Source: Trypanosoma brucei (lineage: Eukaryota). Taken from it: a stretch of DNA of 64,000 nucleotides. This document shows, piece by piece, positions 1 to 64,000 of the stretch; within the stretch, counting starts at the first letter, position 1, and each line of letters begins with the position of its first letter. The stretch spans positions 640,001 to 704,000 of the forward strand of contig CP000066.1 in assembly GCA_000002445.1 (NCBI GenBank), read 5' to 3'. The position numbers and the translations under genes are program-made. The notes under the pieces are model-generated. The model saw nothing but the letters and a program-made list of their open reading frames with translations. It was not told the origin of the DNA and ran no database searches.

Positions 1-906
1 TGTTGGGAGGCGGTTATACGGAGACAATGTCAACGTGCCAAATTCGAGTACGCAGAGATCCACCACATGCCAAAGGTAAAACTATGCGCCATGCTACAAC
101 AATGCATCGAGCTTCAAAACACTTCTCCACTACAAAAATCTCCCCCCAGTTCTGACGCTATGTTTTATTGAGCACAATTTCGTAGATGAGGGCGAGCCCT
201 GGACGTTTATCGCCCACCATCCCACTACCTTATGTAACGTGACGGACAGCAACCGAACAAAAGGGTCGTATCCTTTCGTTTTCTACACATATCACTTTGA
301 ATCCGAGAAGGAGTTCAACAGATGACAAACATAATGCAGTACGTACTAAAACAAAAAACACTTTTTACTTGAATCCCTATATCAACTCACAATCGACAGC
401 ACATATTCGACATTAACTAACTCCATCATTAAAATACACTCCACTCTAACACAGAAACAACCCAATGTGATGCTTAGTTACCATAACAAAGGAATACGCC
501 TCACGTTTCACAAACATGGGTACGAAGTCATTCCACCCTAGTACACACATTTGGTCACCTCACATTAATAACCTGTTTCTTAAACGCGTAAGGCGTTGTT
601 TAAATTTCACGTTGTCATATAATATAATATTCCATACATAATTCTGCCTGCAGAGTCCACACCATATCGACAGCTGCCTTCATTTTGTTTCAGTGCAAAC
701 GCCTAAACCCCTTCTAAAGGAGTCTGGCGTAGTATAAAGATATACAATGCTACAAATACCAGAGCAGCTAGATTGAAACACAGGTGGTGAGGAACTATCG
801 GCATCTGGGGATGAATGACTTCATTCAAATGGGCATGCACGAATGCAGCACCTTTGAAGGGACAAAAACTCGTTTTAGAAAGAAAACTGACAAATAATTT
901 GTACTC

Positions 907-1563
907 TCAGAGAAATAGGAGCAACACTGGAAAAAAAACCTGGTAGATAGGTGGTTGCAGCGGCTGAGATTTGCTTTTCTGCTGTTCCGGGGGGCGAACA
1001 GAGGAAGTTCCGTTACGTTCGCTGCCAAAAGTGGAGGAGACAGTACCTTTATTTTCGGATTTGAGGTGGCCGTCATCCTTAGAGGGTGAACCATTTTCCT
1101 CCTTTTTAGGGGTCGCAGAAACCGAACTACCATTTCTCACCGGCTCTTCAGAAAGCACAGGGCCGTACTCGGATGATGGAGGTGCCTCACCTTTGTTAGA
1201 GGCCTCGTCGCGACTTGAGTCTCCACCCGCTTCCACAACTGGTGAAGCGACTTCGGGTGTTGAGAGCCCAAGGAACTCACTAACCTTTGCGGTTACACAT
1301 CTGTGCGGTGAAAAGCAGGTCAATCCCCCGCCGCAAACGGTACAGTTCCCCTCTGCAGGTGCGCCCGAAGGAACCCTGTGTGCCAGGGTGCAGTTTTTCT
1401 GTGCATACGTCATGAGACGATTCTCCTCGTTTCTAGTTATACGGCTTTCAATTCCCAATACTTCCGTGCACTTACCCACATATCCAATTCTTCCCTCCCA
1501 TACATTCTCACACATGGCCACACGTTGAACGAAACCGAACAGTATTATTGGTAGGCACAGCAT
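907..1563 (-). CDS. Array copy 1: 218-aa predicted secreted/GPI-anchored surface glycoprotein. Signal peptide MLCLPIILFGFVQRVAMC, Cys-containing N-domain, acidic Ser/Glu/Pro-rich stalk with several N-x-S/T sites, hydrophobic C-terminus ...QVFFPVLLLFL
   Basis: ATG confirmed ('cat' at 1561-1563). Complete ORF on the same strand as every other gene. N-terminal hydrophobic signal and C-terminal hydrophobic tail. N-glycosylation sequons NCT, NGSS, NGSP, NGTS. Confidence 0.6.
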   Translation of the reverse strand: MLCLPIILFGFVQRVAMCENVWEGRIGYVGKCTEVLGIESRITRNEENRLMTYAQKNCTLAHRVPSGAPAEGNCTVCGGGLTCFSPHRCVTAKVSEFLGLSTPEVASPVVEAGGDSSRDEASNKGEAPPSSEYGPVLSEEPVRNGSSVSATPKKEENGSPSKDDGHLKSENKGTVSSTFGSERNGTSSVRPPEQQKSKSQPLQPPIYQVFFPVLLLFL

Positions 1564-2420
1564 TTCAGAATTCTACACTGCCTGAGTTGCTCCAACACCA
1601 GCGCAAAGAAAAATAATAAACACCTCATACATAACATATATCATACAGTTATGTGTGTTTATACTTTGTTTCAAAATATATCGTATTGAATACAAATAGC
1701 AGACACATGACACGAAAAAATCCCATTAAGCGTTAACATGACATAAAATACCCTATTCAGATGCAACCGAACAAAAGGGTCGTATCCTTTCATTTTCTAC
1801 GCATATCACTTTTGATCCAAGATACGGTTAAACAGGTGACAAACATAATGCAGTACGTACTAAAACAAAAAACACTTTTTACTTGAATCCCTATATCAAC
1901 TCACAATCGACAACACATATTCGACATTAACTAACTCCATCATTAAAATACACTCCACTCTAACACAGAAACAACCCAATGTGATGCTTAGTTACCATAA
2001 CAAAGGAATACGCCTCACGTTTCACAAACATGGGTACGAAGTCATTCCACCCTAGTACACACATTTGGTCACCTCACATTAATAACCTGTTTCTTAAACG
2101 CGTAAGGCGTTGTTTAAATTTCACGTTGTCATATAATATAATATTCCATACATAATTCTGCCTGCAGAGTCCACACCATATCGACAGCTGCCTTCATCTT
2201 ACTTCCAAACAAACGCCTAAAACTCTTCTAAAGGAGTCTGGCGTAGCATAAAGATATACAATGACGCAAACACCAAAGAAGCTAGATTGAAACACAGGTG
2301 GGGAGGAACTATCGGCATCTGGGGATGAATGACTTCATTCAAATGGGCATGCACGAATGCAGCACCTTTGAAGGGACAAAAACTCGTTTTAGAAAGAAAA
2401 CTGACAAATAATTTGTACTC

Positions 2421-3077
2421 TCAGAGAAATAGGAGCAACACTGAGGAAAACACCTGGTAGATAGGTGGTTGCAGCGGCTGAGATTTGCTTGTCTGCTGTT
2501 CCGGGGGGCGAACAGAGGAAGTTCCGTTACGTTCGCTGCCAAAAGTGGAGGAGACAGTACCTTTATTTTCGGATTTGAGGTGGCCGTCATCCTTAGAGGG
2601 TGAACCATTTTCCTCCTTTTTAGGGGTCGCAGAAACCGAACTACCATTTCTCACCGGCTCTTCAGAAAGCACAGGGCCGTACTCGGATGATGGAGGTGCC
2701 TCACCTTTGTTAGAGGCATCGTCGCGACTTGAGTCTCCACCCGCTTCCACAACTGGTGAAGCGACTTCGGGTGTTGAGAGCCCAAGGAACTCACTAACCT
2801 TTGCGGTTACACATCTGTGCGGTGAAAAGCAGGTCAATCCCCCGCCGCAAACGGTACAGTTCCCCTCTGCAGGTGCGCCCGAAGGAACCCTGTGTGCCAG
2901 GGTGCAGTTTTTCTGTGCATACGTCATGAGACGATTCTCCTCGTTTCTAGTTATACGGCTTTCAATTCCCAATACTTCCGTGCACTTACCCACATATCCA
3001 ATTCTTCCCTCCCATACATTCTCACACATGGCCACACGTTGAACGAAACCGAACAGTATTATTGGTAGGCACAGCAT
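2421..3077 (-). CDS. Array copy 2: 218-aa surface-like protein. Differs from copy 1 at a few residues (DDASNKG, EQQTSKSQ, ...QVFSSVLLLFL)
   Basis: ATG at 3075-3077. Same architecture as copy 1. Identical in protein to copy 3. Confidence 0.6.
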   Translation of the reverse strand: MLCLPIILFGFVQRVAMCENVWEGRIGYVGKCTEVLGIESRITRNEENRLMTYAQKNCTLAHRVPSGAPAEGNCTVCGGGLTCFSPHRCVTAKVSEFLGLSTPEVASPVVEAGGDSSRDDASNKGEAPPSSEYGPVLSEEPVRNGSSVSATPKKEENGSPSKDDGHLKSENKGTVSSTFGSERNGTSSVRPPEQQTSKSQPLQPPIYQVFSSVLLLFL

Positions 3078-3934
3078 TTCAGAATTCTACACTGCCTGAG
3101 TTGCTCCAACACCAGCGCAAAGAAAAATAATAAACACCTCATACATAACATATATCATACAGTTATGTGTGTTTATACTTTGTTTCAAAATATATCGTAT
3201 TGAATACAAATAGCAGACACATGACACGAAAAAATCCCATTAAGCGTTAACATGACATAAAATACCCTATTCAGATGCAACCGAACAAAAGGGTCGTATC
3301 CTTTCATTTTCTACGCATATCACTTTTGATCCAAGATACGGTTAAACAGGTGACAAACATAATGCAGTACGTACTAAAACAAAAAACACTTTTTACTTGA
3401 ATCCCTATATCAACTCACAATCGACAACACATATTCGACATTAACTAACTCCATCATTAAAATACACTCCACTCTAACACAGAAACAACCCAATGTGATG
3501 CTTAGTTACCATAACAAAGGAATACGCCTCACGTTTCACAAACATGGGTACGAAGTCATTCCACCCTAGTACACACATTTGGTCACCTCACATTAATAAC
3601 CTGTTTCTTAAACGCGTAAGGCGTTGTTTAAATTTCACGTTGTCATATAATATAATATTCCATACATAATTCTGCCTGCAGAGTCCACACCATATCGACA
3701 GCTGCCTTCATCTTACTTCCAAACAAACGCCTAAAACTCTTCTAAAGGAGTCTGGCGTAGCATAAAGATATACAATGACGCAAACACCAAAGAAGCTAGA
3801 TTGAAACACAGGTGGGGAGGAACTATCGGCATCTGGGGATGAATGACTTCATTCAAATGGGCATGCACGAATGCAGCACCTTTGAAGGGACAAAAACTCG
3901 TTTTAGAAAGAAAACTGACAAATAATTTGTACTC

Positions 3935-4591
3935 TCAGAGAAATAGGAGCAACACTGAGGAAAACACCTGGTAGATAGGTGGTTGCAGCGGCTGAGATTT
4001 GCTTGTCTGCTGTTCCGGGGGGCGAACAGAGGAAGTTCCGTTACGTTCGCTGCCAAAAGTGGAGGAGACAGTACCTTTATTTTCGGATTTGAGGTGGCCG
4101 TCATCCTTAGAGGGTGAACCATTTTCCTCCTTTTTAGGGGTCGCAGAAACCGAACTACCATTTCTCACCGGCTCTTCAGAAAGCACAGGGCCGTACTCGG
4201 ATGATGGAGGTGCCTCACCTTTGTTAGAGGCATCGTCGCGACTTGAGTCTCCACCCGCTTCCACAACTGGTGAAGCGACTTCGGGTGTTGAGAGCCCAAG
4301 GAACTCACTAACCTTTGCGGTTACACATCTGTGCGGTGAAAAGCAGGTCAATCCCCCGCCACAAACGGTACAGTTCCCCTCTGCAGGTGCGCCCGAAGGA
4401 ACCCTGTGTGCCAGGGTGCAGTTTTTCTGTGCATACGTCATGAGACGATTCTCCTCGTTTCTAGTTATACGGCTTTCAATTCCCAATACTTCCGTGCACT
4501 TACCCACATATCCAATTCTTCCCTCCCATACATTCTCACACATGGCCACACGTTGAACGAAACCGAACAGTATTATTGGTAGGCACAGCAT
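3935..4591 (-). CDS. Array copy 3: 218-aa surface-like protein, identical in protein sequence to copy 2
   Basis: ATG at 4589-4591. 1514 nt from copy 2. Confidence 0.6.
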   Translation of the reverse strand: MLCLPIILFGFVQRVAMCENVWEGRIGYVGKCTEVLGIESRITRNEENRLMTYAQKNCTLAHRVPSGAPAEGNCTVCGGGLTCFSPHRCVTAKVSEFLGLSTPEVASPVVEAGGDSSRDDASNKGEAPPSSEYGPVLSEEPVRNGSSVSATPKKEENGSPSKDDGHLKSENKGTVSSTFGSERNGTSSVRPPEQQTSKSQPLQPPIYQVFSSVLLLFL

Positions 4592-5448
4592 TTCAGAATT
4601 CTACACTGCCTGAGTTGCTCCAACACCAGCGCAAAGAAAAATAATAAACACCTCATACATAACATATATCATACAGTTATGTGTGTTTATACTTTGTTTC
4701 AAAATATATCGTATTGAATACAAATAGCAGACACATGACACGAAAAAATCCCATTAAGCGTTAACATGACATAAAATACCCTATTCAGATGCAACCGAAC
4801 AAAAGGGTCGTATCCTTTCGTTTTCTACACATATCACTTTTGATCCAAGATACGGTTAAACAGGTGACAAACATAATGCAGTACGTACTAAAACAAAAAA
4901 CACTTTTTACTTGAATCCCTATATCAACTCACAATCGACAACACATATTCGACATTAACTAACTCCATCATTAAAATACACTCCACTCTAACACAGCAAC
5001 AACCCAATGTGATGCTTAGTTACCATAACAAAGGAATACGCCTCACGTTTCACAAACATGGGTACGAAGTCATTCCACCCTAGTACACACATTTGGTCAC
5101 CTCACATTAATAACCTGTTTCTTAAACGCGTAAGGCGTTGTTTAAATTTCACGTTGTCATATAATATAATATTCCATACATAATTCTGCCTGCAGAGTCC
5201 ACACCATATCGACAGCTGCCTTCATCTTACTTCCAAACAAACGCCTAAAACTCTTCTAAAGGAGTCTGGCGTAGCATAAAGATATACAATGACGCAAACA
5301 CCAAAGAAGCTAGATTGAAACACAGGTGGGGAGGAACTATCGGCATCTGGGGATGAATGACTTCATTCAAATGGGCATGCACGAATGCAGCACCTTTGAA
5401 GGGACAAAAACTCGTTTTAGAAAGAAAACTGACAAATAATTTGTACTC

Positions 5449-6123
5449 TCAGAGAAATAGGAGCAACACTGGAAAAAAAACCTGGTAGATAGGTGGTTGC
5501 AGCGGCTGAGATTTGCTTTTCTGCTGTTCCGGGGGGCGAACAGAGGAAGTTCCGTTACGTTCGCTGCCAAAAGTGGAGGAGACAGTACCTTTATTTTCGG
5601 ATTTGAGGTGGCCGTCATCCTTAGAGGGTGAACCATTTTCCTCCTTTTTAGGGGTCGCAGAAACCGAACTACCATTTCTCACCGGCTCTTCAGAAAGCAC
5701 AGGGCCGTACTCGGATGATGGAGGTGCCTCACCTTTGTTAGAGGCCTCGTCGCGACTTGAGTCTCCACCCGCTTCCACAACTGGTGAAGCGACTGCGGGT
5801 GTTGGGAGCCCAAGGAACTCACTAACCTTTGCAGTGACACATCTATAATTGAAAGGACAACGCAAGGTTCCCCCGCCACAAACGGTACAGTTCCCGTCAG
5901 TGGTTGCGCCAGATGGTACGCTTCGGATGGGAGTGCAGTTCGCTTCCGCATACTTCACGAGACGATTCTCTTCTGCTACGCCCGCTGGAGCCTTAATTTT
6001 CAGCAAATCCGTACACATATCCACAACTCCAACTCGCGTTCCCCATCCCTTCCCATAAGTAGCAACAATTTGAACCAATCCCGCGAACAGGGTTAATACA
6101 CAGACACACACAGGTCTCGTCAT
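5449..6123 (-). CDS. Array copy 4 (mosaic): 224 aa from the first plausible ATG. Signal peptide MTRPVCVCVLTLFAGLVQIVATYG. The N-terminal Cys domain is divergent (about 50% identity). The C-terminal stalk and tail match copy 1
   Basis: The ORF-track start at 6210 is a TTG. In-frame ATGs lie at 6204 and 6123, and the 6123 one precedes a proper signal peptide. The conserved core CTVCGGG...RCVTAKVSEFLGL is retained. Confidence 0.5.
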   Translation of the reverse strand: MTRPVCVCVLTLFAGLVQIVATYGKGWGTRVGVVDMCTDLLKIKAPAGVAEENRLVKYAEANCTPIRSVPSGATTDGNCTVCGGGTLRCPFNYRCVTAKVSEFLGLPTPAVASPVVEAGGDSSRDEASNKGEAPPSSEYGPVLSEEPVRNGSSVSATPKKEENGSPSKDDGHLKSENKGTVSSTFGSERNGTSSVRPPEQQKSKSQPLQPPIYQVFFPVLLLFL

Positions 6124-7031
6124 TAATCTTTTACTAACATAACAATAAAAGCAAAAAAACTTCTTTGCAGAGCAATTAACTCGCTTTCTCTCATGTTTAA
6201 ACATTGTCAAGTTACCTTTTGTTTAATATACAGAGCCAGTTAACCACTCAGAAAACAACCAGTGAGTATAATCAGCGTCCACAATACTTATCCGTATGGG
6301 AAGAAATGAAATATGAAGTTACGTCTTTTAAAATCTTTATCAAAAGCAGCAGCCAAGCGACCGGAGACTCACATTTATCAAGTGCGAGTAGGGGGCATCT
6401 GTGGTTCAATAACATAAAAACACATGCAGTAACAAGTTTTCGCAGATAAATATTATGGAGTACCACCTATATAAGTCCAAGTCCACACAAAAAAAACCCA
6501 AGCAAAAGCAAATACACAGTAAAGAAATAATTACAAACACATTTGATAGCACCGTCTGTTGATAGCAAATACTTAAACAGCGAAGAAGAAAGACGTTCAA
6601 AGCATTACAAAACACATCGTGGAGCAGTTCTGTAGAAACGATTACAAATGGGAAATAACCAACTCCCACGAAACAGTACATCACTGTAGCCAGTCCATCA
6701 AGAAAAATTGGCAGCGTCTCGGCGCGTGATTCAACTCTTTTCGAACGCTAGACAGCATCCACAACACTAAGCAGTTAGGTACAAATATAGATCACTACAT
6801 AGCAAAAGCAAAATGCGGTAAGTACCGCAAAGGGGTCCCCCATCCTTACGCTGTTCTATTATTTATTTCGCTTCTTCCACTTTATTGCAGTCTACAATTA
6901 TAGGCGCTTTCTCCCATCATATATTAAAGCATAATAGCGCGAGAAAGAACAAAAGGTCATAGATTAACGTATCGAGCTAGTGTGAGGGGTGATGCTCTGA
7001 GGCAGTATTTGTATCTAGTTTAGTGACGGAT

Positions 7032-7949
7032 TTATCCGGTGATAAAGCATACAATTGCGACAAGGAGGTTCTGTATCGCTCCATATCTCACGTTGTTTCC
7101 TTTTTTGTTTTCTGGTTTGCGGTCGATTCTTCCTGTGTTTGATACAATTCCTGCACCTGCTGCAACTGTATCATCCCGTCCGCGCACTGGTTCCTCCCTT
7201 CCTGGGTCTGCATCCTGTTTCCCATTGGTCGTCGTGCCATCTTCTGCAGCATCGCGCTGGTGATCATTCACTGTACCTTTTTCTGGTGAAGATTCCCCTC
7301 GAGGGTGAGTATGCTTCCCTCCCTGAGTTGCTCCTCCCTTTTCTGGTTCCTTTCGGGTCAAGCCCTCACCTCCAGCTCCGTCCTTTTTCCCCGAAGCTCC
7401 CCGCTTCTCCCCAGCAGTTCCCCGCTTTTCCCCCGGACTTTGCTGATCTTCCTTTGGAGTTTCCTCACCTTCCCCCGAAGCTTCCTGCTCCTCCCCCTCA
7501 CTTTTGGGAGCACTGCTCGCTGTCTCTTCGTCGTCCGAACCGCTACCCTTAGTTGTGTCTGAGGGTCCCTGTTCAGACGCGGCAGACTGCTCTACCGTCT
7601 CTTCTGTAGGGACCTGTTGTGTTATACTCCGCCAGTCGGAGTCGGAGCATGTTGTGGCATTGAGTGAATCCTCGCTTGAGTCCTCGTCCGTGCAATTAAG
7701 GGTGTGCAGCCGGTGGCCGTTTCCATGAAAAATGGCGTACACTTTGAGCTTCAGCTTGAAATATCCCTGTGGTTGTCCCTTTCCGATCAGAAGCACAGGA
7801 GTGTTTGTGCAGTTGGCAGGGTGCCACTTGCCCTTCCATCTGCACAGCGCCCCTTCCGCTTCATTATGCAGACAGTCACACCTGAAAGTCACTGCTGAAG
7901 ATCCCAAAACTACACAACTTGCTAGAAACAACGCTGTAAATGTCAACAT
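7032..7949 (-). CDS. 305-aa predicted secreted/membrane protein. Signal peptide, Cys motif (FRCDCLHNEAEGALCRWKGKWHPANCTNT), long acidic Gly/Glu/Lys-rich low-complexity region, C-terminal hydrophobic segment LLVAIVCFITG
   Basis: ATG confirmed at 7947-7949. Compositional architecture resembles a surface protein. No recognisable enzymatic motifs. Confidence 0.45.
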   Translation of the reverse strand: MLTFTALFLASCVVLGSSAVTFRCDCLHNEAEGALCRWKGKWHPANCTNTPVLLIGKGQPQGYFKLKLKVYAIFHGNGHRLHTLNCTDEDSSEDSLNATTCSDSDWRSITQQVPTEETVEQSAASEQGPSDTTKGSGSDDEETASSAPKSEGEEQEASGEGEETPKEDQQSPGEKRGTAGEKRGASGKKDGAGGEGLTRKEPEKGGATQGGKHTHPRGESSPEKGTVNDHQRDAAEDGTTTNGKQDADPGREEPVRGRDDTVAAGAGIVSNTGRIDRKPENKKGNNVRYGAIQNLLVAIVCFITG

Positions 7950-10900
7950 AGAGTGTTAGCTGCCTGTCCTCTACTTGTAAAAATCACTGAAAAAGGGATG
8001 TACTCGGTAAACACAGGGTCCACACAAACGCAAACACACGTTCCTAACAGCTTTCAATTGCACTTACACTCCCCGTTACTCCAGCAGGTTCCACTGGTCG
8101 TCAAATTTAGCAGTAAATTTATTCCTCACGAAGATAAGCTATCACCAATCCACTAATAGGCAATCGGTCACCCTTCTGGTCGACTTCTGTAGACTTACTA
8201 CCCCATAATTAGTTGAAGTTTTTGGGTAAGGCTACCTGCGCCTGAAGTTTTAGAGACCCCGGGAATTTCTAAGTGCATGCGCGAGTTGCATTGCAGCCAC
8301 ACAACCATATATGCCCCGGCGTGCCTGTAAAAAAGACAAACACGTAGTTACTTAACAAGCAGATGTGCTCGCGCACGAATGTCTCCCAGTAAAAACACAC
8401 ACAAAGGTATAACGTGAAACAACAATTCCAAGCTAACTTAGCGGATATGTATTAAGACAAAATAATTAAAGCAGTCATGGTGGAAAGAACTTGAAATATG
8501 GAACTTAAGGGAACACCGTTTCCCCCTTTTTTCTTAAAGATAAACGGTCTGACTTTCCTATTTATCTTCGTTACCGGTTACGTCATTGTCACTCTGAAGC
8601 TTTGTTTCGATTCTGCTTCCCGCTACAACGCCGGCTGTAGCAATAAACCGGCCTCCTCTTAGGCATGCTTGAGCGCTTTTCATTCCCGCTTTTGTTATTC
8701 GCCAAGAAGTGGCTTGACAGGTGTTGGAGTTTCTTTGATCCACCTCAAACGCGGGGTTTCCTTTTTTTTATTCCCTCCAAAAATACGAAGGGGCAACTCG
8801 CCTAGCGGTGATTCCACCCACAAAAGAGAAAGCACACACAACGTAAGTTAGCGTGATGAATAGGGTGTACAAAGTTAATTATACCCTTTTTCCACCTTAC
8901 GTTGCAAAGGTCAGGCATGTCAGTTAGTTAATATATTTTTCACCACCGTCGGAAAGTAATTAAGTACCACTTTAGGCAATCTTTCCCTCTATGTCCGGGG
9001 ATCAATACGACCTTTCACATCTCTCCTCGTCAACACCTTCCCCCTACTGCGCTTTAGTGAGAACAGCACCAACTCAGGTGAATCAACGAAGTAAATACCA
9101 ACAACTATTGGGGACTTGGAAATGTACCTACCTCCGTGAGCGTTACCGATCCTTCAAATCACTGGGTGTTTTTTTTTAAAAAGAGCGGCTGGAACCCATG
9201 GCCCCTCATGTCACCACAAAGCCGAATCTCAGTACTTGTGCGCCCTCATTCACACGTTTAGTTGTTATCATATTAACAGGTTCCAATAAGATGGTACCTT
9301 TCGCGTTACTCTAGGCCCGAAATCGGTTGTGGAATCATTCAGGACCTACCGCCACCGGTGGGATACCTTTCCCGACTCCAAACTTCAGGTTGCAAACTCT
9401 CCGTACCTGCAGAAAGTAGCAGCGCCCCGATAGAAAGTTAGGTTCCATCACCTCTTATCTTTAAATTTGTTTTTATTCACATGCGACGGAGTTTAACTGA
9501 CGAGGCACCAACCCATTCCTTTGTAACTTCAGGGATGATGCCGCTTTCGGCCGCCCTCTACACGACAACCTCTAATTATCCAGAGTAGCACCAATAACAT
9601 ATGCTGTTACCATTTAAAAGAGCATTCAGCATGGATGACTTCCCCCCGATGTCACTAATAATTGAGTAACGCGGTTCCGGAAGTGTTGTGTTACAACTTA
9701 TTCTCTTAGGATGGAACAAACTCCTTCGTGGTAGCACACCTTAGCGGCATCGTGAGATATTCACCACAGCACCAAGTGGGGGAGATTGATTTAGGCGCAT
9801 GAAGTATGGATGTCACTGTGCGGGTTGTACTGTTCAAAAGAGTGGGTTGTCGGCAAAAGGTGTTACAAGCCACACGATGTTACACGAGTAGACGGAAATC
9901 TAATGAGGTGCGTTCAGCTGTTGTGCGCACGTTCGGACAAGAATACGCCAAAGTGAGGCAATAATGTGCACGTGAAGACGGCACTAACGCGTAGATCGTT
10001 TGCCACTTGTATATCATATTTCCCCAGGAGTCCAGCCCAAAGTATTCGTACCGGCTGAAGGCGCACATTAATGAATTTCAACGGATGCATCAACCACAGA
10101 ACTTAGAGAAGGGCTCCGCTACCACTGGTAAATACTAAAGGAGACATTGCCCCTCTCCCAAAGACATAAAACCGTTGCCGAAGGCGCCTCAGAGAATTGC
10201 GATTATAGAGGGAGTAAGCCGGCATGCAACACGTTGGCACTCGCGCGGCTCTCGCAAAGAGTATTTACATTTTATGTGCAATGCAAACTCCTCTCCGTGC
10301 GGATACGCCTTTCACCGTCGACACCATTGGCACTGAGACTTTAGCAGTAATTGTAGAAATGTATAAGCCCCCGTATGTTGCACTTTTATTTATTGACAAT
10401 GTGATACTTCACGCAATCCCGTGCCTGCCCTCCCCATCGTTTTGTTCATTCCGTTTTTAAGCCATAACTGCGGGGCTGTGGTGACAAGGTTCAAAGCGAC
10501 CACCAATAGGAGAGGAAAGATATATACATACATATATATCATCAGGCTTCTTTTGGCCCGAATGCGCCAAGAAACTATTGAGTGTTTCCCCTCGCGTGGC
10601 AAAACCACTTCATGGGGCGATAAACTCCCGAGCTCACTCACGGGCAAAACATTCCAGTAGGAACTTGTAAAATGTGGAATGGAGGAGGAATGACTAGCAA
10701 CCGAGCGGGAAGTTTTTGGCACACTGCTTATTCCCAGCACCATGACCGCTACCGATGGCATTGGACTCACCTTGTTCTTTTACCCCAAAGAACTTTAGCA
10801 GGTACCGTACTGCTTTTATGTTTTAACACAACCGTCGTTCCCCCTATAAACTCCGTTTACCTTCACTCCTTCCGCAGGGAAGCGCAAACGAGCAAATAAC

Positions 10901-12521
10901 CCCCGGTATTTGAGCTTTGCAGATCCCTCTTACGCATATATCTTGCGATGTTGACAACTGCAGCCCGACGACGATAGCGGTTAATTGCTAGTGACACTGG
11001 CTGATTTGGTACTTTATATATATATATAAAGGAAGTTAAACGTCACCGTCTTGCCCTCCGTAACCAGATGATGATGGAGATTAACTCACTGTCAAGCAGG
11101 TTAGATGCGCAACGCAATGCGGGACTCCTCAGTTTAAAAAAAAAAAAAAGCATCTTAGTCTACCACTGAACCCGCGGCAACTTGTTCTGACAAAAACTGA
11201 CCGTGGTGTGTTTCCCGCCATTTATTAGGGGAAAATGTCACGCGAAACCAAAGTAAAGAGGGCAGAAATAACTACTCACCAACCTCTGACCTGCTGAAAA
11301 ATGGTGAGGGACAGAGAATGTAGTTGGATTACTCAGCCAGGGATAACTTGTATTTGTGCTCGCGTCATGTGTTTCAGACTAGAGGTGTCATTTGCACAGA
11401 TAGATTCACATCATTGTTCCAACAGAAAGAGTAAATAAGGGGTGACGAATGATAGGGTGCGAAGGAAGGAATAAATAACTCAGAACCAAACGAAGTATAA
11501 GTTTCGTCAAGACATTTCGTACGACAAGAGTGAAACGTTATAGTCATCAGTGGCTTCATTTGTGGTAGCGGTGGTGCCGATCACTTGTGAGCCCGCCGGT
11601 AGGATGAAGGGTCTTCCACTGAACAATAACATGGCGGCGCGCTTTTCCACACCCAACTTTGTTAGGTCACACACACACGAAACAAATCCAACTGAATGTT
11701 CCATTGCTAAGGGTACAGTAGCAAAATGGGAGGAAATAAGTGCATAATCTGCTGAAGCGCACTACCAGTCCCTGGAATGAAGGTGATTACAGATAACTAA
11801 CTTCAACATACTCGAGCATTCTTTCAGCCATTCGAGCGGCCAATAAGGGAACCGTTGCACTTCCTTCCTTTCCTCCTCCTTCCCCCTATAAATATCGCAC
11901 TGGTAGCGCCCACGGGGATGCCTCACCGTCCCTAGGCGCTGCGGCGTCCCATGAACAATATCATGAACGGTTAAACAAAAACAGAAGTAAAAAAGTGAAC
12001 TTTTTGAATACTGGTGGAGGAAGAGGAAATAACAAGTATTTATGCACGACACAAAAATGATATTGGTACAAGGTTGAAAGCAAAGTGCTTTGGAGACCCA
12101 TCGTTGGGGCGAGGAATTTCTCACCACTCCCATTCAATGTGCACGAATAAACTCCCGCCTGCTCCACACCTTTGTACGCTCATTATCTCGTTCACCTTCT
12201 CTCACATCATCATCATTCCTTTATCATCTCCCTTCATTTATGCTTGCACGACAGCAGAGGTGTCATCCCGCAGAGACACACATACACATACACACACGCA
12301 CACGTATACAAATATCATCTTCAGCATGCGACGGCCAACACAGTTCAGTGGGAGTGAGGAAGACGCTAATCACATTCCCTCCATTTATTCCCCCTTGTCT
12401 TTCTCCCTCAGTTTCCCCTTGCGTATTTCCCTCGTCTACTCTCGTCGCTCCCCAACTTCCATGACTAGTCAATAAAAATAGATAAAATTAAAACAAAAAC
12501 AAAAACAAGACCGACAAACCC

Positions 12522-15500
12522 TCACTTCTGCTCATTTCGCTTTGCAGCGAGCTCGCTCACCCATTTCGCCTTTTTGGCGGCGTACTTTTCCTCGGCAAAT
12601 CGCTTCTGTATTTGCAGCTGAAGTGAATTTAACCGCTCGGCTACTTTCAGCAACCTCGGAGCTCCCGCACTGTAACCTTCCTCCTGTGCTGTAAAAGATT
12701 CATCAGGCATAATGGCTGTTAGAATGCTGGCGGCCGGTAAGTGAGCCTTCCGCACCAGTCCAGCCAAATTGGAAATGAGTTTTTCGGCTCTGTTGAGCAC
12801 CGAGTAGGAAAGAGACTGTGAGAGCCCATTGAGTTCCTCCAGCATCGTGAAGCGGTAGTTCTTCCGAGTGGTGTCAATCTGCGCTTTAACGCGGAGGAAA
12901 TCAGCGAGACAGGCGTTGATGAGAACCTGCGCTCCATCATGACGCCATCCGTCTGATACATCGAGAACGGGAAGCAGACGACGGTCGCAGAAGAGATCGT
13001 CGCGGAGAGAAAAGACAACTTCATCAACAGAAGTGAAGACGTCACCGCAACCACTGATGGCCACAAACGGGTGACGAGCCTTAAACTGAACGGCAGATTC
13101 CTTGAGCGCATCCATTAGTGGGAAATCACCGGCGCCGTTGCCAAATATAAGTTGGTCGCCACCCGTTTCCACGTATGGCAAGCGGGGACCTTCACTCGAT
13201 TCCTCCTCTTCCTCCTCTTCCTGCTCCTTTCCCTTCTCTTCTTTCTCCTTCTTCTCGTCCAACCTTGACGCCAATTGGTTGTAGAAGGCAGAAAGCAGAG
13301 CAAAGAACTCTGTGTTATCAAAAGGACGTACGGAGGGGGAGCAAACATCAACGGGCGACAGTACGACACGATGTTGTGTGGCATTTGTTTTGCCCTCCCA
13401 CACCACGCTTACAGCCGGGTCAAGTAAAGCGGAACGATGAATTTCCAGCGGTACACCACATGTTTGGTGGAATGAGAAGAGATAGGCAAGCAGTTCGGCA
13501 ATAGGTTCATCCGTAACACCGCTGTGTAGCTCCTTATCGAGAGCAGGTGGATAGTGAGCCTCATGGAAAACTCCAGAGGTCAGCATGCGAATAAAGGCGA
13601 ATCCCTCATTACCCACATGGGCCTCCCTGAAAACGTACATGACATCTTGCAACAAGGAACCCAATGAAGAGGGGCGGTCCCGAAAGTGGAGTCCTTGCTT
13701 CTGCAGGAATACAAGGAGCATTTGCAGGTACTCTATGGTGAATCCCTCCATGTTACTTTGTGCAAATGCCTCCCGGCGTTGGAAAAAGAGCGGATTAACA
13801 AACAGCCTCTCGGCCAACTTCTTAACGTGCTGCTTCCATGCGTCCTCGTGCTTCAACGATCTGTGCGTGTTATAATCATATAACTGAAGTAGTCGCAACT
13901 GTGATATGGGGTCCATCTGCACATTCCCCTTAATCACCGTCATGCCGCTCGTCATAAGCCGCTTAATGCGTTGCATGGTAATCCCTAGGAAAATCAAGTG
14001 GCCGAGGTGATCGAGACCACGACGACCCGCACGACCCATCATTTGACGGAACTGCGTCGGATTTAACAGGATGTGATCACCGGCGAGTACAACAGAACGA
14101 CACGGGCTGTGAATGCCCAGCGCCAATGTTTCCGTGGAGAAAATAACACCGCAGTGGCGGCCTCGGAACAGCCTTTCCACGTGACCACGAAGTTTACCCT
14201 TCACACCGGCATGATGCATCCCAATACCCCGCTTTAAAGCGCGAAGAAGGAGGTCCTCCCCCTCACCTTCGCAGTCCTTTATTAGTTCCTTTACGACATC
14301 GGGTTCCACGCTGCACCCCGCCCCAATGAAAGTGAACTCGGGAAGAATATCTGGGACTTCGCAGACCTCCCCCTCATCTTCTTCACCTTCGTCCACATCA
14401 CGCTCGGCCCTCTCCACCTCACCATCCTCATTAGTCCTGAGGCGCTTTTGCTTCAGCGTGGACTCGCGTTGTTTGTGCCTCGCCTCCCGCTCCGCGGCCG
14501 CGCGCTCCACCTTGGCTTTGTAGAGGGCGAATTCCTCAGTTTGCCGGTAGCGCTCCTCTGCCTCTTCCAGCTGCTCCACAACGTACTTCACCAAGTCTTC
14601 ACAGTCTTCGGACTCGAAGCTGAACACAATAGCTGGGCCCATGTCCCTAGCGGAAATCTCGCGCAACACATTCAAACTTTGCTCTCGAATAAATTGCCTT
14701 GATCCCGGAAAAGCCGCCTCCGGCACCGCCTCATCTGACTCTTGCTCACTTCTACCCTCAGTGTTGGTCCTGCTTTGTTGTTGTGCGCGCTTCCTCTCCA
14801 TAGCTGCAACAGCATAGCTACCGAGCGCCGCCTCCTTCTCGTTCAACTTTTGCGCAAAGGCTGCAAGGATGGTCTCCGTTGCATGTTTCATCGTGGAGTT
14901 GAACTCTTTCACCTGTTCATCGGAGGAAATATCCGGCTTCTTCACGCTACTGTTGCTTAGCAGAACCCACTGAGCGAAGGCGTCCTTTACTTCCCGTTCA
15001 TACAGACGTGCACGCTGCTGGGTAATATACAAGTCCGCTTCAAAGTATCTCCCTGGCTCAAGGAGCTTGAGCTTCGACTGCAGCATCTGAACCCGCGGTA
15101 TCGAAGACAACTTCGGCCAAATGATGTTATCGAAGGCGGTTCGCATTTCCCCAAATAATGATACCACCTCACTGGGGACAAGGGTAATGTCAGGAGGGAA
15201 TCCCCGCTGGAGTTGGTCCGTTGTGAGGATGGACAAGGGATGTAAGTCGTGGATGTAGCGGTTCTCATATGTGGTAGTGAGTTTCTTCAAAGACGTACGC
15301 GTATCGGGAGGGGGAAGATAAATGTACTTCTTTATGTCATTCCATCGCTGAATGGTTTGGCCCTCCGATGGAAGCACGTGTACCCTATAGTCACGTGCCT
15401 TAGCGGGTGTGTCAACTGCCTGCTCCTTCAGCCGAGATTGCACGCGATTAAGCCACCCACACAGTTGCTGAGTTTCTCCCAGCGTGGCTGAAAGCGCAAC

Positions 15501-18500
15501 GAAAGGGCAGGGCAGAAGGGCAAGAATGCGTTCCCACACGTCACCATTGCCATTGCTCTCCATGGAGTGAATCTCATCGAGAATTACGTAATCGATAAGG
15601 TCAACCCATTCAGCGTACTTGGGTGAAAGCAACATGGTTTCAAATGTCTCGGGCACAGTCAGAAGTACTTGGCAGGAATCGTGGAACTGATGGTAGTCGG
15701 CCCCACCAAGAACACCATAAATATATTTACCACTATTTTTGTACTCTTTGGACCCATAGCGAGCGCAGACATCGGCCACCGCTTGATTAATCAACGCACG
15801 GGCGGGAGCAAGGTACACAACAATCCGCCTGTTGGAGCGGCGAAGAGTGTTATACATGCAGTAATACGAAACAAACGTTTTCCCAGCTGAAGTTGGGGCA
15901 CACACTACAGCACTCCCGCGATTGTCCACGATGTCAAGGAGCTCTCGCTGCCAACTGTCTGGGTTGAAGGCAACGCGGTAATCGGGTCTTCGAATGACCG
16001 GCCGCTCAAGCAGGTGTCCCATGTGAATGAGTTGCATCATTTCTGGTGTGTCGGTCAGTTGCCGCATCCGCGGGAGCATCGTTGGCCCTAACAAACTCGG
16101 TGCCTTATTTTGCCACTGAGTGATGGCACGGTCCAGCTTGCTGTAGTAATCTTCCCCAAAGTCCAGGTGCCTCAGAGCGGAGCGTACCGTGTCAAGGTCC
16201 TCTTGCGATATTTGCAGACCCTCGTTTTGGACCACCGACAAGACGTGATGGTGGCAATAAAGAAACAGCGGAATGGCTACCGATAGATCCGGTGTTTCCT
16301 TGGCCAAACGGGCACGCTCCCGCTCACTACGCCAGTTTTCGAGACGAAGTTTAACTACGAAGCATTTGATTTTCATCTGGATGTGCAGTTCCACGTAGGA
16401 CAGATACACCCACCGCAGGTACGACGCAGCTTCCGCGCTTGTTATATCCGACTTGAACTTCCGCAGCCCCTCCAGTTCTCCCCATTCTGTGCTCTTATCA
16501 CTTATGGTGGCGACGAGGTTATCAATGACTGTAAAACCGTATGGCACAGCAGTCTCCGTCTTCAAGCCCTTTTTCTTGACAGCGCGGTTCTTTGCCGAGG
16601 GATCTTCAAGCGTGAGCGCAAACTCCGCCTCACGGAGCCCACTGGAAGCCACAAGCAGGCGCCACATGGAAATCTTTAACGAAATATCGCTACCTTCACT
16701 CTTTCCAATCGTGCGATCGGGCTCGAAACCTTTGGTGAACTTTGCCTCCGCGAGTCGCTTGACTGCAGCCAAAAGTTTCTTCACAGCGTCATCACGATCT
16801 TTGTTGGTCGTACGTCCGTGCGTTGGGTCGATGCTGCGGAGGTGATCGTCCATTTGCTTCAACCAACTCTGAATGCTACTTGCGGCGTCTTTCAAATTCT
16901 TCTGCTCACGAATTTCATCATCCTTGCTACGCCCCTTCTTATTACGCTGTCCCTCGTGCTCATTATTCCCCTTTTTCTTCTTCGCGGCCGCACCCTTACC
17001 ACACCCTCCTGCACCTCCTGATCCAGCGGCGTCAGTGCTTTCTTGCTCATTATCCGAGCAAACCAAAGTTAGTGGTTGGGCGGCGAAACCACTTATTCCC
17101 ATGGACTGCGCCTGCTGGAAGGCGTTACGGACGAACTTCGTCTGAAACTCCTGCGCATGTCTTGCTTCCTTCTCAGTCATGTGAATCTTTGCCTCACGCT
17201 CCCCATCAGCATCAGTAACGTCGTTGAACTTGTCGAAAGGAGTGGTTATATCCCACCCAATAAGCTCATTGGCGGCGCCGTAGCCATCGGGTATCGGCCG
17301 CTTTGCCTTGTGTCCCTCCACCTTGAAGGTTTTGGCCAGGTGCTCTACTAACTCGTGTTTAAGGTACGGATATTCCTGAAGCTGCACAGGTTGAGGCTGA
17401 GCTAGCTCAGGGAGGCTCCTAAACGGTGTCGAGGTAATGTCAAGTGTGTCGTCGTCCATAAGATACTGCCAAGTCATGGAGATGTCCCCTACACCGTCTT
17501 CATCCAACAAATGGCTTGGCGCTTCTTCGCGTAGCAATCGCGCAACGGCGTAGAGGAGATGTCCGTCGATAATGTCGAATACCTGACCGCCTCCGTTGTC
17601 GCAGCCAGCGTGTCGAAGTGCGCTAAGGAGAAATGGTGAGATATCCGCAATAAAGTTTTGGAGCACGGCGCTGGGTAATGCCGCCTGGGCCCTGGCCTCG
17701 CAGCTCAGTATTCCCACAATGTAAGCCGTTATAACAAGGGCCTGACAAAGCTGCTGCTCTTGTTCGCTTCGTTCCTTCATGGTTAGATAGGTGCGTACTG
17801 CCGAACAGACAATCTTCTCACGGAATGTCAGGTCCTCGTTCAGCACGTTCAATGATTTTTGGGACAATGTGGGCAACGTCACTTCACGTTCGAGTGATTG
17901 AGCCAACGCGCGCACCTCCGGCTCGATTCCCAGCGAGCGCTCAAGGGTTGAGCCGTCCACGCCCATGGTGAAGACGATCATAGAGTTCTCCCTGTAGATG
18001 ACACGAGACGAGTACGCGACTTTGAGGCGGCGGGAGGCTGCCCAAAGCAGCAGACATCGAATATACATAGCCGCATCATTTCCTATTTCCTCGTCCTCAA
18101 CGATGCTCCTGTACGGCCGACGTGCAGGCACAGCGACGGCACCGCTGGAGTTGACACCTGAGGATGCATTAGTTGTTTCAACCTCCGGATTGACAAAAAA
18201 CTCTTGCAGCGGGTTCAAGGAACCCAGTTGCTCACCGTCAGACATGAAGATAAACTCCGGCTCCCACTCTTTCAGGTAGGTCTCAAAGGCCTCACTATGG
18301 AAACTTGGAAAGGTACGCACGGTGAAGCGGGAGCCGCCTGGGCACTCGCTCGCGGCTGTCAGTGCCAGTCGTAAGTTTTCCCTCATCAGCATTTTCGCAG
18401 GGGCTCGTTCCCACATCCACAACATACTATCGAAGAAAACAATGTGGAATCGGGCCCCGCGGCACTCCATATCGAAGAGCAGCTTTTGTGCATTGTACAT

Positions 18501-19034
18501 GACATGTAATGGCTGTATGAGGTCCCAGTCTACATTTGGTGGTGAGAGGGCAGACATGAACAAGGAATCACCGTCTATAAAAAACATCTCCGTTGCGGCA
18601 AGATGTGCGAACATGTCACAGAGTTCGGGCCGTGCAGTGGCGTAATGGTGCTCCACCGCCGTACGCAGCAGCTCTTCTTCAATCACAGCTCGCATCTTCC
18701 CATCCTTCTGGACGGCAGCAACAAGGAACTTCCACGCATTGCGTTCCTCTTCCTCGTGCTTCAGGGTGCCGACAATTCCACCGGCTGGTGGCTTCCCTCC
18801 GTTTCGGAACGCGGATAACACGGCGTCACATACGCGACTTAATGCGCTGCGGCGACGTGCAACTTGAGCGATTTTCCCCTCATATGAGGCATCAGCCTCT
18901 TCCTGAATCGGAATGTTTTTGGCTTCGAAAATGGCCTGTAGGGCCCCTACGGTATCCATAGGAATTTTTAAAAAATCATCATCCTTGAGACAGTTACCGA
19001 ACAGCAGGTTAAGATCCCGTTGCTGAGTAGCCAT
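12522..19034 (-). CDS. 2170-aa superfamily-2 DExH-box helicase, Ski2-like / DDX60-like. The helicase core sits in the middle of a very large protein
   Basis: ATG confirmed. Motif I CAPTSAGKTFVSYY, motif II VILDEIHSME, motif III ALSATLG, motif VI QMMGRAGRRGLDHLGH. The helicase-C region (IGMHHAGV...VIFSTETLALGIHSP) matches the Ski2/Mtr4/Brr2/DDX60 pattern. Confidence 0.8.
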   Translation of the reverse strand: MATQQRDLNLLFGNCLKDDDFLKIPMDTVGALQAIFEAKNIPIQEEADASYEGKIAQVARRRSALSRVCDAVLSAFRNGGKPPAGGIVGTLKHEEEERNAWKFLVAAVQKDGKMRAVIEEELLRTAVEHHYATARPELCDMFAHLAATEMFFIDGDSLFMSALSPPNVDWDLIQPLHVMYNAQKLLFDMECRGARFHIVFFDSMLWMWERAPAKMLMRENLRLALTAASECPGGSRFTVRTFPSFHSEAFETYLKEWEPEFIFMSDGEQLGSLNPLQEFFVNPEVETTNASSGVNSSGAVAVPARRPYRSIVEDEEIGNDAAMYIRCLLLWAASRRLKVAYSSRVIYRENSMIVFTMGVDGSTLERSLGIEPEVRALAQSLEREVTLPTLSQKSLNVLNEDLTFREKIVCSAVRTYLTMKERSEQEQQLCQALVITAYIVGILSCEARAQAALPSAVLQNFIADISPFLLSALRHAGCDNGGGQVFDIIDGHLLYAVARLLREEAPSHLLDEDGVGDISMTWQYLMDDDTLDITSTPFRSLPELAQPQPVQLQEYPYLKHELVEHLAKTFKVEGHKAKRPIPDGYGAANELIGWDITTPFDKFNDVTDADGEREAKIHMTEKEARHAQEFQTKFVRNAFQQAQSMGISGFAAQPLTLVCSDNEQESTDAAGSGGAGGCGKGAAAKKKKGNNEHEGQRNKKGRSKDDEIREQKNLKDAASSIQSWLKQMDDHLRSIDPTHGRTTNKDRDDAVKKLLAAVKRLAEAKFTKGFEPDRTIGKSEGSDISLKISMWRLLVASSGLREAEFALTLEDPSAKNRAVKKKGLKTETAVPYGFTVIDNLVATISDKSTEWGELEGLRKFKSDITSAEAASYLRWVYLSYVELHIQMKIKCFVVKLRLENWRSERERARLAKETPDLSVAIPLFLYCHHHVLSVVQNEGLQISQEDLDTVRSALRHLDFGEDYYSKLDRAITQWQNKAPSLLGPTMLPRMRQLTDTPEMMQLIHMGHLLERPVIRRPDYRVAFNPDSWQRELLDIVDNRGSAVVCAPTSAGKTFVSYYCMYNTLRRSNRRIVVYLAPARALINQAVADVCARYGSKEYKNSGKYIYGVLGGADYHQFHDSCQVLLTVPETFETMLLSPKYAEWVDLIDYVILDEIHSMESNGNGDVWERILALLPCPFVALSATLGETQQLCGWLNRVQSRLKEQAVDTPAKARDYRVHVLPSEGQTIQRWNDIKKYIYLPPPDTRTSLKKLTTTYENRYIHDLHPLSILTTDQLQRGFPPDITLVPSEVVSLFGEMRTAFDNIIWPKLSSIPRVQMLQSKLKLLEPGRYFEADLYITQQRARLYEREVKDAFAQWVLLSNSSVKKPDISSDEQVKEFNSTMKHATETILAAFAQKLNEKEAALGSYAVAAMERKRAQQQSRTNTEGRSEQESDEAVPEAAFPGSRQFIREQSLNVLREISARDMGPAIVFSFESEDCEDLVKYVVEQLEEAEERYRQTEEFALYKAKVERAAAEREARHKQRESTLKQKRLRTNEDGEVERAERDVDEGEEDEGEVCEVPDILPEFTFIGAGCSVEPDVVKELIKDCEGEGEDLLLRALKRGIGMHHAGVKGKLRGHVERLFRGRHCGVIFSTETLALGIHSPCRSVVLAGDHILLNPTQFRQMMGRAGRRGLDHLGHLIFLGITMQRIKRLMTSGMTVIKGNVQMDPISQLRLLQLYDYNTHRSLKHEDAWKQHVKKLAERLFVNPLFFQRREAFAQSNMEGFTIEYLQMLLVFLQKQGLHFRDRPSSLGSLLQDVMYVFREAHVGNEGFAFIRMLTSGVFHEAHYPPALDKELHSGVTDEPIAELLAYLFSFHQTCGVPLEIHRSALLDPAVSVVWEGKTNATQHRVVLSPVDVCSPSVRPFDNTEFFALLSAFYNQLASRLDEKKEKEEKGKEQEEEEEEESSEGPRLPYVETGGDQLIFGNGAGDFPLMDALKESAVQFKARHPFVAISGCGDVFTSVDEVVFSLRDDLFCDRRLLPVLDVSDGWRHDGAQVLINACLADFLRVKAQIDTTRKNYRFTMLEELNGLSQSLSYSVLNRAEKLISNLAGLVRKAHLPAASILTAIMPDESFTAQEEGYSAGAPRLLKVAERLNSLQLQIQKRFAEEKYAAKKAKWVSELAAKRNEQK

Positions 19035-19659
19035 GCACTGCCTTACTCACCTTTCACCTTCTTTCAGTTCCCTTTTTCTCCTTCCCTGAATTTTACCCTT
19101 TTCTCTTGTTCGCTATATAAAAACTATAACCTGAGATTTCTCTTTTATATGCCTGCTTTTTGTTCTGCTTCTTAGGATCACTTAGTTAGTTTATTTTTTT
19201 TATTTTATTTTTGTTCTGTGCGTGTATTTCACCTTTGTTAGCTAAATTTCTGACAGATAATGTGAGCAGAAAGAAGGAAAAAGGATTAAGCACTACGTCC
19301 ATCTCATGGTATTACCGGCGCGCAACTTAAACATTCCGCATTTTTTATGCAAAGGAATTTCAAGTATGCCGTGGATAAGCAAACACACGAACACAGGGAA
19401 GGAGAGACCGTCGCAGCATACACAACTGCGTGCGAAATGCAAAGGAGCGGCAAGAAAAGAAAAATGAAACAACACCGACAAAAACAGAAGACGACAAACG
19501 TCAACCATGGATTGGGTAGCCGCAATATTATAAAAAGTTATGGCCCTCACGCCTTCCTGCCGAGACAAGTGTGGATTTTCATCGCAGGTTGGAGGTCGAC
19601 TACGAAAGTCTCGTACGACACCACTGCAGCGTCGTTTGTCTCCCAGTGTGCCGCCAGTC

Positions 19660-19790
19660 CACCAAGCAGCAACAAAAAAAAAGACAGGGAGAGAGGAGGA
19701 AGAAAACGAAAAAAACAAAAAGGAAAGGAAAGGAACACGAGAGCCGTGATTCCAAAAGCAAAGTTAATATACACGCTTTTATTTTCTTAG
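19660..19790 (-). promoter_or_regulatory. Sense-strand polypyrimidine tract (purine-rich on the plus strand) between the PGAP1-like and helicase genes. Candidate trans-splicing/polyadenylation signal
   Basis: Plus strand reads aaaaaaaaagacagggagagaggaggaagaaaacgaaaaaaacaaaaaggaaaggaaagg, which is poly(C/T) on the coding strand. Established kinetoplastid mRNA processing uses such tracts. Confidence 0.4.
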
Positions 19791-22234
19791 TTTGAGGTAC
19801 CAGGAGCTAGAAGGGTGCCACCACTACCACCGGACACGAGCGCCGGACCAAGCAAAAAACATGGAAAGGCGTACAGCAGCACCCAAACAATACGAAAAGA
19901 CGCCACTGGAACACTGATCATCCAAACAAGGGGAATCAGCACAAGGAGAATGCACAAATGCGGTGACAGCCGCTGAATCCATGGGCTGGCCAAAGCCTTG
20001 GCCAAAGAAGACAGTTTGTCCCTATGAAGCTGCTCACAAAACCGTTGCTCATGATATAAAGGCCACATCACGTATGAGAGAATAAGCACGAGTAATAGCA
20101 CCTCCACGGCGCGACTGGTGAAGTCCACTACGGTGGCATCGTCAAACGTGGCTGATCGCAGCGCGTTCCTCCACGCGAAGAAGGGATGAAGGTGAATTAA
20201 GTGCAAAAGGGCGTAGGCCGACACTAACATATACGCCTCCTCCCTTCTGCCGTCACTGCTGTCAAAGGTAGCGGTTTGATATGACGCAGAGAGAGGCAGT
20301 AGAACTATAGTGAGACACAACCACACTAGGGCGCGGTCACATATACGCAGCGGTAACAACACACCACACAGAAAAACAACTACACCAAACACAGTGACCG
20401 GTATTATCCGGTTCCACGGCTCATCGCAATTATCATCGCTACGTGTGGGCGACCTGCGAACCCACCGCGGTAGTCTTAGATAGATGCACGCACGATGAGT
20501 AACCAACCAGAATTTCGTCCATCCAAACTTACTTCCCCTCAAAAGCAGCTGAAGCAAGCGATAAGCAATAATACCCATCCATATGCCTTTCAACGCGGGG
20601 CCGGAAGCGGCAAAAGCACACCAAACCAACATGAGAGGATCAAATGTGGGTTTGCACACAAGCGTGTCAGCGATCCAGGGCGACTTACATCCTTCCATTG
20701 CTGGTAGCAGACAACATGGTATCTGCACGAGTAACAAGTGGCCCACAATTCCCATTATCGGGGTAACCATAACAACAGCCGTGTGCGATGACGTGAACAA
20801 TGATTTCCATGACCAATCTGCGCAGCAATGGGACAGCACACGGAGGTTCAGCAGCAGCCGCAGCAGCAGCGGGTGGATCGCGGAGAGGACGAAAGAACCG
20901 TATGAAAACGCCACCAACACGGTAAGGCCGACATGAGTGTAACTCGCCTCCGCCCACCACGAAAAGGCATCTGAAAAGGAGTGCGGCGGAGGTGCTGGAT
21001 CATTGATGCCCTCTGGTAAAGACCAGTTCCGCAACTTAAGGTTCCTTGACTCGGGTGAAATACCATCCCCCCTGACCAGAGAATTTCTAATAACGGCAGA
21101 GGTCCAGAATTCAACAACACAGTAGTCCCTCATTATATCGTCATGAGAAAACGTCTTTCCACACACTTTTGGGTGCTCTGTGGTGACATCAATACACGAC
21201 CCATTGTTGCACCCAATGCTGTCACTGAGGCGCGTGTGTTTAGACTGCACCATCAAGTCTAACGGCCCCGACGTAAGTGAAAGAATGCGGGGATTGCGAT
21301 AGCCGTTGCGGTCATTAGCCAACACATTTTTCTGAACAGGATCCCAAAGTGTTTTGTACAACCTCCACATGGGCAGGTCAAGAAAAACAGGCATCTGACG
21401 GTTTGGACTGTTCAGTGTAATAACTCCGGCAATCAACGGGAAAACCTGTGAGTCTGATAGAGTCGACAGCGCCATTCGTACCACAACGCCACCCATGGAG
21501 TGACCAATGAGCCATATGAAGGGAGGGTTATGCGTCTCGTTTTTTCGGTCTTCATACAAAGTTATTATTGTATCCGCTACAAAATCTGCCTGATGATGCA
21601 GAAGAGCACCGCGATGGGCATTTGCCTGCTCGGAGAAATCAAAGGTGTACAACCTTCCCTTGATTTTTTGCTCCTGCAAAAAAAGAATGCCAAGCCGGTG
21701 GGCCTGCATGTAAGAGCCTGCGTTTCCATGAGCAAAGAATATAATTACCTCCGGCGGCTTTTCCTGCGTCGGTGCGTATGTGCTGTAACAATCAGGACAA
21801 CTGACTTCAAAAAAGGAGTACGGCGGGCTGCTTCCCCTGTTACTCCTCTCGTCACCCCACTTCGGATTCTGCAAGAACAATCTTCGATAACTCAGTGGGT
21901 GCCACGCAACCGAGTCCGGAAACACACGAAATCGGTTGTTGTTGGCGTAGTCCCTGATCTGTAACCCAAGTCGCACGACCGAAAGTGCGTAGAGCAGTGC
22001 AGCAGCCAAAGAAAACAGTGTAAATAGCACAACGAGATTTTTCTTCCTTTGCGGAAGGGATGTCGCAGCCGGATTGACACCTGACGAGGGGGCACCAATT
22101 CCACTTAACTCTTCATCTTCTTGGCTAGGCATATGTTCGTCGCACAAACCTTTGTCGAAGCAGTACCCACTGACAGGTCCGTCCCCTGTATATGCACTGC
22201 AATCATCCTCCCTTTCATCACCACAAAGGCGCAT
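19787..22234 (-). CDS. 815-aa PGAP1/Bst1-like GPI inositol deacylase: alpha/beta-hydrolase lipase domain followed by a multi-pass hydrophobic C-terminal half
   Basis: ATG confirmed. Motifs IIFFAHGNAGSY and the nucleophile elbow GHSMGG. Several predicted TM segments in the C-terminal half. All typical of PGAP1. Confidence 0.7.
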   Translation of the reverse strand: MRLCGDEREDDCSAYTGDGPVSGYCFDKGLCDEHMPSQEDEELSGIGAPSSGVNPAATSLPQRKKNLVVLFTLFSLAAALLYALSVVRLGLQIRDYANNNRFRVFPDSVAWHPLSYRRLFLQNPKWGDERSNRGSSPPYSFFEVSCPDCYSTYAPTQEKPPEVIIFFAHGNAGSYMQAHRLGILFLQEQKIKGRLYTFDFSEQANAHRGALLHHQADFVADTIITLYEDRKNETHNPPFIWLIGHSMGGVVVRMALSTLSDSQVFPLIAGVITLNSPNRQMPVFLDLPMWRLYKTLWDPVQKNVLANDRNGYRNPRILSLTSGPLDLMVQSKHTRLSDSIGCNNGSCIDVTTEHPKVCGKTFSHDDIMRDYCVVEFWTSAVIRNSLVRGDGISPESRNLKLRNWSLPEGINDPAPPPHSFSDAFSWWAEASYTHVGLTVLVAFSYGSFVLSAIHPLLLRLLLNLRVLSHCCADWSWKSLFTSSHTAVVMVTPIMGIVGHLLLVQIPCCLLPAMEGCKSPWIADTLVCKPTFDPLMLVWCAFAASGPALKGIWMGIIAYRLLQLLLRGSKFGWTKFWLVTHRACIYLRLPRWVRRSPTRSDDNCDEPWNRIIPVTVFGVVVFLCGVLLPLRICDRALVWLCLTIVLLPLSASYQTATFDSSDGRREEAYMLVSAYALLHLIHLHPFFAWRNALRSATFDDATVVDFTSRAVEVLLLVLILSYVMWPLYHEQRFCEQLHRDKLSSLAKALASPWIQRLSPHLCILLVLIPLVWMISVPVASFRIVWVLLYAFPCFLLGPALVSGGSGGTLLAPGTSN

Positions 22235-22363
22235 TTTTCTTTTTTTTTCTTGCCTTGTCTTGTCTTGTCAGCCTTTGTCCGTGCACACCTTTCCCCCAGT
22301 CTGCTCGTTACACCTTTAGTGGTAAAAGAAAAGGAGAAACGAAAGCACAAGAACAACGAGAAA

Positions 22364-22391
22364 TATACATATATATATATATATATATATG
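22364..22391. repeat. (AT)n microsatellite upstream of the PGAP1-like gene
   Basis: Direct read: atatacatatatatatatatatatatat. Confidence 0.85.
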
Positions 22392-22833
22392 AAAACAGAA
22401 AGATAAAATAAAACACTTGAACGGGGAGAAGCGAATGGGGAAGGACACTCCACGCACACACATCCCATTGAGAGAAATATGTATCATATGCCGAGATGAT
22501 AATCACCATACACATCCCACAAAGAAAGGCAAACAAACGAAGAAAAGAAACAAAAGCAACCTCACCCACTTTCTTAGGAGGGTTCACACACCGTCAAGGT
22601 TGTGAGGCCTAAAAGCAAAACCAACTTTCACGCATGAAGGAGGATCAAAACATCCTCGGTAAAACAAAGACATCTACCACTTGCGTACGCTGGCACTCCC
22701 ACATGAGCACTAGTGATCATTACAATTTTAACATTTGACTACGACTAACACTTTCCAAAGCAAAGGGGACGAAACTCAGCAGAGGGTGCCACGGCTAACT
22801 CATATCGCGGCCATCGTTCTCCCATCTTCAGCT

Positions 22834-25800
22834 TCACTCACGTTTTAGTGGCCACTGAAGGAATTTAACTGCACTCACAAGTTTATTCGATATAATAACG
22901 GAGATATTCACCGACACATCTCTCAGGAGGCATACTACACGCCATGGTTGTGGAGGTCGCGAGACACGCGTATGACTCGCAGCGTCGGCCACAACCGCAC
23001 CTTCAATGCGTGTGCGAAGGCAGAGGCGTAAATGGGAATCTTCCAGCCTCACGCTTGTTCGTTGATGGAGAGCAGGTTGCTCCGACGCGTGCAGCGAGGG
23101 GCGGATAGTTTGACCCGCATTATGGTTCATGAGACTTGGTTCCACTGGACTCTTTACTTCCATCAAACGTGGCGAAGCAAAGCCGCTACTGAAGTTGCGC
23201 AACTCCCCTTCATGATTAGTGCCGCCTTGCAGCCTCACACATCCACTCACCTCGCATCCCCCCGGTGCCTCATAGCAACTGCCGCAGCTACCAAATTGTG
23301 TGGAATGGCCACATTGGACAGCTGCTAAGGTAAACGAACTTATATCTAGTCCTTGTATTGGCCCGGACCTCGAGTGCTTTCCCTCATTTCCATAATCCCA
23401 TGGTTGGTTATCAGCACACCATGGCAAGTCGCTCCACGGGATAGAAGTTGTGGGTGATTGGATTCCGCCATGTGCAGCCGTGGAAGAGGCTATTGCATGC
23501 AACACAGAATTCTTCAGTGTTACTGTGGCATGTCTTGCTACAATGATCTCCTTGTAGATGCAGTAGCCGCTACATCCCGTGAGTGATACCTTGGCACACT
23601 CTGCTTGTAAGGCAGGGCCCCCAACAGCACTTATAAATACACTTCGAGTTGCCTCCAGAGAGCTGTCACTAACAACAAATACAGCCTCCGAGCCGGCAAA
23701 AACACAGCGAGTGGCAGCAACCCTTGAATCCATTGCCACCGAAAGCCGTCGCACACGTACATTCTCCAACACCAATGAAGACCCATCCGTAACATGCAAG
23801 CGTACAGGCAATATTGGGGTGTCTGAATCACTCCGCTTCGTGGGTTTTGGTGCTTGCTGGTCACTTTCTTCATTTAATGGGCACCCACCATTTTGTCTTG
23901 GACCAATATCAATATCAGCTGCGGATGTGCGGTAGCGTACGTCATCACGCGGCACACCCGCCACAGCAGCCGCAGGTCTTCTGGACTCTTCTCGTGATGG
24001 TAACCTCCCGGAGTGAGTGGCTCCCTCTGATGTGCTTCGGTGAAAGAAAAATGTCATATTCTTATTGTGCATTGGGGGAACTACATCAGCAGCCCCGCAC
24101 ACCTCACCCCTGGCCCCGCTATGCAGTACTAATGTGTGCCAAATCACCTTGCTGTGAAGTTGGCCTATTTCTCCAGGCTTAAATGAATCAGTGGCACGGG
24201 GGACATGGCCAGATGAAGTGCCGCGAGACAAACCGGCTTTGTTTGCAAGACATGGTGTTGGAACACATTGCAGCAAGACATTGCGCAGTCGAACATACGC
24301 ATTCGATCCCTTAGCAAAGATGGCAGCCCGCACTGCCGGGCATTTGTGCCCACAATCACATTTGTCTTCTTCCAGGACATTCAACTGTGCAGCTTGCGTT
24401 TCCTGCACTATTACATAACACGAGTTCATGGACAGCTGGCCGCCTTCATAAACACGAATGGGACACCCCACTTGCTCTAATACACCATCTAACTCCAGAG
24501 ACTGCGGCGCCATATCCGCAGCGGCAGCAGCATCACCGTCCAGGTGAAGAACGGTGTTGTCGAGTACACATTTCCCAAAAATTCTCACATTCCCCTGCAG
24601 GACGCTGAAGACATTCTTCACACTGGAAAAACGAGAAAACACCTGTGATGCTGTCACGCGGATAGCTCCGCCATGGGAAACTAACAGCGAGTAATTCCAC
24701 ACATTTTGTGCTAAGCAATCAGATAGATACACGTTCGACCCAACTAGAGCGTTGAAGGCGACGTTGCAAAACTCTGCCTTACACCGATACAGGTACGCGA
24801 CAGCTTCGGCACCACACCTCACCGCAATCGCCGCGCCGCCGCCAAACACTGCATTATGAATAACAGCCGTCCCTTTGTCCATCACAAAACAAGATGGGGG
24901 TTGACCGCAAAGACTAGAGCAAGTGGTTGCGGGTCCCAAAGGGCCTGACAGCCGACATGCTCCAAAGTCTCCGGATACGCTGACCTCTAAGAGGCTATCC
25001 ACCGTCGCGTCAAATCTTGCACCGCAGTTTACGTGGACACCTGAGCGCGAGAATCCGCTAATCTTCACATTGCCCTCAACCTGCACAATGCCGTTTCTGT
25101 TCTCAATACCGCACACCCGCGCCCTGTAACTTCCGTGATGAACAATGCACGTTCCCTGATTGAGCACAAGCACACCAACATGGTTACACTCAGTAGTACA
25201 GTGATTAAGACAACATTTCGCACTATCCACCAGGTAACCGTTGGCAACGTCGGACGCTACACATTGCCAGGCCTCCATCTCCGTATCCGCGTCAAGCGCG
25301 GCGTAACCAAAAGTTACGTGACGAACTTCGCACGCAGTTAACTCACAATGGCTACCTGCCCACGCCTTTACACCTAAACTCCACGTTCCACCGCATAAGC
25401 ACGTGGGGGAAGTCGTGGCGGTCTCATCCAAATCCCTGCAAACGCCGCACCCTCCGTCGACACTTACGGAACTGCAAGTGATGACGGGCGCGTACACCGG
25501 CGATTCAGTCGATTGGGGCTCGCCTGGTAAATCGGGCGGCGCTACGGAAGCTGTACAGCCATGGAACGGGTCATCGCTCATGTCCACCATACACTTTTTG
25601 AGGCATAAATAGCCACCGTTGTGAGAAGTAAAACCGCTCTCAAGACTTCCACGGACGGTAACGCCAACGCATCGAACGTGACTCGACCGGCTATCCAATC
25701 CGCGAATGCGGCACTGAAAAATGCAGGGGATGCCACCCAATATACAGTGTGGTGCGTCCGAGTTGTCTATGCTAAGCTTAGACTGATTAAAGGCGAGCAC

Positions 25801-28683
25801 CCCAACCTGCTCTGCGTATGCCCCACAGGAATATAACCTGCACTCCGCACCATCAAACACAAAACTGTTGGATCGGCACACCCCCACGCATTCCCTGCAA
25901 AGAACAACAGATCCTTGGGAGGCAGTAAACCCAAGAGAGTGATCAGTAACTAAGCAGCGACTCAATGTTGCACTACTGTTCACAATTCTAACCGCGCACG
26001 TTTTACGCGATGCCGGAAGTGTCGACATGACGATCACGTCGGTTAACTCGATAGAACTTTTATCGTAGGCAAATATGGATGTTATCCCGGTGTCCTTCAG
26101 TATCAAACCCCTGGCCACGACAGTTGCCTCGCGTACCTCTAGCCCAAATGCACCTCCTACGAACGACAGCGGCAGTAAGGTCTCCGTGTTCGCTTCCGTT
26201 GCTACACCTTCACAGTCATTGCTATTGTTTGCTTTATTCGCTTTACTTTTGGTGGTGCCACTTCCCCTCCGCTTTTTCGAAAAAGCTCTTCTAATAGAGG
26301 AGACATAATCATTTTCTTGCTCAACTTCATCCACAGCCAACGGCAGGGCAGACTTGTGTACGCCGCGCCAGCCGCGACCCATGTCGTACCGCAGCTCACC
26401 TCCCTCCACAGTAAAAACTGCATTGCTCTCGTTATCCCCCCCAGATCCACAGGTATTCATTAGAGGCAGTCGGTACCAGCCGTTTTCACGACCACGTAGC
26501 GCCAGTAGCGTGCGGCAGCGTTTCTCAAATAGCTCTGGGGGTCCTGCGTCGTTGTTGATTGTGCACTTGGCACCGTTCAAAGCAAATATGCCCACATGAT
26601 TTGTGAAGGCAGAGCTGCTGTCAAATGTTGCACGTGAGGCTTCAACTGTGTATCCGTTAACGACGTGCTCAGCGTGGCAACTGTAGAAGTGTGCCACCGA
26701 GTGTGATATCACTGAAAAACCAAAATAAACGTACTCAGCGAGGCAGTGACGGGCGGTAACCAATCCACCCAGCTCTACACTGAGGCCCGTGGGACGGTTA
26801 CCGTCGGATGCCTCAAAAACGACTTGATCCCCGCCATAAAACCGAGTGCCAGCGAAAAAAGCCCGGCATCCAGCAACGCTCACGGCATTGATGTAGCCAG
26901 CCATGATGTCACAATCAGAGATATCCACAGAAGCATCCTGCTCAGCAAGAATAACCCGCTCACACTCGGACGGTGCAATACTGCATCCGCCACGGGCACA
27001 CAACCGTGCGCTATTTGAAACATGAATAAAAGAATGCAAAACGTTCAGGGAGGCCACTCCCGTAAAACCAGTGTCCTGGCAATCAGCGGAAGGGGGAGCA
27101 TAGCGCTTCATCACGGTCCCATCGCGCAGATCCAACTTCGATTCATCCAATACTAGAATTCCCTCGCGGTAGCCATCCGGCACATCGACGAACAACTTTG
27201 AACGAGAGAAAATCACTTGACCCTGCCCTTCCACCACAATGCTTCCGGTGACAATACAACTATCTACTTCCAGCGTTCCTAATACGGTGATAACGGAGGC
27301 ATACACCTCGAGTTTTTGCAACCGTAACGTACAATCTGGTGGAATTACACACTGCTCGGTGGTGCTTGACCATCTGATGGAGGTGAGGAAAGACTCTACT
27401 CCGCTCCCACCCTCACCACAAAGGACCAGTCGGATGGGGGCACATTCACAGGTTTTGTTCTTGTCGCAGAAGGCACAGTTGATCCCAGTCCCCCCACTCC
27501 CCCCTTCGCCAACGGAGTTGCTTTCTTCTCCAGCTTCTCCTTCACTTGCAGCGCATGTGCAGATCACTGGGGTCACCTCGTCCCTCCCCTCCTCGGCTAA
27601 GCGAGACAAAACTTCATTTTCCATTGTTTCGGCGGCATCCGTCTTGCATTCTCCCGCCCCAGCTGAACTCCCAAAAGCGGGGCTATTGACTGTGGGATTC
27701 GCATTGTTATCTAGCGGTGGATTAAGCATCCCTTCCCTCGCGCACAGCGGCGCAAGCAAAATGTTAAAAGATAAGTTTTCGCGAAGTGCGCCACTGGTGG
27801 ACGGGAGGTTGCAAACGAACATATCATCATCCACAACCGTGTCCTTGGTAGGGTGCTCCGGTGACTGAAACAACGCCCGCCTTCGTGGAGCGTCCAAGAA
27901 AATGTCCATCACCTCAGACGAGAAACGCATCTGCTGCAATTCTCCACATGAACACACCACCTTCTCCCTCCGTGTCGTGCCCGAATCCCCTTCAATCCCG
28001 TCATCACTTGTGATTGCAGAACTGCGCTGCCCCTCATCGTTCGTTACTGCCGTGGCTGCTGCTGATAGCCCCTCCCTTGTTGCAAGTTGGTTTGCCTCGG
28101 GAATTCGCTTTTGTCCAGTAACCTTACTTCTGAAGAGATGCGGGTGGGAGTTTCGAATGTGTTGGATTCCTAAGTCATGCTCCTCAAGAGAGTAGGCGGA
28201 AGCGGCTGACTGCTGTGGCATCCATGCGGCATCGTCGTTTCCTCCATGAGCTCCATTCCCAACCAACCACCGCCGCGACTCATCAACTGTTACTCTGCTG
28301 TCACACCCGAACGGGTTGAGTGTTGTGTAAAGGGAGTGAAACAGCAAACTGAGACCCTCCACATCCACCGTCCACTGCTGAGACATGAGTTCAAAAGAGC
28401 AAATGGCTCCATAATGGATAAACGTCGCAAAGAGACGGGGCGAGACAACAAAAACAAGTGGCATGCGCTGCAGCTCTTCTAAAAAAAGCACTCGCAGGGA
28501 GATGATAAACTCTTTCTTGTTCTCATCCTCGTAGCGCAACTGAACGAACCAGTTGGTCAGGTCATCCTCGTCAAGAAGCTCAACAGCAGTGCAGCAACCC
28601 CCTAATAGCGTGTGAAGGTTCTGCTTAAAATGGGCATAAAGCCGTTGTAGGCGTTGAAGGTACGAAGTGGACAGTTGGAGCAT
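22834..28683 (-). CDS. 1949-aa protein with an N-terminal UBC-fold (E2/UEV-like) domain followed by about 1700 aa of Cys/Gly/Val/Asn-rich parallel beta-helix (PbH1/CASH-like) repeats
   Basis: The track ORF starts at a TTG (28977) that runs through a sense-strand pyrimidine tract. The ATG at 28683 ('cat' at 28681-28683) begins MLQLSTSYLQRLQRLY..., which aligns with the UBC N-helix. The core NWFVQL..FIISLRVLF..MPLVFVVSPRLFATFIHYGAICSFELMSQQW..LSLLFHSLYTTLNP matches the UBC consensus W..i.GP..F.l.i.F...YPf.PP.v.F.t...HPN....G.ICLdiL...W.P. Downstream repeats of the form N..G..V.....F..N.vGI.a.ng...I.NN recur throughout. Confidence 0.55.
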   Translation of the reverse strand: MLQLSTSYLQRLQRLYAHFKQNLHTLLGGCCTAVELLDEDDLTNWFVQLRYEDENKKEFIISLRVLFLEELQRMPLVFVVSPRLFATFIHYGAICSFELMSQQWTVDVEGLSLLFHSLYTTLNPFGCDSRVTVDESRRWLVGNGAHGGNDDAAWMPQQSAASAYSLEEHDLGIQHIRNSHPHLFRSKVTGQKRIPEANQLATREGLSAAATAVTNDEGQRSSAITSDDGIEGDSGTTRREKVVCSCGELQQMRFSSEVMDIFLDAPRRRALFQSPEHPTKDTVVDDDMFVCNLPSTSGALRENLSFNILLAPLCAREGMLNPPLDNNANPTVNSPAFGSSAGAGECKTDAAETMENEVLSRLAEEGRDEVTPVICTCAASEGEAGEESNSVGEGGSGGTGINCAFCDKNKTCECAPIRLVLCGEGGSGVESFLTSIRWSSTTEQCVIPPDCTLRLQKLEVYASVITVLGTLEVDSCIVTGSIVVEGQGQVIFSRSKLFVDVPDGYREGILVLDESKLDLRDGTVMKRYAPPSADCQDTGFTGVASLNVLHSFIHVSNSARLCARGGCSIAPSECERVILAEQDASVDISDCDIMAGYINAVSVAGCRAFFAGTRFYGGDQVVFEASDGNRPTGLSVELGGLVTARHCLAEYVYFGFSVISHSVAHFYSCHAEHVVNGYTVEASRATFDSSSAFTNHVGIFALNGAKCTINNDAGPPELFEKRCRTLLALRGRENGWYRLPLMNTCGSGGDNESNAVFTVEGGELRYDMGRGWRGVHKSALPLAVDEVEQENDYVSSIRRAFSKKRRGSGTTKSKANKANNSNDCEGVATEANTETLLPLSFVGGAFGLEVREATVVARGLILKDTGITSIFAYDKSSIELTDVIVMSTLPASRKTCAVRIVNSSATLSRCLVTDHSLGFTASQGSVVLCRECVGVCRSNSFVFDGAECRLYSCGAYAEQVGVLAFNQSKLSIDNSDAPHCILGGIPCIFQCRIRGLDSRSSHVRCVGVTVRGSLESGFTSHNGGYLCLKKCMVDMSDDPFHGCTASVAPPDLPGEPQSTESPVYAPVITCSSVSVDGGCGVCRDLDETATTSPTCLCGGTWSLGVKAWAGSHCELTACEVRHVTFGYAALDADTEMEAWQCVASDVANGYLVDSAKCCLNHCTTECNHVGVLVLNQGTCIVHHGSYRARVCGIENRNGIVQVEGNVKISGFSRSGVHVNCGARFDATVDSLLEVSVSGDFGACRLSGPLGPATTCSSLCGQPPSCFVMDKGTAVIHNAVFGGGAAIAVRCGAEAVAYLYRCKAEFCNVAFNALVGSNVYLSDCLAQNVWNYSLLVSHGGAIRVTASQVFSRFSSVKNVFSVLQGNVRIFGKCVLDNTVLHLDGDAAAAADMAPQSLELDGVLEQVGCPIRVYEGGQLSMNSCYVIVQETQAAQLNVLEEDKCDCGHKCPAVRAAIFAKGSNAYVRLRNVLLQCVPTPCLANKAGLSRGTSSGHVPRATDSFKPGEIGQLHSKVIWHTLVLHSGARGEVCGAADVVPPMHNKNMTFFFHRSTSEGATHSGRLPSREESRRPAAAVAGVPRDDVRYRTSAADIDIGPRQNGGCPLNEESDQQAPKPTKRSDSDTPILPVRLHVTDGSSLVLENVRVRRLSVAMDSRVAATRCVFAGSEAVFVVSDSSLEATRSVFISAVGGPALQAECAKVSLTGCSGYCIYKEIIVARHATVTLKNSVLHAIASSTAAHGGIQSPTTSIPWSDLPWCADNQPWDYGNEGKHSRSGPIQGLDISSFTLAAVQCGHSTQFGSCGSCYEAPGGCEVSGCVRLQGGTNHEGELRNFSSGFASPRLMEVKSPVEPSLMNHNAGQTIRPSLHASEQPALHQRTSVRLEDSHLRLCLRTRIEGAVVADAASHTRVSRPPQPWRVVCLLRDVSVNISVIISNKLVSAVKFLQWPLKRE

Positions 28684-28740
28684 CTGCTTCTTCCTCCTGT
28701 GCGTCCACCTCACGATCCAACCCTCTTCTAGAGCTATTGG

Positions 28741-28870
28741 AGAGAGAAACGGAGTAGAAGCCCTTATCAAACGGAAGAGACAAAAAACAAAAGACACACA
28801 AGTTGGCGTACGGCACTCGGTAAGTAAAGTTAGCAGAGAGCTAAAACAAAAGTAAGACATAAAAAATAAT
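28741..28870 (-). promoter_or_regulatory. Sense-strand polypyrimidine tract upstream of the UBC/beta-helix gene. Candidate splice-acceptor region
   Basis: Plus strand is AG-rich (ggagagagaaacggagtagaag...aaaaaacaaaagacacacaag). The TTG-extended ORF translates this as FFMSYFCFSSLLTLL, a signature of reading through a pyrimidine tract. Confidence 0.4.
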
Positions 28871-30203
28871 TGCCCTTCCGCTTTCATGAGAAGCAGCCAC
28901 CCCCCTCCTCCCAGCGACGGCTGCCGTTTCCATACGAGAGGGGAAACAGGTGACAACCACTTGAAAGAGAAATGCAAACGATAACAACATCATATACCCA
29001 ACACAAGCAGTCAAAGTGGGCTACGCGGCAAAGTGCTGGCAGCGGAAGCAAAACACACTATGATAATAGGATGACAAAGTGGAAAAAAAACAGAATGACA
29101 AAGATGACGGGTAGCACTACAACAATAATTCTTTTGAGAATCACTACGAGCAGGTCTCGTGGTTTTCCTGTCCCTCTGTGAGAAACGACAACGTAAATCG
29201 AAATAAACAAAAATAAAGGCACAATATTGTAGGAGAAGGGTCTTTTCATCCTGATATCCCCGTTCTTTTTCTTTTTCTTGGTTCGTGAGATACCCGTACG
29301 GGAAACTGAGCAAACACGTCTGCCCTGTTGAAAGGGGGAAAATGGACCACGACATTTCCAAAAATATAAAAGAACACCACTTTGTACTCCCTCTCGCTCC
29401 CCATTGCATAATCATACGAACTCTCTTGCACCACATGGCGCTTGTCTCTAATGCTTATGAAGCTGCTCTTCCCCTTACAGCGCGGCCGCACTCCGCTGCG
29501 CAACGGAAGACACCACGAGAAGAAAACAATAACGCACACCTCAGTCGACCTTCAATTTCCCATGCACTCCACCGCGGTGTGCCAGCCTTCTCGCTTCACT
29601 TTCTCTAGCTGATATTGTTGACGGTAGCCACATCATCTTACATCTACAATGCAAAAGATTCCCGCAGCATCTTCCGGTGCACACGACAACTACGGTACAG
29701 GGCACCTCATGATGGTGAGATGCTATTTTTAAGGCCAAATGTGCTCGATGTCACATAACCTGCGCTTTGAGTCTGCGGGTACACACATTTGTCATTTCCT
29801 CGGCGAAATGTTCATCCGCTACAATGTTAGGCCATTTCCGTCTCTCTTCGGGCACTTGTCTGTGTGCGTACGCGGCGGAGCACATAGTGCATATATGAAT
29901 GTCTATCTGATTGAGGACAGGAGCTTCAGCTCGACAATGGCCACGCGAACTCTTTGGGACTATTGAGTGGAAACATTATGAATGTCAACTGATCGAAAGG
30001 AAATACAAAGAAAAGAACGATTAACGACTACATTGGGTGTACTGCGCGAACGAAACAGTGAGATAACAATATTAAGCGCTTTGTGTCGATGCCCACGAAT
30101 ACCACAAAACGCACCTCTTCCCTCCAAGTGGCATCGATAAGGTAACGAGTCACCCAAAGTCCCACCCAACCCTTCAGATATTGGTGAAAGCCTCCTTCAC
30201 TTC

Positions 30204-32552
30204 TCACAGTGCAGCTGCCTGTTGCTGTTTCATGCACTTTACAACCGAGGCAAATCTGGAAAAAACCATCGACAGCTTCACAACCCTCCTTCGTTTCCCT
30301 TGTGAACGGTTGTTTGTATCCTTCGCTGCACCGTCGCTTTCATGCCGGTTATCATTCCATCGCACCTCCAACTGTAACCGTTCGGTCTCCACAGCAGCAG
30401 CAACCCGAGGGGCGAGTTGAATAACCTCTTGGGGCATCGTAAATGTGTTCGCTGCTAAGAGCTCACGCCCTACCAAGAGGTCAACAAGGGCAACTGCGCG
30501 CCGTTGCCAGAGGGGCACAACATTAACTGTTTTTACACCATCACTAGTGGCAGTGTCATGTGCCTTAACACGCCGAGCGCCCACCAGCCTCGTAAAGACG
30601 TAGGCAACCTCAACAACAAATGGGTGCTCATTTTCTCGCGGTATTTGAAGCAGGGCAGAAAGTAATTTCTCCACAAGTCCCGGGCGCTCCATCAGAAACC
30701 TAAGTGACTTCACGCCAGCATGCGCATCATTTAACAATGCCTCATACAGAGCTGTGGCTTGAGCATCCAATGCGCTGCACCGCGCAGCTTGCCCTTGGCA
30801 ACGACAATATTCCATTGTTATAGATACGATGTGATTGAGGCTCTCAAGAAACACCGGGAGTGTTCCGATGTCAATGAAACTAGTGGTAAAGTGGCCGACC
30901 TGCTTCGCAGATGTGGCAGAACGTTCCGCAGCGGGTAGCCCCTCAGCAACTCCCAGTGGCTCCGAAGAGCAGGTCCGAGTGGAGAACAACTGCAACTCAT
31001 CATCATCATCATCATCATACCCACCGCTTTCTGCGGTATCCATTGCGCCAGCATCAGTGCCGGGGCAGTCTAGCTCCGCTGTCACTACCCCTGAGGCTAC
31101 CAGAGAGGCGCTATCCAGTTTGTGGTGCCGTTTTTTTAATGATGTTGACTGAGTGTCGTAGCGGCAGCCGCGTTTCCGCATTGCATTGAGCAGCGTCTGC
31201 AAGAGTAACTCAGTTGTTTCTACCGCGCACACCTTCACCTCACGACGTCCTAAAAATAGTACAACACCGAGGAATTGGCCGGGAAATGCCTTGATGGCCT
31301 CATGTAGCTGTGGAAGGAGCACCTCCGCACAATCATCTCGAAACCATTTGATCTTGGCCAGAGCCAACGTGAGGAAGAAAAATGTCGCTGGAGAGCCCTG
31401 CCGCGTGATGTGGAGAGAGCCATCCCTTATGCCGCGAACAAGCCCCCCTACTACCGTTTCATAAAGGGACACGTTTAGAATGGGGTGCTTGAGGTTCTCC
31501 ACTGCCACTGTTACAGTATTGATAGAGGAAACACCAGGGGAAGTTGTGTACCGATTCATCAGCGGCACTTCCGCCTTCAGCAACCTCATAAACCGGATCT
31601 GGCAACGCGATATGGCGTCCAGTAACACAGCATAGCTACTCACGCCGAACAACTCTCCTGCGTTCGAGCCAGGGGCGGAAGCACGCAAAGATAAATGAGA
31701 GGGACCCTGAAATGCGTTATTGTTTAGGTGAACCCTAATATTATCACATAAGGTTTCCAGCACGGCATCAGCGTGGAATAACTTTTGCTGAACGATAAGG
31801 TGAAGAAACGTCGCACTGCTAGATGGGCTAAAGCAAGCCACGCGGACCGTTAACCACTGAAGCAGTAGATGACTAAGCTCTGAGACCCACACTTCTCCCA
31901 CCGTATCGTCCATACAAGCAGCGACGACGGAGGTGTGCTGAATACTGTCCAAATTGATCTTCGCCAAAGTCCGCAGTACACACTCCAATAAGTAGTCACT
32001 TCGAAAGAGCGGCAATGAGCCTGTGGGTGCGGGAATATGACCACCCACACCCGTCCCCCCGCGGGCTTCTGGAACGGAAATTACAAAGGATGAAGGAGGA
32101 GCATCACGCAAGCGTCGCCATACCTCCACAAGGCACTGTACCATGTGTCCATGATGCATTCCTTTACATTCTGCCTCCATCCGGGTGGCAAGCTGTGGCC
32201 CAGAGAGTTCCCAAAGGGAGTGACGGTACATGGTTGAAAAGGTAACAACGTTGCCATTCGTCTGCAACCCGCCTCCTCCGGTTGAGTTTTTGCGCACCTG
32301 AGGATCCGGCTCTGTGGCGTGTTTTCTTCCAGCTGCGTCCTGTTCGTGACGACGGACGTCGGGATACGCGGCGTCATATGCCGCTCCATCTGCTGGAGGT
32401 GGCGGTTTCGGCGCTCCATCGGTTTCACTTAGCTCAGCGAACGCCTTTGCCAACTGCGATAGCGATAGCGGACGCAAAGAAACCGTTACGAGTGGTGCCG
32501 CGGCACGAGTGAGCACCATACCAGTAACCCGTGGGGAGCTAAACACCCGCAT
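30204..32552 (-). CDS. 782-aa hypothetical protein, probably alpha-helical with a poly-Asp stretch. No recognisable catalytic motif
   Basis: Track start at 32594 is TTG. First in-frame ATG is at 32552 ('cat' at 32550-32552). Long uninterrupted ORF in the sense orientation of the unit. Confidence 0.5.
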   Translation of the reverse strand: MRVFSSPRVTGMVLTRAAAPLVTVSLRPLSLSQLAKAFAELSETDGAPKPPPPADGAAYDAAYPDVRRHEQDAAGRKHATEPDPQVRKNSTGGGGLQTNGNVVTFSTMYRHSLWELSGPQLATRMEAECKGMHHGHMVQCLVEVWRRLRDAPPSSFVISVPEARGGTGVGGHIPAPTGSLPLFRSDYLLECVLRTLAKINLDSIQHTSVVAACMDDTVGEVWVSELSHLLLQWLTVRVACFSPSSSATFLHLIVQQKLFHADAVLETLCDNIRVHLNNNAFQGPSHLSLRASAPGSNAGELFGVSSYAVLLDAISRCQIRFMRLLKAEVPLMNRYTTSPGVSSINTVTVAVENLKHPILNVSLYETVVGGLVRGIRDGSLHITRQGSPATFFFLTLALAKIKWFRDDCAEVLLPQLHEAIKAFPGQFLGVVLFLGRREVKVCAVETTELLLQTLLNAMRKRGCRYDTQSTSLKKRHHKLDSASLVASGVVTAELDCPGTDAGAMDTAESGGYDDDDDDELQLFSTRTCSSEPLGVAEGLPAAERSATSAKQVGHFTTSFIDIGTLPVFLESLNHIVSITMEYCRCQGQAARCSALDAQATALYEALLNDAHAGVKSLRFLMERPGLVEKLLSALLQIPRENEHPFVVEVAYVFTRLVGARRVKAHDTATSDGVKTVNVVPLWQRRAVALVDLLVGRELLAANTFTMPQEVIQLAPRVAAAVETERLQLEVRWNDNRHESDGAAKDTNNRSQGKRRRVVKLSMVFSRFASVVKCMKQQQAAAL

Positions 32553-32611
32553 GCTGTCACCAACAGCTCCTTCTTCCCCGGCCCCTTCTACCAATAACTG
32601 TTAAGGTAACG

Positions 32612-32690
32612 AAACAACAACGACAACAACAGCAACAGCAACAGCAACGTGAGACAAACAAAAACAAACAAACAAACACAAAAACACAGT
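32612..32690. repeat. (CAA/CAG/CAAA)n low-complexity trinucleotide/tetranucleotide tract upstream of the 782-aa gene
   Basis: Direct read: caacaacgacaacaacagcaacagcaacagcaacg...caaacaaacaaacaaaca. Confidence 0.7.
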
Positions 32691-33015
32691 TAAAATAGCT
32701 TCCATACACACATTCACTCAACGCCAGAGGGCGGCAAGACACGTTAGATGCAACGAAGCAAACACAGCCAGTGCACAAAGAAAGAATGGTGGATAATAAC
32801 ACAAAGGAATTAAAGGTGAGCCAACTAGCACGACAGCGTGTCCACACCTTTCCATTTTGTGCTGTACACTGAATGATCACATCAAGAAGCGGGGGTAAAC
32901 TCCTGTCACCGCAGCATAAACCCAAACTGAAGTCGGACTGCAGGAGAGGACAGCCCGGAGACTCTCTACACAACCACCGTTATCGCTGCCTGTATACGTA
33001 TGGGTCCTGCACGGC

Positions 33016-34149
33016 CTACAAAACCTCTTCGTCCCCCAGTGGTGGGAAGCACACCAGTAATCGAACGTTGTCAACCCGCTCAACATTTGTTGGCTGCGCC
33101 GTCACCATACGCGGGCAAGGAATGCTGCCTGTTAACATTTTTTCTAAGTTAGCAATAAGCTGGCCGCTGTAACCTACTGGTCCGCCACTGACCGGGTCAT
33201 TTGAGTTAGCCCCCGCACCGGAAGCATCCCCCAAACCACTAGAATTAGTCCTAGTCAAGCCACGAACCAAACCATGCCCGCCCCGTGGACTTCCGAGGCC
33301 CCCAAAGGATTGCGTGTTGGGACCCCTGGCGGAACTATTACCAGCGCCGCCGCTGCTCGCGGTGGCTCGATACGGAAAGAGTATATCTCTACCAACGAGT
33401 GTCATGGCACTATCGCTTATACCCACGAAGGTTGACGTGACCTCTGAGGGGTACTTTTTCTGTACATGAGTAAAAACCATCTGACCCAAACGGTAAGGTC
33501 TGCTTTTGTGCGGCTCACCGCCAAGAGACTTGCGGGACGCCACAATATCCAAAATGAGACGGCAGCGCGGTGCATTGTGAGGAGGGTGCCACTGCTTCAA
33601 TAAGTTGGCCATAATCTCCTCATCCTCTTCATGCCGATCGCGGGCTGGCGACCGCTGCGACACATATGGGAGTGACGCCCTTCTCCCCCGCGATCCAACA
33701 TTCGTGATGGGAGTGCGATGATGTTTTGATCGCCCAATAACACTCTGTGACAAGGATGGCGTCTCTGAAGGATTGGAGGTCCGCGAGGCAACCCGCCAAC
33801 TGGTTTCCTTCCGCAAGAAAGTAGTAAGAAGTGTACTACTCAGCGGCGCTGAGGGAAGCATCAAAAGTTCCCTCACCGCGTGGACGCGTTGCGTCTGTGC
33901 GGGCAACTTCTCCCAGTAATCAACTGCAGCATTAAAGGCAATTCTGGCTGTCTCCACCATGGTATCCACAAGCTCGAACACCCCGAGCATCGCTTCTTCT
34001 ATTGTGTAGTCCCACTTGAACTCAAAGTTTGCGTACACACAAAAAAAGTTCAAGGGATCACACGCCAGACGGTCACGGAAGTGAGGAAAAATTGTTATAT
34101 TGTGCCTTTGCTTCGCCTCCTTCAAGGGGCCGGCTGTGGTGATGGACAT
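33016..34149 (-). CDS. 377-aa hypothetical protein
   Basis: Track start at 34158 is GTG. First ATG is at 34149. ORF lies on the unit strand. Confidence 0.45.
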   Translation of the reverse strand: MSITTAGPLKEAKQRHNITIFPHFRDRLACDPLNFFCVYANFEFKWDYTIEEAMLGVFELVDTMVETARIAFNAAVDYWEKLPAQTQRVHAVRELLMLPSAPLSSTLLTTFLRKETSWRVASRTSNPSETPSLSQSVIGRSKHHRTPITNVGSRGRRASLPYVSQRSPARDRHEEDEEIMANLLKQWHPPHNAPRCRLILDIVASRKSLGGEPHKSRPYRLGQMVFTHVQKKYPSEVTSTFVGISDSAMTLVGRDILFPYRATASSGGAGNSSARGPNTQSFGGLGSPRGGHGLVRGLTRTNSSGLGDASGAGANSNDPVSGGPVGYSGQLIANLEKMLTGSIPCPRMVTAQPTNVERVDNVRLLVCFPPLGDEEVL

Positions 34150-34714
34150 CCGGATCACACCACGAACTGCGACCTGTAAATAGAGGGAAAGGAAACAGTA
34201 GGGGGAAATAATGGGGGAAATAATGGGGGAAAGGAATATTTGAGTTGAATGGGGAGGGCACCGTGGGTTTTATACAGAAGAGAGTCAACATAGCAGAAGC
34301 CCGTGACGGAGATGGTCGAAACATTTTGTAAATAATAAGTGTAAAACCAAGAGAAGGCAAAAAATAATAATAATAATAATGTAAAATGAAGCTTCGATCA
34401 ACGGAAACCGTAACTGCCACAATTACAAAGCACCGATAACCTTTATGACTAAAAGAAAAAACGAAAAAAAATATCTTACCTCCCGAATCGCACAATCGTC
34501 TCGAAACTGCATGCCGGCAACACAAAAAGTTTTCAACAACTTTTCGTTGGTGTGAACAGCGTATGAAACAATTCCCCTCACCGGTAAAATCACACATTTC
34601 ATCTTCCTCCGTTTTCGCTTCTTAATTCCCTTCACGTCTCATGATAACGATAGCAGCAACAACGCAACAGTCGTATAGCGTCCAACAATATTCATCTGTT
34701 AAGTTAACACGACA

Positions 34715-34936
34715 CTAAAAACTCCGGACACTCCCTCGGAGACGCTCGACTTCCTCTTCCGAAAATCCCTCATGGAGCAGGCATTTGTAGAATGCCCCAA
34801 TTTCCTTTTGGCAGGCTTCTACACCCTTTAGAAGAGTGCATTCATCACGCGCCTGACGTTCCGCTGGGCACGCGCAGCATATCTTACAAGCCGGTTTTTT
34901 ACCCTTTCCGGTGGCAGCAACTTCGTCACTCGACAT
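34715..34936 (-). CDS. COX17: 73-aa COX17-type mitochondrial copper chaperone
   Basis: ATG at 34936 ('cat' at 34934-34936). Sequence MSSDEVAATGKGKKPACKICCACPAERQARDECTLLKGVEACQKEIGAFYKCLL carries the hallmark K-P-C-C-A-C-P-E-x-(K/R)-x-R-D-x-C copper-binding motif and twin Cx9C-like cysteines. The ORF track shows it as a 102-aa TTG-initiated ORF. Confidence 0.8.
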   Translation of the reverse strand: MSSDEVAATGKGKKPACKICCACPAERQARDECTLLKGVEACQKEIGAFYKCLLHEGFSEEEVERLRGSVRSF

Positions 34937-35208
34937 AGTACGCCGAGAACGGGGTTGTGAATACAAACTGGTGAAAACAAAAGAAAAAAACACAGAATAA
35001 TAGAGAAGAGAGGAAGGAATCAAATAAAGGTATCAACGATAGGAGCAGTAGAAGCAAAAGCATTGCAAATGTAATTTAGACATATTTTTTTTCTTCACAC
35101 CTTAATGCTGACCAACCAGAATTATTTTTAGTGCCGCTATGCCCTCATATGTTTGCAAGGGAACTTTTAGCGAGTACATCAACAGGGGCGCACAACATAC
35201 GACAGGGA

Positions 35209-37398
35209 CTACTCAGAAGGGGTTTCACTTACGCTGTGTCGGTTACTTTTCTTATTTTGCTTGCGTCGCGCCCTCCGCCCCGCAGCAGTGTCCTCCACTA
35301 CCCGCCTCTCATCGTCACCGTCACCGTCTCCATCGCTGACCTTATCAACATCGTCCTTCATGCCAACGTTGGCAACGTTTGACCCATCGTGATGACCTCT
35401 GTGCTGCTTGGGCGCAAAATTCTTGTTCCGGAAGTGCGTAAAGTTCGAGCGATTGTTGGTTTTAACATTCTTTTTGGCCTCTTTTACCTTTCGCTTGCCT
35501 TCACCGTCGTCATCACTGTCACTTCCACAACCGTGCCCAGCAGTCTCGCGCTCCAACAACAGTTGTTCCCGCTCCCGTGCAGCTTCCAACAGAAGTTCGT
35601 CAAGATCACCTCCCGCCTTCCTCCCAATTGGGGCCTCAACTTTGGTGGCCGCCAATCTTGCAGTAGTCCCCGCGATTACGCAGCCACAAGGACAGGAGCA
35701 ATCATCAGCAGCAGTGCCCAACTTGGAGCCGCAACCGCCGCAGCTGACCGTTGCATTCAATCGGTGCACAACAACGCCACTATCTTCAACGCACCACTCG
35801 CCCTCTGCACCATCAACGACCCGAAGAAAGCAAACACTGTCGCACGAACCAACCGCCGGTTGGTGCTTACCCTTCAACGCACTTTTTCTCCCTGCCACTG
35901 CCTGGCGAACATTGAAATGGGCTCGGGCAGCATCTGGGGGGTGCGTAAGAAGAGCGCGTTCATGGAACAGCTTCCGCCTACATTTAAGACACAAGTAATA
36001 TCGCATAGACTCAGGTGAGGATTTCACTGCGTCAGACGATGTCTTAATGGAGGGATCAAAATGCACAGGGGGCTTTGGAGGCTTATCCGCAGCTTTTTCC
36101 CCCACCGCCTCCTCCGTTCTGGCGTCACACGGTTGTTGTGGCGACTGCTTGCCGCTAGGAGAGGACCCGAAAAATACGCGAAGAAAGTTGTCGCGCACGG
36201 TAGCGCAGAATTCCTGGTGCTCTGGTGACTCAGCCAACACATCTTTACTGATGGCGTTGTGCACCGCGAGGGCGACGTACTGATAGTTGGCCGGTTCGTT
36301 GTGCATCGTTCGTAAGTATTCATCAGGGATATTTTGTGGCGTGTTCCACGGTGAACCCGTGCCAATGAGTAACTGGGACAGCGATACGTAGTTGCGCAGG
36401 GAATGAACAAATGATGGTCGATAGATTCCCGGCGCATTACTGCTTGTGACACCTTCAGCAGTCGCTAATACATAAATAGGTGGTGTACCACGACCGATTG
36501 CCCCTGTTGTTGCTTCTGACGGAGCTTTGGGAACATGCTTTCTGACTAGTTCACGCATTGCTGAGGAACAGCTCAACGCGCCAACACCATTGTGAAGGAC
36601 AACAGCGGTGGGATTCTTCCTCGTGGCTCCGTGCTCTTTTCCGCAGCCGCCTTCATCCGCTTGATCCAACATGAGCTCAGCGATCAGCTCAGCAGCCCGG
36701 TCCACAGTGTGATTTCCGTCCGTCAGCATGTTTTCACTGTTTCCGTTCGCACCAATATCCTCGGGTGTTACCACGGCTCCGTCTCGCTCGTCTGGACAAA
36801 GGTGCAACACAATCGGTAACTGAAGTTCACCCGCTTTCCGCCACAGCTCCTTGAGTAACCATTCCTGCGCAAAGTGCGTGCCACTGTCTCGGGTAAGGCT
36901 GAACCCTGATAACAACCCAATTACCTCCTGGTGCCTCGTCCACGCTACAACGCCCTCCATCCATTTTTCCTGCTGCTGCTTGTGGGTACGATCCACACTA
37001 TTCACATGCACACCCACCAAACAGTAGAGTTTGCTGCAACCCTCCTCCCCATCCAACACAGATGCTGCAGCGTTGTGCTGCCTGCACAATTCAATGAGCG
37101 CATCCTGCTGCTCAAAATTACCGCACCACGTGAGCGCAGCTCCAACTCCACCCTCCCTTGCTGCCCTCACCAGCAGTTCGCTGTATCCCGTACCGAACTT
37201 GCGGGAGAGAATGGCAACTGAGGCATCTACATGTTGCACATGATCCCTGAAGGTTGGTGGTACTGGAGCCACACGTGCGAGTGGTTGTTGCTTCACGGAG
37301 GAGGCCTTTCTGGCAGCAGGGGCGCCAGGGTTCTTCTTGGAGTGCCGTAGGCTCGACCCCTTCGCTTCACGACCGCCACCACGGTCGACAAATCCCAT
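35209..37398 (-). CDS. 729-aa protein with a TatD-like (amidohydrolase-fold) domain and a Cys-rich, zinc-finger-like C-terminal half
   Basis: ATG confirmed at 37396-37398. TatD-like landmarks: CLVGVHVNS (cf. GCHP), QLPIVLHLCPDE (cf. LPMFLHCR), IGTGSPWNTP (cf. IETDAPW, with the Asp/Glu metal ligands replaced by Gly). C-terminal clusters CLKCRRKLFHE and CGGCGSK..CSCPCGC. Confidence 0.4.
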   Translation of the reverse strand: MGFVDRGGGREAKGSSLRHSKKNPGAPAARKASSVKQQPLARVAPVPPTFRDHVQHVDASVAILSRKFGTGYSELLVRAAREGGVGAALTWCGNFEQQDALIELCRQHNAAASVLDGEEGCSKLYCLVGVHVNSVDRTHKQQQEKWMEGVVAWTRHQEVIGLLSGFSLTRDSGTHFAQEWLLKELWRKAGELQLPIVLHLCPDERDGAVVTPEDIGANGNSENMLTDGNHTVDRAAELIAELMLDQADEGGCGKEHGATRKNPTAVVLHNGVGALSCSSAMRELVRKHVPKAPSEATTGAIGRGTPPIYVLATAEGVTSSNAPGIYRPSFVHSLRNYVSLSQLLIGTGSPWNTPQNIPDEYLRTMHNEPANYQYVALAVHNAISKDVLAESPEHQEFCATVRDNFLRVFFGSSPSGKQSPQQPCDARTEEAVGEKAADKPPKPPVHFDPSIKTSSDAVKSSPESMRYYLCLKCRRKLFHERALLTHPPDAARAHFNVRQAVAGRKSALKGKHQPAVGSCDSVCFLRVVDGAEGEWCVEDSGVVVHRLNATVSCGGCGSKLGTAADDCSCPCGCVIAGTTARLAATKVEAPIGRKAGGDLDELLLEAAREREQLLLERETAGHGCGSDSDDDGEGKRKVKEAKKNVKTNNRSNFTHFRNKNFAPKQHRGHHDGSNVANVGMKDDVDKVSDGDGDGDDERRVVEDTAAGRRARRKQNKKSNRHSVSETPSE

Positions 37399-37839
37399 TT
37401 ACTAGTACCGTGAGCGTTGCGCAAAATACAACACATAATGTACGTATGTGCACGCACATAAGTGAACAGAGAACAGCGGAAAGTGTGGAAATAAGGATGA
37501 ACACGATTATGAGAAAGCAAAAAGAGGGTTTTATTACAAGCAGTGAAGGATAAAGGGAGAAAGTAACGCCGACTCATTGTACAATGAACCCTCTGCCCCT
37601 TTCCCGCATGTACAGCTCGGCGGTGGCGTTTACCGAACGCCACTGCCAACAATACGAAAAGGCAGAGGGTGTGCGTGTGTGCATTCTGGGAATGAGAAAC
37701 CCTGCAAAAAGGTACACCTTTCCTCCACAGGAATACTTGGCACCGGTTCCCTTGCTGTACTCTAAACTCCTTTCACCTTCTTAAATAGCCCTCTCCTCCA
37801 TCAACCCTCACATTATCTGCCTTCTTGCACCCATTATTT

Positions 37840-38649
37840 TTATTTCTGCACTGTGGGCGTCCCGTCTTCGGATCTTCCATCTTCAAGCACCTCCTTCGCC
37901 ATACCAAGCTCATCTAACACATATTGATTGAACCCATTACCTGCTATATTAGGAAGGAATCCTTCGAACACGCCGCGATCTACCTCGCCGCACACAAACG
38001 CCACCGCCTCAATCTGGTTTTGTTTACGGAAGTCAAATATATGATTTGCATCGGCCTCCATTTGCATTGGCACAGGAATGAAGCGCTCCACCCTGAAAAA
38101 CTCCACCGGCGGACACCACGCGCCGCTGTCGCGAGACCCCGCGGCCCCACTAACTTCCTCCCTCCCATCATTAGCGGTGCCAGACGTCTTCCACTCCGGT
38201 TCCGTTGAGGTTGCTGATTCCCTTGTCCCTCCGCTACCGGCCACGAGAGGTTCCCATTCACTGCTCAGCTGCACCGAAAATATACGTATGAGTACTGGCG
38301 TGCCAACCTTCAGCGCTGCTGGCAGAATTGTGTTGCGAAACACGCGGGGGTCAACACTTGAGGCATCCACAAGCACGGCCAGGCGTCGCCGCGGATCACC
38401 GAGATCAGTTGCTGGGGGCGGATAGCGATCCTTCACGGGCCCGCCTCCACCGGCACCGCCGCCGAAACCACTGCGACGTTTTGTTGTTGTATTCGTCCCT
38501 TCGGCTCCGCTCCTCACGGCAGCACCCGCTGCGCTGCTGGAAAAAGCGACAGTTTGGAAAGTCACTTGCGGGATGGATACCGGTGGTTTGAGCCGCAGGT
38601 CGGCACATCTGACACGTGCGCATGTCGATCTAAAAAAGAGTCTCTGCAT
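37840..38649 (-). CDS. 269-aa hypothetical protein with a Gly-rich region (GFGGGAGGGG)
   Basis: Track start at 38697 is TTG. First ATG at 38649. A stretch LAVLVDASSVDPRVF gives a weak PIN/NYN-like hint only. Confidence 0.35.
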   Translation of the reverse strand: MQRLFFRSTCARVRCADLRLKPPVSIPQVTFQTVAFSSSAAGAAVRSGAEGTNTTTKRRSGFGGGAGGGGPVKDRYPPPATDLGDPRRRLAVLVDASSVDPRVFRNTILPAALKVGTPVLIRIFSVQLSSEWEPLVAGSGGTRESATSTEPEWKTSGTANDGREEVSGAAGSRDSGAWCPPVEFFRVERFIPVPMQMEADANHIFDFRKQNQIEAVAFVCGEVDRGVFEGFLPNIAGNGFNQYVLDELGMAKEVLEDGRSEDGTPTVQK

Positions 38650-39158
38650 GAAATCACTCACGTGGATCTCCGCCGTTGGGCTAATGAAGTTATTCAAGTC
38701 CCTGTGTTCAAGCGAGTTCTAAATAAGACGTGAAAAAAAAAAAAGAAAACCGGAAGGTTGCGCGACGAATATTAGGAAGGAAGTCGGACCGATATTGTTT
38801 GTGTTGAAGGTTAGCGAGAGATACGCCCATTTATTTTTATTTATTTATACGCGCGGCCTCATATCTATGTGGAGTAAAACAGAATATCCGCTACCATTCG
38901 TATTTCCAACTTAAATCACCCCTCACCGTGTGCATGTTCCCTACGAAAAGCGGCCGCTAGAAAAGACCCTCAGTTGGCGTCATCATCAGGGCTCTCCAGG
39001 GAACCACCGCGCATAAGGTTTCACAAACGGAGAGTAATCAATCATATAAGAACAACGAGAGCTGCATAAGGTTGGTTGCTTTGCAGCGGTGGCACGGCTG
39101 CGAATTAATATTTCAATTCTCTTCGCTTCGCTTCAGGGAGTGTTGCGAGGCTCATGCA

Positions 39159-40754
39159 TCAACTCCGAAGGGATGTGTCAACTACCAGTACTATGGCCCG
39201 GTCACACATGCCGTAGAATGAAAGGCTCTGCAGCTCATTATCCAGTTGTGTCGGTGCCTCTACCACTCCAGCATCACCTGACACGAAGGACAAATGCTGA
39301 TGGGACGGAGCCACGCTATACACTGCACGCACAAGGGCCTTCAACTTCCCAACTGACATTGAGCTTGGCACTCTCTTGTGTGTGTCCTCGAAACCGTCGC
39401 ATCGGAGGACTATGTTCAGCATCATGTGCATGGTACCATCGTGACTTGCCGTCTCACCTTCGCGGTAGATCACTGTGATAACATCCTTATGCTTCTCTCG
39501 CAGAACATCGAGTAGGGGATATCGCAATGTTTCTTGAGTGACTTTACTCTGACTCCCATCTTGTGCCTCTCCCACCTGCTGTTTTTGCTCTGCAGCCATG
39601 CCTCGCTGGATGTAAAATATCTCTGAGTCCATCCGTTCCTTTGCCCGTACTTGACCTCTGTTCAACGTTGTGATACTCGGGAGCGATGCAACAACGTACA
39701 TGCGGCCGAGTGTCTCATTCCATTGCGGGAATATAGCACTATACGTGATGCGGAATGTGGTTAAGTGGGGACAGAGGTATCGCACCGCATCCAGTGTGCA
39801 TGCATCTGTGATGGTTGGATTCTCATTCAAGCACAGGAGCTCAAGTGGTTGCAGATACGCGTAATCCACGAGGGATCCGTCGCTGGTGTCCCCATCACCA
39901 CGTTTATTACCGCCTCCGTGAGGTACGATGGAAGCACAGGCACGTGTAATGCTGAGATTCGGCATCCGATTACTGGTCAGAAATAACCGTTTCAGGCCGG
40001 GAAACGCTGTGCCTATCGATTCCTGCAAGCCGCTCTCTAAACCCCACGACGACAATTCGTTCTGCGCAAGGCTAAGTGTATTAACCGCGGGAAACCAACC
40101 ACTCTTTATATCATTACCACTGTTGTTATCATTCTTGTTAGCTTCGTGAAGGATGCGATGAGCAGTTTTTTCCTCGTTGTCATCCACAAAGAGGGCAAGT
40201 CGTTTGATGCTGTTGTTGTCTAAGTGCAACTCCTCAAGCAGGGGTAGTTGTACAACGGCCCGTAGTTGCCATATGGATTGCACGCCAACATGATTTAGCA
40301 CCAGCTTTCTCAGGTGTGGCGCCACAAGAAGCGACTCAAAGGGAGAAGCAGAAATCTCTGCAGTCCCCACAGGAAACAACTCGGGGCTATGGGAAAGCTG
40401 AAGGACTTTCAGGGCCGGGAGATGTTGAGCCATGCGCCCCACTTCCCTTATAGTTAGCTGAAAGTTCTCCGACAGATCGACCTCCTCCAATCGGTGCAAA
40501 GCCGCTTGGGCAAGTTCACCAGTCGTACTCTCCGCAACGGTAATGTTCATGCCGCGCAGCACAACATGCACAAGTTTTGAGTGATCCGCCTGCTTCTGTC
40601 GAGTTTTCTCCATCCCAACAAGCTCCCACTTCTTGTTGCGTCGACGCGAGGCCTCACCTACGAGGAAAGATTCGGCGCTGTACGCCGCACTGTCATCGGG
40701 CGCACCATACCGCTCGCGCACGGCGTCCATGAAACTGACTTCCGGACTCGCCAT
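39159..40754 (-). CDS. 531-aa tubulin-folding-cofactor-E-like protein: leucine-rich repeats plus a C-terminal ubiquitin-like domain. No CAP-Gly motif is seen
   Basis: Track start at 40823 is GTG. ATG at 40754 gives MASPEVSF.... Leucine-rich-repeat segments (LEELHLDNNSIKRL, LKRLFLTSNRM, LELLCLNENP). C-terminal beta-grasp-like tail ...MSVGKLKALVRAVYSV...LSFYGMCDRAIVLVVD. Confidence 0.5.
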   Translation of the reverse strand: MASPEVSFMDAVRERYGAPDDSAAYSAESFLVGEASRRRNKKWELVGMEKTRQKQADHSKLVHVVLRGMNITVAESTTGELAQAALHRLEEVDLSENFQLTIREVGRMAQHLPALKVLQLSHSPELFPVGTAEISASPFESLLVAPHLRKLVLNHVGVQSIWQLRAVVQLPLLEELHLDNNSIKRLALFVDDNEEKTAHRILHEANKNDNNSGNDIKSGWFPAVNTLSLAQNELSSWGLESGLQESIGTAFPGLKRLFLTSNRMPNLSITRACASIVPHGGGNKRGDGDTSDGSLVDYAYLQPLELLCLNENPTITDACTLDAVRYLCPHLTTFRITYSAIFPQWNETLGRMYVVASLPSITTLNRGQVRAKERMDSEIFYIQRGMAAEQKQQVGEAQDGSQSKVTQETLRYPLLDVLREKHKDVITVIYREGETASHDGTMHMMLNIVLRCDGFEDTHKRVPSSMSVGKLKALVRAVYSVAPSHQHLSFVSGDAGVVEAPTQLDNELQSLSFYGMCDRAIVLVVDTSLRS

Positions 40755-42252
40755 TACCGTGGTAAAAACGGACAATGCCCTCAGTAAGAAAAAAAAACTT
40801 TGTGGCCGAGTTCCGGCGGACACGAGATGTGTGCACGAAATTAGGACTTCTATCGGTGCCTGTTCCTACAGTTATATACCAACAAAACCAGGAAAAAGAA
40901 GAATGCGCGGTTCCCCAAAGGAAGAGGAAAATATATACGGTAATGACATACAAACATACAGGTACATGTCAGTGGATACACGTTTGCAGTTGAGCGGCTT
41001 TGTAAGAAAGGAATCAACAGGTCAAGGAATAGTGAAGAGGAAATATGAAGAGGGAGGACACAAGTTAACACATAGAGACGGCACTCCAGCACAAGTTAAA
41101 AGACGATTGGCAGAACCCTGCGTGCCGAGTACTGGCTTGTTGTTGTAGTTTTTGTTCCGTATCCCCGCCCCTTCCTGCATGTTTGGTGGTGTAAACAGAC
41201 GTGTGTGCGTATTTTCCCTTTACACGCTTATCGCAGCGGAAGGATATGCAAAAGCAAAGAACGACGGCACAAACAACCAAACAATTTGGCGATTTAAGAA
41301 ATGAAAGAAACGAAAGAGACAAAGTGTCTTCTCCCCTTTTAGTCACTGGGTAGTTTGAAGTGAAAAAGTTTTTCGTATATGTACATTTACTTAAACCTCC
41401 GTACCACGTAAGCAGGAACAACAAGAAGGATACATCGATAAAAAGTAACGCTAGCAAAGGAAAACGAAGCAGTTTATGGTGAGAACAAAAAGGACTAATC
41501 AGCTAGAACTAATGCCCACCACAACACGAAAGAAGACAAAAAAAACTGCATCTCTGCCCGAGTGAATAGAAAATACCTCGCGTATTGATGGAAATGCACA
41601 TGTACTCCTCCCGTACACCAATTGTACTTCACCCCATATGCCCACACAAACACACTAGCAGGCTTATACATGCGTATATATATATACACGCATATGCGTC
41701 GATGTACCTGGTGTGTGTTTCTCATGTGCACAACCTTATGAGCGTATCAACGCGCACCCTGCTCACTTTCTGGGAAACGGTGAGTCACGGTCAGTTGCAG
41801 ACACACCCATATAAACATGCACATAACAAACTATTGCTTACTGGGATCGCTCTCTTTTCACCACTAGACGGTCTCAGCAACGACCTGTTATGGCGTGAAC
41901 GCATTTCGCACGATGAAAACAAATGAACAAACTTGACACAAACAATAAGACTAGCGAGAGGGGGAATGTAATGGAACTTTTCCGATACTTTTTTTTCATC
42001 GGAAGTCAATCAAAGTAATAACAACGAGTGGCCCCCTCTTCTGTTCCGCACTTCAACGTACCCCGCTCCCTCAACTTCATGGGAAAAGATAAGTTAAAGG
42101 GAGGAAGAGAGAGGGGGCTAGTAACTGAGTTAACCCTGGGAACGAGGGCGGAAAGCAACCTCCCGTAATCCCCTTCAGCATACATATTTCTTCGCTCTTT
42201 CTCCCCGTTCCACGCAGGTGGCGAACAGCGTTTGCTTTATTAGAGACATTAT

Positions 42253-45200
42253 TTACGTGTTCCCAACACCCTCCAAGCTTCCCAGTAGCCGCGCGCCGCC
42301 CGAATGACTGTTGAAGGTGAAGTCCATGAAGTGTGGTAGAGCCGTGTTAGCACCTGTGAACTCGGTGCTTTCCATTTTGTGCGAGACGCTATTCTCAGCA
42401 TTACTATCAGAGTTTTGGCCGCTACCCAATGTGGCACAGAATGGTAAACAGAATTCACTCCCCTGCGTTATAAAATTGTGTGACGCCACCGAACTGCGAT
42501 TGCTGTTGAAGTCGTCGTACTGTCTCGACTCTCGGTTAAGGTAGCCAGCCAATATCGGAGAGCGAATATCTGTCGAAGCCAACTCACCTCCTGCTTGATG
42601 GCTTTGCGATAGCACCCGCCGCGTGGCGACGGGTTGGTGACCGACAGGCGGTGGTCGACGCGAGTGATGGCCTACGGTTGGTGAAGAGGTACGTTGACAG
42701 ATCTCTTCCGCAACGCATCGACCCAAGGAGTTGTGCGGGGGGATTCCCGTACGGTTTAACAGCACCGCTCCACGCTTTTTTGACCTACTGGGCACATAAT
42801 CGTCCACGTCGTACGCCACACCCGTAAGTGTATCGGGTAACTCTGCCGCCGGGTGATATACCATCTCAGTAGCCTTACCGCACTCCGTTGCTGAAGTGGA
42901 GTAAGTTGTTCTAGATGAAGAAGAGGCCACAGATGCGTTGAACTTAGGCGATAGACACACACCCCTTACGGAACGTCGTTGACCTTCCTCTCCCACTTGC
43001 TGAACCTCTTCCGCAAGTTTCGTTTCACATTTCGTGGGGGTACACACTGGCCTTTGGTTGTCCTCACCACCATCAACATGGCTGCCCACGTTGACGGTGG
43101 TTCCCAAAGGCGAACCTAAAGCTACCGTCGATGTTGAAAACCCATTGCGAATCCGATCCTCCACCCACTCCATAGCCATCTGCTCCGGAGTCCGAACGTC
43201 CTCTGCACTTGGACCCGAAGAATGCCCCATATCTTTCCTCTTATATGGTTCGGACGGGAACCCCTCTGCAGATGTTGACGTCACCGCGTTAGGTGTTTGT
43301 GGGGCCGACACTGACCCAAAGAAGTCAATCCGCCTCCCTAATTTTGGTTCGCAGTTCGGCTCGTTTGTTTCCTCCTCCTCCCCGAAGTCCGGCTCAGGGG
43401 TGGTGTTGCACTCTGATATCGCCGACAACACCAATCTTTCCCTGGGGCAAACAAGTGGCGTGTGAGAACTTTCTTTCATCCCTTTGAATTCTTCCTCCTC
43501 TTCCACACCGCCTGGAACAATGTCTAAAGGGAATGCTCGAGCCCCTTCTGTTGAAAAGGATACAGAGGCGCTCTGCTCTACCAGCCGGCTCCTCGCTGAA
43601 TTGGTGCGGAGGTCATTATAACGAGAGTGCCGCTTGCGAAGCCCTCGCTGTTGATCGGCCACCCGCTTGCCTGTGGCCGTCACAGCGTGGGGGAAATAAC
43701 GCAGATCATCTGCAGCTCGGAGACGTGGAACGTACGGCGGTTTGATGCCTCCCGACAGAAATAGTTCCCGCCATTCTGCGGGCCGCTGAATTGGGAAACG
43801 GTGTAGGAAATCTTGCGCGAACGGTGCGCCCGGTGGTCTGACAACCTCCGGGTCCGAGGTTCCTTTGGTGTCACTACGACAGCTTCGGCTCGCGACACTT
43901 GCCCTTCTGAGTGAACGGAAACTAGCCAACGGCAAGCCCATCAAGGGGAAAGCTTGGTCCAATGTTGTGTCCGTAGCGTCGCTGACATGAGGTAAGCAAG
44001 AGGTGGCATTACAACTAAGCGTCGACCCACCGGAATTCCTCTGGCCGCAACTGACAATGGATGTTTTCCTCGTGCAGTACAGCTGCGAAGTAGCGTAGGG
44101 ACATAAGAAGAAGGGATGTTCCAAAACACGCTCACCGCAAAGCCGTTTTTCGGGCGACCGCTGAAGTAATGCAAGAATCAAATCCTTCAGTAATGTACAT
44201 GCCTCTGTCAGCTCTTCTGTTGCGTGTTCCGTGAAGGCGTCGCTACTCTCGAGTGACACGGACCCCACAGGAAGAGGGTGGTGTTCCGTGGAGCTCGCGT
44301 TCGCCCTCTCACCACTGGGTGCCGACCACGTTTCCTCAAAACACGTAGCCGTATCATATACGCTCAACGTCTTTTCTGTGACTTCTGAATGCTCAACCAG
44401 ATCTGGGAGGGGAAACGTCCAGAGGGCGGGACCAGATGGTCGCAACGGCTGCCCAGCACTGTCGCCACCGGGCCACGGAGCCGTTGCATGTTGTCTACCA
44501 TCACCCCGCTCGACGAGAGAACCGCGGAACGGCCGGTGGGTGCCGTACTCCTCCTCATACTGGCATGTCAATTGTGCAACACGCGCCGCCAACTCGAGCT
44601 CAGTGATCATGAAATCCCCGGGCTGCAGCTGAACATCGGTTTCAACGATGGATTTCATTATATCGTACCGGTTATTTGCATCGAATGGTCTGCGCCCGTT
44701 TGCCATTTCGAACAGCATGCAACCAAAGCTCCACCAGTCAATACGAGAGTCATGTGCCTCACCCAACAGCACTTCTGGACTCATGTAAAGCGAAGTGCCG
44801 GCATGGAAATCTGTTCGGGTCCCCGAGTCAATCGTACCACCCGCACCCGGAACGCCGCGGTATTTGGCTACACCAAAGTCTGCAAGCACAACATTGCCAT
44901 CAGATGTCATCAGAACATTCTCCGGTTTGAGATCACGGTACACAAAACCCTGCGTGTGCAGATACTGCAAAACTAGAGCGATTTCGATGGCACAAAATAC
45001 TATAATCCGAATAGGCGTGCGACTATCATCGGGGGCGAAGCGCATGGAGGAGAAACGTCCTGGTGAGGGCGGCTGCCTTAAGGGTGACTCGGAAACAATA
45101 ACTTTGCTGTCCGCTAATCCTGACCCTTTCCGTTGGTTGAACCCCGCGCCTCGATGCAATTTACGACGCATTTCCCTAATCCACGGCTTCGTCTCCAGGA

Positions 45201-46038
45201 ACACATACAAGTCACCACCCTGTGCGAAGTCAAGGACGAGGTAAAGGCATGACTGGCTCTGAAATGCCTGGTGAAGGTTGACTAAAAAGGGATGCTTGAA
45301 TGATGCAAGCAGATGCCGCTCGGTGAATGTACATTGGACGCAGTCCTCATCCCACACCTTCTTCTTGGATATCTTCTTGACAGCATAAAATGTATGCGTT
45401 TCTCTATGTCGCGCCAACGTTACCTCAGCAAAGGTGCCCTTACCTATATACGCCAGCAGTTCATAATCCCTAAGTGATCGAGCGGCAGAAGAAGAGTCAC
45501 TCTTGTAGATGGTCCAACTCGGCGATGAGCCTCGGCCCAACCCACTTAAGGCTACATCTTCCCATCCACTCACTTTGAGCGGGGTGTTCGTCAAACTCTT
45601 CACCTCCGAATCCTTATCGTCTTCTACGGATCTATCAGCCGCATCCGCAGGAATAGGAAGGGGTGCTTGACGCTTGCTATGCCCACTAAGGGAAATATCA
45701 CTCCTACTGATTTCACCCAGAAATTCCTCGTGCCCACCATCAATAGAGCCTAGAAGAAAAGTGAAAAAGGCATCGTCATCACCATCCCGTGGTAAGTTTC
45801 CCTCGGAAATACTGCTCTCTGGGGCCGTTGCGCCCGGTGATTTTTTGGTCGTCTCCCCCAGATCCCGGTGGCCTTCATTTAACCTCATTGGGGTGAAGGC
45901 ACTTGGTTGTTGTACATCCGCCTCCGGGGCTCCAGTTTCCTTCATTTTGGTGGTTGTGAGCACATCTGTACTTCCCTTTGCCTTAGACGCGCCTCTCATC
46001 CACGAAAACGCACTCGCTACTCGTTCATAGAAATTCAT
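42253..46038 (-). CDS. 1261-aa Ser/Thr protein kinase, AGC-like catalytic domain, with a roughly 60-aa insert between subdomains and a long low-complexity C-terminal extension
   Basis: Track start at 46089 is TTG. ATG at 46038. Kinase motifs IGKGTFAEV, AVKKISKK, YRDLKPENVLM, ADFGVAK, SPEVL, DWWSFGCMLFEM. Confidence 0.8.
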   Translation of the reverse strand: MNFYERVASAFSWMRGASKAKGSTDVLTTTKMKETGAPEADVQQPSAFTPMRLNEGHRDLGETTKKSPGATAPESSISEGNLPRDGDDDAFFTFLLGSIDGGHEEFLGEISRSDISLSGHSKRQAPLPIPADAADRSVEDDKDSEVKSLTNTPLKVSGWEDVALSGLGRGSSPSWTIYKSDSSSAARSLRDYELLAYIGKGTFAEVTLARHRETHTFYAVKKISKKKVWDEDCVQCTFTERHLLASFKHPFLVNLHQAFQSQSCLYLVLDFAQGGDLYVFLETKPWIREMRRKLHRGAGFNQRKGSGLADSKVIVSESPLRQPPSPGRFSSMRFAPDDSRTPIRIIVFCAIEIALVLQYLHTQGFVYRDLKPENVLMTSDGNVVLADFGVAKYRGVPGAGGTIDSGTRTDFHAGTSLYMSPEVLLGEAHDSRIDWWSFGCMLFEMANGRRPFDANNRYDIMKSIVETDVQLQPGDFMITELELAARVAQLTCQYEEEYGTHRPFRGSLVERGDGRQHATAPWPGGDSAGQPLRPSGPALWTFPLPDLVEHSEVTEKTLSVYDTATCFEETWSAPSGERANASSTEHHPLPVGSVSLESSDAFTEHATEELTEACTLLKDLILALLQRSPEKRLCGERVLEHPFFLCPYATSQLYCTRKTSIVSCGQRNSGGSTLSCNATSCLPHVSDATDTTLDQAFPLMGLPLASFRSLRRASVASRSCRSDTKGTSDPEVVRPPGAPFAQDFLHRFPIQRPAEWRELFLSGGIKPPYVPRLRAADDLRYFPHAVTATGKRVADQQRGLRKRHSRYNDLRTNSARSRLVEQSASVSFSTEGARAFPLDIVPGGVEEEEEFKGMKESSHTPLVCPRERLVLSAISECNTTPEPDFGEEEETNEPNCEPKLGRRIDFFGSVSAPQTPNAVTSTSAEGFPSEPYKRKDMGHSSGPSAEDVRTPEQMAMEWVEDRIRNGFSTSTVALGSPLGTTVNVGSHVDGGEDNQRPVCTPTKCETKLAEEVQQVGEEGQRRSVRGVCLSPKFNASVASSSSRTTYSTSATECGKATEMVYHPAAELPDTLTGVAYDVDDYVPSRSKKRGAVLLNRTGIPPHNSLGRCVAEEICQRTSSPTVGHHSRRPPPVGHQPVATRRVLSQSHQAGGELASTDIRSPILAGYLNRESRQYDDFNSNRSSVASHNFITQGSEFCLPFCATLGSGQNSDSNAENSVSHKMESTEFTGANTALPHFMDFTFNSHSGGARLLGSLEGVGNT

Positions 46039-47014
46039 CTTGAGGTAAACGTTTCGAGTGTACCTAAACGTCGCACACGTCGAATCCAAATAAATGCAAA
46101 TTTGCTTTTTTTTCTTTCGTTATTTTTCCTCCCCCTTCAGTGGTGATGAGCGGCAAACTGACCAGTAAGCTTCCACTGCAGCAGATTGTTCCAACAATGA
46201 TGATAATGGTAATAGTAACAATGGGAAACCAACGCGCACGGTTACCCAAAACCACACAGCCGCAATGAAAAAAGAGAAAAGGAGGGCTAGCTACCGATGA
46301 AACTATACAAGTGAAAAAAAAAAAATTAAACTCCTTTTTTATTTCGATGACACTCCTAGAGAAACGACAGGGTAGTCTTATCACCCTGGTGCCCTCCTGT
46401 GAAAGACAATACCTCTCTCTCTTCCGCCCCCTTTCCTTCTGTAGCACTGTGAGGGAGAACAACAACTCCTATTGTGTGCGATTTTCCTCCGGTTTTTGGT
46501 GGGTCAGAAGTTTGAGACCTCTCTCTCTAAAAAAAGAAAGAATATTAGCGCACTTGCAAATAGAAACAGCGTGTATATTTTTTTCTATTTGAAAAAAAAT
46601 ACAATATATATATATATGGGCTTATGTACGTGTGTGAATCTTCAGACCTTTCTGGAATCCCTCAGTTCTCTTGACTAATGGGAAAACTTCGGAAATAGTT
46701 TGATGTCAAATAAACGTGTGAAGTTGAGTTATACAGCGGTCAAGAAAGAAGGGAAAAGACGAAAAAGAGATTTTTTTTTTTAAAGGAAAAAAGGAGAAAT
46801 GTAAGTTCGTTGCAATTAACAAAGATTATTTTTAATGACATTTATCTTGTGGTACATCTGACTAGATGCTTATACGTTGAAAAGGGCCAAACGATTCTCC
46901 AGAAGCTGCAACAACCGGTTCGTGTAAAGGAGCGCTCAGCCCTGAGCACACAACGCGACAGCTCCACCGTTTTATCTCCCCCCCCCCCTCATCACTTCCG
47001 TCTCGTCGCACTCA

Positions 47015-48181
47015 CTAGGCGAATGCCTCCAAAATACCCTTCTCAAGAAAGGCTGAAAGCTCCTCATTATCTCCCGTGTATTGCTCCAAATCTTCCACAA
47101 CCCTATACACGTCAAGACTATTCTTTGGCCTGGCAATGACGAGTTGCATTACATCCTGCTCCGTCCACTGGCGGCGTCGAGGCTCGGGTGTGGCAGCATC
47201 AATGAAGGTGACACCGCCCCTACTAAGTCGACCTGCACTTGCACCACTGGCTACCGGATGCTGATCACTGAGAAACATCGCGAGTGGAACAGTAGGCTGA
47301 GCAAACAACTTACGGGCTCGATCTTCCACAGGTCGCCTTTCATGCCACTTGCCTTCGTCCTTCCCTGAAGCTGGCGATTCATCGCCGTTCTGGTTTGCTA
47401 CTCCAACACGCCTCTGCAACTCACGCAACACAACGTTAAGTCGTGCGGCACTTTCCCGCTCTGCATCACGGCCTTGTTGTTCCCATAGTGAGAGTAGTGA
47501 CTCCATCCCTCTCACATGGCCGACAGTTCCTGGCCGATGCTTCTCCAACAGTCGTAAGGCCTCCGCCTGCACCGAATCATCAAAAGCGCCAATACTCTTA
47601 TCAACGCTATCTTCATTTCTACCTTCTTCATTTTCACACGCAGCTGCTGGTGCGAGTTGTTGGTTCTCCGCCTGCTCATCAGCGTGGGCCTCCAGTCTAC
47701 TAGCACAAGCGGTACGGAGACGACAGGGTTGCCTGTTATAAATGCTTGAAGGGCCGTAAATTGCCCGAACACCATCATTGCCACTAATGGTGGAGTAGCG
47801 GCTTAGGTAACGCAGCACTCTCACCTCCGTTAAAAGTACCACCAGATGAGACGCAGCGGGTGATGCAAGTAATGCGCTGTTCTTTGGGGGATTTAAGAGA
47901 CCCACAGGTGGTGTGGACATGAAACCCGAATAGGAGGCCTCAGAAGACTTTAGAACCGCATCGGGTGGATAAAAGAAATTGGATTGGGTGGCAGTTGCCA
48001 TCGATTGACTACCTGCTTTCGGGGCAGTAATCCGCTGGCTCTGCTGTTGAGCAATGCTGCTGTTCCCAAGGAACTGAAGCCCAAACGACGGCTGATGTTT
48101 CCCGTTCCGCTCATCACGTCGACGGCGAAGCAGCGAAAACACCTCACCGTTTGTCATGGGAACGCCTTCTGAAAGGATCAT
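47015..48181 (-). CDS. 388-aa hypothetical protein
   Basis: Track start at 48262 is TTG. First ATG at 48181. ORF on the unit strand. Confidence 0.4.
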   Translation of the reverse strand: MILSEGVPMTNGEVFSLLRRRRDERNGKHQPSFGLQFLGNSSIAQQQSQRITAPKAGSQSMATATQSNFFYPPDAVLKSSEASYSGFMSTPPVGLLNPPKNSALLASPAASHLVVLLTEVRVLRYLSRYSTISGNDGVRAIYGPSSIYNRQPCRLRTACASRLEAHADEQAENQQLAPAAACENEEGRNEDSVDKSIGAFDDSVQAEALRLLEKHRPGTVGHVRGMESLLSLWEQQGRDAERESAARLNVVLRELQRRVGVANQNGDESPASGKDEGKWHERRPVEDRARKLFAQPTVPLAMFLSDQHPVASGASAGRLSRGGVTFIDAATPEPRRRQWTEQDVMQLVIARPKNSLDVYRVVEDLEQYTGDNEELSAFLEKGILEAFA

Positions 48182-48843
48182 CTCTCTGTCTAACACCGCT
48201 GCCTGCGCCCGTGCACAAATGCGAGTACAAATACACGAAAAAAAAAAAGGAGAGGCCTCCAAAGTTCCAGTTCTGTTTCCTTTGCCTTTATTTCCACTAG
48301 GTCAAGGTCACGACTTTGCTGTTAACGCCTGTGCGACTTTAAGTGTCAAACGCTGTCGCTTGTTGCTATCAGACAAGCCACACCACTTTCGCTTCCAGTG
48401 TAGGCCTACGACAGCGCTAACTTCAGCCAAAGCGACAAAACATATATAAACATACGTACGTGTATATATAAGAAAGACAGTACGAAGATGATCATAACAG
48501 CAATAAAAACAGTGAGAATGATAAACAAGTACCAGTTTGTGAACAACTAGCTGTGAAAACAGAGCTCTGACGGTTAAATAGTCTGAGAAACGAGGGAAAA
48601 TGTACTGACGTGCGGTCCTGGCAACAGTCACTTGCATACACATCAATACATCTGTATTGAAATATTTCATGTCCCCTTCCAAGTCGCACAGTACCAACAC
48701 GGAATCGAAACGTTAAATTTACAAACAAAAAAGGCAGTAATAAGGGTAAAGGTGAGAAAGGGAGCACTCACGCGACTGCTGCAGAGAGGGAAAGAATTTC
48801 CCGCCCTTCAGACGAGGCGTCGCTATTTTTCCTTTTCTTTGTT

Positions 48844-48859
48844 TGTGTGTATACGTGTG

Positions 48860-48895
<36 letters not shown>
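48844..48895. repeat. (GT)n microsatellite of about 26 units, with one GC interruption
   Basis: Direct read: gtgtgtgtgcgtgtgtgtgtgtgtgtgtgtgtgtgtgtg. Confidence 0.9.
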
Positions 48896-49179
48896 GATAA
48901 GGGGGAAGGAATATTGCCGGTAACGTTAATAGGAAAGGAAAAGAATTTTTAAAAAAGCAGTTAAAAAAGGAAAGAAGTAGAGCGCGTGGTATATTTAGCG
49001 CAAATCGAATAGGCATTATTTGAGCCACAAACCCTCTGCTGCCTGATAACCTCATTCCCCTCGAAAAGAAAGAAAAAGAAGGAAAGGAAAAAAGGAAAAG
49101 GAACGATATACATCTTACCACGTCAAGGGGGAAAACATACATCATTATATAAGTGCATATACATACTTCCACGTATATT

Positions 49180-49181
<2 letters not shown>

Positions 49182-49212
<31 letters not shown>
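49182..49212. repeat. (TA)n microsatellite
   Basis: Direct read: tatatatatatatatatatatatatatatat. Confidence 0.9.
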
Positions 49213-49216
<4 letters not shown>

Positions 49217-49653
49217 CCCTTTTCCTTTATTAACATACTCCCTTATCGAAACACGATTTTTTCCCCGCACTCCTTCCATTTTACTCTCGCGTTGTCTTCC
49301 TTCTTTGCTTTGCGTTAGACGTACTTCTGAATACGCTTTCACAGATTCCCTCCTCGTGAAATCTCTTGTTGCTGTTTAGAGAACTTGTACACAAACTTAG
49401 GCGGCCACCGCAGCTGAGACGAAAATGCGGTGGACGTCCACAGTTGCATACAAATCAATGGAAAAGAGGGAAAAAACGTGATATAATATAGCAAAAACAT
49501 AACGAAACGAAAAGGTAAACCGACAAAGAAAACAAAAAAAGAGGAAAACCATAACGATACACAACCCTAGAAGCAACAGTAGTGACAACAATTGCGGCTG
49601 CGGATATGAACCTGCCGTCCCGCACAGACACGCACACACACATAAATATACGA

Positions 49654-49677
49654 ATATATATATATATATATATATAT
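49654..49677. repeat. (TA)n microsatellite immediately 3' of the PFK-2 stop codon
   Basis: Direct read. Confidence 0.85.
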
Positions 49678-49700
49678 TCCCTCACCTTCCGTCGTCTCAC

Positions 49701-52700
49701 TCATTCGCTCGGCTGCAGTGGGCGGTCACAGGGCTTTACCAGCTGGTGTACGGTTATATCACCCTTCACGCTAATTTCTACTACAGCGTGTGAAGGGAGG
49801 CGCAAAGCTGGAGCCATTTCAGGCAACGCATCAGCAAAGAATGCGAGAACCCCTTGCGCTGGTACGGATGAGGCGACAACAAACACCGGACCACGCACCC
49901 GCATGACGGCCATAAGTGCCGGCTCCAACCGAACATTTACCTGCCTGCAACTCTCACCGTTGGGAAACTGCACGCAGTAAGAAAGACGAGGGTCCGCCCC
50001 GTTGGGAACATGGAGAAAGCGGCGAAGGCCCTCCGCACATATATTAGCAGCGTCTGATGCGCATTCTGCCGTCCCCAGTAACGGTGGCTCCTCTTGCTGA
50101 GCCTTCTCTTTTCCAGGGTCAGCAACTTCATCATCCGCTGCGATATAGGAACCACTCCCCATCGGCGAGCCTGCGTAGAGAAGCTTGCAGAGTTTTGAGT
50201 ATCTGATCCGTACCTGCTTAACTGTCCGACCGCAAAACCGCCCAAAATTGATTCTGTCGAGACCGGGAAGTGGACAAAGCAACTCCGCCAGCGGCACGCA
50301 AAAGCCGCCGCATCCGCGAGCCCCCCTCGGGAAACTGCTGCCATCGTCGCTGCTGTCCGGCTCTAAAGCCTGTTCCAGTGGCCGCAGTGTATTCATAACG
50401 TTCGGATTTGTTCCGTGAAGCACGACCATGTTGGGTGCATCCCGCTCCAATATAAACCGCTTTAGGGCATCCGCAAACTTCTCACCAAGAGGGGTGAGGC
50501 GGTCATCCCCGCCGTATATGTGTTTCCTGTCACCCACGGTTTCCCCGGGAACCGCAATATAAATGGGATGAGCAACAGGGTGAAGATTTAATAAAAAGAA
50601 CGAGATGAGACTTGCTAGTCCGCAGGGAATCTTGTGAAGAATGACATGATGCTTTGCATTGATAATGCGAATGAAACTAATGCCTTCATCCGCATCCAGC
50701 TGCTCGTACACCTTTTCATACTCCGCAATCCGAGAGTAAAATGCGGAGATCACCTCACCCGCGTCCTTGACATTCTTAAAGTCATCATTACCACACTTTG
50801 CACGTAGTATGTTCTCTGTGATGAGGTTTAAATCATTGCACACTGACTCAATGAATATTACTCTACAGTTGATGTTGTGTTTCTTTGCTTCCTGTTGCAA
50901 GCACTCCAACAAATACTTCCTGCGAGCCTTCGTGGTGTTTGTTGCGTCAAACACGCCACAGGCCACCCGATGGTGGGCAATAAAATGAATAAGATCTCCA
51001 AAAGCAAGAGTTGCCACCTTGTCACGCATTTGCTTCGCCTGCAAATTTTGCGGATCATAGAAATCTGCACTGCACGTACCCTCCACACCGAGGAGCCTAC
51101 GGCGGTAGTTCCCGACATTAAACACACGACAGGGAACTCCCTTCCAATTAAGATAACGTGCGATCCGTCGGCCAATAAACGACTTCCCCCGTCCCGGTAA
51201 CCCCACCATACAAACAATGAGGGAAACCGCATCCGACACAGTCGTATAACTTGAGGACATGTTGGCAATGTCGTCCACTGCATTAGGTAATCTCCCTTCC
51301 GCCCCTTGATCCCTCACCCTGTTCAAGCAATCTCTCGCACGGTATTGTGCCACCATATCAGGGGGGAGGGCGGAAAAGAGAACGCTATCGCCCGGTGACA
51401 CGGCCAGCGGTGCCTTGGATCCCCATCCACGCGTCCCTTTCGTATCCTTCACTGTAGACTGCGACGCGGATCCCTTTTTGCAGCTGGGAAGTGAAATGGA
51501 CGGCATCGCTGGCGAATTTCCACCACATGAAGGTCCTTCTGTTGCCGCAGCGCCACATGTGGGCGTGCCGTGATAATTTGGGGAAATAGAGCCGTTACCA
51601 CGGCTTGAATGAACGTGATGATGTCGCTGCTCCTTTTTCATCTGAGCATGCTTCGTCACCGCCACTAGAAGGCGGCACACACCACTATGACGGTTCTCCG
51701 CAGCCCAATCAAGCGGCGTACGACCCGTGTTGTCGATTGCCGTAATGTCGGCACCAAACGATATGAGAACGCGCACTACGGATTCGTTTCCTCCGAGCGC
51801 CGCCACGTGAAGCGGGGTGCAACCATTGTAATCCCGTTGGTTGACATCTACTAGTTTCCGTTCTAGCAAATAGTGCAGCTCCGATGAATTACAGGCGCGG
51901 ACAAGAGCAAATATATTCCACGCAGAGACTTCACGTTGAAGCCAACCGAGTTGAACCTGCAAGAAGCCCTTGCGTCTCTGCAGTTCGGCTATGAGAGCGT
52001 TGCGACACTTCTCACGCGCCGCTAATGGATCATTAGGATCTGGAATGCTGAGCTGGGGCAATAGTAACCCCTTCCTCTTGTGGCAGCAGGAAGGCGACGC
52101 GCGGCGTTCATCGAATTTGCACATATCCTCCTCAGGGCATGATAGGCACCGCGAGTGATGAGGCATCTTGTCTATTGGCAATAACACCTCTCCTTTACTC
52201 CTTAGTCCTCGTCCAACATTCCGCACACAAGATTCTAGAGGGAGTGACATGAACCTTCCACGTTTGCACATACCCAATTGCTGTGAAGAGGCTACGGACA
52301 CACCATCGCTATCCCCTGAGGTTGCATGGCCCAAATTCCCCAGTAACGACGCCCCAAACTCTGAAACCCCGCATCCCCCCACGCTTGAAGCCGCACCACT
52401 GGCCAAAAACGGCGAGGCGTGGCTGCTACTCCTTAGTGAGGGGCTCCTGTGTGATGGACTTGCGCCATAAATATGAACCCATTCCTGTTCATTGGAATCT
52501 TGTGAAGAAGGCGGGTTCCTTCTCACATCTACTCCCATAGGTCCTCCTCTTCCCTCTGCCGCATCCACTTCTTCCTCTTTCCCTCTTCGTCCAGGGGTAA
52601 CTGAAATAACTTCACATGGCGGTCGTCTCCCCTCATCGGTGGAGTCCGCCGCGGCCTCATTTCCTTCTTCTCCTCCTCTTCCTCCTATTTTTGTTGCGGT

Positions 52701-52772
52701 CGTTGCTGTTTTAGAGGTCGTTTCCAACAACTTTTCCGACAACGCGCAACAAACGTGATTTTGTGGATTCAT
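49701..52772 (-). CDS. 1023-aa 6-phosphofructo-2-kinase/fructose-2,6-bisphosphatase homologue with N-terminal ankyrin repeats. The kinase motifs are intact. The bisphosphatase domain lacks its catalytic Arg/His residues
   Basis: ATG at 52772 (the track M at 52775 is TTG). Ankyrin repeat: GCTPLHVAALGGNESVVRVLISFGADITAIDNTGRTPLDWAA. PFK-2 motifs: VCMVGLPGRGKSFIGRRIARYLNW and FNVGNYRR. FBPase-2 region: IYIAVPGETV...GGDDRLTPLGEKFA aligns to the canonical IYLCRHGESE...GGDSGLSARGKQYA, so RHG is replaced by VPG. The second catalytic His context (ICHQAV) reads VVASSVPAQ here. Confidence 0.8.
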   Translation of the reverse strand: MNPQNHVCCALSEKLLETTSKTATTATKIGGRGGEEGNEAAADSTDEGRRPPCEVISVTPGRRGKEEEVDAAEGRGGPMGVDVRRNPPSSQDSNEQEWVHIYGASPSHRSPSLRSSSHASPFLASGAASSVGGCGVSEFGASLLGNLGHATSGDSDGVSVASSQQLGMCKRGRFMSLPLESCVRNVGRGLRSKGEVLLPIDKMPHHSRCLSCPEEDMCKFDERRASPSCCHKRKGLLLPQLSIPDPNDPLAAREKCRNALIAELQRRKGFLQVQLGWLQREVSAWNIFALVRACNSSELHYLLERKLVDVNQRDYNGCTPLHVAALGGNESVVRVLISFGADITAIDNTGRTPLDWAAENRHSGVCRLLVAVTKHAQMKKEQRHHHVHSSRGNGSISPNYHGTPTCGAAATEGPSCGGNSPAMPSISLPSCKKGSASQSTVKDTKGTRGWGSKAPLAVSPGDSVLFSALPPDMVAQYRARDCLNRVRDQGAEGRLPNAVDDIANMSSSYTTVSDAVSLIVCMVGLPGRGKSFIGRRIARYLNWKGVPCRVFNVGNYRRRLLGVEGTCSADFYDPQNLQAKQMRDKVATLAFGDLIHFIAHHRVACGVFDATNTTKARRKYLLECLQQEAKKHNINCRVIFIESVCNDLNLITENILRAKCGNDDFKNVKDAGEVISAFYSRIAEYEKVYEQLDADEGISFIRIINAKHHVILHKIPCGLASLISFFLLNLHPVAHPIYIAVPGETVGDRKHIYGGDDRLTPLGEKFADALKRFILERDAPNMVVLHGTNPNVMNTLRPLEQALEPDSSDDGSSFPRGARGCGGFCVPLAELLCPLPGLDRINFGRFCGRTVKQVRIRYSKLCKLLYAGSPMGSGSYIAADDEVADPGKEKAQQEEPPLLGTAECASDAANICAEGLRRFLHVPNGADPRLSYCVQFPNGESCRQVNVRLEPALMAVMRVRGPVFVVASSVPAQGVLAFFADALPEMAPALRLPSHAVVEISVKGDITVHQLVKPCDRPLQPSE

Positions 52773-53696
52773 CAACGTTTTCTTTACTTTGCTTTAATAT
52801 TGTTGTTATTACTGCTGTTATTTGTTATCCCCCACTCTTCAGTTCTGCCCTTACAGAGCCCGCTGTCCTTACGCGACTATTGTTTTCGGAACTATGCGGT
52901 ACCTCTTCCTCTCCTCTTTTACTTTCTTTATTTTATTTTTATTTCCTTCGCTCCGCGTATAGGGGAATATTATGGGGCAATAAAAATAACAACTGTTATT
53001 AATAACTAATAACTAACAATAATAATGACTGGTAACTTGATAAGACACGCCGTTCCTTGACCTGCTATTTTTCCAGATTCTTCTCCCCTGGCTTAGCTTA
53101 ACACTTCTTTTCTTTACTTCAGAAGGGCAAAAAAAAAAAAAAGAACGCAGAAGAAATAAGTGGAATAACAATGATGTAAGCAGTGATTAATAGTAATGAG
53201 CGAAAAAAAAAAACCGTGGCACCGCACTAACCTGAAAGTATATTTAATTAACCTCGCCCCAAGTCGCTTCAATCAAACACCACCAACGTGATGAATAGGA
53301 GAAGGGAAAAAACAAATGAAGAGACGAAATGAAAGAAACATGTGCAGGCGCGCAAACATATTAATAACGCACGCGAACACTTATATTTAGGTGTTCATGT
53401 TTTACCTAAATTTTTGCTTATGCTTTCACGATCATTTGTACATATGTTTAAGATGGTAAACGTTGCGCGTGCTCAACTTAACAGCATTTTCTACAAAAAA
53501 ATAATAATAGTAGAAACACCAACAAAGAATGGCGTCACTTTTCTTTTCTTTTTTTTTAAAAAAAGGAAAACGCAGTGTCCCTCCTCCTTTTTTTTCGTGA
53601 GCGTACCTGAAAAAGGCGATTAAAAAAAAACAAAACAAAAATCTCAGTATAGACAATCGACATTAGTACGAAGTTCGCAAAAAAAACCAAAAAAAT

Positions 53697-53717
53697 AATA
53701 TATATATATATATATAC
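53697..53717. repeat. (TA)n microsatellite
   Basis: Direct read. Confidence 0.8.
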
Positions 53718-53755
53718 ATATGTATGATCTTTTTCTTTAAAAAAAAGATCTAAAT

Positions 53756-55060
53756 TCATGAAAGGAAATAAACCTTCATTTCCTTGGAAGGTCTGAAAAG
53801 GTTACATAGCACCGCGAGTGACATAAGACCAGCTCGGACAGATATTACCGTCAACAAAACAATTCGCAGGCTCGCAGCATCCGCCGCAGCAACTTTTTGT
53901 AATTTCGCAGCATCCCACCCTTCTGTAAGAGCAATTTGCGCCACGGTGAGGGCCGTGCAAGTTATATACAACGGTACAATCGGCTTCAACAATAACATCC
54001 ACGGACTTTTAAGCGATACCTCAACTTCCCACGAAGCGGCAGCAGCAGCGTTAGGCGCAACATCACCTCCATGGGAAATGTCTTTGTGCTGTTGCAAGTG
54101 ACTTTGTGTTTTGACTCCTGCATTTGAATGCCTCACATCACACCGTAAGCCAGGAGCCACTACTGTTGCAGCATTGCTACACGTATCAACATGTGAAGTG
54201 ACGGGATTGCACGAAATGGGGAAACGCGCACCGTCAATAATACCCTCGCGACGGAACAAATGCTGAGGAAGAGGATTAATACCAGCGGGGCATCTATCAC
54301 TCACTTCCTCAGCGCACTGTTTATTTGCAAACCTCCATGCAAATGGCGTCAAGGAGGCAACTAAAAGTAAAATGAACAAGAACTGAAAAGCAGCACCCTC
54401 ATAACTGTGTGTGATGGCAATGTACAGAAGTAGTGAATCCTCCACCGATTCTTTCTCCCACGCTACAAAAATAATGAGCCACAAGAGTGAAAAGATGGAA
54501 GCGCCTGCGGTTAGCGAACTCATCGTCACCTCCATATGGTTCATGTATAAAAGCAGCACTTTGATTGCGTGGCGGTTTCCTTCCGCGGAATCAACTGGTT
54601 CGGGGAGATGTAAAGGCCGAGCTCCTATACCTGCGCTGTTATGTGTCTTAATTCTACATCCAATACATGACGACTGCGGCTGCGGCATTTCACGCATCAC
54701 ATCAGAGACAACGTCATCCCCCGTCAACTCTCCGCATTTGTTTTGCTCAACGACAGGCACGAACACATTGGGGCGCGATTCCAAAACAACGTGTTTCCGC
54801 TGCGGTGGGATCCCCCGCTGCAAATCACAATTACAGCCCTCACGAACAGCCTCTGGACTCTCCGGTTCAGCGAAGAGATTTATGCCAACGAACCCATCGT
54901 CAAACTCATCAACGTCTTGCACGTTCCCTGTAGAAATTCCACCATGTGTTGTGTTGTGAAGTCCCCGCTGGTGTCGCCTGCATGACGCGCGTGGTGTGTT
55001 GGCATGAGATGAAGGACAAGTTCCAAATGGGTCAACATATGAAGGAACTGACTTTTGCAT
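53756..55060 (-). CDS. 434-aa hypothetical polytopic membrane protein
   Basis: Track start at 55168 is TTG. ATG at 55060. Several hydrophobic segments (IFSLLWLIIFVAW, FQFLFILLLVASL, IVLLTVISVRAGLMSLAVL). Confidence 0.4.
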   Translation of the reverse strand: MQKSVPSYVDPFGTCPSSHANTPRASCRRHQRGLHNTTHGGISTGNVQDVDEFDDGFVGINLFAEPESPEAVREGCNCDLQRGIPPQRKHVVLESRPNVFVPVVEQNKCGELTGDDVVSDVMREMPQPQSSCIGCRIKTHNSAGIGARPLHLPEPVDSAEGNRHAIKVLLLYMNHMEVTMSSLTAGASIFSLLWLIIFVAWEKESVEDSLLLYIAITHSYEGAAFQFLFILLLVASLTPFAWRFANKQCAEEVSDRCPAGINPLPQHLFRREGIIDGARFPISCNPVTSHVDTCSNAATVVAPGLRCDVRHSNAGVKTQSHLQQHKDISHGGDVAPNAAAAASWEVEVSLKSPWMLLLKPIVPLYITCTALTVAQIALTEGWDAAKLQKVAAADAASLRIVLLTVISVRAGLMSLAVLCNLFRPSKEMKVYFLS

Positions 55061-55722
55061 TGAGATTGCTCTTATCGTCACCAGTAATCCCTTTTGCCTT
55101 TGATTTTTTTTTAAAATGGAGCTTCTTCTCACAAATGTAATGACTTCCACCTCACCAAACTCACACAACGACGGTCTAGAAGACGAAGGGGGGAAATGAC
55201 GTTATAATGTGGGAAAAGATGTCTGTTTTCTTCGCGTTTTAATTTTATTTGGGGACCTTTGTATAAATTGCCTTAACAAACATTCATGAACACTAAATAA
55301 CCCCTGCAACACAAATTCTCAGTTGAAGAAGAGAAGATACGGAGGAAAAGAATAATACGAAAAACAAAAACTGATAAATTAAGTCAGTTCGGAACACATG
55401 CAAAGAAGATGTGAAAGCTTCTACTTGTACAACTAACAAAAGCAATTTCGTTATACAATGAAAAAACACAGCGGCAGGTGGAAAAAAAACATTCTTCTAG
55501 AGAAAAAGCAACAAGTCTATGCCCGATAGATCCTCTTCCTCCTACCCCCTTCGGTACTTAGAAGGCAGAAGAAGCAGAGGGAGATCGTACCCACAAGCGG
55601 GAAATGATCGTTGTATGGTAGAGAAGGAACCGGATTCCAACTCTGCTGCTCACTTATGATACGCAAACTGCTTAGCATTACACACACACGCACACACCCT
55701 TATCAACTCGCATGAATCTCCG

Positions 55723-58700
55723 TTACTTCCGCTTTGCCGGCCGCTTTCGCAGATCCTCTGGCACGTAATCACGCCTATGATCCAAAGGCTGTTCGTAGTT
55801 GAGATGCCGCCTTAGCGTTTCATGTAGATGTGTGGCTGGAGCCGTATCCTCCAAATGTTCAGATCCGCTTCCACTTGATGTTAATTTGGTGGTCTTCGCG
55901 GTGTTGGCGGATGTAGAGGTACTTTCCGTCTTTGTTGTTGATGTTCCCGCAGGTGACGATGGCTTCGGCATGTGATGGCGGTGCTGCTTACTCACGGGTT
56001 CCTGTTCAAGGTGAAAAGAGGAAGAGTACCGAGTTGTCTCGGTCGTCTTCGAAGACGAGCCTTCAGCATTGTGGAAATGCCGGTACACGTCACAGCAACC
56101 TTCTCCAAGCAGAGAAACAATGGGCCGGGCAGCGGCCGCAACATTGGCCGTTGGCACCGTACCACGGCGTCTAGTGAACTGTGGGGTTCCGCCCTCAGTG
56201 AGGCTGCTAGTGTGAGCTGAAGAGAGCCACGAAGAGGAATCAGCGGCATCTATTTCCATTAGCAGTCTCCTTCGAACATCCCGCTCCACTGGTTCAGTGG
56301 AATCCTCGTCATCGTCATCTGTCGTTGCTGTTGCCCTCCCGTCAGTCACAGCAATTCCGACACGTTGTTTGGGATACGTTGGTTGTCTCCCTTCAGCCGC
56401 CATACTCGCTTCCCGCAGCTTTTCCCCAAACGTCTTCTCCGTCTTTCGAGGGTCAAACTCACGCATCCACTCGAATATGAATTTTGTAATGGGGTCACGA
56501 ATTCCAGTTGAAGGTGCAGCTTTCGCCGGATCATCTCCCGCGGAGGCATAAGAAACATCAGCTGGAGCAGCAGGAAGAGAGTGGCTTCGCTCCACCCTTG
56601 TGTGCCTAACCACCTCAGACATCACAGGAGACTGCCTCTGAGCCGCCAACCTCTCATTCAGCATGCTTTCCAAAATATGTTGCTGTTGTTTCTTCTCCCT
56701 CTCCACACGGACGATGTGCTCGTGCTCCCAATCCCACATCATCACAAATGAATACCGCATCATCTCTTCTTGCTCACACACCAACTGCCGGCGATGGTAC
56801 TCGCCCTCCTCACACAAACGACGTGCCTCAGCGAGCTGCTCCTCATGGATGGCCCTGTGGACAAGTTGAGGCTCTCCGGATACTGGGAGATGTGGAGGGA
56901 CGGATGAAATGGGGAGTAGAAGTGGCAGGGGCGGAACCGTTTCTTCCGGAACATTCGGCGCCGGTATCTCTTGTCGCAGCGGTGGGACATCTAAAACCGC
57001 GACTTGCGTAACAGTGCCACCGAGTCCACTAGACTGCAAATCAGGAAGTTCAAGCCGTGGTAAAGTCTCCTCAGTTGAGCATGGTAGCCGCGGGTCTTCA
57101 GTCATGGGACCCGGACCCTCTGTCATTTGGCGCCACTGCTGCATCCCTTCGTGTAACTGCTCTGCTGCTTGCGGCAGCAGCCGCGCAGTGGTTAGAAGTT
57201 GAGTTACCGGTGCCACATCGAGGACGATTCTGATCGTGTTACCCCCAACCGCCCCATCAGAGATGACCGCGGGATCCCCGATAGCACCTTCCACTGCCAC
57301 AGCAACATTGGAAAGCGTCGCGGCTGATGGGGTTACAAAATCGCCACCGGTAACTCCGCCTACGTCTTGTTGTTGTTTCAGCTGCGGCTGCAAATGAGCA
57401 CTAGTAGTCTCTATCTCTGCTGACGGTGACCGAAGTGGATCATCACCCGCTCGGATGATTTCATGAACCCACTGCGGGCTTTCCTGTGTCATTACGCCTT
57501 CCAACTGAGCATGCGCTGAATGAAGCGAAGGAGATCCCACACTGGGTGTTGCTTCTGCCTTTCCTTCTTGGGCGCTTTCATCATTCCTGATGCCACATTC
57601 CTCTTCAACAGAGTCTTTTTCGGCACCTTCCACCGCATCCGCGATGACCCTTACCAACTCCTCTTGAATGTGGTGCAGTAGTGTTTCCTCCCGGCTCACA
57701 CTTTCAAATGCAGGAGCACCGAAAGAACCGTAACGGTTCCTTAAACCTTTCACAGTTTCTGCCATTTGTAGTTGTGTTATGTCACCTGGTTCTTCGTCAG
57801 AGGCAGCCCTATCATTCTCCAGAATTCTATGGATTTCAGCTCTCACAATGTCACTTTCGAGAAGCTGCATCAGTTCGCCAAATAGGTCTCCCTCAACTCC
57901 TTCTTCAATGACACAGCGAATCACGTCGCTAGAAATGAGTTCACATAGCCGCCGCTCAAACCTCTCCCCCACGCCTTCTTCGAAGGAAGTGGACGGTTCA
58001 CCGAATTTCCGTTTGTTGCCACCAATCGAGAGCTCCTTAATACGCTCTAAACGACGCCTTGCCTCCAGCAGCGACTGCGCCTCAACAGCGCGCAGCTCAG
58101 CTCGACGGCGCGGAGTTAACTCATCGCGCTCAACACCGTAGAAGTAGGCATCACACGGCCGCTCAAGTCCTCCTTCAACATTGTTTGTAGGAGGTGGTAC
58201 GTGAAGATTAACATCAAAGGCATTTTGGACCATCCGCTTCCGGGCCAACTCGTCTGGGGTGAGATTGTCGCCGAGCAAAACAACGCTGCGCATAAACATC
58301 GCTTCCGCCTCACGCCGACCACAGCCACGGCTGTCACCAATGGCGGCAGCAGCTGCGGCGTCCTCAAACGTACGTGTTAAACCACCCTCGAGCCTAACAG
58401 TATCCGGTAGGTCGTCTCGGAATGAAGGAAAAGATGAAGCGAGGGCAATTTCTTCGGTATTCTCAAATCCACGGGCTCTATTAATCTGTGCGTTCTTGAC
58501 ATCAAACGCATAAGAAGGCACAACAGATCCGATATTCTCTTGAGTGGCACTTAGGGAAGGCTGTGAACCGTTACCTCGTGGGGATGCAGCGCTGTTCCTC
58601 TTGGACTGCGACGCAGAAGTGGCACGGCCCTTTGCCGTTCCACCCGATGATAGCCCACTTCCACGCTTAACGGCTACACCTCTCATTTTCGCTGAGGCCG

Positions 58701-60807
58701 GCAACGACCCGCTTGCCCTTCGGTCTTTAGAGACGGAGCCACGCTTCCCAGATTCAGGGTCACAAAAATCCTTCGCGGCCTCCCCTCCTTCATCATCAGA
58801 AAGAACCACAACCTCTTCCGTTCGTGCCTTCCCGCCAGCTTGAGGTGAGGGGCTGGGAGAAGTTGTGGTGGCCCCTTCACCTTCCCCTGGAAGGAGCACA
58901 ACCTTGAAGGGCCCCTTCGTTGTTGACTGGGCCCCCTCACCCCCGCTGGGCTCAGCAGAAGTCCCCGGTTTGTTTCTAGCGACGCTCTTTTCGGGTGGCT
59001 GCCTTCTTCCCACCTTTCGCGCAGGCAAGCCACCGCGCCGGGCCTTTGATGGCTGATTACGACCTTGGAAAGGTGAAACTTTGCTCACAGGGGTCCGCGT
59101 GCCCGTTTCGCACAGCACCTTGGACACCATTTGCTGCATCGCGCGCTGTTGCTGTAACTGCGATGCATGCTGCATTCGTTGTTGACGCACTTCCTGAGCC
59201 GCAATGATACGCTTAGTCTCTTCAGCGTTCACCCGCTGTTGGTTCATCGTGAAATTGTGCATAGCCTCCGCCGCGGCCTTCTTCTCCCTTTCAAAGGCAT
59301 CCTTCTGATTCTGCACGAGTTCCGTCCACGCCCGACGCTCGTCACGCAAAATACGTTCGTATTGTTGGTGAACCCGCTGCAGCTCCTCCTTTATTACGTG
59401 AGGGGGAGGGATGGGTCGCGGGGGGGGAATCGGGGGCTCAGGCTGATTAGACATAATTGTGATAACGGGCGGAATCGATCGTTGCGGGCTTCGACGTAGT
59501 TGCTGGTGTTGCTGCTGCTCCGTTCGCTGAACCATTCCTGTGGTATGATGCAGCTCTGGTACTTGCATGGCTTCTGGAACGTACAAATTGAACAGTGGAT
59601 CGGGACGCGGTGCCATAAGACGCCTCCGCGCCGCCTCCTGTTGCTCCTTTGAGTGTCTTCGAAGGCTTTCCTCCTGCGCTGCGGATAGTCGCTCGAGCAG
59701 TCGGCGCTGGTCCTGAAGCTCCTCTATCAGTTCCCTGGGTATCGTTGGTAAGGATCCAGCTACAAGCCTCGCCAACTCCTCTACTGACGGCGGCTTCGCC
59801 TTCGCGGCACGAGGCGGCGGTGACACAACCGGTGGCGCGGCCTCCCCTCGCACCGCGCTGCCCTTTTTCCCAGTAAAAACGGGTATCTCATTTTTAGGAC
59901 AGTGAATCCGCTGGGCCTCCTGACAGCGATGGATGCACGCCACAACGTCTGGACGATCTGACTGTACACTATAATCAAGAAGCCGCATCGCCTCTTTCAC
60001 ACTTTCAGAGTCGGGAAAGATGTCCCGAAGGTTGTCACTAGATGTGCCTCGTTGCTGCGCTTCCAGCAGCAATACGTCGTTGCCCCGTGCAGCCGCAGAA
60101 CCGTGAAGTATCGGCGCCACATAACGGTCCGGATCAAAGTCGGATTCTCCAGCTGAAGACGAGGAGTCCTCAACGCCAGAGCCTGCTTCATGGATGCCTA
60201 TGATGCTGTGAGCCTTGCGCACACGACGGCCCTGCCTGTTTTTGATTCTCTCCATACGAAGTTTCAGCCTTCCGAGATCGTCAAGGATAGCCTCCGGGGA
60301 ATCGTGATCGGGCGCGTTGCCCAAAGGAGGTGACAAGAGACGAGATGGCGTGAGCACTTCCTTTTCAGTAAGCAACGCCTCATCATCTCCCCGCAGCTTT
60401 TCCTCACGCGCGACCTCCCGCCAAATATCATTTATTCGATAGGTATCTGGATGTATCGTTTGACCCTTCAGCTCTTCCCGTGTGCGGTGAAGAGAATCCT
60501 TCCAATGAGACTGGAACTCACGTTCGGCCGTCTCGTCGTCCACATCGTCGTGGTCATGGCCTGCTGTGAAACTGCCATCGCCATCAGAGAAGACAAGACC
60601 GGCATCAGACTGCAAATGCCCATCTGCATCAGCCATCATTTCGAAGCTGTGAAACTCTTGCAGCACCTCACGCCTTGAGGCAGCTGCCGTCTCGGACACC
60701 GCGCCACGGACGAGACTGGGAACAGTAGTGGCAACACTCGTGGAGGGCCTCATGCGCTTGTAAAGGAGTGTGGGTTTTTCGGTTCGTATGGGAATTGTGA
60801 GAGACAT
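55723..60807 (-). CDS. 1694-aa hypothetical protein, largely low-complexity/coiled-coil (Gln/Arg/Glu-rich), with a basic C-terminus
   Basis: ATG confirmed at 60805-60807. Very long uninterrupted ORF on the unit strand. No recognisable enzymatic motif. Confidence 0.5.
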   Translation of the reverse strand: MSLTIPIRTEKPTLLYKRMRPSTSVATTVPSLVRGAVSETAAASRREVLQEFHSFEMMADADGHLQSDAGLVFSDGDGSFTAGHDHDDVDDETAEREFQSHWKDSLHRTREELKGQTIHPDTYRINDIWREVAREEKLRGDDEALLTEKEVLTPSRLLSPPLGNAPDHDSPEAILDDLGRLKLRMERIKNRQGRRVRKAHSIIGIHEAGSGVEDSSSSAGESDFDPDRYVAPILHGSAAARGNDVLLLEAQQRGTSSDNLRDIFPDSESVKEAMRLLDYSVQSDRPDVVACIHRCQEAQRIHCPKNEIPVFTGKKGSAVRGEAAPPVVSPPPRAAKAKPPSVEELARLVAGSLPTIPRELIEELQDQRRLLERLSAAQEESLRRHSKEQQEAARRRLMAPRPDPLFNLYVPEAMQVPELHHTTGMVQRTEQQQHQQLRRSPQRSIPPVITIMSNQPEPPIPPPRPIPPPHVIKEELQRVHQQYERILRDERRAWTELVQNQKDAFEREKKAAAEAMHNFTMNQQRVNAEETKRIIAAQEVRQQRMQHASQLQQQRAMQQMVSKVLCETGTRTPVSKVSPFQGRNQPSKARRGGLPARKVGRRQPPEKSVARNKPGTSAEPSGGEGAQSTTKGPFKVVLLPGEGEGATTTSPSPSPQAGGKARTEEVVVLSDDEGGEAAKDFCDPESGKRGSVSKDRRASGSLPASAKMRGVAVKRGSGLSSGGTAKGRATSASQSKRNSAASPRGNGSQPSLSATQENIGSVVPSYAFDVKNAQINRARGFENTEEIALASSFPSFRDDLPDTVRLEGGLTRTFEDAAAAAAIGDSRGCGRREAEAMFMRSVVLLGDNLTPDELARKRMVQNAFDVNLHVPPPTNNVEGGLERPCDAYFYGVERDELTPRRRAELRAVEAQSLLEARRRLERIKELSIGGNKRKFGEPSTSFEEGVGERFERRLCELISSDVIRCVIEEGVEGDLFGELMQLLESDIVRAEIHRILENDRAASDEEPGDITQLQMAETVKGLRNRYGSFGAPAFESVSREETLLHHIQEELVRVIADAVEGAEKDSVEEECGIRNDESAQEGKAEATPSVGSPSLHSAHAQLEGVMTQESPQWVHEIIRAGDDPLRSPSAEIETTSAHLQPQLKQQQDVGGVTGGDFVTPSAATLSNVAVAVEGAIGDPAVISDGAVGGNTIRIVLDVAPVTQLLTTARLLPQAAEQLHEGMQQWRQMTEGPGPMTEDPRLPCSTEETLPRLELPDLQSSGLGGTVTQVAVLDVPPLRQEIPAPNVPEETVPPLPLLLPISSVPPHLPVSGEPQLVHRAIHEEQLAEARRLCEEGEYHRRQLVCEQEEMMRYSFVMMWDWEHEHIVRVEREKKQQQHILESMLNERLAAQRQSPVMSEVVRHTRVERSHSLPAAPADVSYASAGDDPAKAAPSTGIRDPITKFIFEWMREFDPRKTEKTFGEKLREASMAAEGRQPTYPKQRVGIAVTDGRATATTDDDDEDSTEPVERDVRRRLLMEIDAADSSSWLSSAHTSSLTEGGTPQFTRRRGTVPTANVAAAARPIVSLLGEGCCDVYRHFHNAEGSSSKTTETTRYSSSFHLEQEPVSKQHRHHMPKPSSPAGTSTTKTESTSTSANTAKTTKLTSSGSGSEHLEDTAPATHLHETLRRHLNYEQPLDHRRDYVPEDLRKRPAKRK

Positions 60808-61652
60808 TGCAGCAAAAAGTTACGGCAACGTTTCCCGGCAGTAACCTTTCCTTGGTTTACTAGTTGTCACCGCCTTATGTTGATAAACAGGGATTGTTTT
60901 CCCGCCTGGTCCCTTACTGTTCACGCTTGCACGTGGCTTCCGTGGAAACTATATGCCAGTGACGGAGGAATGAGCGGTCCGAACAAATTGCAGAAGCCCG
61001 TTCACACCACTGGGTGCCTTTCCGGCCCCTCTCCTACTCGAAGTTGGCTGATTACAATTTCCTTTCCTCTTTTGTTCATTGTGTTCCAAAACCACATGAC
61101 GCATGCAGATGTGTAAGAATTGACAGATTTGTTGTGGTGTGACAAAAATAAACAAGAAACAGTTATCTGAAAGGAAATTAACGACGTTAGCATATGGTCC
61201 TTGTGAATAAAAATACAAGAAAAAAACTAACAAAGTTATCCTTTTAACGTTAAAAGGGTCAAATCGAAAGCAAGGGCGGGCACACAGCCTGTTTCTTTTT
61301 TATTGTGTGTGGATGCTGCTGGAACCCTTAAACAGAAAAAAAAATAAGCAGAAACAACGAAAAACGCCCCGAGACCCAAATGTGCAGTGGTTCGCTCAAC
61401 CATTATATTCGCCTCAGCAGCTGGAGTTTTCACTACAACGCACTCCTTCGCCCCCTGCTAAGGTAAGTGTTAGATTGAAAAGAATAGAGGTGGAGCACCG
61501 CTCAAATCGTACGGTTTCCATGGCGCTGCGCCACTGGAACGGTGCAGGAGTACCACACAATCTACCTCCAAAAGTGATGAGGGAAGCTACTGCCATCATT
61601 CCGAACGTGACACAGGTGCTTGAGCTCATAGCCCCAGCCACGATCCTCTCCA

Positions 61653-62573
61653 TTAACGATCTAAGAACCATTTTTCCCAGAATGTGCGGGCTGTATCCTC
61701 TACTGCCAGTTCAAAGACTTCAACATGACACTTGTCAGCCTCTTTCTCCAGTGATGTCTCCTTGTGCCGGCGACAAATCGGATCGTTGTATCGCACAATA
61801 AAAGTGAGGTCCTCATTGAACCCAGAAGTGTCAGCTTCACCTGTACTATTTTTGACTCCCACTGTCTCTAGAAGGGGTAGCCGCTCATCTACACGATGTT
61901 CCTCCTCCCTGCATGCCAGCCTGTGCTGCATCCATCGTCCCTGATACACGACAGCTCGGTCAAGATCGAAGTTTCCGTACCGTCGCACCAGGGGATCCAA
62001 CACCACAGAGAAAGATTTGGGCGTCTTAACTATGTCATCCAGCTTGAGACAATGCATGAGGAGCCGATTATCTCCTCGAGGGTCAAAGCGAAACCGACCA
62101 AATGCATCTCGCTCCAGCAACAAACATTCCTTCACAAAAGCCTCCACAGGTGCTTCACATGGGTGAAGTCTTTCACCAGTCACAACGTCTCGAGGAAGGG
62201 CCTCAAACCGCAGCGTCGTATGCTGCAAAAGATGATCCGTACGTACGTCACTCGCAATAAGGGTGCGTAACAGAGCCGCAGCTCCCACCTCTGGGCTACC
62301 GCTTATACTCATCAACTGCACATAGTAACCACAGATGGCATAGAGCTCATACGCGAGAAGTCGTGACAATGGATCATGCCTTATAGCCGCATAGAGATGG
62401 GATTCGGGTTGTTGCCTTCTCCATGCAAGGTCCATGTCCAGCAGCAGCCGATGCGCTTCCATCTCTGCCTCCTCAAAAAGCGCACGAAGATCCCGCTGCG
62501 GTGATTGTCCCTCAAGCATCCGCTGAAACCCTTCAGCCAGCAACATTCGTGGCAGGGCCGGTAGCGGCACCAT
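61653..62573 (-). CDS. 306-aa hypothetical protein
   Basis: Track start at 62669 is TTG. The frame is open upstream to a stop at 62804 with no ATG. First ATG is at 62573. Confidence 0.4.
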   Translation of the reverse strand: MVPLPALPRMLLAEGFQRMLEGQSPQRDLRALFEEAEMEAHRLLLDMDLAWRRQQPESHLYAAIRHDPLSRLLAYELYAICGYYVQLMSISGSPEVGAAALLRTLIASDVRTDHLLQHTTLRFEALPRDVVTGERLHPCEAPVEAFVKECLLLERDAFGRFRFDPRGDNRLLMHCLKLDDIVKTPKSFSVVLDPLVRRYGNFDLDRAVVYQGRWMQHRLACREEEHRVDERLPLLETVGVKNSTGEADTSGFNEDLTFIVRYNDPICRRHKETSLEKEADKCHVEVFELAVEDTARTFWEKWFLDR

Positions 62574-63303
62574 CTCCAGTGCGCCCAGCACGCGCTGGAT
62601 GAGATGTTCCTGGTGGATGAAGGCGTGCCTGTAGAGAGCGGCGGCTGAACCCGGTCCCTCTACTCGCAACGGAATGACATTCCGAAGGAAACTCCACTCA
62701 ACTCCTTTAGTTGTGGTGGCCGCGTAGGGCCCCGCTGCAGCAACAGCAGCCGCTGTGAAGCGGGATGGCGCTGCCGTTGCGGTGACGGGGAACCAACCCC
62801 TCTACTAACCTATCTAACTAAAGGATAGTGAGTGACTGTGGCACCCGTTTCTTGTTGAAATGAGGAGGTGAGAATAGAAAACGACGAACAAAGGGAAAGG
62901 AAACCGTGTGCTCCGGATTAAGCACCGTCTCCCTTACAACACTCAAAAATGCTCTCATTGGTTAATAATCCGCCAGCTGCATGCGATTACGTGGCACCCA
63001 GCGGCACTCGATACTTTTGTGTTGCTCTCCCTCCTGCACTCACACATTCTTAAACGCGATTTAATTAACTTCACTATCCCCTCCGGTGGGTCTCCCCTAA
63101 GTGGTTCTCTTCTTTCACCACCATCGAAACACACGTAACTTCTCTTATTCCTGGATCCCGCGTCCATGCAGCCGGACATATCAGAAGCGCATTCTCTCCA
63201 CAGCAGCTCCTTTGCTTGAAAACAACACATATGCAGTAAGGTACAGACATAAAGTTAGGCTGTAATGGAACTCACTCTTTATCCTCTTCTATTGGAACTG
63301 GGG

Positions 63304-64000
63304 TCAACCGCGTTTTGTGTTTCGTTTGTTCGCCTTCCTACCGCGGCCCTTCACTTTTCGAGGCGCATGCCGCACGTATCCGGGAACCTTCGCTGACGGA
63401 TCGAGTGGCTTGTAATTTCGGTTGAAGCGCGACTTGTTGAATTCCTTCGCTGCGGCCTTCTTTCGTGCACGTGCGGAAAGCTCTTTGCCGGACCCTCCCT
63501 TGCTTCCACTTTTTGCTCCAGTGAGCAGCGCACGGTCCTTTGCTCTGCGACTCTTGTCAGGTTCTTCGTTGTCATCATCGTCATCATCACCGCTGTCATC
63601 CTTGAAGCGAATTGGCACCGAGTTACACGTTCCAGCTGTGCGTCTCGTCACGAGATCTCCAACTACGCGGAATGCCTCGGGATGCTGAATAAGGAAATCC
63701 ATCAGACTTACGCCGAGGACACCGTCGAAACGTGCGTTAAAGCGGAACCACCTGCCGACAAGATTTCCAACATCACCAATGTACATGGGCCGAGGCTTGC
63801 GTGGCATCGCCATCAGAATTTCTTCCACTGCCTGCTGCTGTAGCTGCTTCACCCTCAGTTCACGATTCATCACTATTGGGAGATCCACCCATGGCAATGA
63901 AACTGATTCTCTTACGACTGATCCAGTGCGTACCGGCAGCATGCGCCGTAGCTCTCGCAACTCGTCTGCGCTCGGGGTTGTCTTTCGAGCGGATAAGGTG
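63304..64000 (-). CDS. Partial (5'-truncated by the window edge) hypothetical protein. Conserved-looking N-region, Asp-rich patch, Lys/Arg-rich C-terminus
   Basis: Track start at 63960 is TTG. An in-frame ATG sits at 63942, but the frame stays open to position 64000, so the true start may lie outside the window. Confidence 0.35.
   Translation of the reverse strand, partial: TLSARKTTPSADELRELRRMLPVRTGSVVRESVSLPWVDLPIVMNRELRVKQLQQQAVEEILMAMPRKPRPMYIGDVGNLVGRWFRFNARFDGVLGVSLMDFLIQHPEAFRVVGDLVTRRTAGTCNSVPIRFKDDSGDDDDDDNEEPDKSRRAKDRALLTGAKSGSKGGSGKELSARARKKAAAKEFNKSRFNRNYKPLDPSAKVPGYVRHAPRKVKGRGRKANKRNTKRG

What the first reader, a model, noticed from the sequence alone, without database searches (positions are those of the whole stretch)
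250..6210. Tandem 1514-bp gene array: four copies of a small GPI-anchor-like surface glycoprotein at the downstream end of the transcription unit
The unit repeats with an exact 1514-nt period at 250, 1764, 3278 and 4792. Each unit holds a 657-bp ORF and about 857 bp of spacer. The protein has a signal peptide, a Cys-containing N-domain, an acidic Ser/Glu/Pro-rich stalk with several N-glycosylation sequons, and a hydrophobic C-terminal tail. That is the layout of trypanosomatid stage-specific surface coat proteins, which are typically amplified as tandem arrays so that polycistronic transcription yields more mRNA. I could not assign the protein to a named surface family from memory. It may be an under-described lineage-specific surface antigen family.
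Basis: partly seen in the sequence, partly recalled or inferred. Interest (0 to 1): 0.75.

Follow-up and report, generated by a model that had tools for sequence, protein, structure and literature searches.

The report
Known T. brucei Family 5 surface-gene array
This is a real four-gene tandem array on Trypanosoma brucei chromosome 3 (Tb927.3.2550-2580) that encodes small predicted secreted or surface glycoproteins of the already catalogued, T. brucei-only "Family 5", whose mRNAs rise in the tsetse-transmissible stumpy stage; the proteins have never been detected and their function is unknown.

Summary
The repeat is real. Its period is 1514 nt, from 249 to about 6123, and all its genes lie on the minus strand. 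The window is T. brucei TREU927 chr3:640,001-704,000. The genes are Tb927.3.2550, .2560, .2570 and .2580.

Three copies are 98-100% identical (218 aa, N-domain type A). The fourth carries a diverged N-domain (type B) but an identical stalk, tail and 3' flank.

The array is already published. It is tandem array 13 of Jackson 2007/2010. [quoted passage not shown] Rico et al. 2017 showed that Family 5 mRNAs are stumpy-enriched and de-repressed about 3-fold by REG9.1 RNAi.

Homologues exist only in T. brucei-group (Trypanozoon) genomes, namely orthologues plus the paralogues Tb927.3.600 and Tb927.3.5670. There is no Pfam match, no PDB sequence match and no fold match.

The signal peptide, five sequons, disordered acidic stalk and C-terminal GPI-like signal are confirmed as sequence features. 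Anchoring and surface display remain predictions, and the proteins are absent from published proteomes.

- The fourth copy is not a 657-bp ORF.
- At least five more genes (VR8, an ESAG pseudogene, ESAG1, ESAG2 and a hypothetical) lie downstream on the same strand, so the array does not end the transcription unit.

Verdict: the reading is correct, and the feature is already known.

The parts
249..906 (-). 658-nt conserved 3' segment (presumed 3'UTR) after the last gene of the array, Tb927.3.2550. It marks the left boundary of the repeat.
   Evidence: 95.6% identical to the segments after copies 2-4. Lag-1514 identity starts to rise at about 249.
907..1563 (-). Tb927.3.2550 CDS, 218 aa, N-domain type A. 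Its C-terminal variants (K196, F211-P212) are shared with copy 4.
   Evidence: ORF. Exact match to AAZ10289/XP_843848. Coordinates 640907-641563 reverse in Rico 2017 S2.
1564..1762 (-). 199-nt 5' flank of copy 1, holding a polypyrimidine tract (about 1620-1604) and the first AG at 1591-1590, 27 nt before the ATG. Candidate trans-splice acceptor.
   Evidence: Sequence read. This segment is present only upstream of copies 1-3. Splice use is inferred, not shown.
1763..2420 (-). 658-nt 3' segment of copy 2
   Evidence: 100% identical to the copy 3 segment.
2421..3077 (-). Tb927.3.2560 CDS, 218 aa, type A
   Evidence: Unit 2 differs from unit 3 by 1 nt in 1514.
3078..3276 (-). 199-nt 5' flank of copy 2
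3277..3934 (-). 658-nt 3' segment of copy 3
3935..4591 (-). Tb927.3.2570 CDS, 218 aa, type A, protein identical to .2560
4592..4790 (-). 199-nt 5' flank of copy 3
4791..5448 (-). 658-nt 3' segment of copy 4
   Evidence: The 857-nt spacer 4592-5448, which contains this segment, is 99.65% identical to the other spacers.
5449..6204 (-). Tb927.3.2580 CDS as annotated (251 aa). The likely true start is the ATG at 6123-6121 (MTRPV..., 224 aa). N-domain type B; the stalk, tail and 3' flank are identical to copy 1.
   Evidence: Coordinates 645449-646204. The extra 27 codons translate a T-rich tract (6159-6136) that is followed by AG at 6135-6134 and 6129-6128. T. equiperdum orthologues are annotated from MTRPV.
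7032..7949 (-). Tb927.3.2590, the upstream neighbour. 305 aa with an analogous layout (signal peptide, Cys/N-C-T region, very acidic stalk, hydrophobic end) but not homologous. It is co-regulated with the array.
   Evidence: BLASTP E = 1.1 and hhalign probability 0.4%. Bloodstream-enriched. logFC +1.07 on REG9.1 RNAi. Up at least 2-fold on base J loss.

Best explanation
This is the Tb927.3.2550-2580 tandem array of Trypanosoma brucei chromosome 3, which makes up half of the T. brucei-specific cell-surface-phylome Family 5.

Shown or published:
- Four head-to-tail genes lie on the minus strand inside a long polycistronic unit.
- Their mRNAs are low in procyclic forms, higher in bloodstream forms and highest in stumpy forms.
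- Their mRNAs rise about 3-fold when the repressor REG9.1 is depleted.
- The array evolves by duplication and gene conversion. The last two thirds of the CDS plus a 658-nt 3' segment are homogenised (dS = 0). Two old N-domain types (A x3, B x1; dS about 1, dN/dS about 0.35) are kept.

Inferred:
- Each mRNA is trans-spliced at a polypyrimidine/AG site just upstream of its ATG.
- Each mRNA carries the shared 3' segment as its 3'UTR, and stage control acts through it.
- The roughly 218-aa product enters the ER through an N-terminal signal peptide.
- It folds a ~70-residue, 6-Cys alpha/beta N-domain carrying two invariant N-C-T sequons, on top of a disordered, acidic, N-glycosylated stalk.
- It is processed at a conserved S-x-S site about 21 residues from the C-terminus for GPI attachment.
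- The mature ~180-residue glycoprotein is displayed on, or shed from, the stumpy (transmission) form.

Its molecular function is unknown. The working hypothesis, from Rico 2017, is a role in T. brucei-specific transmission biology.
For: Identity:
- Exact protein matches to TREU927 entries.
- Window coordinates plus 640,000 equal the published gene coordinates.

Family:
- Listed as Family 5.
- HMMER against 1.84 billion representatives finds only orthologues, Tb927.3.600 (E 4e-11, the Family 5 example ID) and Tb927.3.5670 (E 5e-10).
- A profile search of 5.8 billion proteins finds only T. brucei-group (Trypanozoon) proteins.
- Jackson 2013 Table S1 gives Fam5 as SP yes, GPI yes, Tco 0, Tv 0.

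Expression:
- Microarray values for the .2570/.2560/.2550 probe are cultured bloodstream 4653, slender 7070, stumpy 9998, log-phase procyclic 2689 and stationary procyclic 642.
- Northern blots show stumpy enrichment, and REG9.1 RNAi gives logFC +1.50 to +1.69 for all four genes.

Coding and constraint:
- dN/dS is 0.35 across the N-domain.
- Six Cys and two N-C-T sequons are invariant across paralogues that are only 21-28% identical to copy 1.

Structure:
- AlphaFold2 gives pLDDT 78-91 for residues 30-100 and below 40 for residues 110-200.

Tail:
- The motif P-x-[ED]-Q-Q-x-S-x-S followed by a hydrophobic end is conserved while the stalk is not.
- The 13-residue hydrophobic end has no cytoplasmic residues.

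Array dynamics:
-.
- PHI test p<0.001 and 4 GARD breakpoints in Jackson 2010.
- Copy number is 4, 4 and 3 in three assemblies.
Against: - There is no protein-level evidence. Family 5 was not detected in stumpy or differentiation proteomes (Rico 2017 discussion), and the four IDs are absent from the held supplements of the Gadelha 2015 surface proteome.
- GPI anchoring is not robustly predicted. Savage 2012's stringent list (BigPI + FragAnchor + signal peptide + no TM) contains Tb927.10.5700/5710 but not these genes.
- With omega = S197, the omega+3 to omega+8 spacer is Pro-rich, and the hydrophobic end contains Q and P.
- I could not run SignalP or a GPI predictor. My checks are heuristic only.
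- A 3'UTR role in REG9.1 control was shown for ESAG9, not for this array.
Confidence: 0.85

Rival explanations
1. The products are released soluble glycoproteins rather than stably anchored surface proteins. The C-terminal signal is either not used, or the anchor is cleaved and the protein shed, as reported for the co-regulated ESAG9 family.
For: Family 5 is absent from cell-associated stumpy proteomes, and the authors themselves suggest release by analogy with ESAG9. The genes are missing from the stringent GPI list. They are co-regulated with ESAG9 under REG9.1.
Against: The S-x-S motif and hydrophobic tail are conserved across paralogues whose stalks have diverged completely. That argues the tail is functional. 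Jackson 2013 scores the family as GPI-positive.
Confidence: 0.35
2. The genes are transcribed but make little or no protein. On this view they are decaying or evolutionarily young ORFs in a T. brucei-specific gene cluster, so the 'surface protein' layout has no functional consequence.
For: No peptide evidence has been found. The genes sit among an ESAG pseudogene, VR and ESAG-like genes near the distal part of the unit. The neighbouring gene is subject to base-J-dependent attenuation.
Against: All copies keep intact ORFs in three subspecies assemblies. The N-domain has dN/dS 0.35 at dS about 1. Cys residues and sequons are invariant across paralogues that are only 21-28% identical to copy 1. 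AlphaFold2 predicts a confident fold for the N-domain. mRNA regulation is strong and specific.
Confidence: 0.1
3. The C-terminal hydrophobic stretch is a transmembrane anchor, making this a type I membrane protein. Rico 2017 and the TMH column of Jackson 2013 describe it loosely in this way.
For: Jackson 2013 Table S1 lists TMH = 1 for Fam5. Rico 2017 mentions 'a transmembrane helix'.
Against: The stretch is only 13 residues (IYQVFFPVLLLFL), contains Q and P, ends the protein with no cytoplasmic residue and has no flanking basic stop-transfer residues. Jensen 2009's table lists 0 TM for the .2570 probe.
Confidence: 0.05
4. The array is an assembly artefact of a single-copy gene.
For: None found. 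Units 2 and 3 differ by only 1 nt, which in general makes collapse or expansion errors possible.
Against: Units 1, 2/3 and 4 are distinguishable by 35 and more than 230 differences. T. b. gambiense DAL972 has 1 B + 3 A' copies and T. b. equiperdum GCA_003543875.1 has 1 B + 2 A' copies at the syntenic site, with a 1519-nt period. Jackson 2010 annotated 4 copies in both subspecies.
Confidence: 0.02

Closest known systems
Cell-surface phylome Family 5 (Jackson et al. 2013; Rico et al. 2017): Tb927.3.600, Tb927.3.5670, Tb927.10.5700/5710 plus this array
   Same: It is this family. The four genes are listed as members. They share with Tb927.3.600 and Tb927.3.5670 the signal peptide, the 6-Cys/2x N-C-T N-domain, a non-conserved acidic stalk and the QQxSxS-plus-hydrophobic tail.
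   Different: Within the family, the array genes are the only tandemly amplified ones on chr3 and the most strongly REG9.1-responsive. Tb927.3.600 and 10.5700/5710 barely respond. Tb927.10.5700/5710 were not retrieved by my profile searches, so their relationship is weaker than that of 3.600 and 3.5670.
ESAG9 (cell-surface phylome Family 2)
   Same: T. brucei-specific; carries a signal peptide; stumpy-enriched; repressed by REG9.1. ESAG9 products are released from the cell, which is the proposed fate for Family 5 too.
   Different: No sequence relationship was detected. No ESAG9 protein appears in any search. The size and domain layout differ.
Procyclins (EP/GPEET) and other small GPI-anchored trypanosome coat proteins in tandem arrays
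   Same: Small secretory proteins with an acidic, low-complexity extended region and a C-terminal GPI-type signal. They are stage-regulated through 3'UTRs and tandemly duplicated, with gene conversion (procyclin is array 41i in the same table).
   Different: Procyclins are highly abundant, Pol I-transcribed and built of EP/GPEET repeats with no Cys-rich globular domain (from established knowledge). Family 5 has a folded 6-Cys N-domain and a non-repetitive stalk, lies in a Pol II unit and has never been detected as protein.
Tb927.3.2590 (adjacent T. brucei-specific gene)
   Same: Same strand and same stage profile. Analogous layout: signal peptide, Cys/N-C-T region, acidic stalk and hydrophobic end.
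   Different: Not homologous by BLASTP (E 1.1) or by profile-profile comparison (probability 0.4%).

Membership tests
Cell-surface phylome Family 5 (T. brucei) | Sequence clustering with the family's example gene Tb927.3.600 | tested here: met
   hmmsearch against 1.84 billion representatives gives Tb927.3.600 at E 4.3e-11 and Tb927.3.5670 at E 5.4e-10, both near full length. All four gene IDs are labelled 'Family 5' in Rico 2017 Table S2.
Cell-surface phylome Family 5 (T. brucei) | Restricted to T. brucei; absent from T. congolense and T. vivax | tested here: met
   Only T. b. brucei, T. b. gambiense and T. (b.) equiperdum proteins were found in three searches. Table S1 gives Tco 0 and Tv 0.
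Cell-surface phylome Family 5 (T. brucei) | Predicted N-terminal signal peptide | tested here: met
   A hydrophobic core spans residues 2-12 (Kyte-Doolittle 11-residue mean up to 2.79), followed by a small-residue c-region (A16-M-C18). The signal-peptide flag is 1 in Jensen 2009's table and 'y' in Table S1. SignalP itself was not run here.
Cell-surface phylome Family 5 (T. brucei) | Tandem arrangement next to a strand-switch region; bloodstream-preferential mRNA | tested here: inconclusive
   The tandem arrangement and bloodstream/stumpy preference are met. The strand switch lies outside the window. At least Tb927.3.2500-2540 follow on the same strand. Adjacency rests on the statement in Jackson 2013.
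GPI-anchored trypanosome surface glycoproteins | C-terminal GPI signal: small omega and omega+2 residues, a short polar spacer, a hydrophobic end and no cytoplasmic tail | tested here: inconclusive
   S197-x-S199 is invariant across paralogues. It is followed by a 6-residue spacer and a 13-residue hydrophobic end. Table S1 gives GPI 'y'. However, the genes are absent from the stringent BigPI + FragAnchor list, and no GPI predictor was available here.
GPI-anchored trypanosome surface glycoproteins | Demonstrated GPI anchor and surface localisation of the protein | not testable with these tools
   No protein-level data were found. The proteins are not in the held Gadelha 2015 supplements and were not detected in stumpy proteomes.
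ESAG9 / Family 2 | Sequence homology to ESAG9 proteins | tested here: not met
   No ESAG9 protein appears among the hits of any search. Only the regulation is shared.
VSG / ISG / BARP-type three-helix-bundle surface proteins | Long helical-bundle ectodomain fold or VSG Pfam domains | tested here: not met

The most novel reading that the evidence does not exclude
The Family 5 N-domain is a previously undescribed small disulfide-rich fold. It would be carried by a stumpy-stage glycoprotein that is shed rather than retained, and that acts on the tsetse midgut or the mammalian host as a T. brucei-specific transmission factor. The two old N-domain types (A and B) and the hypervariable loop between C83 and C89 (LTCFSPHRC / TLRCPFNYRC / LRCWGEHRC) would be kept distinct by selection, while gene conversion homogenises the stalk, tail and regulatory 3'UTR.
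Probability: 0.2. Interest if true: 0.6.

Novelty: already known. Interest (0 to 1): 0.3.

Why it matters
T. brucei differs from T. congolense and T. vivax in having a morphologically distinct stumpy transmission stage and a salivary-gland route through the tsetse fly. Family 5, Family 7 and ESAG9 are the three T. brucei-only predicted surface or secreted families that are switched on together in stumpy forms under REG9.1 control. This array supplies most of the regulated Family 5 transcripts.

The proteins have not been localised, detected or deleted. The open question is therefore functional: what do they do, and are they anchored or shed? The existence and nature of the locus are not in question. 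For the genome scan, the value is a clean positive control: a sequence-only reading correctly recognised a lineage-specific surface gene array.

Tried and rejected
1. Structure prediction from close orthologues only gave mean pLDDT 41.9 and was discarded. Adding the paralogues Tb927.3.600 and .5670 rescued the N-domain.
3. Pfam and a PDB sequence profile search found nothing.
4. I tested whether Tb927.3.2590 is a diverged fifth member. It is not.
5. I searched the ribosome-profiling supplements (Vasquez 2014) under both Tb927 and Tb427 IDs and found no entries. Nothing was learnt about translation.
6. Searches of the Gadelha 2015 surface-proteome supplements and the Reynolds 2014 supplements gave no entries for these genes.
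7. Rfam and tRNA scans of the window found nothing.
8. The long antisense ORFs (for example 971-1528 +, 185 aa, repeated in each copy) were considered and dismissed as a by-product of the stalk's codon composition. They have no independent support.
9. TRF missed the array because its longest period is 500 nt.


Full report
OBSERVATION

The repeat is real and far beyond chance. The repeat finder reports four copies starting at 249, 1763, 3277 and 4791 with an exact 1514-nt spacing. A lag-1514 identity scan gives 90-100% per 100 nt from about 301 to about 4300, then background. TRF missed the array only because its longest period is 500 nt.

The ORFs are on the minus strand:
- 907-1563, 218 aa
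- 2421-3077, 218 aa
- 3935-4591, 218 aa
- a longer ORF ending at 5449

Aligning the four units in gene orientation shows how they differ. Units 2 and 3 differ by 1 nt in 1514. Unit 1 differs from units 2 and 3 by 35-36 nt. Unit 4 differs by 234-254 nt, nearly all within the first ~520 nt (5' flank and N-terminal coding region), and includes a 3-nt insertion. Eight sites group unit 1 with unit 4 against units 2 and 3, so the array is a mosaic.

The 857-nt spacer has two parts. A 658-nt segment follows every CDS, including the last one (249-906, 95.6% identical). A 199-nt segment is found only upstream of copies 1-3.

IDENTITY

The window proteins are exact matches to T. brucei brucei TREU927 entries AAZ10289 to AAZ10293, on the 1,653,225-bp chromosome 3 record. 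Published gene coordinates equal window coordinates plus 640,000: Tb927.3.2550 at 640907-641563.2560 at 642421-643077.2570 at 643935-644591.2580 at 645449-646204 and .2590 at 647032-647949, all on the reverse strand. The window is therefore chr3:640,001-704,000.

WHAT IS ALREADY PUBLISHED

- The locus is tandem array 13 ('hypothetical protein Tb927.3.2550', present only in T. b. brucei and T. b. gambiense) in Jackson 2007.
- In the T. b. gambiense genome paper it has 4 annotated copies in each subspecies, PHI test p<0.001 and 4 GARD breakpoints.
- Jackson et al. 2013 defined cell-surface-phylome Fam5: example gene Tb927.3.600, signal peptide yes, GPI yes, TMH 1, 8 T. brucei genes, none in T. 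congolense or T. vivax. They noted that Fam4-7 are tandemly arrayed near strand-switch regions and are bloodstream-preferential.
- Rico et al. 2017 Table S2 lists Family 5 as Tb927.3.2550.2560.2570.2580, Tb927.3.5670, Tb927.10.5700, Tb927.10.5710 and Tb927.3.600. The four array genes show the strongest response to REG9.1 RNAi, at logFC +1.50 to +1.69.
- Northern blots in that paper showed Family 5 mRNAs to be stumpy-enriched, like ESAG9. The authors noted that the proteins were not detected in stumpy or differentiation proteomes and may be released.
- Jensen 2009 microarray values for the probe detecting .2570/.2560/.2550 are cultured bloodstream 4653, slender 7070, stumpy 9998, log-phase procyclic 2689 and stationary procyclic 642. 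Tb927.3.2580 also peaks in stumpy forms.
- I found no later functional study.

INDEPENDENT CHECKS OF THE FAMILY

A word-indexed search of 5.8 billion proteins found only orthologues from T. b. brucei, T. b. gambiense and T. equiperdum. An exhaustive HMMER profile search of 1.84 billion cluster representatives added only two proteins, at E 4.3e-11 and 5.4e-10. These are Tb927.3.600 and Tb927.3.5670. A second profile search that included them again found only T. brucei-group (Trypanozoon) proteins. Pfam and a PDB sequence profile search gave nothing.

PROTEIN ANATOMY

Type A protein features:
- a hydrophobic N-terminus, residues 2-12
- Cys at 3, 18, 32, 58, 74, 77, 83 and 89
- sequons at N57, N73, N144, N157 and N184
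- a stalk (residues 96-190) containing S19, E12, G11, P8 and V8, with net charge -6
- a 13-residue hydrophobic C-terminus, IYQVFFPVLLLFL

Aligning types A and B with Tb927.3.600 and Tb927.3.5670 (28% and 21% identity to copy 1) shows what the family conserves:
- C32, Y53-A54, N57-C58-T59, G72-N73-C74-T75, C77, G80, C83 and C89
- in the otherwise unconserved C-terminal half, P191, Q194-Q195, S197 and S199, just before the hydrophobic end

That gives six mature Cys (three likely disulfides), two invariant N-C-T sequons and a conserved S-x-S about 21 residues from the end. This is the geometry expected of a GPI omega/omega+2 site with a short spacer and hydrophobic tail. That last point is my inference from general GPI-signal rules, since no predictor was available.

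EVOLUTION OF THE ARRAY

I computed Nei-Gojobori estimates between copy 1 (type A) and copy 4 (type B).

| Region | dS | dN | dN/dS |
|---|---|---|---|
| Mature N-domain | 1.02 | 0.36 | 0.35 |
| Stalk plus tail | 0 | 0.007 (2 non-synonymous differences) | not defined |

The N-domain types are therefore old and under purifying selection, which supports real coding. Everything 3' of about residue 96, including the 658-nt 3' segment, is homogenised by gene conversion.

Other assemblies show the same design at the syntenic site between the Tb927.3.2590 orthologue and a VSG_B (VR) gene. T. b. gambiense DAL972 has 1 B + 3 A' copies and T. b. equiperdum GCA_003543875.1 has 1 B + 2 A' copies, with a 1519-nt period. 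The A' N-domain in those genomes carries the type-B loop 'TLRCPFNYRC', a subspecies-specific mosaic of the kind Jackson 2010 described. The array is therefore not an assembly artefact, and its copy number varies between 3 and 4.

CONTEXT, AND A CORRECTION

All large ORFs in the window are on the minus strand, and GC skew is negative throughout. That fits one polycistronic unit. The array is not its last element, however. These genes all lie downstream on the reverse strand:
- Tb927.3.2540 (VSG-related VR8)
- Tb927.3.2530 (ESAG pseudogene, 636520-637371)
- Tb927.3.2520 (ESAG1)
- Tb927.3.2510 (ESAG2)
- Tb927.3.2500

The array thus sits inside a ~17-kb block of T. brucei-specific, bloodstream-preferential surface-type genes in the distal part of the unit. 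Reynolds 2014 found Tb427.03.2590 up at least 2-fold after loss of base J, in a study showing J/H3.V-dependent termination inside units. Whether the array is affected too could not be checked.

PROCESSING SIGNALS (INFERRED)

Upstream of copies 1-3, a T-rich tract (about 1620-1604) is followed by the first AG at 1591-1590, 27 nt before the ATG.

For Tb927.3.2580, the annotated 27-codon N-terminal extension (MFKHERKRVNCSAKKFFCFYCYVSKRL) is largely the translation of a 24-nt T-rich tract (6159-6136). That tract is followed by AG at 6135-6134 and 6129-6128, immediately before the ATG at 6123. Starting there gives a 224-aa protein with a normal N-terminal signal peptide, which is how the T. equiperdum orthologues are annotated. 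The longer ORF is conserved in frame in T. b. gambiense, so the question stays open until spliced-leader mapping is checked.

MECHANISM AND RIVALS

Most likely (0.85 for identity and regulation; roughly even odds between the anchored and shed versions), these are stumpy-enriched, REG9.1-repressed secretory glycoproteins. Each has a folded 6-Cys head on a disordered acidic glycosylated stalk and is processed at a C-terminal GPI-type signal.

- The shed or secreted variant (0.35) is favoured by the absence from proteomes and from the stringent GPI list of Savage 2012, which does contain Tb927.10.5700/5710.
- A true transmembrane anchor is unlikely, because the tail is only 13 residues with no cytoplasmic portion.
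- 'Transcribed but not translated' (0.1) is disfavoured by the selective constraint and the conserved Cys and sequon pattern.
- An assembly artefact is excluded.

COMPARISON, NOVELTY AND SCORE

The locus is a member of a known, named family. Its mRNA regulation is published, and its tandem structure and recombination were analysed in 2007 and 2010. What I add is descriptive:
- the family-wide Cys, N-C-T and QQxSxS signature
- a confident but unmatched AlphaFold2 N-domain
- the sharp conversion boundary at the domain junction
- the two-part spacer anatomy
- the probable start-codon mis-annotation of .2580
- copy-number variation between assemblies

None of this would surprise a specialist. The real open question, what Family 5 proteins do and where they go, needs experiments. 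Novelty: already known. Interest: 0.3.

Noticed in passing
window 7032-7949 (-): Tb927.3.2590 is a 305-aa T. brucei-specific protein with the same kind of layout: signal peptide, Cys region with two N-C-T sequons, a stalk of net charge -13 and a hydrophobic end. It has no detectable homology to Family 5. It is bloodstream-enriched, rises on REG9.1 RNAi (logFC 1.07) and rises at least 2-fold on base J loss in Lister 427.
   Followed up: partly
window 6124-6204 (-): The annotated N-terminal extension of Tb927.3.2580 (251 aa) translates a polypyrimidine tract that is followed by AG dinucleotides just before the ATG at 6123. The true product is probably 224 aa, starting MTRPV. The extension is nevertheless in-frame in T. 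b. gambiense too.
   Followed up: partly
window 971-1528, 2485-3042, 3999-4556 (+): A 185-aa antisense ORF spans almost the whole CDS of each type A copy (111 aa in copy 4). It is most likely a by-product of the stalk's codon composition, because the sense strand has few TTA, CTA or TCA codons. Nothing else supports it.
   Followed up: no
window 1-6000 versus the rest: The array region is more AT-rich (GC 0.43-0.46) than most of the conserved genes upstream (mostly 0.47-0.57). GC skew is negative across all 64 kb, which fits a single minus-strand transcription unit.
   Followed up: no
window 19787-22234 (-): An 815-aa ORF carries a PGAP1-like alpha/beta hydrolase domain (E 4e-24), a GPI inositol-deacylase-type enzyme. 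By position it is probably Tb927.3.2610, though I did not confirm that ID; Jensen 2009's table lists Tb927.3.2610 with 10 TM segments and 2.7-fold higher expression in bloodstream forms. It lies about 13 kb upstream of predicted GPI-anchored genes, which is probably coincidence.
   Followed up: no
L001 6967-10657 and L002 8484-13695: Copy number and period differ between assemblies. T. b. gambiense has 1 B + 3 A' copies and T. b. equiperdum has 1 B + 2 A' copies, both with a 1519-nt period against 1514 in TREU927. The A' N-domain there carries the type-B C83-C89 loop.
   Followed up: partly
window 7428-7477: An imperfect 21-nt x 2.4 tandem repeat (65% matches) lies inside the Tb927.3.2590 stalk. 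It encodes the GEKRGTA/GEKRGAS duplication.
   Followed up: no
chromosome region left of the window (chr3:631,198-640,000): Downstream on the same strand lie VR8, an ESAG pseudogene, ESAG1, ESAG2 and a hypothetical gene. Together with the array these form a chromosome-internal block of expression-site-type and T. brucei-specific surface genes. An internal base J/H3.V termination site may lie upstream of this block.
   Followed up: partly

Follow-up and report, generated by a model that had tools for sequence, protein, structure and literature searches.

How can one member of a tandem gene array be nearly identical to its neighbors over most of its repeat unit, and yet carry a clearly divergent 5′ end? 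This question is raised by four genes in a stretch of 64,000 nucleotides (hereafter the window) from chromosome 3 of Trypanosoma brucei brucei TREU927. The genes correspond to Tb927.3.2550-2580, as established by the identity of the proteins to AAZ10289-AAZ10293. A preliminary description had attributed the mosaic appearance of the fourth copy to segmental gene conversion or recombination among the paralogs. That attribution is supported by the switching of nearest relatives along the unit, by the PHI test, by a breakpoint scan and by blocks of incompatible sites, all given below, and it agrees with the analysis of this array, as tabulated, in Jackson et al., 2010 (PLoS NTD 4:e658; PMC2854126).

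The mosaic array is indeed already published as array 13, which is recombining and concertedly evolving. Jackson (2007; BMC Evol Biol 7:54; PMC1855330) lists array 13 in describing how T. brucei arrays evolve in concert and undergo gene conversion, and Jackson et al. (2010) treat the same locus (Tb927.3.2550). The entries for array 13 report four copies for each of T. b. brucei and T. b. gambiense, with both shared and unique isoforms, and our counts of 4 + 4 reproduce these numbers. To the table rows devoted to this array, the present analysis adds a map of the tracts, the finding that the homogenization boundary shifts between subspecies, a third loop variant (T. equiperdum OVI) and the polarity of the pattern that sets copies 1 and 4 against copies 2 and 3.

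Array layout and encoded proteins

All four genes lie on the minus strand, and therefore copy 4 is transcribed first. Locus tags were given to single copies according to gene order.

249 to 5833, minus strand: tandem array of 3.69 units, 1514-bp period, near-identity 97-99.9%
907 to 1563, minus strand: copy 1 coding sequence, 218 aa, identical to AAZ10289 (Tb927.3.2550)
2421 to 3077, minus strand: copy 2 coding sequence, 218 aa, identical to AAZ10290/91 (Tb927.3.2560)
3935 to 4591, minus strand: copy 3 coding sequence, 218 aa, protein the same as that of copy 2 (Tb927.3.2570)
5449 to 6123, minus strand: copy 4 coding sequence, 224 aa from the ATG of the predicted signal peptide, in the AAZ10292 cluster (Tb927.3.2580)

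Near-identity begins exactly at 249 and ends at about 5833. The array is unreported by Tandem Repeats Finder because its period exceeds the 500-bp limit of that program. Copies 2 and 3 are 99.93% identical, with a single difference over 1514 sites (2847 versus 4361), and the identity is 97.7% between copies 1 and 2, 97.1% between copies 1 and 4, and 98.9% between copies 3 and 4 over the ~1040 nt that they share. Within this shared part, copy 1 is the most divergent. The preliminary description had extended copy 4 to 6210, which proves to be the mechanical end of an open reading frame read from TTG; the GenBank entry (AAZ10292, 251 aa) starts at 6204, and the signal-peptide ATG is at 6123. The peptide strings quoted in that description are all found in the translations of the open reading frames.

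The array protein carries two NCT sequons in a six-cysteine N-terminal domain, followed by a stalk rich in Ser, Pro and Glu that is probably disordered. Hydrophobic segments at the N- and C-termini suggest a signal peptide, GPI anchoring and exposure at the surface. AlphaFold2 yields a poor model from an alignment of 6 sequences (mean pLDDT 41, stalk ~30). A Pfam scan of copy 1, copy 4 and the neighboring protein returned no family, and the family profile had no match among PDB sequences. When this profile was searched against 1.84 billion representatives, the only matches were Tb927.3.600 (E=4e-11) and Tb927.3.5670 (E=5e-10), the former extending over nearly the full length (hmmsearch E=4.3e-11). 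The six cysteines, both NCT sequons and a C-terminal QQxSxS motif are invariant in the family alignment. The family is restricted to T. brucei, since proteins of T. brucei subspecies alone were recovered from 5.8 billion clusters and the 1.84 billion representatives. The product of the neighboring gene (AAZ10293, named Tb927.3.2590 by protein identity) was considered as a distant paralog and rejected, as BLASTP gave only low-complexity matches. A literature search by Tb927, Tb427 and Tbg972 identifiers found no functional study of the array genes.

Tb927.3.600 is the example gene of Fam5, which is listed with 8 genes in Table S1 of the cell-surface phylome (Jackson et al., 2013; PMC3605285), where genes of Fam4-7 are described as typically tandem-arrayed and preferentially expressed in the bloodstream form. 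Fam5 and the array family are alike in being specific to T. brucei and in having a predicted signal peptide and GPI signal. Identity between the array protein and Tb927.3.600 is only ~30%, with all six cysteines kept, and from these resemblances the array genes may be members of Fam5.

The 5′ and 3′ parts of copy 4

Copy 4 can be divided into two parts, with a variable loop at their junction.

5834 to 6123, minus strand: copy-4-specific module, predicted signal peptide and most of the six-cysteine domain
4791 to 5833, minus strand: homogenized part of unit 4, comprising stalk, GPI-type tail, 3′UTR and spacer
5833 to 5862, minus strand: hypervariable Cys5-Cys6 loop, TLRCPFNYRC in copy 4

As first described, the stalk, tail and 3′UTR of copy 4 are ~99% like those of the other copies, and the signal peptide and cysteine domain are divergent. 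Specifically, 11/1039 sites of the homogenized part differ from copy 3, with isolated copy-4 differences at 5805 and 5795 inside the near-identical region, whereas the 5′ module has diverged anciently from copies 1-3 (dS ~1.07, dN/dS 0.37) and is the positional ortholog of copy 4 in T. b. gambiense and T. b. equiperdum. The synonymous divergence of 1.07 between gene types in the cysteine domain compares with 0.02 in the stalk within TREU927, 0.14-0.16 in the stalk between subspecies and 0.012 in the flanking helicase gene. Homology had been said to end near 5830 within the coding region. Near-identity does end there, but nucleotide homology persists at 75.7% to 5973, and protein homology to the other copies reaches the start codon. 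Upstream of 6123, copy 4 has no homology to the inter-copy spacer.

A comparison with other strains, which the preliminary description had advised, reveals that mosaic boundaries and tracts differ between subspecies. T. b. brucei and T. b. gambiense have four copies each, and the T. b. equiperdum assembly has three. The N-terminal module (5′ 290 nt) is orthologous by position across subspecies and departs from the concerted pattern, whereas in the stalk, tail and 3′UTR the paralogs of one genome resemble each other more closely than they do their positional orthologs in other genomes, which is concerted evolution. In a block analysis of 8 units from T. b. brucei and T. b. gambiense, ~70 sites in alignment columns 18-230 are orthologous by position, and columns 261-290 hold 15 consecutive sites at which T. 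b. gambiense copies 1-3 are of the copy-4 type. Thus, the position of the 5′ homogenization boundary varies between subspecies. Farther along, ~40 sites in the stalk and 3′UTR are subspecies-specific and common to all paralogs, and short T. b. gambiense-like tracts are present in single TREU927 copies (copies 2 and 3 equal T. b. gambiense at 5 sites, copy 1 at 14). Three splits are mutually incompatible, and they occupy contiguous blocks.

The Cys5-Cys6 loop displays the boundary shift at the protein level. Its sequence is LTCFSPHRC in TREU927 copies 1-3 (1291-1317 in copy 1), the copy-4 version in copies 1-3 of T. b. gambiense and T. b. equiperdum, and LRCWGEHRC in the T. equiperdum OVI contig. 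The donor of the T. b. gambiense loop is probably copy-4-type sequence.

All of these sequences are reference assemblies of a diploid organism, in which a collapsed or haplotype-chimeric 1.5-kb repeat could make or erase patches. An artefact of this kind, with near-identical repeats misassembled or merged across TREU927 haplotypes, would be in keeping with a Sanger-era reference from a heterozygous diploid, and with internal copies as similar as unplaceable reads would make them. We consider it improbable, because two further assemblies (GCA_000210295.1 and GCA_003543875.1) independently show one copy-4-type gene followed by 2-3 genes of the downstream type with a 1519-bp period, and because neither the boundary shift nor the concerted stalk evolution depends on copy order in TREU927.

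Site patterns and recombination tests

Within the window, all 8 informative sites of the shared part (278, 287, 930, 931, 932, 937, 977 and 1204 in copy-1 coordinates) group copies 1 and 4 against copies 2 and 3, as noted previously, and no other grouping is found there. These sites encode the alternatives DEASNKG/DDASNKG, QQK/QQT and FFPV/FSSV. One site in the N-terminal part groups copies 1 and 2 against copies 3 and 4 (1333=2847 versus 4361=5878). The variable sites of the shared part, 38 in number, fall into 6 runs of like pattern versus 17.9 expected (permutation, p=5e-5), and up to 17 of them are clustered in 110 bp (p=2e-4) beside hundreds of invariant bases. The following tracts stand out.

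5472 to 5519, minus strand: tract at the 3′ end of the coding sequence, where copies 4 and 1 (930-977) have the TREU927-specific states QQK and FFPV in common
684 to 788, minus strand: 3′UTR tract of copy 1, 17 differences from copies 2-4
299 to 322, minus strand: cluster confined to copy 1, toward the distal array end, with 9 substitutions over 24 bp
278 to 287, minus strand: two more sites grouping copies 1 and 4 against 2 and 3 (copy-4 equivalents 4820 and 4829)

The nearest relative of copy 4 changes along these tracts. At the 3′ end of the coding sequence, copy 4 matches copy 1 without any difference and departs from copy 3 at 5 sites. It is identical to copy 3 both in the 3′UTR tract, where copy 1 differs from it at 17 sites, and near the unit end, where copy 1 differs at 9. 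Copies 2 and 3 have in 5472 to 5519 the state of all T. b. gambiense and T. b. equiperdum copies, copy 1 has in 684 to 788 the T. b. gambiense state at 14/17 sites, and the cluster at 299 to 322 is missing from all other copies in all three genomes. Small inversions were sought as an origin of the clusters at 299-322 and 684-788, and none were found.

When only the four window copies are used, the PHI test gives p=1, as the 8 informative sites include zero incompatible ones in the shared part. Strict phylogenetic incongruence therefore requires an outgroup, which the arrays of T. b. gambiense and T. b. equiperdum provide, and the case within the array is one of site clustering, not tree conflict. 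With T. b. gambiense units added, PHI has a mean of 0.327 and an observed value of 0.038 (p=5e-4), next to 0.328/0.038, p<0.001 and 4 GARD breakpoints in the row for array 13 (Jackson et al., 2010, Table 2). A single breakpoint reduces parsimony tree length from 273 to 218, and further division to 210, whereas the lowest one-breakpoint length among 200 permutations of site order is 264. Breakpoints are placed after columns 328, 651, 897 and 1293 (near 5795, 5472, 5226 and 4834), and the best tree differs for each segment. The incongruence anticipated in the preliminary description is thus obtained with the T. b. gambiense units by both methods, but not with the four copies alone.

These results bear on two simpler histories. 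Divergence by independent point mutation after duplication, with no recombination, would suit the lack of incompatible sites among the four copies, but is already refuted by the runs test (p=5e-5), the 17 substitutions in 110 bp, the PHI result with an outgroup (p<0.001) and a gain from parsimony breakpoints far above that of permuted data. Furthermore, one and the same gene pair has a dS of ~1 in its 5′ module and 0.02 in its 3′ module, and we assign this history almost no probability. Unequal crossing-over with no gene conversion, in which an internal unit was recently duplicated into copies 2 and 3 and the terminal copies drift unhomogenized, would explain why copies 2 and 3 differ at 1/1514 sites, why assemblies have 3 or 4 copies and why copy 1 is the most divergent in the shared part. 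However, a single event leaves one junction rather than several patches of 10-110 bp with alternating affinity. Copies 1 and 4, at opposite ends of the array, have five TREU927-specific states in common, and in the adjacent 3′UTR copy 4 matches copies 2 and 3 instead. Crossing-over as the sole process is therefore quite unlikely.

Mechanism, donors and selection

The evidence probably reflects two old gene types that have been partially homogenized by homologous recombination, within limits that are specific to strain and copy, to yield mosaics. The block structure, the incompatible sites and the concerted pattern are demonstrated, and from them we infer the mechanism. The two types, the first-transcribed copy 4 and the downstream copies 1-3, are older than the split of the T. 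brucei subspecies and have remained separate in the 5′ 290 nt and the upstream regions. Homologous recombination would repeatedly homogenize the stalk, tail, 3′UTR and spacer in each genome, thereby producing concerted evolution. Unequal exchange may alter copy number and have made copies 2 and 3 virtually identical, and short-tract gene conversion (~10-110 bp) would act alongside it. Mosaics would then arise as the 5′ limit of homogenization and single short tracts vary by strain and copy. Candidate products include the copy-4 loop in T. b. gambiense copies 1-3, which is absent from TREU927 copies 1-3, the EENRL patch, the tracts of T. b. gambiense type in individual TREU927 copies, and the grouping of copies 1 and 4 against 2 and 3.

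The exchange partners could be alleles or paralogs for the TREU927 tracts. Several tracts are in the T. b. gambiense state, and thus an allele or haplotype, and not a neighboring paralog, may have been the donor. No database yielded a donor for the TREU927-specific patch 1, the TREU927 loop or the copy-1 cluster at 299-322. It is possible, although we lean against it, that the T. b. gambiense-like tracts and the 1+4/2+3 pattern stem from allelic exchange with a gambiense-like T. brucei haplotype, such that mosaicism comes in from the population. At 5/8 grouping sites, copies 2 and 3 have the state of every T. b. gambiense, T. b. equiperdum and OVI copy, the copy-1 3′UTR tract points the same way, and arrays with allelic gene conversion are reported for T. 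brucei (Jackson, 2007). However, a TREU927-specific site at column 630 breaks the T. b. gambiense-like run in copies 2 and 3, so that one simple tract does not fit, and the loop of T. b. gambiense copies 1-3 matches copy 4 of its own array, which is paralog exchange. Allelic and paralogous exchange can both occur.

Under the preferred reading of partial homogenization, the locus shows, cleanly and on a small scale, a process already documented across the tandem arrays of T. brucei, and it offers no new principle. One part of a gene is homogenized, a boundary inside the coding region leaves the other part distinct, and a shift of that boundary between strains creates new isoforms. The array also resembles the segmental gene conversion of VSGs, as both form mosaic surface-protein genes by short-tract homologous recombination in one organism. 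VSG switching acts within an infection from one active expression site, with an archive of more than a thousand donors to draw on, whereas the array has 4 local copies and 2 distant paralogs, and its mosaics are fixed strain differences.

Another counterpart is the ISG65 tandem array (Tb927.2.3270-3320), which Jackson et al. (2010) use to illustrate subspecies-specific mosaics. Both consist of tandem genes for surface glycoproteins (predicted in the present case), with breakpoints in the coding sequence and 3′UTR and with subspecies-specific recombinants. ISG65 is a characterized type-I transmembrane protein of the bloodstream form with more copies (6 and 12), whereas the present family is uncharacterized, small and predicted to be GPI-anchored. 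Caution is warranted for diagnostic or vaccine candidate use and for short-read mapping, as copies of this family are not interchangeable between strains.

Does such exchange serve to diversify an antigen? The preliminary description had suggested antigenic or functional diversification, which finds no support because pairwise dN/dS is 0.27-0.44 in every module. No module exceeds 1, the two variable patches have dS at or above dN, and database searches recovered no large archive of donors.

The two patches are short cassettes in the cysteine domain. Between subspecies orthologs, patch 1 (~27 codons) differs at 13/27 residues and the Cys5-Cys6 loop (~9 codons) at 5/9, whereas the 18 and 17 codons beside them are identical at the protein level. 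Synonymous divergence in the cassettes ranges from 0.4 to saturated, versus 0.012 in the flanking helicase gene. One rather doubtful reading is that the cassettes are old alleles of a bloodstream-stage surface protein, kept by host-driven balancing selection and moved by short-tract conversion onto a fixed disulfide scaffold. If true, this would be a small invariant-antigen counterpart to mosaic VSG formation. At least three versions of the Cys5-Cys6 loop are in circulation.

Organization and identity of the array

Four open reading frames (ORFs) lie within the first 6.2 kb of the window, in direct repeat with a period of 1514 bp (one unit).

ORFs of the array, from ORF translation
907-1563, minus strand, copy 1
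2421-3077, minus strand, copy 2
3935-4591, minus strand, copy 3
5449-6210, minus strand, copy 4

Position-by-position comparison at the 1514-bp offset reveals near-identity that starts exactly at 249 and ends at about 5833, a span of 3.69 units. Copies 2 and 3 are one base apart (2847 versus 4361), copies 1 and 2 share 97.7% identity, and copy 4 matches copy 3 at 98.9% of their common 1040 nt. These values bear out the preliminary description of copy 4 as near-identical in stalk and tail and divergent at its N terminus, and all the peptide strings quoted there are present in the ORF translations. The array boundary that it placed near 5830 is accurate for the end of near-identity, but homology goes on, at 75.7% nucleotide identity from 5833 to 5973 and, at the protein level, to the start codon. 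The DNA upstream of the copy 4 ATG (6123) does not resemble the spacer preceding copies 1-3. The GenBank start of copy 4 (MFKHERKRV..., 251 aa) places 27 extra residues (6124-6204, minus strand) ahead of the hydrophobic leader, and Trypanosoma equiperdum OVI annotations of this gene begin at the MTRPV methionine (223-224 aa). We consider the ATG at 6123 the more plausible start.

Exact look-up identifies copy 1 as AAZ10289, copies 2 and 3 as AAZ10290/91, and the next ORF (7032-7949) as AAZ10293, or Tb927.3.2590, on chromosome 3 (1,653,225 bp) of T. b. brucei TREU927; copy 4 is grouped with AAZ10292. By these matches the array corresponds to Tb927.3.2550-2580. The VSG-related gene Tb927.3.2540 lies next downstream, outside the window on its left side. 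The minus strand carries all 16 ORFs of at least 250 aa in the window (1-64000), and GC skew remains negative from end to end; the window thus belongs to a single long polycistronic unit, in which the array is close to the downstream end. Every unit also contains a 102-aa minus-strand ORF and a 185-aa plus-strand ORF (825-1133 and 971-1528, with their repeats) that overlap the real coding sequence (CDS). These are most likely mechanical ORFs, which recur solely because the DNA is repeated.

Evidence for recombination in the array

The shared part of the unit, present in all four copies, has 38 variable sites. All eight informative sites group copies 1 and 4 against copies 2 and 3, precisely as had been noted from the polymorphisms. 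Another 27 occur in copy 1 alone, in tight clusters at 299-322 and 684-788 except for one at 399, and three are private to copy 4. The sole difference between units 2 and 3 (2847/4361, and 1333/5878) groups copies 3 and 4 against 1 and 2, and is the single informative site of the array that conflicts with the prevailing split. The copy closest to copy 4 changes along the unit.

Differences of copy 4 from copies 1 and 3 along the unit
CDS last 70 nt: 0 to copy 1, 5 to copy 3
3'UTR tract: 17 to copy 1, 0 to copy 3
Near unit end: 9 to copy 1, 0 to copy 3
Last 46 nt: 0 to copy 1, 2 to copy 3

Sites of like pattern fall into six runs where 17.9 are expected (p=5e-5), and 17 variable sites are packed into 110 bp (p=2e-4). 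Independent point mutation as the source of this pattern is rejected by the site clustering and by the switching of nearest copy. The PHI test on the four window copies alone finds zero incompatibility in the shared part (p=1), and with four sequences private sites carry no topology information. Thus the window by itself does not decide whether the phylogeny is incongruent along the unit, as the segmental gene conversion or recombination proposed in the preliminary description would demand.

We therefore rely on an alignment of twelve units in gene orientation. Besides TREU927, it includes the locus of T. b. gambiense DAL972, whose genes (one of copy-4 type and three of downstream type, types that differ in signal peptide and Cys domain) have a 1519-bp period; T. 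b. equiperdum assembly GCA_003543875.1 (6871-10660 of that locus), with one and two, respectively; and the 1175-bp T. equiperdum OVI contig CZPT02000830.1. The three-gene array reflects either copy-number variation or a collapsed repeat. The OVI contig (1-1175) holds a copy-4-type gene whose Cys5-Cys6 loop is a third version (LRCWGEHRC) and which has the same 3-nt deletion as TREU927 copies 1-3. A standard copy-4 gene is present in OVI as well, on a 50-kb contig, so the short contig may represent either another allele or an additional copy.

At alignment columns 18-230, about 70 sites split the two gene types in both subspecies. The types are separated by a dS of about 1.07, compared with 0 to 0.08 for copy-4 orthologues. 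This is an old module, whose orthology follows position. Within it, a six-site patch (columns 155-164, EENRL) has the copy-4 state in TREU927 copies 1-3, and this state is absent from T. b. gambiense copies 1-3. At 15 consecutive sites (columns 261-290), copies 1-3 of T. b. gambiense and T. b. equiperdum are identical to the copy-4 type (loop TLRCPFNYRC), whereas the loop in TREU927 copies 1-3 reads LTCFSPHRC. The homogenisation boundary therefore lies about 60-100 nt more 5' in T. b. gambiense than in TREU927. Comparison with other strains, advised at the outset, uncovers mosaic variation as well as differing gene counts in the assemblies.

Three further splits are mutually incompatible. About 40 sites in columns 367-764 and 915-1241 are fixed between subspecies and common to all paralogues of a genome, a signature of concerted evolution. 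At five sites (columns 604-651), TREU927 copies 1 and 4 hold a TREU927-only state and copies 2 and 3 match all other sequences. At 14 sites (columns 793-897), TREU927 copy 1, and not copies 2-4, has the T. b. gambiense state.

With T. b. brucei and T. b. gambiense units combined, PHI is significant (mean 0.327, observed 0.038, p=5e-4). When all 105 six-taxon trees are scanned for breakpoints by parsimony, a single tree takes 273 steps; one breakpoint lowers this to 218, and four, after columns 328, 651, 897 and 1293 (window positions ~5795, 5472, 5226 and 4834), to 210. Among 200 permutations of site order, the one-breakpoint minimum is 264. Together with the incompatible blocks, these tests, among them breakpoint detection of the kind recommended in the preliminary description, support its proposal of segmental gene conversion or recombination.

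Both the locus and its mosaicism have been published before. The array is number 13 (Tb927.3.2550; Ds 0.156, Dn 0.086) of Jackson 2007, a paper that treats phylogenetic affinities disagreeing along an array, concerted evolution and allelic gene conversion as general features (PMC1855330). The T. b. gambiense genome paper lists for it, in Table 2, 4 copies in each subspecies, 3 isoforms common to both and 1 exclusive to each, PHI mean 0.328 and observed 0.038 (p<0.001), 0 LRT breakpoints and 4 GARD breakpoints, and that paper reports such mosaics in 31 of 35 variable arrays (PMC2854126). Our recomputed statistics reproduce the Table 2 values.

The best reading is recurrent homologous recombination in two modes. 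Unequal exchange would explain why copy number differs and why copies 2 and 3 are nearly identical, and short-tract conversion would yield patches of 10-110 bp. Several TREU927 patches carry the T. b. gambiense state, so an allele, and not an adjacent paralogue, may have been the donor, and the grouping of copies 1 and 4 against 2 and 3 may have either origin. The T. b. gambiense loop transfer is exchange between paralogues. Merging of haplotypes in the assembly may lie behind part of the TREU927 pattern, but the cross-subspecies signals are independent of it.

Divergence and the protein family

The level of subspecies divergence in the array is unusual.

Identity between T. b. brucei and T. 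b. gambiense
Copy 1 CDS: 89.5%
Copy 4 CDS: 95.0%
Flanking intergenic DNA: 98.1% and 99.1%
Flanking helicase gene: 99.7% (dS 0.012)
Genome-wide coding mean: 99.2%

In downstream-type genes, the changes that separate positional orthologues are limited to two cassettes of the Cys domain, patch 1 (13 of 27 residues) and the Cys5-Cys6 loop (5 of 9), with flanks identical at the protein level on both sides. Recombination had been suggested as a route to antigenic or functional diversification, an idea that substitution ratios do not support: dN/dS is 0.27-0.44 in all modules, and in both cassettes synonymous change reaches the level of non-synonymous change. The confinement of change leaves room for patch 1 and the loop as old cassette alleles, a view unlikely to be shown.

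By sequence, array proteins begin with a hydrophobic leader and a domain of about 70 residues with six conserved cysteines and two NCT sequons, followed by a Ser/Pro/Glu-rich stalk with three further sequons and a hydrophobic C-terminal tail of putative GPI-signal type. They have no match in Pfam or the PDB, and the AlphaFold model is poor (mean pLDDT 41, stalk ~30). Protein searches match array proteins solely in T. brucei subspecies, and a profile search of 1.84 billion representative proteins adds only two relatives, Tb927.3.600 (E=4e-11) and Tb927.3.5670 (E=5e-10), both on T. brucei chromosome 3. No variation is seen across these relatives in the six cysteines, the two NCT sequons or a C-terminal QQxSxS motif. 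The cell-surface phylome uses Tb927.3.600 as the example gene of its Fam5, a T. brucei-specific family of 8 genes with signal peptide and GPI signal and higher transcript values in bloodstream than procyclic forms; Fam4-7 are described there as tandemly arrayed, adjoining strand-switch regions and preferentially expressed in bloodstream forms (PMC3605285). Homology suggests that the array genes belong to Fam5. We found no functional work on the array family in the literature.

The adjacent gene Tb927.3.2590

Tb927.3.2590 (7032-7949, minus strand) is built much like the array genes, with a leader, a Cys-rich N-terminal domain, an acidic/Gly-rich stalk and a hydrophobic tail, and has no detectable homology to them. 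The T. b. brucei and T. b. gambiense versions of its CDS share only 94.9% identity (98-99% in the DNA on either side), with dN/dS of 0.9 and differences concentrated in a 21-nt repeat region (~7428-7477). Tb427.03.2590 is reported as one of few transcripts up at least 2-fold on base J removal, as confirmed by RT-qPCR, and base-J-responsive genes are linked there to J/H3.V-dependent termination before the end of the transcription unit (PMC4150806). The array (249-6204), downstream in the same transcription unit, may be under the same J/H3.V regulation.

Follow-up and report, generated by a model that had tools for sequence, protein, structure and literature searches.

A 4.6-kb non-coding spacer downstream of the DDX60 gene of Trypanosoma brucei probably forms the front edge of an attenuated surface-gene domain

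Trypanosomes are usually described as being without gene-by-gene transcriptional control, and to our knowledge termination sites inside transcription units, which control surface-antigen-type genes, are the main known exception. Here, we asked how a long gene-free stretch in an otherwise gene-dense transcription unit on chromosome 3 of T. brucei brucei TREU927 is to be explained. The window (the whole stretch of DNA that was analysed) comprises 64,000 nucleotides. [quoted passage not shown] It had neither ranked them nor named a mechanism; the lncRNA and the boundary stood up to the analysis, and the long 3' UTR and the retroposon or pseudogene did not. The spacer and the genes around it are as follows.

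7950..12521, minus strand: ORF-free spacer from Tb927.3.2600 (DDX60) to Tb927.3.2590, 4572 bp, GC 0.455
12522..19034, minus strand: DDX60-like helicase Tb927.3.2600, 2170 aa, from Pfam and identity to XP_843853.1
7032..7949, minus strand: Tb927.3.2590, 305 aa, with a signal peptide and a hydrophobic C-terminus
907..6204, minus strand: tandem array Tb927.3.2550-2580, part of the repressed domain

The 4572 bp between the DDX60 stop codon (12522; gene ID from PMC10639054) and the start of the 305-aa gene (7949) are 3.2 times the length of the next-largest inter-CDS gap, the 18 other gaps in the window measuring 421-1438 bp, and the spacer is thus as unusual for the window as had been claimed. On both sides of it, every ORF of at least 180 aa in the window lies on the minus strand. 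The TREU927 protein accessions are consecutive across the spacer, from the helicase through Tb927.3.2590/2580/2550-70, and no protein gene is therefore annotated in it. The longest ORF inside the spacer (153 aa, GTG start, antisense) crosses a (CA)n tract, which it translates as a TH repeat; among ORFs with an ATG start the maximum is 123 aa, and one ORF of that length, at 10390-10761, bears the label 'hypothetical protein, unlikely' in T. b. gambiense. When compared with 500 first-order Markov simulations, neither the longest stop-free stretch (155 codons, p = 0.19) nor the counts of stop-free stretches with a minimum of 60 or of 100 codons (p = 0.20 and 0.37) stood out, and the mean codon log-odds were negative in six of six frames, as in other intergenic regions. 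No Pfam match at E<=1 was obtained among the six-frame stop-free stretches of at least 45 aa. The results showed that the spacer is genuinely non-coding DNA, as the lack of a protein-like ORF had indicated, and that it has the low coding potential by which T. brucei lncRNAs are defined (Guegan 2022).

Transcripts from the spacer are already on record. The lncRNA KS17gene_4802a has Tb927.3.2600 as its 5' neighbour and Tb927.3.2590 as its 3' neighbour (PMC12592628 Table S9), a published annotation that bears out the lncRNA candidate. The annotation criteria call for a transcript of more than 200 nt that begins with a spliced leader and ends in a poly(A) tail (Guegan 2022), and by its annotation KS17gene_4802a should have both. 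More than 1400 intergenic lncRNAs are annotated in T. brucei (PMC9200285), so gene-free transcribed stretches are not rare genome-wide. Exact look-ups of the spacer ORFs among RNA-seq contigs gave nothing or only the gambiense chromosome, and the 305-aa protein, looked up likewise, had no match in the contig index. Polypyrimidine/AG signals suitable for trans-splicing are predicted in the spacer and cluster in its proximal 2 kb; the best polypyrimidine score in the distal 2.5 kb was 11, versus 13-39 upstream of conserved genes. The predictor was calibrated on the DDX60 acceptor, for which its output was exactly 19250. The processing signals, the interval of the lncRNA and the simple tracts that the original prediction had listed ((TA)n, poly(A) and (CA)n-like), all found in the spacer, map as follows.

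19250..19285, minus strand: polypyrimidine tract (19285-19268) and AG, DDX60 spliced-leader acceptor at 19250
12089..12521, minus strand: DDX60 3' UTR, minimum extent, from RNA-seq contig ends
12276-12303: (AC)n, which is (TG)n on the minus strand, within the DDX60 3' UTR
11973..12036, minus strand: two-part polypyrimidine tract (12036-12016 and 11999-11973) with AGs, from the predictor; predicted acceptors after 12011, 12000 and 11939
7950..12088, minus strand: interval that must hold lncRNA KS17gene_4802a (PMC12592628 Tables S2/S9) and in which, under the read-through model, polymerase II attenuation would begin
11424..11475, minus strand: strongest polypyrimidine tract of the spacer, 52 nt, score 25; predicted acceptors after 11379 and 11359
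11136-11149: A14 on the plus strand, a simple tract
11136..11150, minus strand: C and 14 T, then AG, in the sense direction; predicted acceptor after 11128
11015-11028: (TA)7
8395, 8833 and 11668: short (CA)n tracts
8762 and 9169: runs of 8-9 T
7999..10507, minus strand: distal 2.5 kb of the spacer, with few polypyrimidine tracts
7987..7998, minus strand: polypyrimidine tract and AG, predicted acceptor of Tb927.3.2590, giving a 5' UTR of ~38 nt

Multi-kilobase regulatory 3' UTRs are known for T. brucei mRNAs, and they too are long ORF-free sequences directly downstream of a CDS in a transcription unit. The entire stretch could thus be one long regulatory 3' UTR of the DDX60 mRNA. The assembled transcripts argue against this. 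One contig (L001) opens with 14 nt that are not genomic but come from the spliced leader, with the junction at 19250, and in four of four assemblies from four libraries the DDX60 contigs end 223-433 nt past the stop codon (L001 at 12120, L002 at 12089, L003 at 12173 and L004 at 12299), three of them after crossing the (TG)n tract; a continuous transcript from the stop codon across the spacer was not seen, and the DDX60 assemblies, unlike multi-kilobase 3' UTRs, end within ~0.43 kb. Since the contig ends carry no poly(A), the end of the 3' UTR, which also contains a T-rich tract (12510-12474) and a G-rich block (12390-12453), is only approximate. The next strong signal is the two-part tract at 11973..12036, 55-140 nt downstream of three of the four contig ends. 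Since polyadenylation is coupled to downstream trans-splicing, this tract is the likely processing signal of the DDX60 mRNA. Some annotated lncRNAs are partly incorporated in neighbouring UTRs (PMC12592628), which would favour a long UTR here as well; the two RNAs shift in opposite directions upon loss of DRBD3, however (log2 -0.55 for DDX60 and +1.49 for the lncRNA in the bloodstream-form RNAi data of PMC12592628). We therefore rejected the long 3' UTR, which the original prediction had listed first and which now seems extremely improbable.

A decayed gene or a remnant of a non-LTR retroposon (ingi, RIME, DIRE or SIDER) was the other candidate without support. Trypanosomatid retroposons of this kind are likewise ORF-poor intergenic insertions with A-rich tails, insertions are plausible where a transcription unit ends, and the central 2 kb, with a GC of 0.47 and a balance of purines and pyrimidines, are intermediate in composition between coding and typical intergenic sequence. 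The proposed six-frame search for decayed coding sequence was run and came up empty: the codon scores and ORF lengths match random sequence, and the ORF fragments showed no Pfam domain, a reverse-transcriptase or endonuclease remnant included, at E<=1 on stop-free stretches of at least 45 aa. Neither the neighbouring surface proteins nor the T. cruzi and T. theileri genes that follow DDX60 matched the spacer by tblastn. By blastn, the spacer has no internal repeat and no copy elsewhere in the 64-kb window, (CA)n excepted. The A14 run is probably not a retroposon tail, since no target-site duplication of at least 9 bp was found around it, and a retroposon 5' signature, a weak test, was not found in the spacer. 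In its lack of enzyme remnants, of a target-site duplication and of a second copy in the window, the spacer is unlike these retroposons. We rejected a remnant of either kind as very improbable.

The remaining candidate, a boundary, proved to be the best supported of the four. Published data very probably place a transcription-termination site at this locus. Upon loss of base J, Tb427.03.2590 is upregulated at least 2-fold, confirmed by qPCR after DMOG treatment (PMC4150806), and Tb427.03.2590, 2580, 2540, 2530 and 2500 are de-repressed upon loss of base J and/or H3.V (PMC4150806, PMC4721609). Gene 2600 is absent from the lists of changed genes in Tables S1/S4 of Reynolds 2016 (PMC4721609). The RPKM values in the same tables, in the order wild type/+DMOG/H3.V knockout/knockout + DMOG, are 10.2/18.0/20.1/45.6 for Tb427.03.2590, 0.73/1.09/5.46/14.6 for Tb427.03.2580, 0.34/0.68/4.10/8.28 for Tb427.03.2540, 0.80/0.70/2.20/2.60 for Tb427.03.2530, and 1.59/1.29/2.61/3.92 for Tb427.03.2500. 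In the H3.V knockout the five listed genes thus increase by factors of 1.6 to 11.9, and further upon addition of DMOG; Tb427.03.2590 itself is up 1.8-fold under DMOG, 2.0-fold in the knockout and 4.4-fold when the two are combined (PMC4721609).

Tb427.03.2500-2590 are described as one transcription unit and flagged as lying within 10 kb of base J and H3.V, which occur together at cSSR 3.3 (Fig 3 of Reynolds 2016; chromosome 3, 617-670 kb; PMC4721609). RNA polymerase II terminates there within a transcription unit, only genes that lie in the peak or beyond it are de-repressed, and read-through RNA was detected in mutants by strand-specific RT-PCR (PMC4721609). From the gene lists and the approximate position, the present locus appears to be cSSR 3.3, the 617-670 kb being strain 427 coordinates. 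The spacer likewise lies inside a transcription unit and has same-strand genes downstream. It separates DDX60, the final conserved gene of its unit, from a domain, Tb927.3.2590 to Tb927.3.2500, of T. brucei-specific surface-type, VSG-related and ESAG-like genes, of which Tb927.3.2590, T. brucei-specific and enriched in bloodstream forms, is the first gene.

Taken with the de-repression from 2590 onward and the absence of 2600 from the lists, these data lead us to read the spacer, with a probability of roughly 70%, as marking the end of the conserved, constitutively expressed part of the polycistronic unit, with an attenuated terminal domain beyond, and, at the same rough probability, as the front edge of an attenuation zone that is marked by base J and H3.V and whose leaky transcripts are processed into lncRNA. 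The DDX60 mRNA would be cleaved and polyadenylated ~0.35-0.45 kb past the stop codon, coupled to the polypyrimidine/AG signals at 12036-11973. Polymerase II entering the spacer would then meet base J/H3.V chromatin and stop progressively, so that each gene further downstream would receive less transcription. Leaky spacer transcripts may acquire a spliced leader and a poly(A) tail at ordinary polypyrimidine/AG signals, which cluster in the proximal 2 kb, and so yield at least one non-coding RNA, annotated as KS17gene_4802a. Removal of base J, H3.V or DRBD3 would increase read-through or RNA accumulation, with fold-changes that grow with distance from the spacer. We infer both that attenuation begins inside the spacer and which of the polypyrimidine/AG signals are used. 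Since Tb927.3.2590 is expressed at ~10 RPKM in the wild type, any termination within the spacer would be partial.

The base J/H3.V peak may, on the other hand, sit over the surface genes and not over the spacer, as the flags read 'within 10 kb'. In a rival reading, the spacer would be passive neutral filler, the boundary would lie further downstream over the surface-gene cluster, and the lncRNA would be functionless processing noise. The steepest wild-type drop is between 2590 (10 RPKM) and 2580 (0.7 RPKM) and not before 2590, and the spacer has neither a structure signal nor a sequence motif. Its divergence between brucei and gambiense (0.90%) is near that of DDX60 third codon positions (23/2171, ~1.06%) and above that of other intergenic regions (0.5-0.66%), with approximately two thirds of the substitutions within 7950-9950. 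No sequence feature marks a terminator: the spacer was not enriched in a G-quadruplex scan, and neither an inverted repeat nor a tRNA gene was found in it. Against passive filler, Tb427.03.2590 itself rises while 2600 is unlisted, which under read-through puts some of the attenuation upstream of 2590, that is, in the spacer; the lncRNA and 2590 also shift equally upon DRBD3 knock-down. Thus, we consider it unlikely, with a real chance nonetheless, that the spacer is mere filler, and we retain the reading of a front edge of attenuation.

Whether the lncRNA itself has a role is a separate matter. A functional lncRNA could be encoded here, one that controls differentiation or the surface genes nearby, like grumpy or TblncRNA-23. 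The annotation criteria ask for both a spliced leader and a poly(A) tail, the lncRNA and Tb927.3.2590, next to its 3' side, are co-regulated, and the block 9950-11700 holds 3 brucei/gambiense substitutions versus ~16 expected from the spacer average, although this low divergence may reflect the haplotype history of two very close subspecies. Like the Ksplice-annotated lncRNAs (Guegan 2022; grumpy is KS17gene_3137a) and TblncRNA-23, KS17gene_4802a is intergenic, on the strand of the transcription unit and of low coding potential; it also shares with them a definition by spliced leader and poly(A) tail and a response to DRBD3 depletion. Unlike grumpy or TblncRNA-23, it has a function that is only a candidate one, and no embedded snoRNA or Rfam family: a search of the whole window with Rfam 15, including trypanosome snoRNAs, gave no match at gathering score, and the best E-value over the spacer (0.27, at E<=10) was that of a bacterial sRNA model, unrelated, at the (TA)n tract. 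RNA folding z-scores look random (mean -0.16, 31 windows), and the syntenic position in other trypanosomes yielded no counterpart. KS17gene_4802a also probably lies in a termination zone, unlike Ksplice lncRNAs between two normally expressed genes. We regard a regulatory RNA of this type as quite improbable.

Depletion of DRBD3 de-represses the very domain that base J/H3.V control, and the more strongly the further a gene lies from the spacer. In bloodstream forms, the log2 changes upon DRBD3 RNAi were +1.47 for 2590, +3.65 for 2580, +4.40 for 2550, +4.91 for 2540 and +5.77 for 2500, the last two being the strongest changes among the rows listed, and other internal termination loci (Tb927.5.3990, RHS7 Tb927.7.1960/1980 and Tb927.7.6540) are near the top of the same list (PMC12592628). 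The effect of DRBD3 is attributed largely to reduced PAP1, and the paper makes no mention of base J, H3.V or termination (PMC12592628). An RNA-processing phenotype of DRBD3/PAP1 thus overlaps a chromatin-termination phenotype, and the effect on the domain could be post-transcriptional. It is also conceivable, though doubtful, that RNA processing in the spacer is mechanistically coupled to early termination and that the spacer is a working 'termination runway' and not filler. Once the transcript had been cleaved and polyadenylated in the proximal spacer, the nascent RNA of the next 2.5 kb, where trans-splice signals are few, would be left unprotected, which might promote release of the polymerase in a torpedo-like manner or lead to degradation by nuclear surveillance.

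The attenuation that we propose resembles other base J/H3.V internal termination sites (Reynolds 2014, 2016; Kieft 2020), such as those on chromosome 5 upstream of Tb927.5.3990/4000, at cSSR 7.3 (an RHS gene cluster) and at cSSR 7.7. Same-strand genes continue beyond the site, and these are weakly expressed, VSG-related, ESAG-like and species-specific; de-repression occurs with base J loss, is stronger with H3.V loss and is additive, and the upstream gene is unaffected. Unlike at the other sites, the repressed genes are preceded here by a 4.5-kb ORF-free spacer with an annotated lncRNA, the first downstream gene is only mildly attenuated (~10 RPKM) and enriched in bloodstream forms, and the repressed domain comprises at least five listed genes, versus the last one or two elsewhere.

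The locus, the lncRNA and the dependence on base J/H3.V are all published and already known, and current views are not overturned. The additions made here are the probable ancestral unit end directly after DDX60, the short DDX60 3' UTR and the overlap of the DRBD3/PAP1 and chromatin phenotypes. The boundary at this locus runs from a conserved housekeeping block over a 4.6-kb non-coding spacer with a lncRNA to a surface-gene cluster of low expression, which is lineage-specific and fast-evolving. The proposed check for conservation across related species detected no counterpart of the spacer at the syntenic position in the other trypanosomatids examined, and the first convergent T. cruzi gene, used as a query, had matches only in T. 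cruzi and T. conorhini. In both T. cruzi and L. infantum no gene separates DDX60 from a convergent strand switch, which follows 466 bp and 2.3 kb downstream, respectively, so that the site was probably the end of a transcription unit before these lineages diverged. The repressed cluster and the spacer were probably added at this former strand switch. The tandem array of the cluster has a period of 1514 bp and four copies, three of them 218 aa long and the fourth, a divergent one, 251 aa.

All ORFs of at least 180 aa in the window lie on the minus strand. The gap from the helicase stop codon (12522) to the 305-aa gene, which starts at 7949, measured 4572 bp, against 421–1438 bp for the remaining 18 inter-CDS gaps, and is thus longer than its neighbours, as the original prediction had stated. 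The longest ORF in this spacer (153 aa) was antisense, began with GTG and partly translated a (CA)n tract, and ATG-initiated ORFs reached a maximum of 123 aa. The longest stop-free stretch was 155 codons versus 133 ± 26 in 500 first-order Markov simulations of the spacer sequence (p = 0.19); in the same simulations, the counts of stretches of ≥60 and ≥100 codons were at chance level. Codon log-odds, modelled from 14 coding sequences of the window with three surface-type genes excluded from training, averaged between +0.13 and +0.28 per codon for genes read in their true frame, the three untrained genes included, and between −0.31 and −0.45 across the six frames of the spacer, resembling other intergenic regions. 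The results showed that the spacer is non-coding, so that the proposed ORF-free stretch was borne out by ORF lengths and codon scores of random or intergenic character. The simple tracts described in it were located, together with several short (CA)n runs:

11015–11028, (TA)7 tract
11136–11149, A14 run
12276–12303, (AC)n tract

Since the TREU927 protein accessions are consecutive across the spacer (XP_843852.1 to XP_843853.1), the annotation of this strain places no protein gene there. The T. b. gambiense annotation holds three ORFs of 112, 123, and 123 aa; one of the 123-aa ORFs is annotated 'hypothetical protein, unlikely' and has an exact match in the protein collection. A word-indexed search with a long concatenated, X-joined query missed this match, and negatives from such composite queries were therefore regarded as untrustworthy.

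The spacer had also been suspected of being a degenerate retroposon or pseudogene. A Pfam search with all its stop-free stretches of ≥45 aa gave zero matches at E ≤ 1, which, with the negative codon scores, left the six-frame search for decayed coding sequence empty. By tblastn, the neighbouring surface proteins and the T. cruzi and T. theileri genes downstream of DDX60 did not match the spacer. Comparison of the spacer with itself and with the rest of the window revealed no repeats besides (CA)n, and no target-site duplication was found flanking the A14 run. There was thus no evidence for a retroelement or pseudogene origin, and these searches revealed no recognisable decayed gene or retroposon. 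A known structured RNA was ruled out, as Rfam gave nothing at gathering score (matches at E ≤ 10 were at chance level only) and the tRNA scan found no tRNA. Folding of the sense strand in 31 consecutive 150-nt windows gave a mean z of −0.16 (range −2.43 to +2.35). A C/D snoRNA-like outline was seen at 11478–11548 (minus strand), with a UGAUGA box and, approximately 65 nt on, a CUGA box; it had no Rfam match and no terminal stem, and such pairs occur fairly frequently by chance.

The helicase (2170 aa) has DDX60-type PIN-like, DEAD, and Helicase_C domains and shares its exact sequence with XP_843853.1 from T. brucei brucei TREU927, named Tb927.3.2600 or DDX60 in published work (PMC10639054). 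The exact protein was encoded by four contigs from four sequencing runs in the public assembly collection. The 5′ end of one of these (L001) carried 14 non-genomic nt, joined at 19250, which match the T. brucei spliced leader at its 3′ end; because of this junction, the four contigs were regarded as mRNA assemblies. Their 3′ ends lay at 12120, 12089, 12173, and 12299, i.e. 223–433 nt past the stop codon. As three of the four traversed the (TG)n tract, the ends were not caused by the repeat; poly(A) was absent from all of them, and the 3′ site is therefore approximate. A splice-acceptor predictor (polypyrimidine tract, then first AG) hit the DDX60 acceptor exactly, at 19250, and placed the next strong signal at 12036–11973, 55–140 nt past the ends of three of the four contigs. 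A DDX60 poly(A) cluster is predicted around 12090–12170, and an acceptor around 12011–11939. The suggestion of an unusually long helicase 3′ UTR did not hold, since all four contigs stop far too early for a single 4.5-kb DDX60 3′ UTR. Within the DDX60 3′ UTR, a G-rich block (12390–12453, minus strand) showed a loose G-quadruplex pattern with loops of up to 12–20 nt; as comparable motifs occur elsewhere in the window, the block is not distinctive.

Polypyrimidine tracts upstream of conserved genes scored 13–39. Within the spacer, tracts of this strength were confined to the proximal part, next to DDX60:

12510–12474, minus strand, polypyrimidine tract
12036–11973, minus strand, polypyrimidine tract
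11740–11709, minus strand, polypyrimidine tract
11475–11424, minus strand, polypyrimidine tract, the strongest
11318–11250, minus strand, polypyrimidine tract
11150–11136, minus strand, polypyrimidine tract
10690–10669, minus strand, polypyrimidine tract
10520–10508, minus strand, polypyrimidine tract

No tract in the distal 2.5 kb scored >11, in a sample too small for statistical security. A long non-coding RNA had been another candidate explanation, and the spacer does carry one, already annotated: in Table S9 of the DRBD3 study (PMC12592628), KS17gene_4802a has Tb927.3.2600 as its 5′ neighbour and Tb927.3.2590 as its 3′ neighbour. KS17gene identifiers belong to the Ksplice annotation of Guegan 2022, which accepted a transcript as an lncRNA only if it bore both a spliced leader and poly(A), exceeded 200 nt, was of low coding potential, contacted few ribosomes, and yielded no peptides (PMC9200285).

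The possibility of a boundary element setting the surface-gene cluster apart was supported by published work. Blocking base J synthesis raised Tb427.03.2590 at least 2-fold, as confirmed by RT-qPCR, and base J upstream of genes within a transcription unit was proposed to cause early RNA polymerase II termination (Reynolds 2014, PMC4150806). In Reynolds 2016 (PMC4721609; mRNA-seq GSE69929), cSSR 3.3 (chromosome 3, 617–670 kb), very probably the present locus, is a site where base J and H3.V co-locate at a termination site within a transcription unit; de-repression was confined to genes within or downstream of the peak, and read-through was detected by strand-specific RT-PCR over the site. Tables S1/S4 of that study assign Tb427.03.2500, 2530, 2540, 2580, and 2590 to a single transcription unit, all flagged as ≤10 kb from base J and H3.V.

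RPKM in the S1/S4 rows (PMC4721609), in the order WT / +DMOG / H3.V KO / KO+DMOG
2590: 10.2 / 18.0 / 20.1 / 45.6
2580: 0.73 / 1.09 / 5.46 / 14.6
2540: 0.34 / 0.68 / 4.10 / 8.28
2530: 0.80 / 0.70 / 2.20 / 2.60
2500: 1.59 / 1.29 / 2.61 / 3.92

Tb427.03.2600 is absent from these tables. Under the authors' read-through model, a response of 2590 but not of 2600 would place the start of attenuation after the DDX60 poly(A) site and before Tb927.3.2590, i.e. within the spacer. We infer that the spacer coincides with the front edge of the published base J/H3.V-dependent attenuation domain; the finding at this locus is, overall, already known.

In DRBD3-depleted bloodstream forms, the log2 changes were −0.55 for DDX60, +1.49 for the lncRNA, +1.47 for 2590, +3.65 for 2580, +4.40 for 2550, +4.91 for 2540, and +5.77 for 2500 (PMC12592628). 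In the portion of Table S2 of that study covered here, 2540 and 2500 stood at the top; near the top were also genes of known internal termination loci, namely Tb927.5.3990 (the example in Kieft 2020), the RHS7 genes Tb927.7.1960/1980, whose numbering suggests the RHS cluster at cSSR 7.3, and the atypical VSG Tb927.7.6540. Within that portion, the mRNAs most strongly up-regulated by DRBD3 RNAi overlap the sets de-repressed on base J/H3.V loss or PNUTS loss (PMC12592628 versus PMC4721609 and PMC7055916). The shared genes (Tb927.3.2500–2590, Tb927.5.3990, Tb927.7.1960/1980, and Tb927.7.6540) lie at termination sites within transcription units. The DRBD3 paper makes no mention of base J, H3.V, or termination (PMC12592628). 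The overlap suggests that the domains subject to chromatin-based termination may also be targets of RNA processing or surveillance; this hypothetical link between DRBD3/PAP1 and internal termination is the exception to the otherwise modest interest of the locus.

The order of a ~2000-aa protein gene, a PGAP1-like hydrolase gene, and DDX60 was conserved in T. cruzi, T. grayi, and T. theileri. The downstream neighbour of DDX60 is an opposite-strand gene, 466 bp away in T. cruzi (L006 16525–16991) and 2.3 kb away in L. infantum (L009 16633–18894). Because a convergent strand switch adjoins DDX60 in both, DDX60 was probably the final gene before such a switch in the ancestor, and the T. brucei spacer and surface-type cluster were probably added in that lineage at what used to be the end of a transcription unit, with which the location of the cluster in termination-type chromatin is consistent. 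In T. theileri, small same-strand lineage-specific genes follow DDX60 (L007 16498–25882), one with a signal-peptide-like N-terminus, and lineage-specific genes seem to have been gained repeatedly just downstream of DDX60. The Leishmania orthologue (L009) likewise lies on chromosome 3.

The colinear alignment with T. b. gambiense covered 26.5 kb at 98.2% identity. Substitution amounted to 0.90% in the spacer versus 0.50–0.66% in two other intergenic regions, and to 0.46% in DDX60 overall (23/2171, approximately 1.06%, at third codon positions), so that the spacer as a whole appears to evolve at about the neutral rate. Its substitutions were uneven, with approximately 30 of 41 in 7950–9950 and three in 9950–11700 (1.75 kb), which may reflect haplotype history between two very close subspecies or constraint.

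XP_843852.1 ('hypothetical protein Tb927.3.2590') is the accession of the 305-aa protein, which the T. b. gambiense annotation names 'T. brucei spp.-specific protein'. Beyond it lie the 251-aa XP_843851 (Tb927.3.2580) and three 218-aa proteins, XP_843848–50 (Tb927.3.2550–2570); Jackson described this tandem array (825–6210; 1514-bp unit). The three 218-aa genes are 98–100% identical; the fourth copy, Tb927.3.2580, shows just 76% identity and carries an N-terminal extension. Every unit also holds a probably spurious antisense ORF of 185 aa. The tracts upstream of Tb927.3.2590 and the array genes were weak (score 10), and judging from tract strength this may be an additional processing-level brake on lineage-specific surface-type gene expression. 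They lie at 1605–1620, 3119–3134, 4633–4648, and 7989–7998, in contrast with conserved-gene sites such as 34178–34236 and 53121–53213. Between brucei and gambiense, Tb927.3.2590 (7032–7949, minus strand, versus 21101–22018 of the gambiense chromosome, L005) evolves rapidly, with approximately 90% protein identity, the differences being indels of a 7-residue repeat unit and approximately 16 point replacements, whereas the adjoining DDX60 had just seven first- or second-codon-position differences in 6513 nt. This contrast suggests that a surface protein of bloodstream forms is under diversifying selection or relaxed constraint.

Follow-up and report, generated by a model that had tools for sequence, protein, structure and literature searches.

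The locus lies within a 64,000-nucleotide window of the Trypanosoma brucei genome and comprises a single ATG-initiated open reading frame on the minus strand, which according to the ORF listing ends at a stop codon at positions 12522-12524 (Table 1). Its translation is an exact match to the T. brucei brucei TREU927 protein XP_843853.1 (UniProt Q582X2), encoded on the 1.65-Mb record of chromosome 3, where an adjoining ORF is named Tb927.3.2590; the other neighbor in the window is PGAP1-like, in agreement with Tb927.3.2610, 'GPI inositol deacylase 2', and the ORF is therefore Tb927.3.2600. The minus strand carries all 16 of the window's ORFs of at least 250 aa, which is the arrangement expected of polycistronic units in kinetoplastids. 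Polypyrimidine tracts have a general role in trypanosome mRNA processing, and the upstream intergenic region, in which they are long, is probably the trans-splicing and 5' UTR region of the gene.

Table 1. Features of Tb927.3.2600 and its upstream region, with positions in the 64,000-nucleotide window.
Feature	Residues (aa)	Window positions	Strand	Basis
Upstream intergenic region, long polypyrimidine tracts		19035..19786	minus	direct sequence reading
Complete CDS of Tb927.3.2600 (k-DDX60), 2170 aa plus stop codon	1-2170	12522..19034	minus	ORF, translation, exact TREU927 match
N-terminal helical region	1-128	18651..19034	minus	AF2 model, conservation
DDX60-type N-terminal region with PIN/FEN-like domain	129-500	17535..18650	minus
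DDX60-specific PIN-like domain	137-267	18234-18626	minus	PF23002, above Pfam cut-off
Lineage-restricted middle region	501-990	16065..17534	minus	phmmer, hhalign
Low-complexity Gly/Ala/Lys linker within middle region	655-720	16875-17072	minus
RecA1 (DEAD/ResIII), motifs I-III	1029-1188	15471..15950	minus	PF00270, PF04851, invariant motif residues
Motif I, APTSAGKT	1046-1053	15876-15899	minus
Motif Ia		15783-15812	minus
Motif II, DEIH	1153-1156	15567-15578	minus
Motif III, SAT	1182-1184	15483-15491	minus
DDX60-family post-RecA1 module, QRWNDIKKYIYLPP...HPL...GFPPDI.LVPSEVV	~1200-1360	14955..15437	minus	alignment
Variable, weakly conserved insertion, kinetoplastid-type proteins only	~1365-1445	14700..14942	minus	conservation, alignment
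RecA2, motifs IV-VI	~1450-1700	13935..14687	minus	PF00271 at aa 1593-1673
Motif IV		14616-14630	minus
Charged helical insertion within RecA2	~1490-1565	14340-14567	minus	common to DDX60-family proteins
Motif V		14112-14138	minus
Motif VI, QMMGRAGRRG	1664-1673	14016-14045	minus
C-terminal region	1701-2170	12525..13934	minus	conservation, alignment to DDX60

The helicase core was recognized by the Pfam families DEAD (PF00270, E 6e-23), ResIII (PF04851, E 1e-11) and Helicase_C (PF00271, E 2e-8). No variation occurs in motifs I, Ia, II, III, IV, V and VI across a 16-species orthologue alignment, which argues that Tb927.3.2600 is probably catalytically competent, and full-length orthologues occur throughout the trypanosomatids at 44-66% identity; the motif set together with these orthologues is far beyond chance. 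The variable insertion ahead of RecA2 forms the lowest conservation bin of the core (0.39), is of differing length from one kinetoplastid to another and falls largely on gaps in other DDX60 proteins. Domains typical of other large Ski2-like helicases were also searched for: no match was obtained to the arch/KOW or DSHCT families (PF08148, PF13234 and PF22527, at E <= 1) or to the Sec63 domain (PF02889), and no second helicase cassette was found by sequence, the hhalign comparison of the N-terminal with the C-terminal half returning a probability of 1.4%.

Outside the kinetoplastids, the best relatives of this core are proteins named DDX60, which score 300-400 bits against 137-150 bits for DSHCT-bearing proteins (over the RecA domains only) and 50-86 bits for Brr2-type proteins. 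The post-RecA1 module and the charged RecA2 insertion have counterparts in DDX60-like proteins of animals, fungi and diatoms, to which they align; DSHCT-bearing (Mtr4/Ski2-type) and Brr2 proteins in the same alignments lack both. In a neighbor-joining tree built by a simple distance method from 383 columns with partial DDX60 sequences and 200 bootstraps, Tb927.3.2600 grouped with animal and fungal DDX60 at 74% bootstrap support and at 100% when the diatom DDX60-like group was included, with the DSHCT-bearing and Brr2 groups each in a separate clade; a published maximum likelihood tree places the kinetoplastid protein with DDX60 at a support of 100/100 (PMC10639054). Two further Pfam families, PF26167 and PF26076, are listed in precomputed annotation on the DDX60 proteins of Porites, Stylophora, Gavialis, Antechinus and Monodelphis and were not found in Tb927.3.2600 even at E <= 1; several fungal-type members also do without them, and they are therefore taken to mark a subgroup rather than the family at large. 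The DDX60 assignment is decided by the PF23002 domain together with the tree and the shared insertions.

These results bear out the classification in the initial annotation, which had placed the protein in the Ski2-like family from motifs I, II, III and VI, all present and backed by the PF00270 and PF00271 matches, and had described a helicase core in the middle of a protein of more than 2000 aa. Its DDX60 placement likewise stands, as the protein groups with DDX60 in a phylogeny that included Mtr4/Ski2, Brr2, Hel308/PolQ and DDX60 sequences, with no firm position inside Brr2 or another clade. The variants of motifs I and II had additionally been read as marks of the DDX60 subfamily; this holds for motif I, since APTSxGKT is common to DDX60 and MTR4 has AHTSAGKT, but not for motif II, since DEIH is also found in MTR4.

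The regions flanking the core differ in how widely they are shared. In an AF2 model of aa 1-660, the first 128 residues are helical, at pLDDT values that mostly fall in the range 62-92 and drop to about 50 around aa 41-50; their conservation among kinetoplastids is moderate (0.45-0.64), and no homology was found for them beyond kinetoplastid-type proteins. An exhaustive phmmer search of 1.84 billion representatives with aa 290-990 returned only seven matches, five of them proteins of 2000-2200 aa and the others a truncated Strigomonas entry and a 58-aa fragment, and the named matches are trypanosomatids; by hhalign, aa 501-990 remained unaligned to other DDX60-like proteins. The C-terminal region is conserved among kinetoplastids except at aa 1901-1950 and the extreme C-terminus, and aa 1597-1853 align with Monodelphis DDX60 at 32% identity (E 4e-26). 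Its sole PDB sequence relative is 7ASE_f. The T. cruzi k-DDX60 cryo-EM model contains two winged-helix and two ratchet domains (PMC7773551), of which one winged-helix/ratchet pair presumably lies in aa 1701-2170; the domain names in this region rest on that publication because an AF2 model of aa 1690-2170 reached a mean pLDDT of only 38.

The N-terminal domain folds like FEN1/XPG/EXO1/GEN1, and the Pfam families XPG_N and XPG_I gave no sequence-level match in Tb927.3.2600. Residue equivalence to FEN1, with its approximately seven metal-binding carboxylates, was read from topology. On that mapping, D154, D156, D266 and E268 do not vary among kinetoplastids. All six Trypanosoma species retain D202 and E248; outside Trypanosoma position 202 is R, Q, K or E, and variation is also seen at E248 and E251. 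All of the mapped FEN positions (D154, D156, D202, E248, D266 and E268) are acidic in Trypanosoma. At the position equivalent to FEN D86, Leishmaniinae have R, Q or K and a marsupial DDX60 has K; conserved nuclease activity is therefore unlikely.

Tb927.3.2600 was already known: it is present in the reference annotation, its DDX60 phylogeny has been published, the structure of an orthologue has been deposited and the T. brucei gene has been knocked down. The earlier description of its role as uncharacterized is thus superseded both by the T. cruzi orthologue in PDB entry 7ASE and by the tagging and RNAi of the T. brucei protein (PMC10639054). Chain f of that entry, 'kDDX60', is an end-to-end match to Tb927.3.2600 (3119 bits) and is bound to the 40S subunit in the 43S pre-initiation complex (Bochler et al. 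2020, PMC7773551), an association seen by proteomics and cryo-EM in two genera only, represented by T. cruzi and L. tarentolae. Within the complex, k-DDX60 bridges the 40S head and body via 18S rRNA, eS12, uS12 and eS31, directly contacts the eIF3c-NTD and eIF5, and touches the initiator tRNA's anticodon stem-loop with the helix of its A-site insert (PMC7773551). ATP addition was associated with a 40S head swivel that remodels the mRNA channel, in a map worse than 4 A by which ATP hydrolysis is not established, and a possible 48S class is without k-DDX60 (PMC7773551). In T. brucei, tagging shows a cytoplasmic protein at every cell-cycle stage, RNAi causes a growth defect and null mutants were unobtainable (PMC10639054).

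Combined, these observations make it very probable that the ORF encodes the T. brucei k-DDX60 orthologue, a single-cassette Ski2-like DExH ATPase with lineage-specific extensions that serves as a 43S factor. The T. brucei protein would occupy the same 43S site as its T. cruzi counterpart, and its ATPase may drive the 40S rearrangement; k-DDX60, or at least its insert, has to depart ahead of start-codon recognition. It may also be needed in the handling of mRNAs bearing the spliced leader and cap4.

A different set of observations points towards nucleic acid hybrids. Tb927.3.2600 was recovered with RNA-DNA hybrids by DRIP-MS, and its RNAi raised the nuclear S9.6 signal for such hybrids as well as gamma-H2A, perturbed VSG expression and derepressed silent VSGs (PMC10639054). 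Together with the FEN1/XPG/EXO1/GEN1-like fold and the conserved carboxylates, these data could speak for a primary or moonlighting role in which the helicase, possibly along with the N-terminal domain, removes or processes nuclear R-loops. This role is considered unlikely: the tagged protein is cytoplasmic throughout the cell cycle, ribosomal proteins were also prominent in DRIP-MS, S9.6 may recognize double-stranded RNA, impaired translation could lie behind the DNA-damage phenotypes, and the D86-equivalent position is replaced as described above. It is equally improbable that Trypanosoma k-DDX60 is a helicase-nuclease whose working structure-specific nuclease domain causes the hybrid recovery and the R-loop, DNA-damage and VSG phenotypes; no nuclease activity is reported for this domain in the literature surveyed. 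If it were one, the nuclease could act beside or within the 43S role, for instance as an RNA-cleaving activity at the mRNA entry channel. A pure initiation-factor model, for its part, explains the RNA-DNA hybrid, gamma-H2A and VSG data only indirectly.

The initial annotation had proposed an RNA-surveillance or exosome-cofactor helicase, which in the manner of Ski2 or Mtr4 would feed RNA to the exosome; membership of the Ski2-like superfamily agrees with this, and the PDB matches that rank next are MTR4 and SKI2, at approximately 100 bits over the RecA domains. Mammalian DDX60, in Miyashita's original account of 2011, reportedly bound exosome components, which also counts for such a role. Additionally, Tb927.3.2600 is among the MKT1 interaction partners (Table 4 of the MKT1 paper), and its identifier occurs in publications dealing with the NOT deadenylase complex and with CTR9. 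Against these points, the protein is without a detectable arch/KOW or DSHCT domain, DSHCT-bearing proteins score far below DDX60 and form a separate clade, and the orthologue was directly seen on the 43S complex in the company of eIF2, eIF3 and eIF5 rather than of the exosome (PMC7773551); the proposal is accordingly unsupported and very improbable. Least credible of all is a factor that, resembling Ski2 or Slh1/ASCC3 at the mRNA entry channel, binds the 40S for quality control, recycling or anti-association and was trapped on GMP-PNP-stalled complexes without truly being an initiation factor, for although k-DDX60 lies near the mRNA entry channel, blocks codon-anticodon pairing while bound and is missing from the possible 48S class (PMC7773551), and ribosome-bound SKI2 and SLH1 structures are among the PDB matches, it shares its particle with the eIF2 ternary complex, eIF1, eIF1A, eIF3 and eIF5, contacts two of these factors, is 43S-bound in both genera and has RecA domains without GMP-PNP density (PMC7773551).

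With the 43S factor as the preferred reading, what is new in this study is confined to a sharper picture of the N-terminal domain: a FEN/XPG-like fold, four kinetoplastid-invariant carboxylates and a full acidic set that is lineage-limited. These carboxylates are a target for mutagenesis and might link the ribosomal with the RNA-DNA-hybrid observations. The underlying biology, a parasite-specific and growth-required factor on the initiation complex, is of real interest, and k-DDX60 is a possible drug target in the view of the original authors.

Several known systems can be compared with Tb927.3.2600. Brr2, Slh1 and ASCC3 are also large Ski2-like helicases, but carry tandem cassettes, each with a Sec63 domain; model building for 7ASE started from the RecA domains of Brr2, and the publication speaks of a 'C-terminal cassette' (PMC7773551). 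Ski2 and Mtr4 have the Ski2-like RecA1/RecA2 core and its motifs in common with Tb927.3.2600, whereas the DDX60-type post-RecA1 module and RecA2 insertion are missing from them, as their arch/KOW and DSHCT domains are from Tb927.3.2600. For the N-terminal domain only, the FEN1/XPG/EXO1/GEN1 5'-nucleases offer a comparison, in which the D86-equivalent is not conserved across the DDX60 family. A marsupial DDX60 is collinear in three blocks, namely the PIN-like domain, RecA1 with the post-RecA1 module, and RecA2 with the region that follows. The interferon-induced antiviral DDX60 and DDX60L of animals have a shorter N-terminus and are without the approximately 500 lineage-restricted residues (aa 501-990) of the kinetoplastid protein, which, unlike animal DDX60, is needed for growth and is not interferon-linked; co-purification of DDX60 with pre-initiation complexes is reported in no eukaryote outside the kinetoplastids (PMC7773551). 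T. cruzi k-DDX60 (7ASE chain f / 7ASK) is collinear with the T. brucei protein at 64% identity over 100% of the length (2174 aa vs. 2170 aa), with a similar domain order and identical helicase motifs, from a locus described as syntenic (PMC10639054). In T. brucei the variable insertion has approximately 26 fewer residues than in T. cruzi, and the sequence of aa 290-990 is found only in the T. cruzi k-DDX60 group.

The helicase was confirmed as a single ATG-initiated ORF of 2170 aa on the minus strand, occupying exactly the span 12522..19034 that the initial annotation had given it, and its translation contains all four of the helicase motifs that had been claimed (see table). The placement of the helicase core in the middle of the protein also held, with Pfam matches to DEAD at aa 1029-1188 and to Helicase_C at aa 1593-1673. 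Within the window, all 16 ORFs of at least 250 aa lie on the minus strand, fitting a kinetoplastid polycistronic unit, and a 752-bp spacer upstream of the helicase carries long polypyrimidine tracts. Conservation of the ORF over its full length in other species shows that it is a real gene; the T. equiperdum cluster representative departs from it at a single position (N167 versus Y167). On one side, the ORF at 7032-7949 exactly matches "hypothetical protein Tb927.3.2590", and on the other the PGAP1-like ORF at 19787-22234 (minus strand) matches Tb927.3.2610, described as "GPI inositol deacylase 2" (PMC6299225). The helicase is therefore Tb927.3.2600 of chromosome 3, and its identity as k-DDX60 (kinetoplastid DDX60) is virtually certain.

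Helicase motifs and neighbouring features located in the window
Feature	Coordinates	Strand	Source
APTSAGKT motif	15876-15899	minus	ORF translation
DEIH motif	15567-15578	minus	ORF translation
SAT motif	15483-15491	minus	ORF translation
QMMGRAGRRG motif	14016-14045	minus	ORF translation
Array ORFs, 218 aa each	907-1563, 2421-3077, 3935-4591	minus	ORF listing
Fourth, variant array copy	5449-6210	minus	ORF listing
TatD-related DNase, 729 aa	35209-37398	minus	annotation
LRR plus ubiquitin-like protein	39159-40754	minus	annotation
AGC/RSK-family protein kinase	42253-46038	minus	annotation
Ankyrin plus 6-phosphofructo-2-kinase protein	49701-52775	minus	annotation

Several neighbouring loci were also noted. 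At 825-6210 (minus strand), genes are repeated in tandem every 1514 bp, an array that TRF missed because its longest period is 500; the first copy exactly matches the TREU927 "hypothetical protein, conserved" XP_843848, and the cluster partner carries XP_843849/XP_843850. The array protein has no Pfam match. Both of its termini are hydrophobic, and between them lie a Cys-containing region and a stretch rich in Ser, Pro and Glu; this composition suggests a small surface protein, either GPI-anchored or secreted. Between Tb927.3.2590 and the helicase stop codon, about 4.5 kb (7950-12521) contain ORFs of at most 153 aa, counting both strands, and presumably represent an intergenic region or an extended 3' UTR; no tRNA or Rfam match was found anywhere in the window. 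The PGAP1-like ORF is the sole one of 10 ORFs whose first-ATG sequence has no exact counterpart in the protein collection, and its annotated start codon is probably not the first in-frame ATG. Further along the minus strand, a 2017-aa protein (22834-28887), annotated "hypothetical protein, conserved" and named "Right handed beta helix domain-containing protein" in UniProt, matches no Pfam family at E <= 0.001, and a 1694-aa conserved hypothetical protein (55723-60807) is likewise without a Pfam match. The TatD, LRR, kinase and ankyrin neighbours are unremarkable genes without an obvious functional tie to the helicase.

Judged from its sequence, the helicase belongs to the DDX60 family, an assignment that rests on five independent lines. 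The DDX60-specific PIN-like domain PF23002 was detected at aa 137-267 (E 5e-16, 59 bits vs a cut-off of 27). NCBIfam was uninformative, giving only Hel308-type matches far below threshold (about 90 bits vs cut-offs of 850-1200). When the helicase core only (aa 990-1800) was used as the query, the top non-kinetoplastid match was a EukProt protein at 595 bits, followed at 300-400 bits by DDX60-named proteins of corals, a crocodilian and marsupials together with chytrid and glomeromycete proteins, several of these non-kinetoplastid matches carrying PF23002; scores fell to 137-150 bits for DSHCT-bearing Mtr4/Ski2-type proteins and to about 50-65 bits for Brr2 and PolQ. Additionally, a module following RecA1 (aa ~1200-1360) and a charged insertion within RecA2 (aa ~1490-1565) align with DDX60 proteins; the Mtr4/Ski2 and Brr2 groups lack both. 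BLASTP against Monodelphis DDX60 returned three collinear blocks (aa 148-266, 1000-1308 and 1597-1853), and in a profile-profile comparison the N-terminal homology to fungal-type DDX60-like proteins spanned aa 129-500 (probability 99.5%, E 3e-23).

In a neighbour-joining (NJ) tree built with our own distance and NJ code (383 columns, 200 bootstraps), the kinetoplastid clade joined the DDX60 proteins of animals and fungi at 74%, rising to 100% with a diatom DDX60-like group added, and the DSHCT, Brr2/Sec63-type and PolQ groups fell outside. The published ML tree also positions Tb927.3.2600 in the DDX60 branch, with support of 100/100 (PMC10639054). The DDX60 assignment of the initial annotation is thus upheld, as neither tree places the protein firmly within Brr2 or another Ski2-like clade; the motif argument offered for it is only partly diagnostic, because MTR4 has DEIH too. 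The diatom and marine-transcriptome proteins (P0072, P0077, P0090, P0143 and many others; 1150-1270 aa), some labelled DDX60 by JGI, are sister to the DDX60 clade in the NJ tree (bootstrap 100%); they share the post-RecA1 module and lack a precomputed Helicase_C or PF23002 Pfam match.

FEN1 carries its carboxylates at D34, D86, E158/E160 and D179/D181. In the predicted N-terminal domain of the helicase, a strand at aa 151-154 leads to D154 and D156, a second at aa 196-201 to D202, a third at aa 237-242 to a helix beginning with E248 and E251, and a fourth at aa 261-265 to D266 and E268. This strand-helix order and its acidic residues appear to mirror the FEN1 arrangement, an equivalence based on topology together with background on FEN1. 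D154, D156, D266 and E268 do not vary among 16 kinetoplastids; at position 202 every Trypanosoma species has D, Phytomonas has E, Leishmaniinae have R/Q/K, and a marsupial DDX60 has K at the equivalent site. This variation across lineages makes nuclease activity conserved throughout the DDX60 family unlikely, and a nuclease-competent FEN-like domain in the k-DDX60 of Trypanosoma itself is improbable. With Foldseek, the only significant match of the N-terminal domain was 7ASE_f, the T. cruzi orthologue. Neither PMC7773551 nor PMC10639054 mentions an N-terminal FEN/PIN-like domain, and a literature search on the DDX60 PIN domain or DDX60 structure returned nothing relevant.

The top PDB match of the helicase runs end to end (7ASE chain f / 7ASK "kDDX60", 3119 bits). 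Bochler et al. 2020 (PMC7773551) isolated GMP-PNP-stalled 43S complexes of T. cruzi and of L. tarentolae, and 43S association and contacts were shown for both species. There, k-DDX60 touches the 40S head and body via 18S rRNA, eS12, uS12 and eS31, and also contacts eIF3c-NTD and eIF5; ATP addition was accompanied by a 40S head rearrangement, and the helicase was missing from a possible 48S class. Those authors suggested that k-DDX60 handles spliced-leader/cap4 mRNAs until start-codon recognition. Transferred to Tb927.3.2600, the T. brucei protein would occupy the same 43S binding site, ATP would drive the remodelling, and the helicase may be linked to spliced-leader mRNAs; identity and mechanism combined, this 43S model is very likely to apply.

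A primary role on RNA-DNA hybrids would draw on the recovery of the Tb927.3.2600 protein by DNA-RNA hybrid immunoprecipitation and on the increase of nuclear S9.6 and gamma-H2A, with derepression of silent VSGs, upon its depletion; in the same study the C-terminal mNeonGreen fusion was cytoplasmic in T. brucei, null mutants were unobtainable and RNAi caused a growth defect (Girasol et al. 2023, PMC10639054). Such a role has little probability as the main one. Tb927.3.2600 is also among the listed MKT1 interaction partners (PMC3985637). The earlier view of the helicase as an uncharacterised exosome cofactor is therefore out of date. An exosome-cofactor function is highly improbable, as is a part in 40S quality control.

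A conservation profile from the 16-species alignment showed the FEN/PIN-like region at aa 151-200, RecA1 and RecA2 to be the best-conserved parts. For the C-terminal aa 1690-2170, an AF2 prediction from a 9-sequence alignment was judged unusable (mean pLDDT 38, pTM 0.23), and 7ASE_f was the sole match of PDB profile searches with the N- and C-terminal alignments. A hidden second, Brr2-like helicase cassette was rejected (hhalign of the N-terminal vs the C-terminal half, probability 1.4%), and Pfam found no Sec63, DSHCT or arch domain in the helicase; the published wording "C-terminal cassette" reflects the Brr2 template used in model building (PMC7773551). For the A-site insert, the k-DDX60 helix contacting the initiator tRNA anticodon stem-loop, neither the main text nor the bioRxiv version of that paper gives residue numbers. 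A search of 1.84 billion cluster representatives yielded just 7 relatives of aa 290-990: five proteins of 2000-2200 aa, a 58-aa fragment and a truncated entry from Strigomonas. Those bearing names are trypanosomatids, and the distant relatives of 2000-2200 aa stem from read assemblies. In profile-profile comparison, aa 501-990 were not alignable to other DDX60-like proteins. This lineage restriction matches the published statement that k-DDX60 makes most of its contacts with the ribosome through additions that mammalian DDX60 lacks (PMC7773551).
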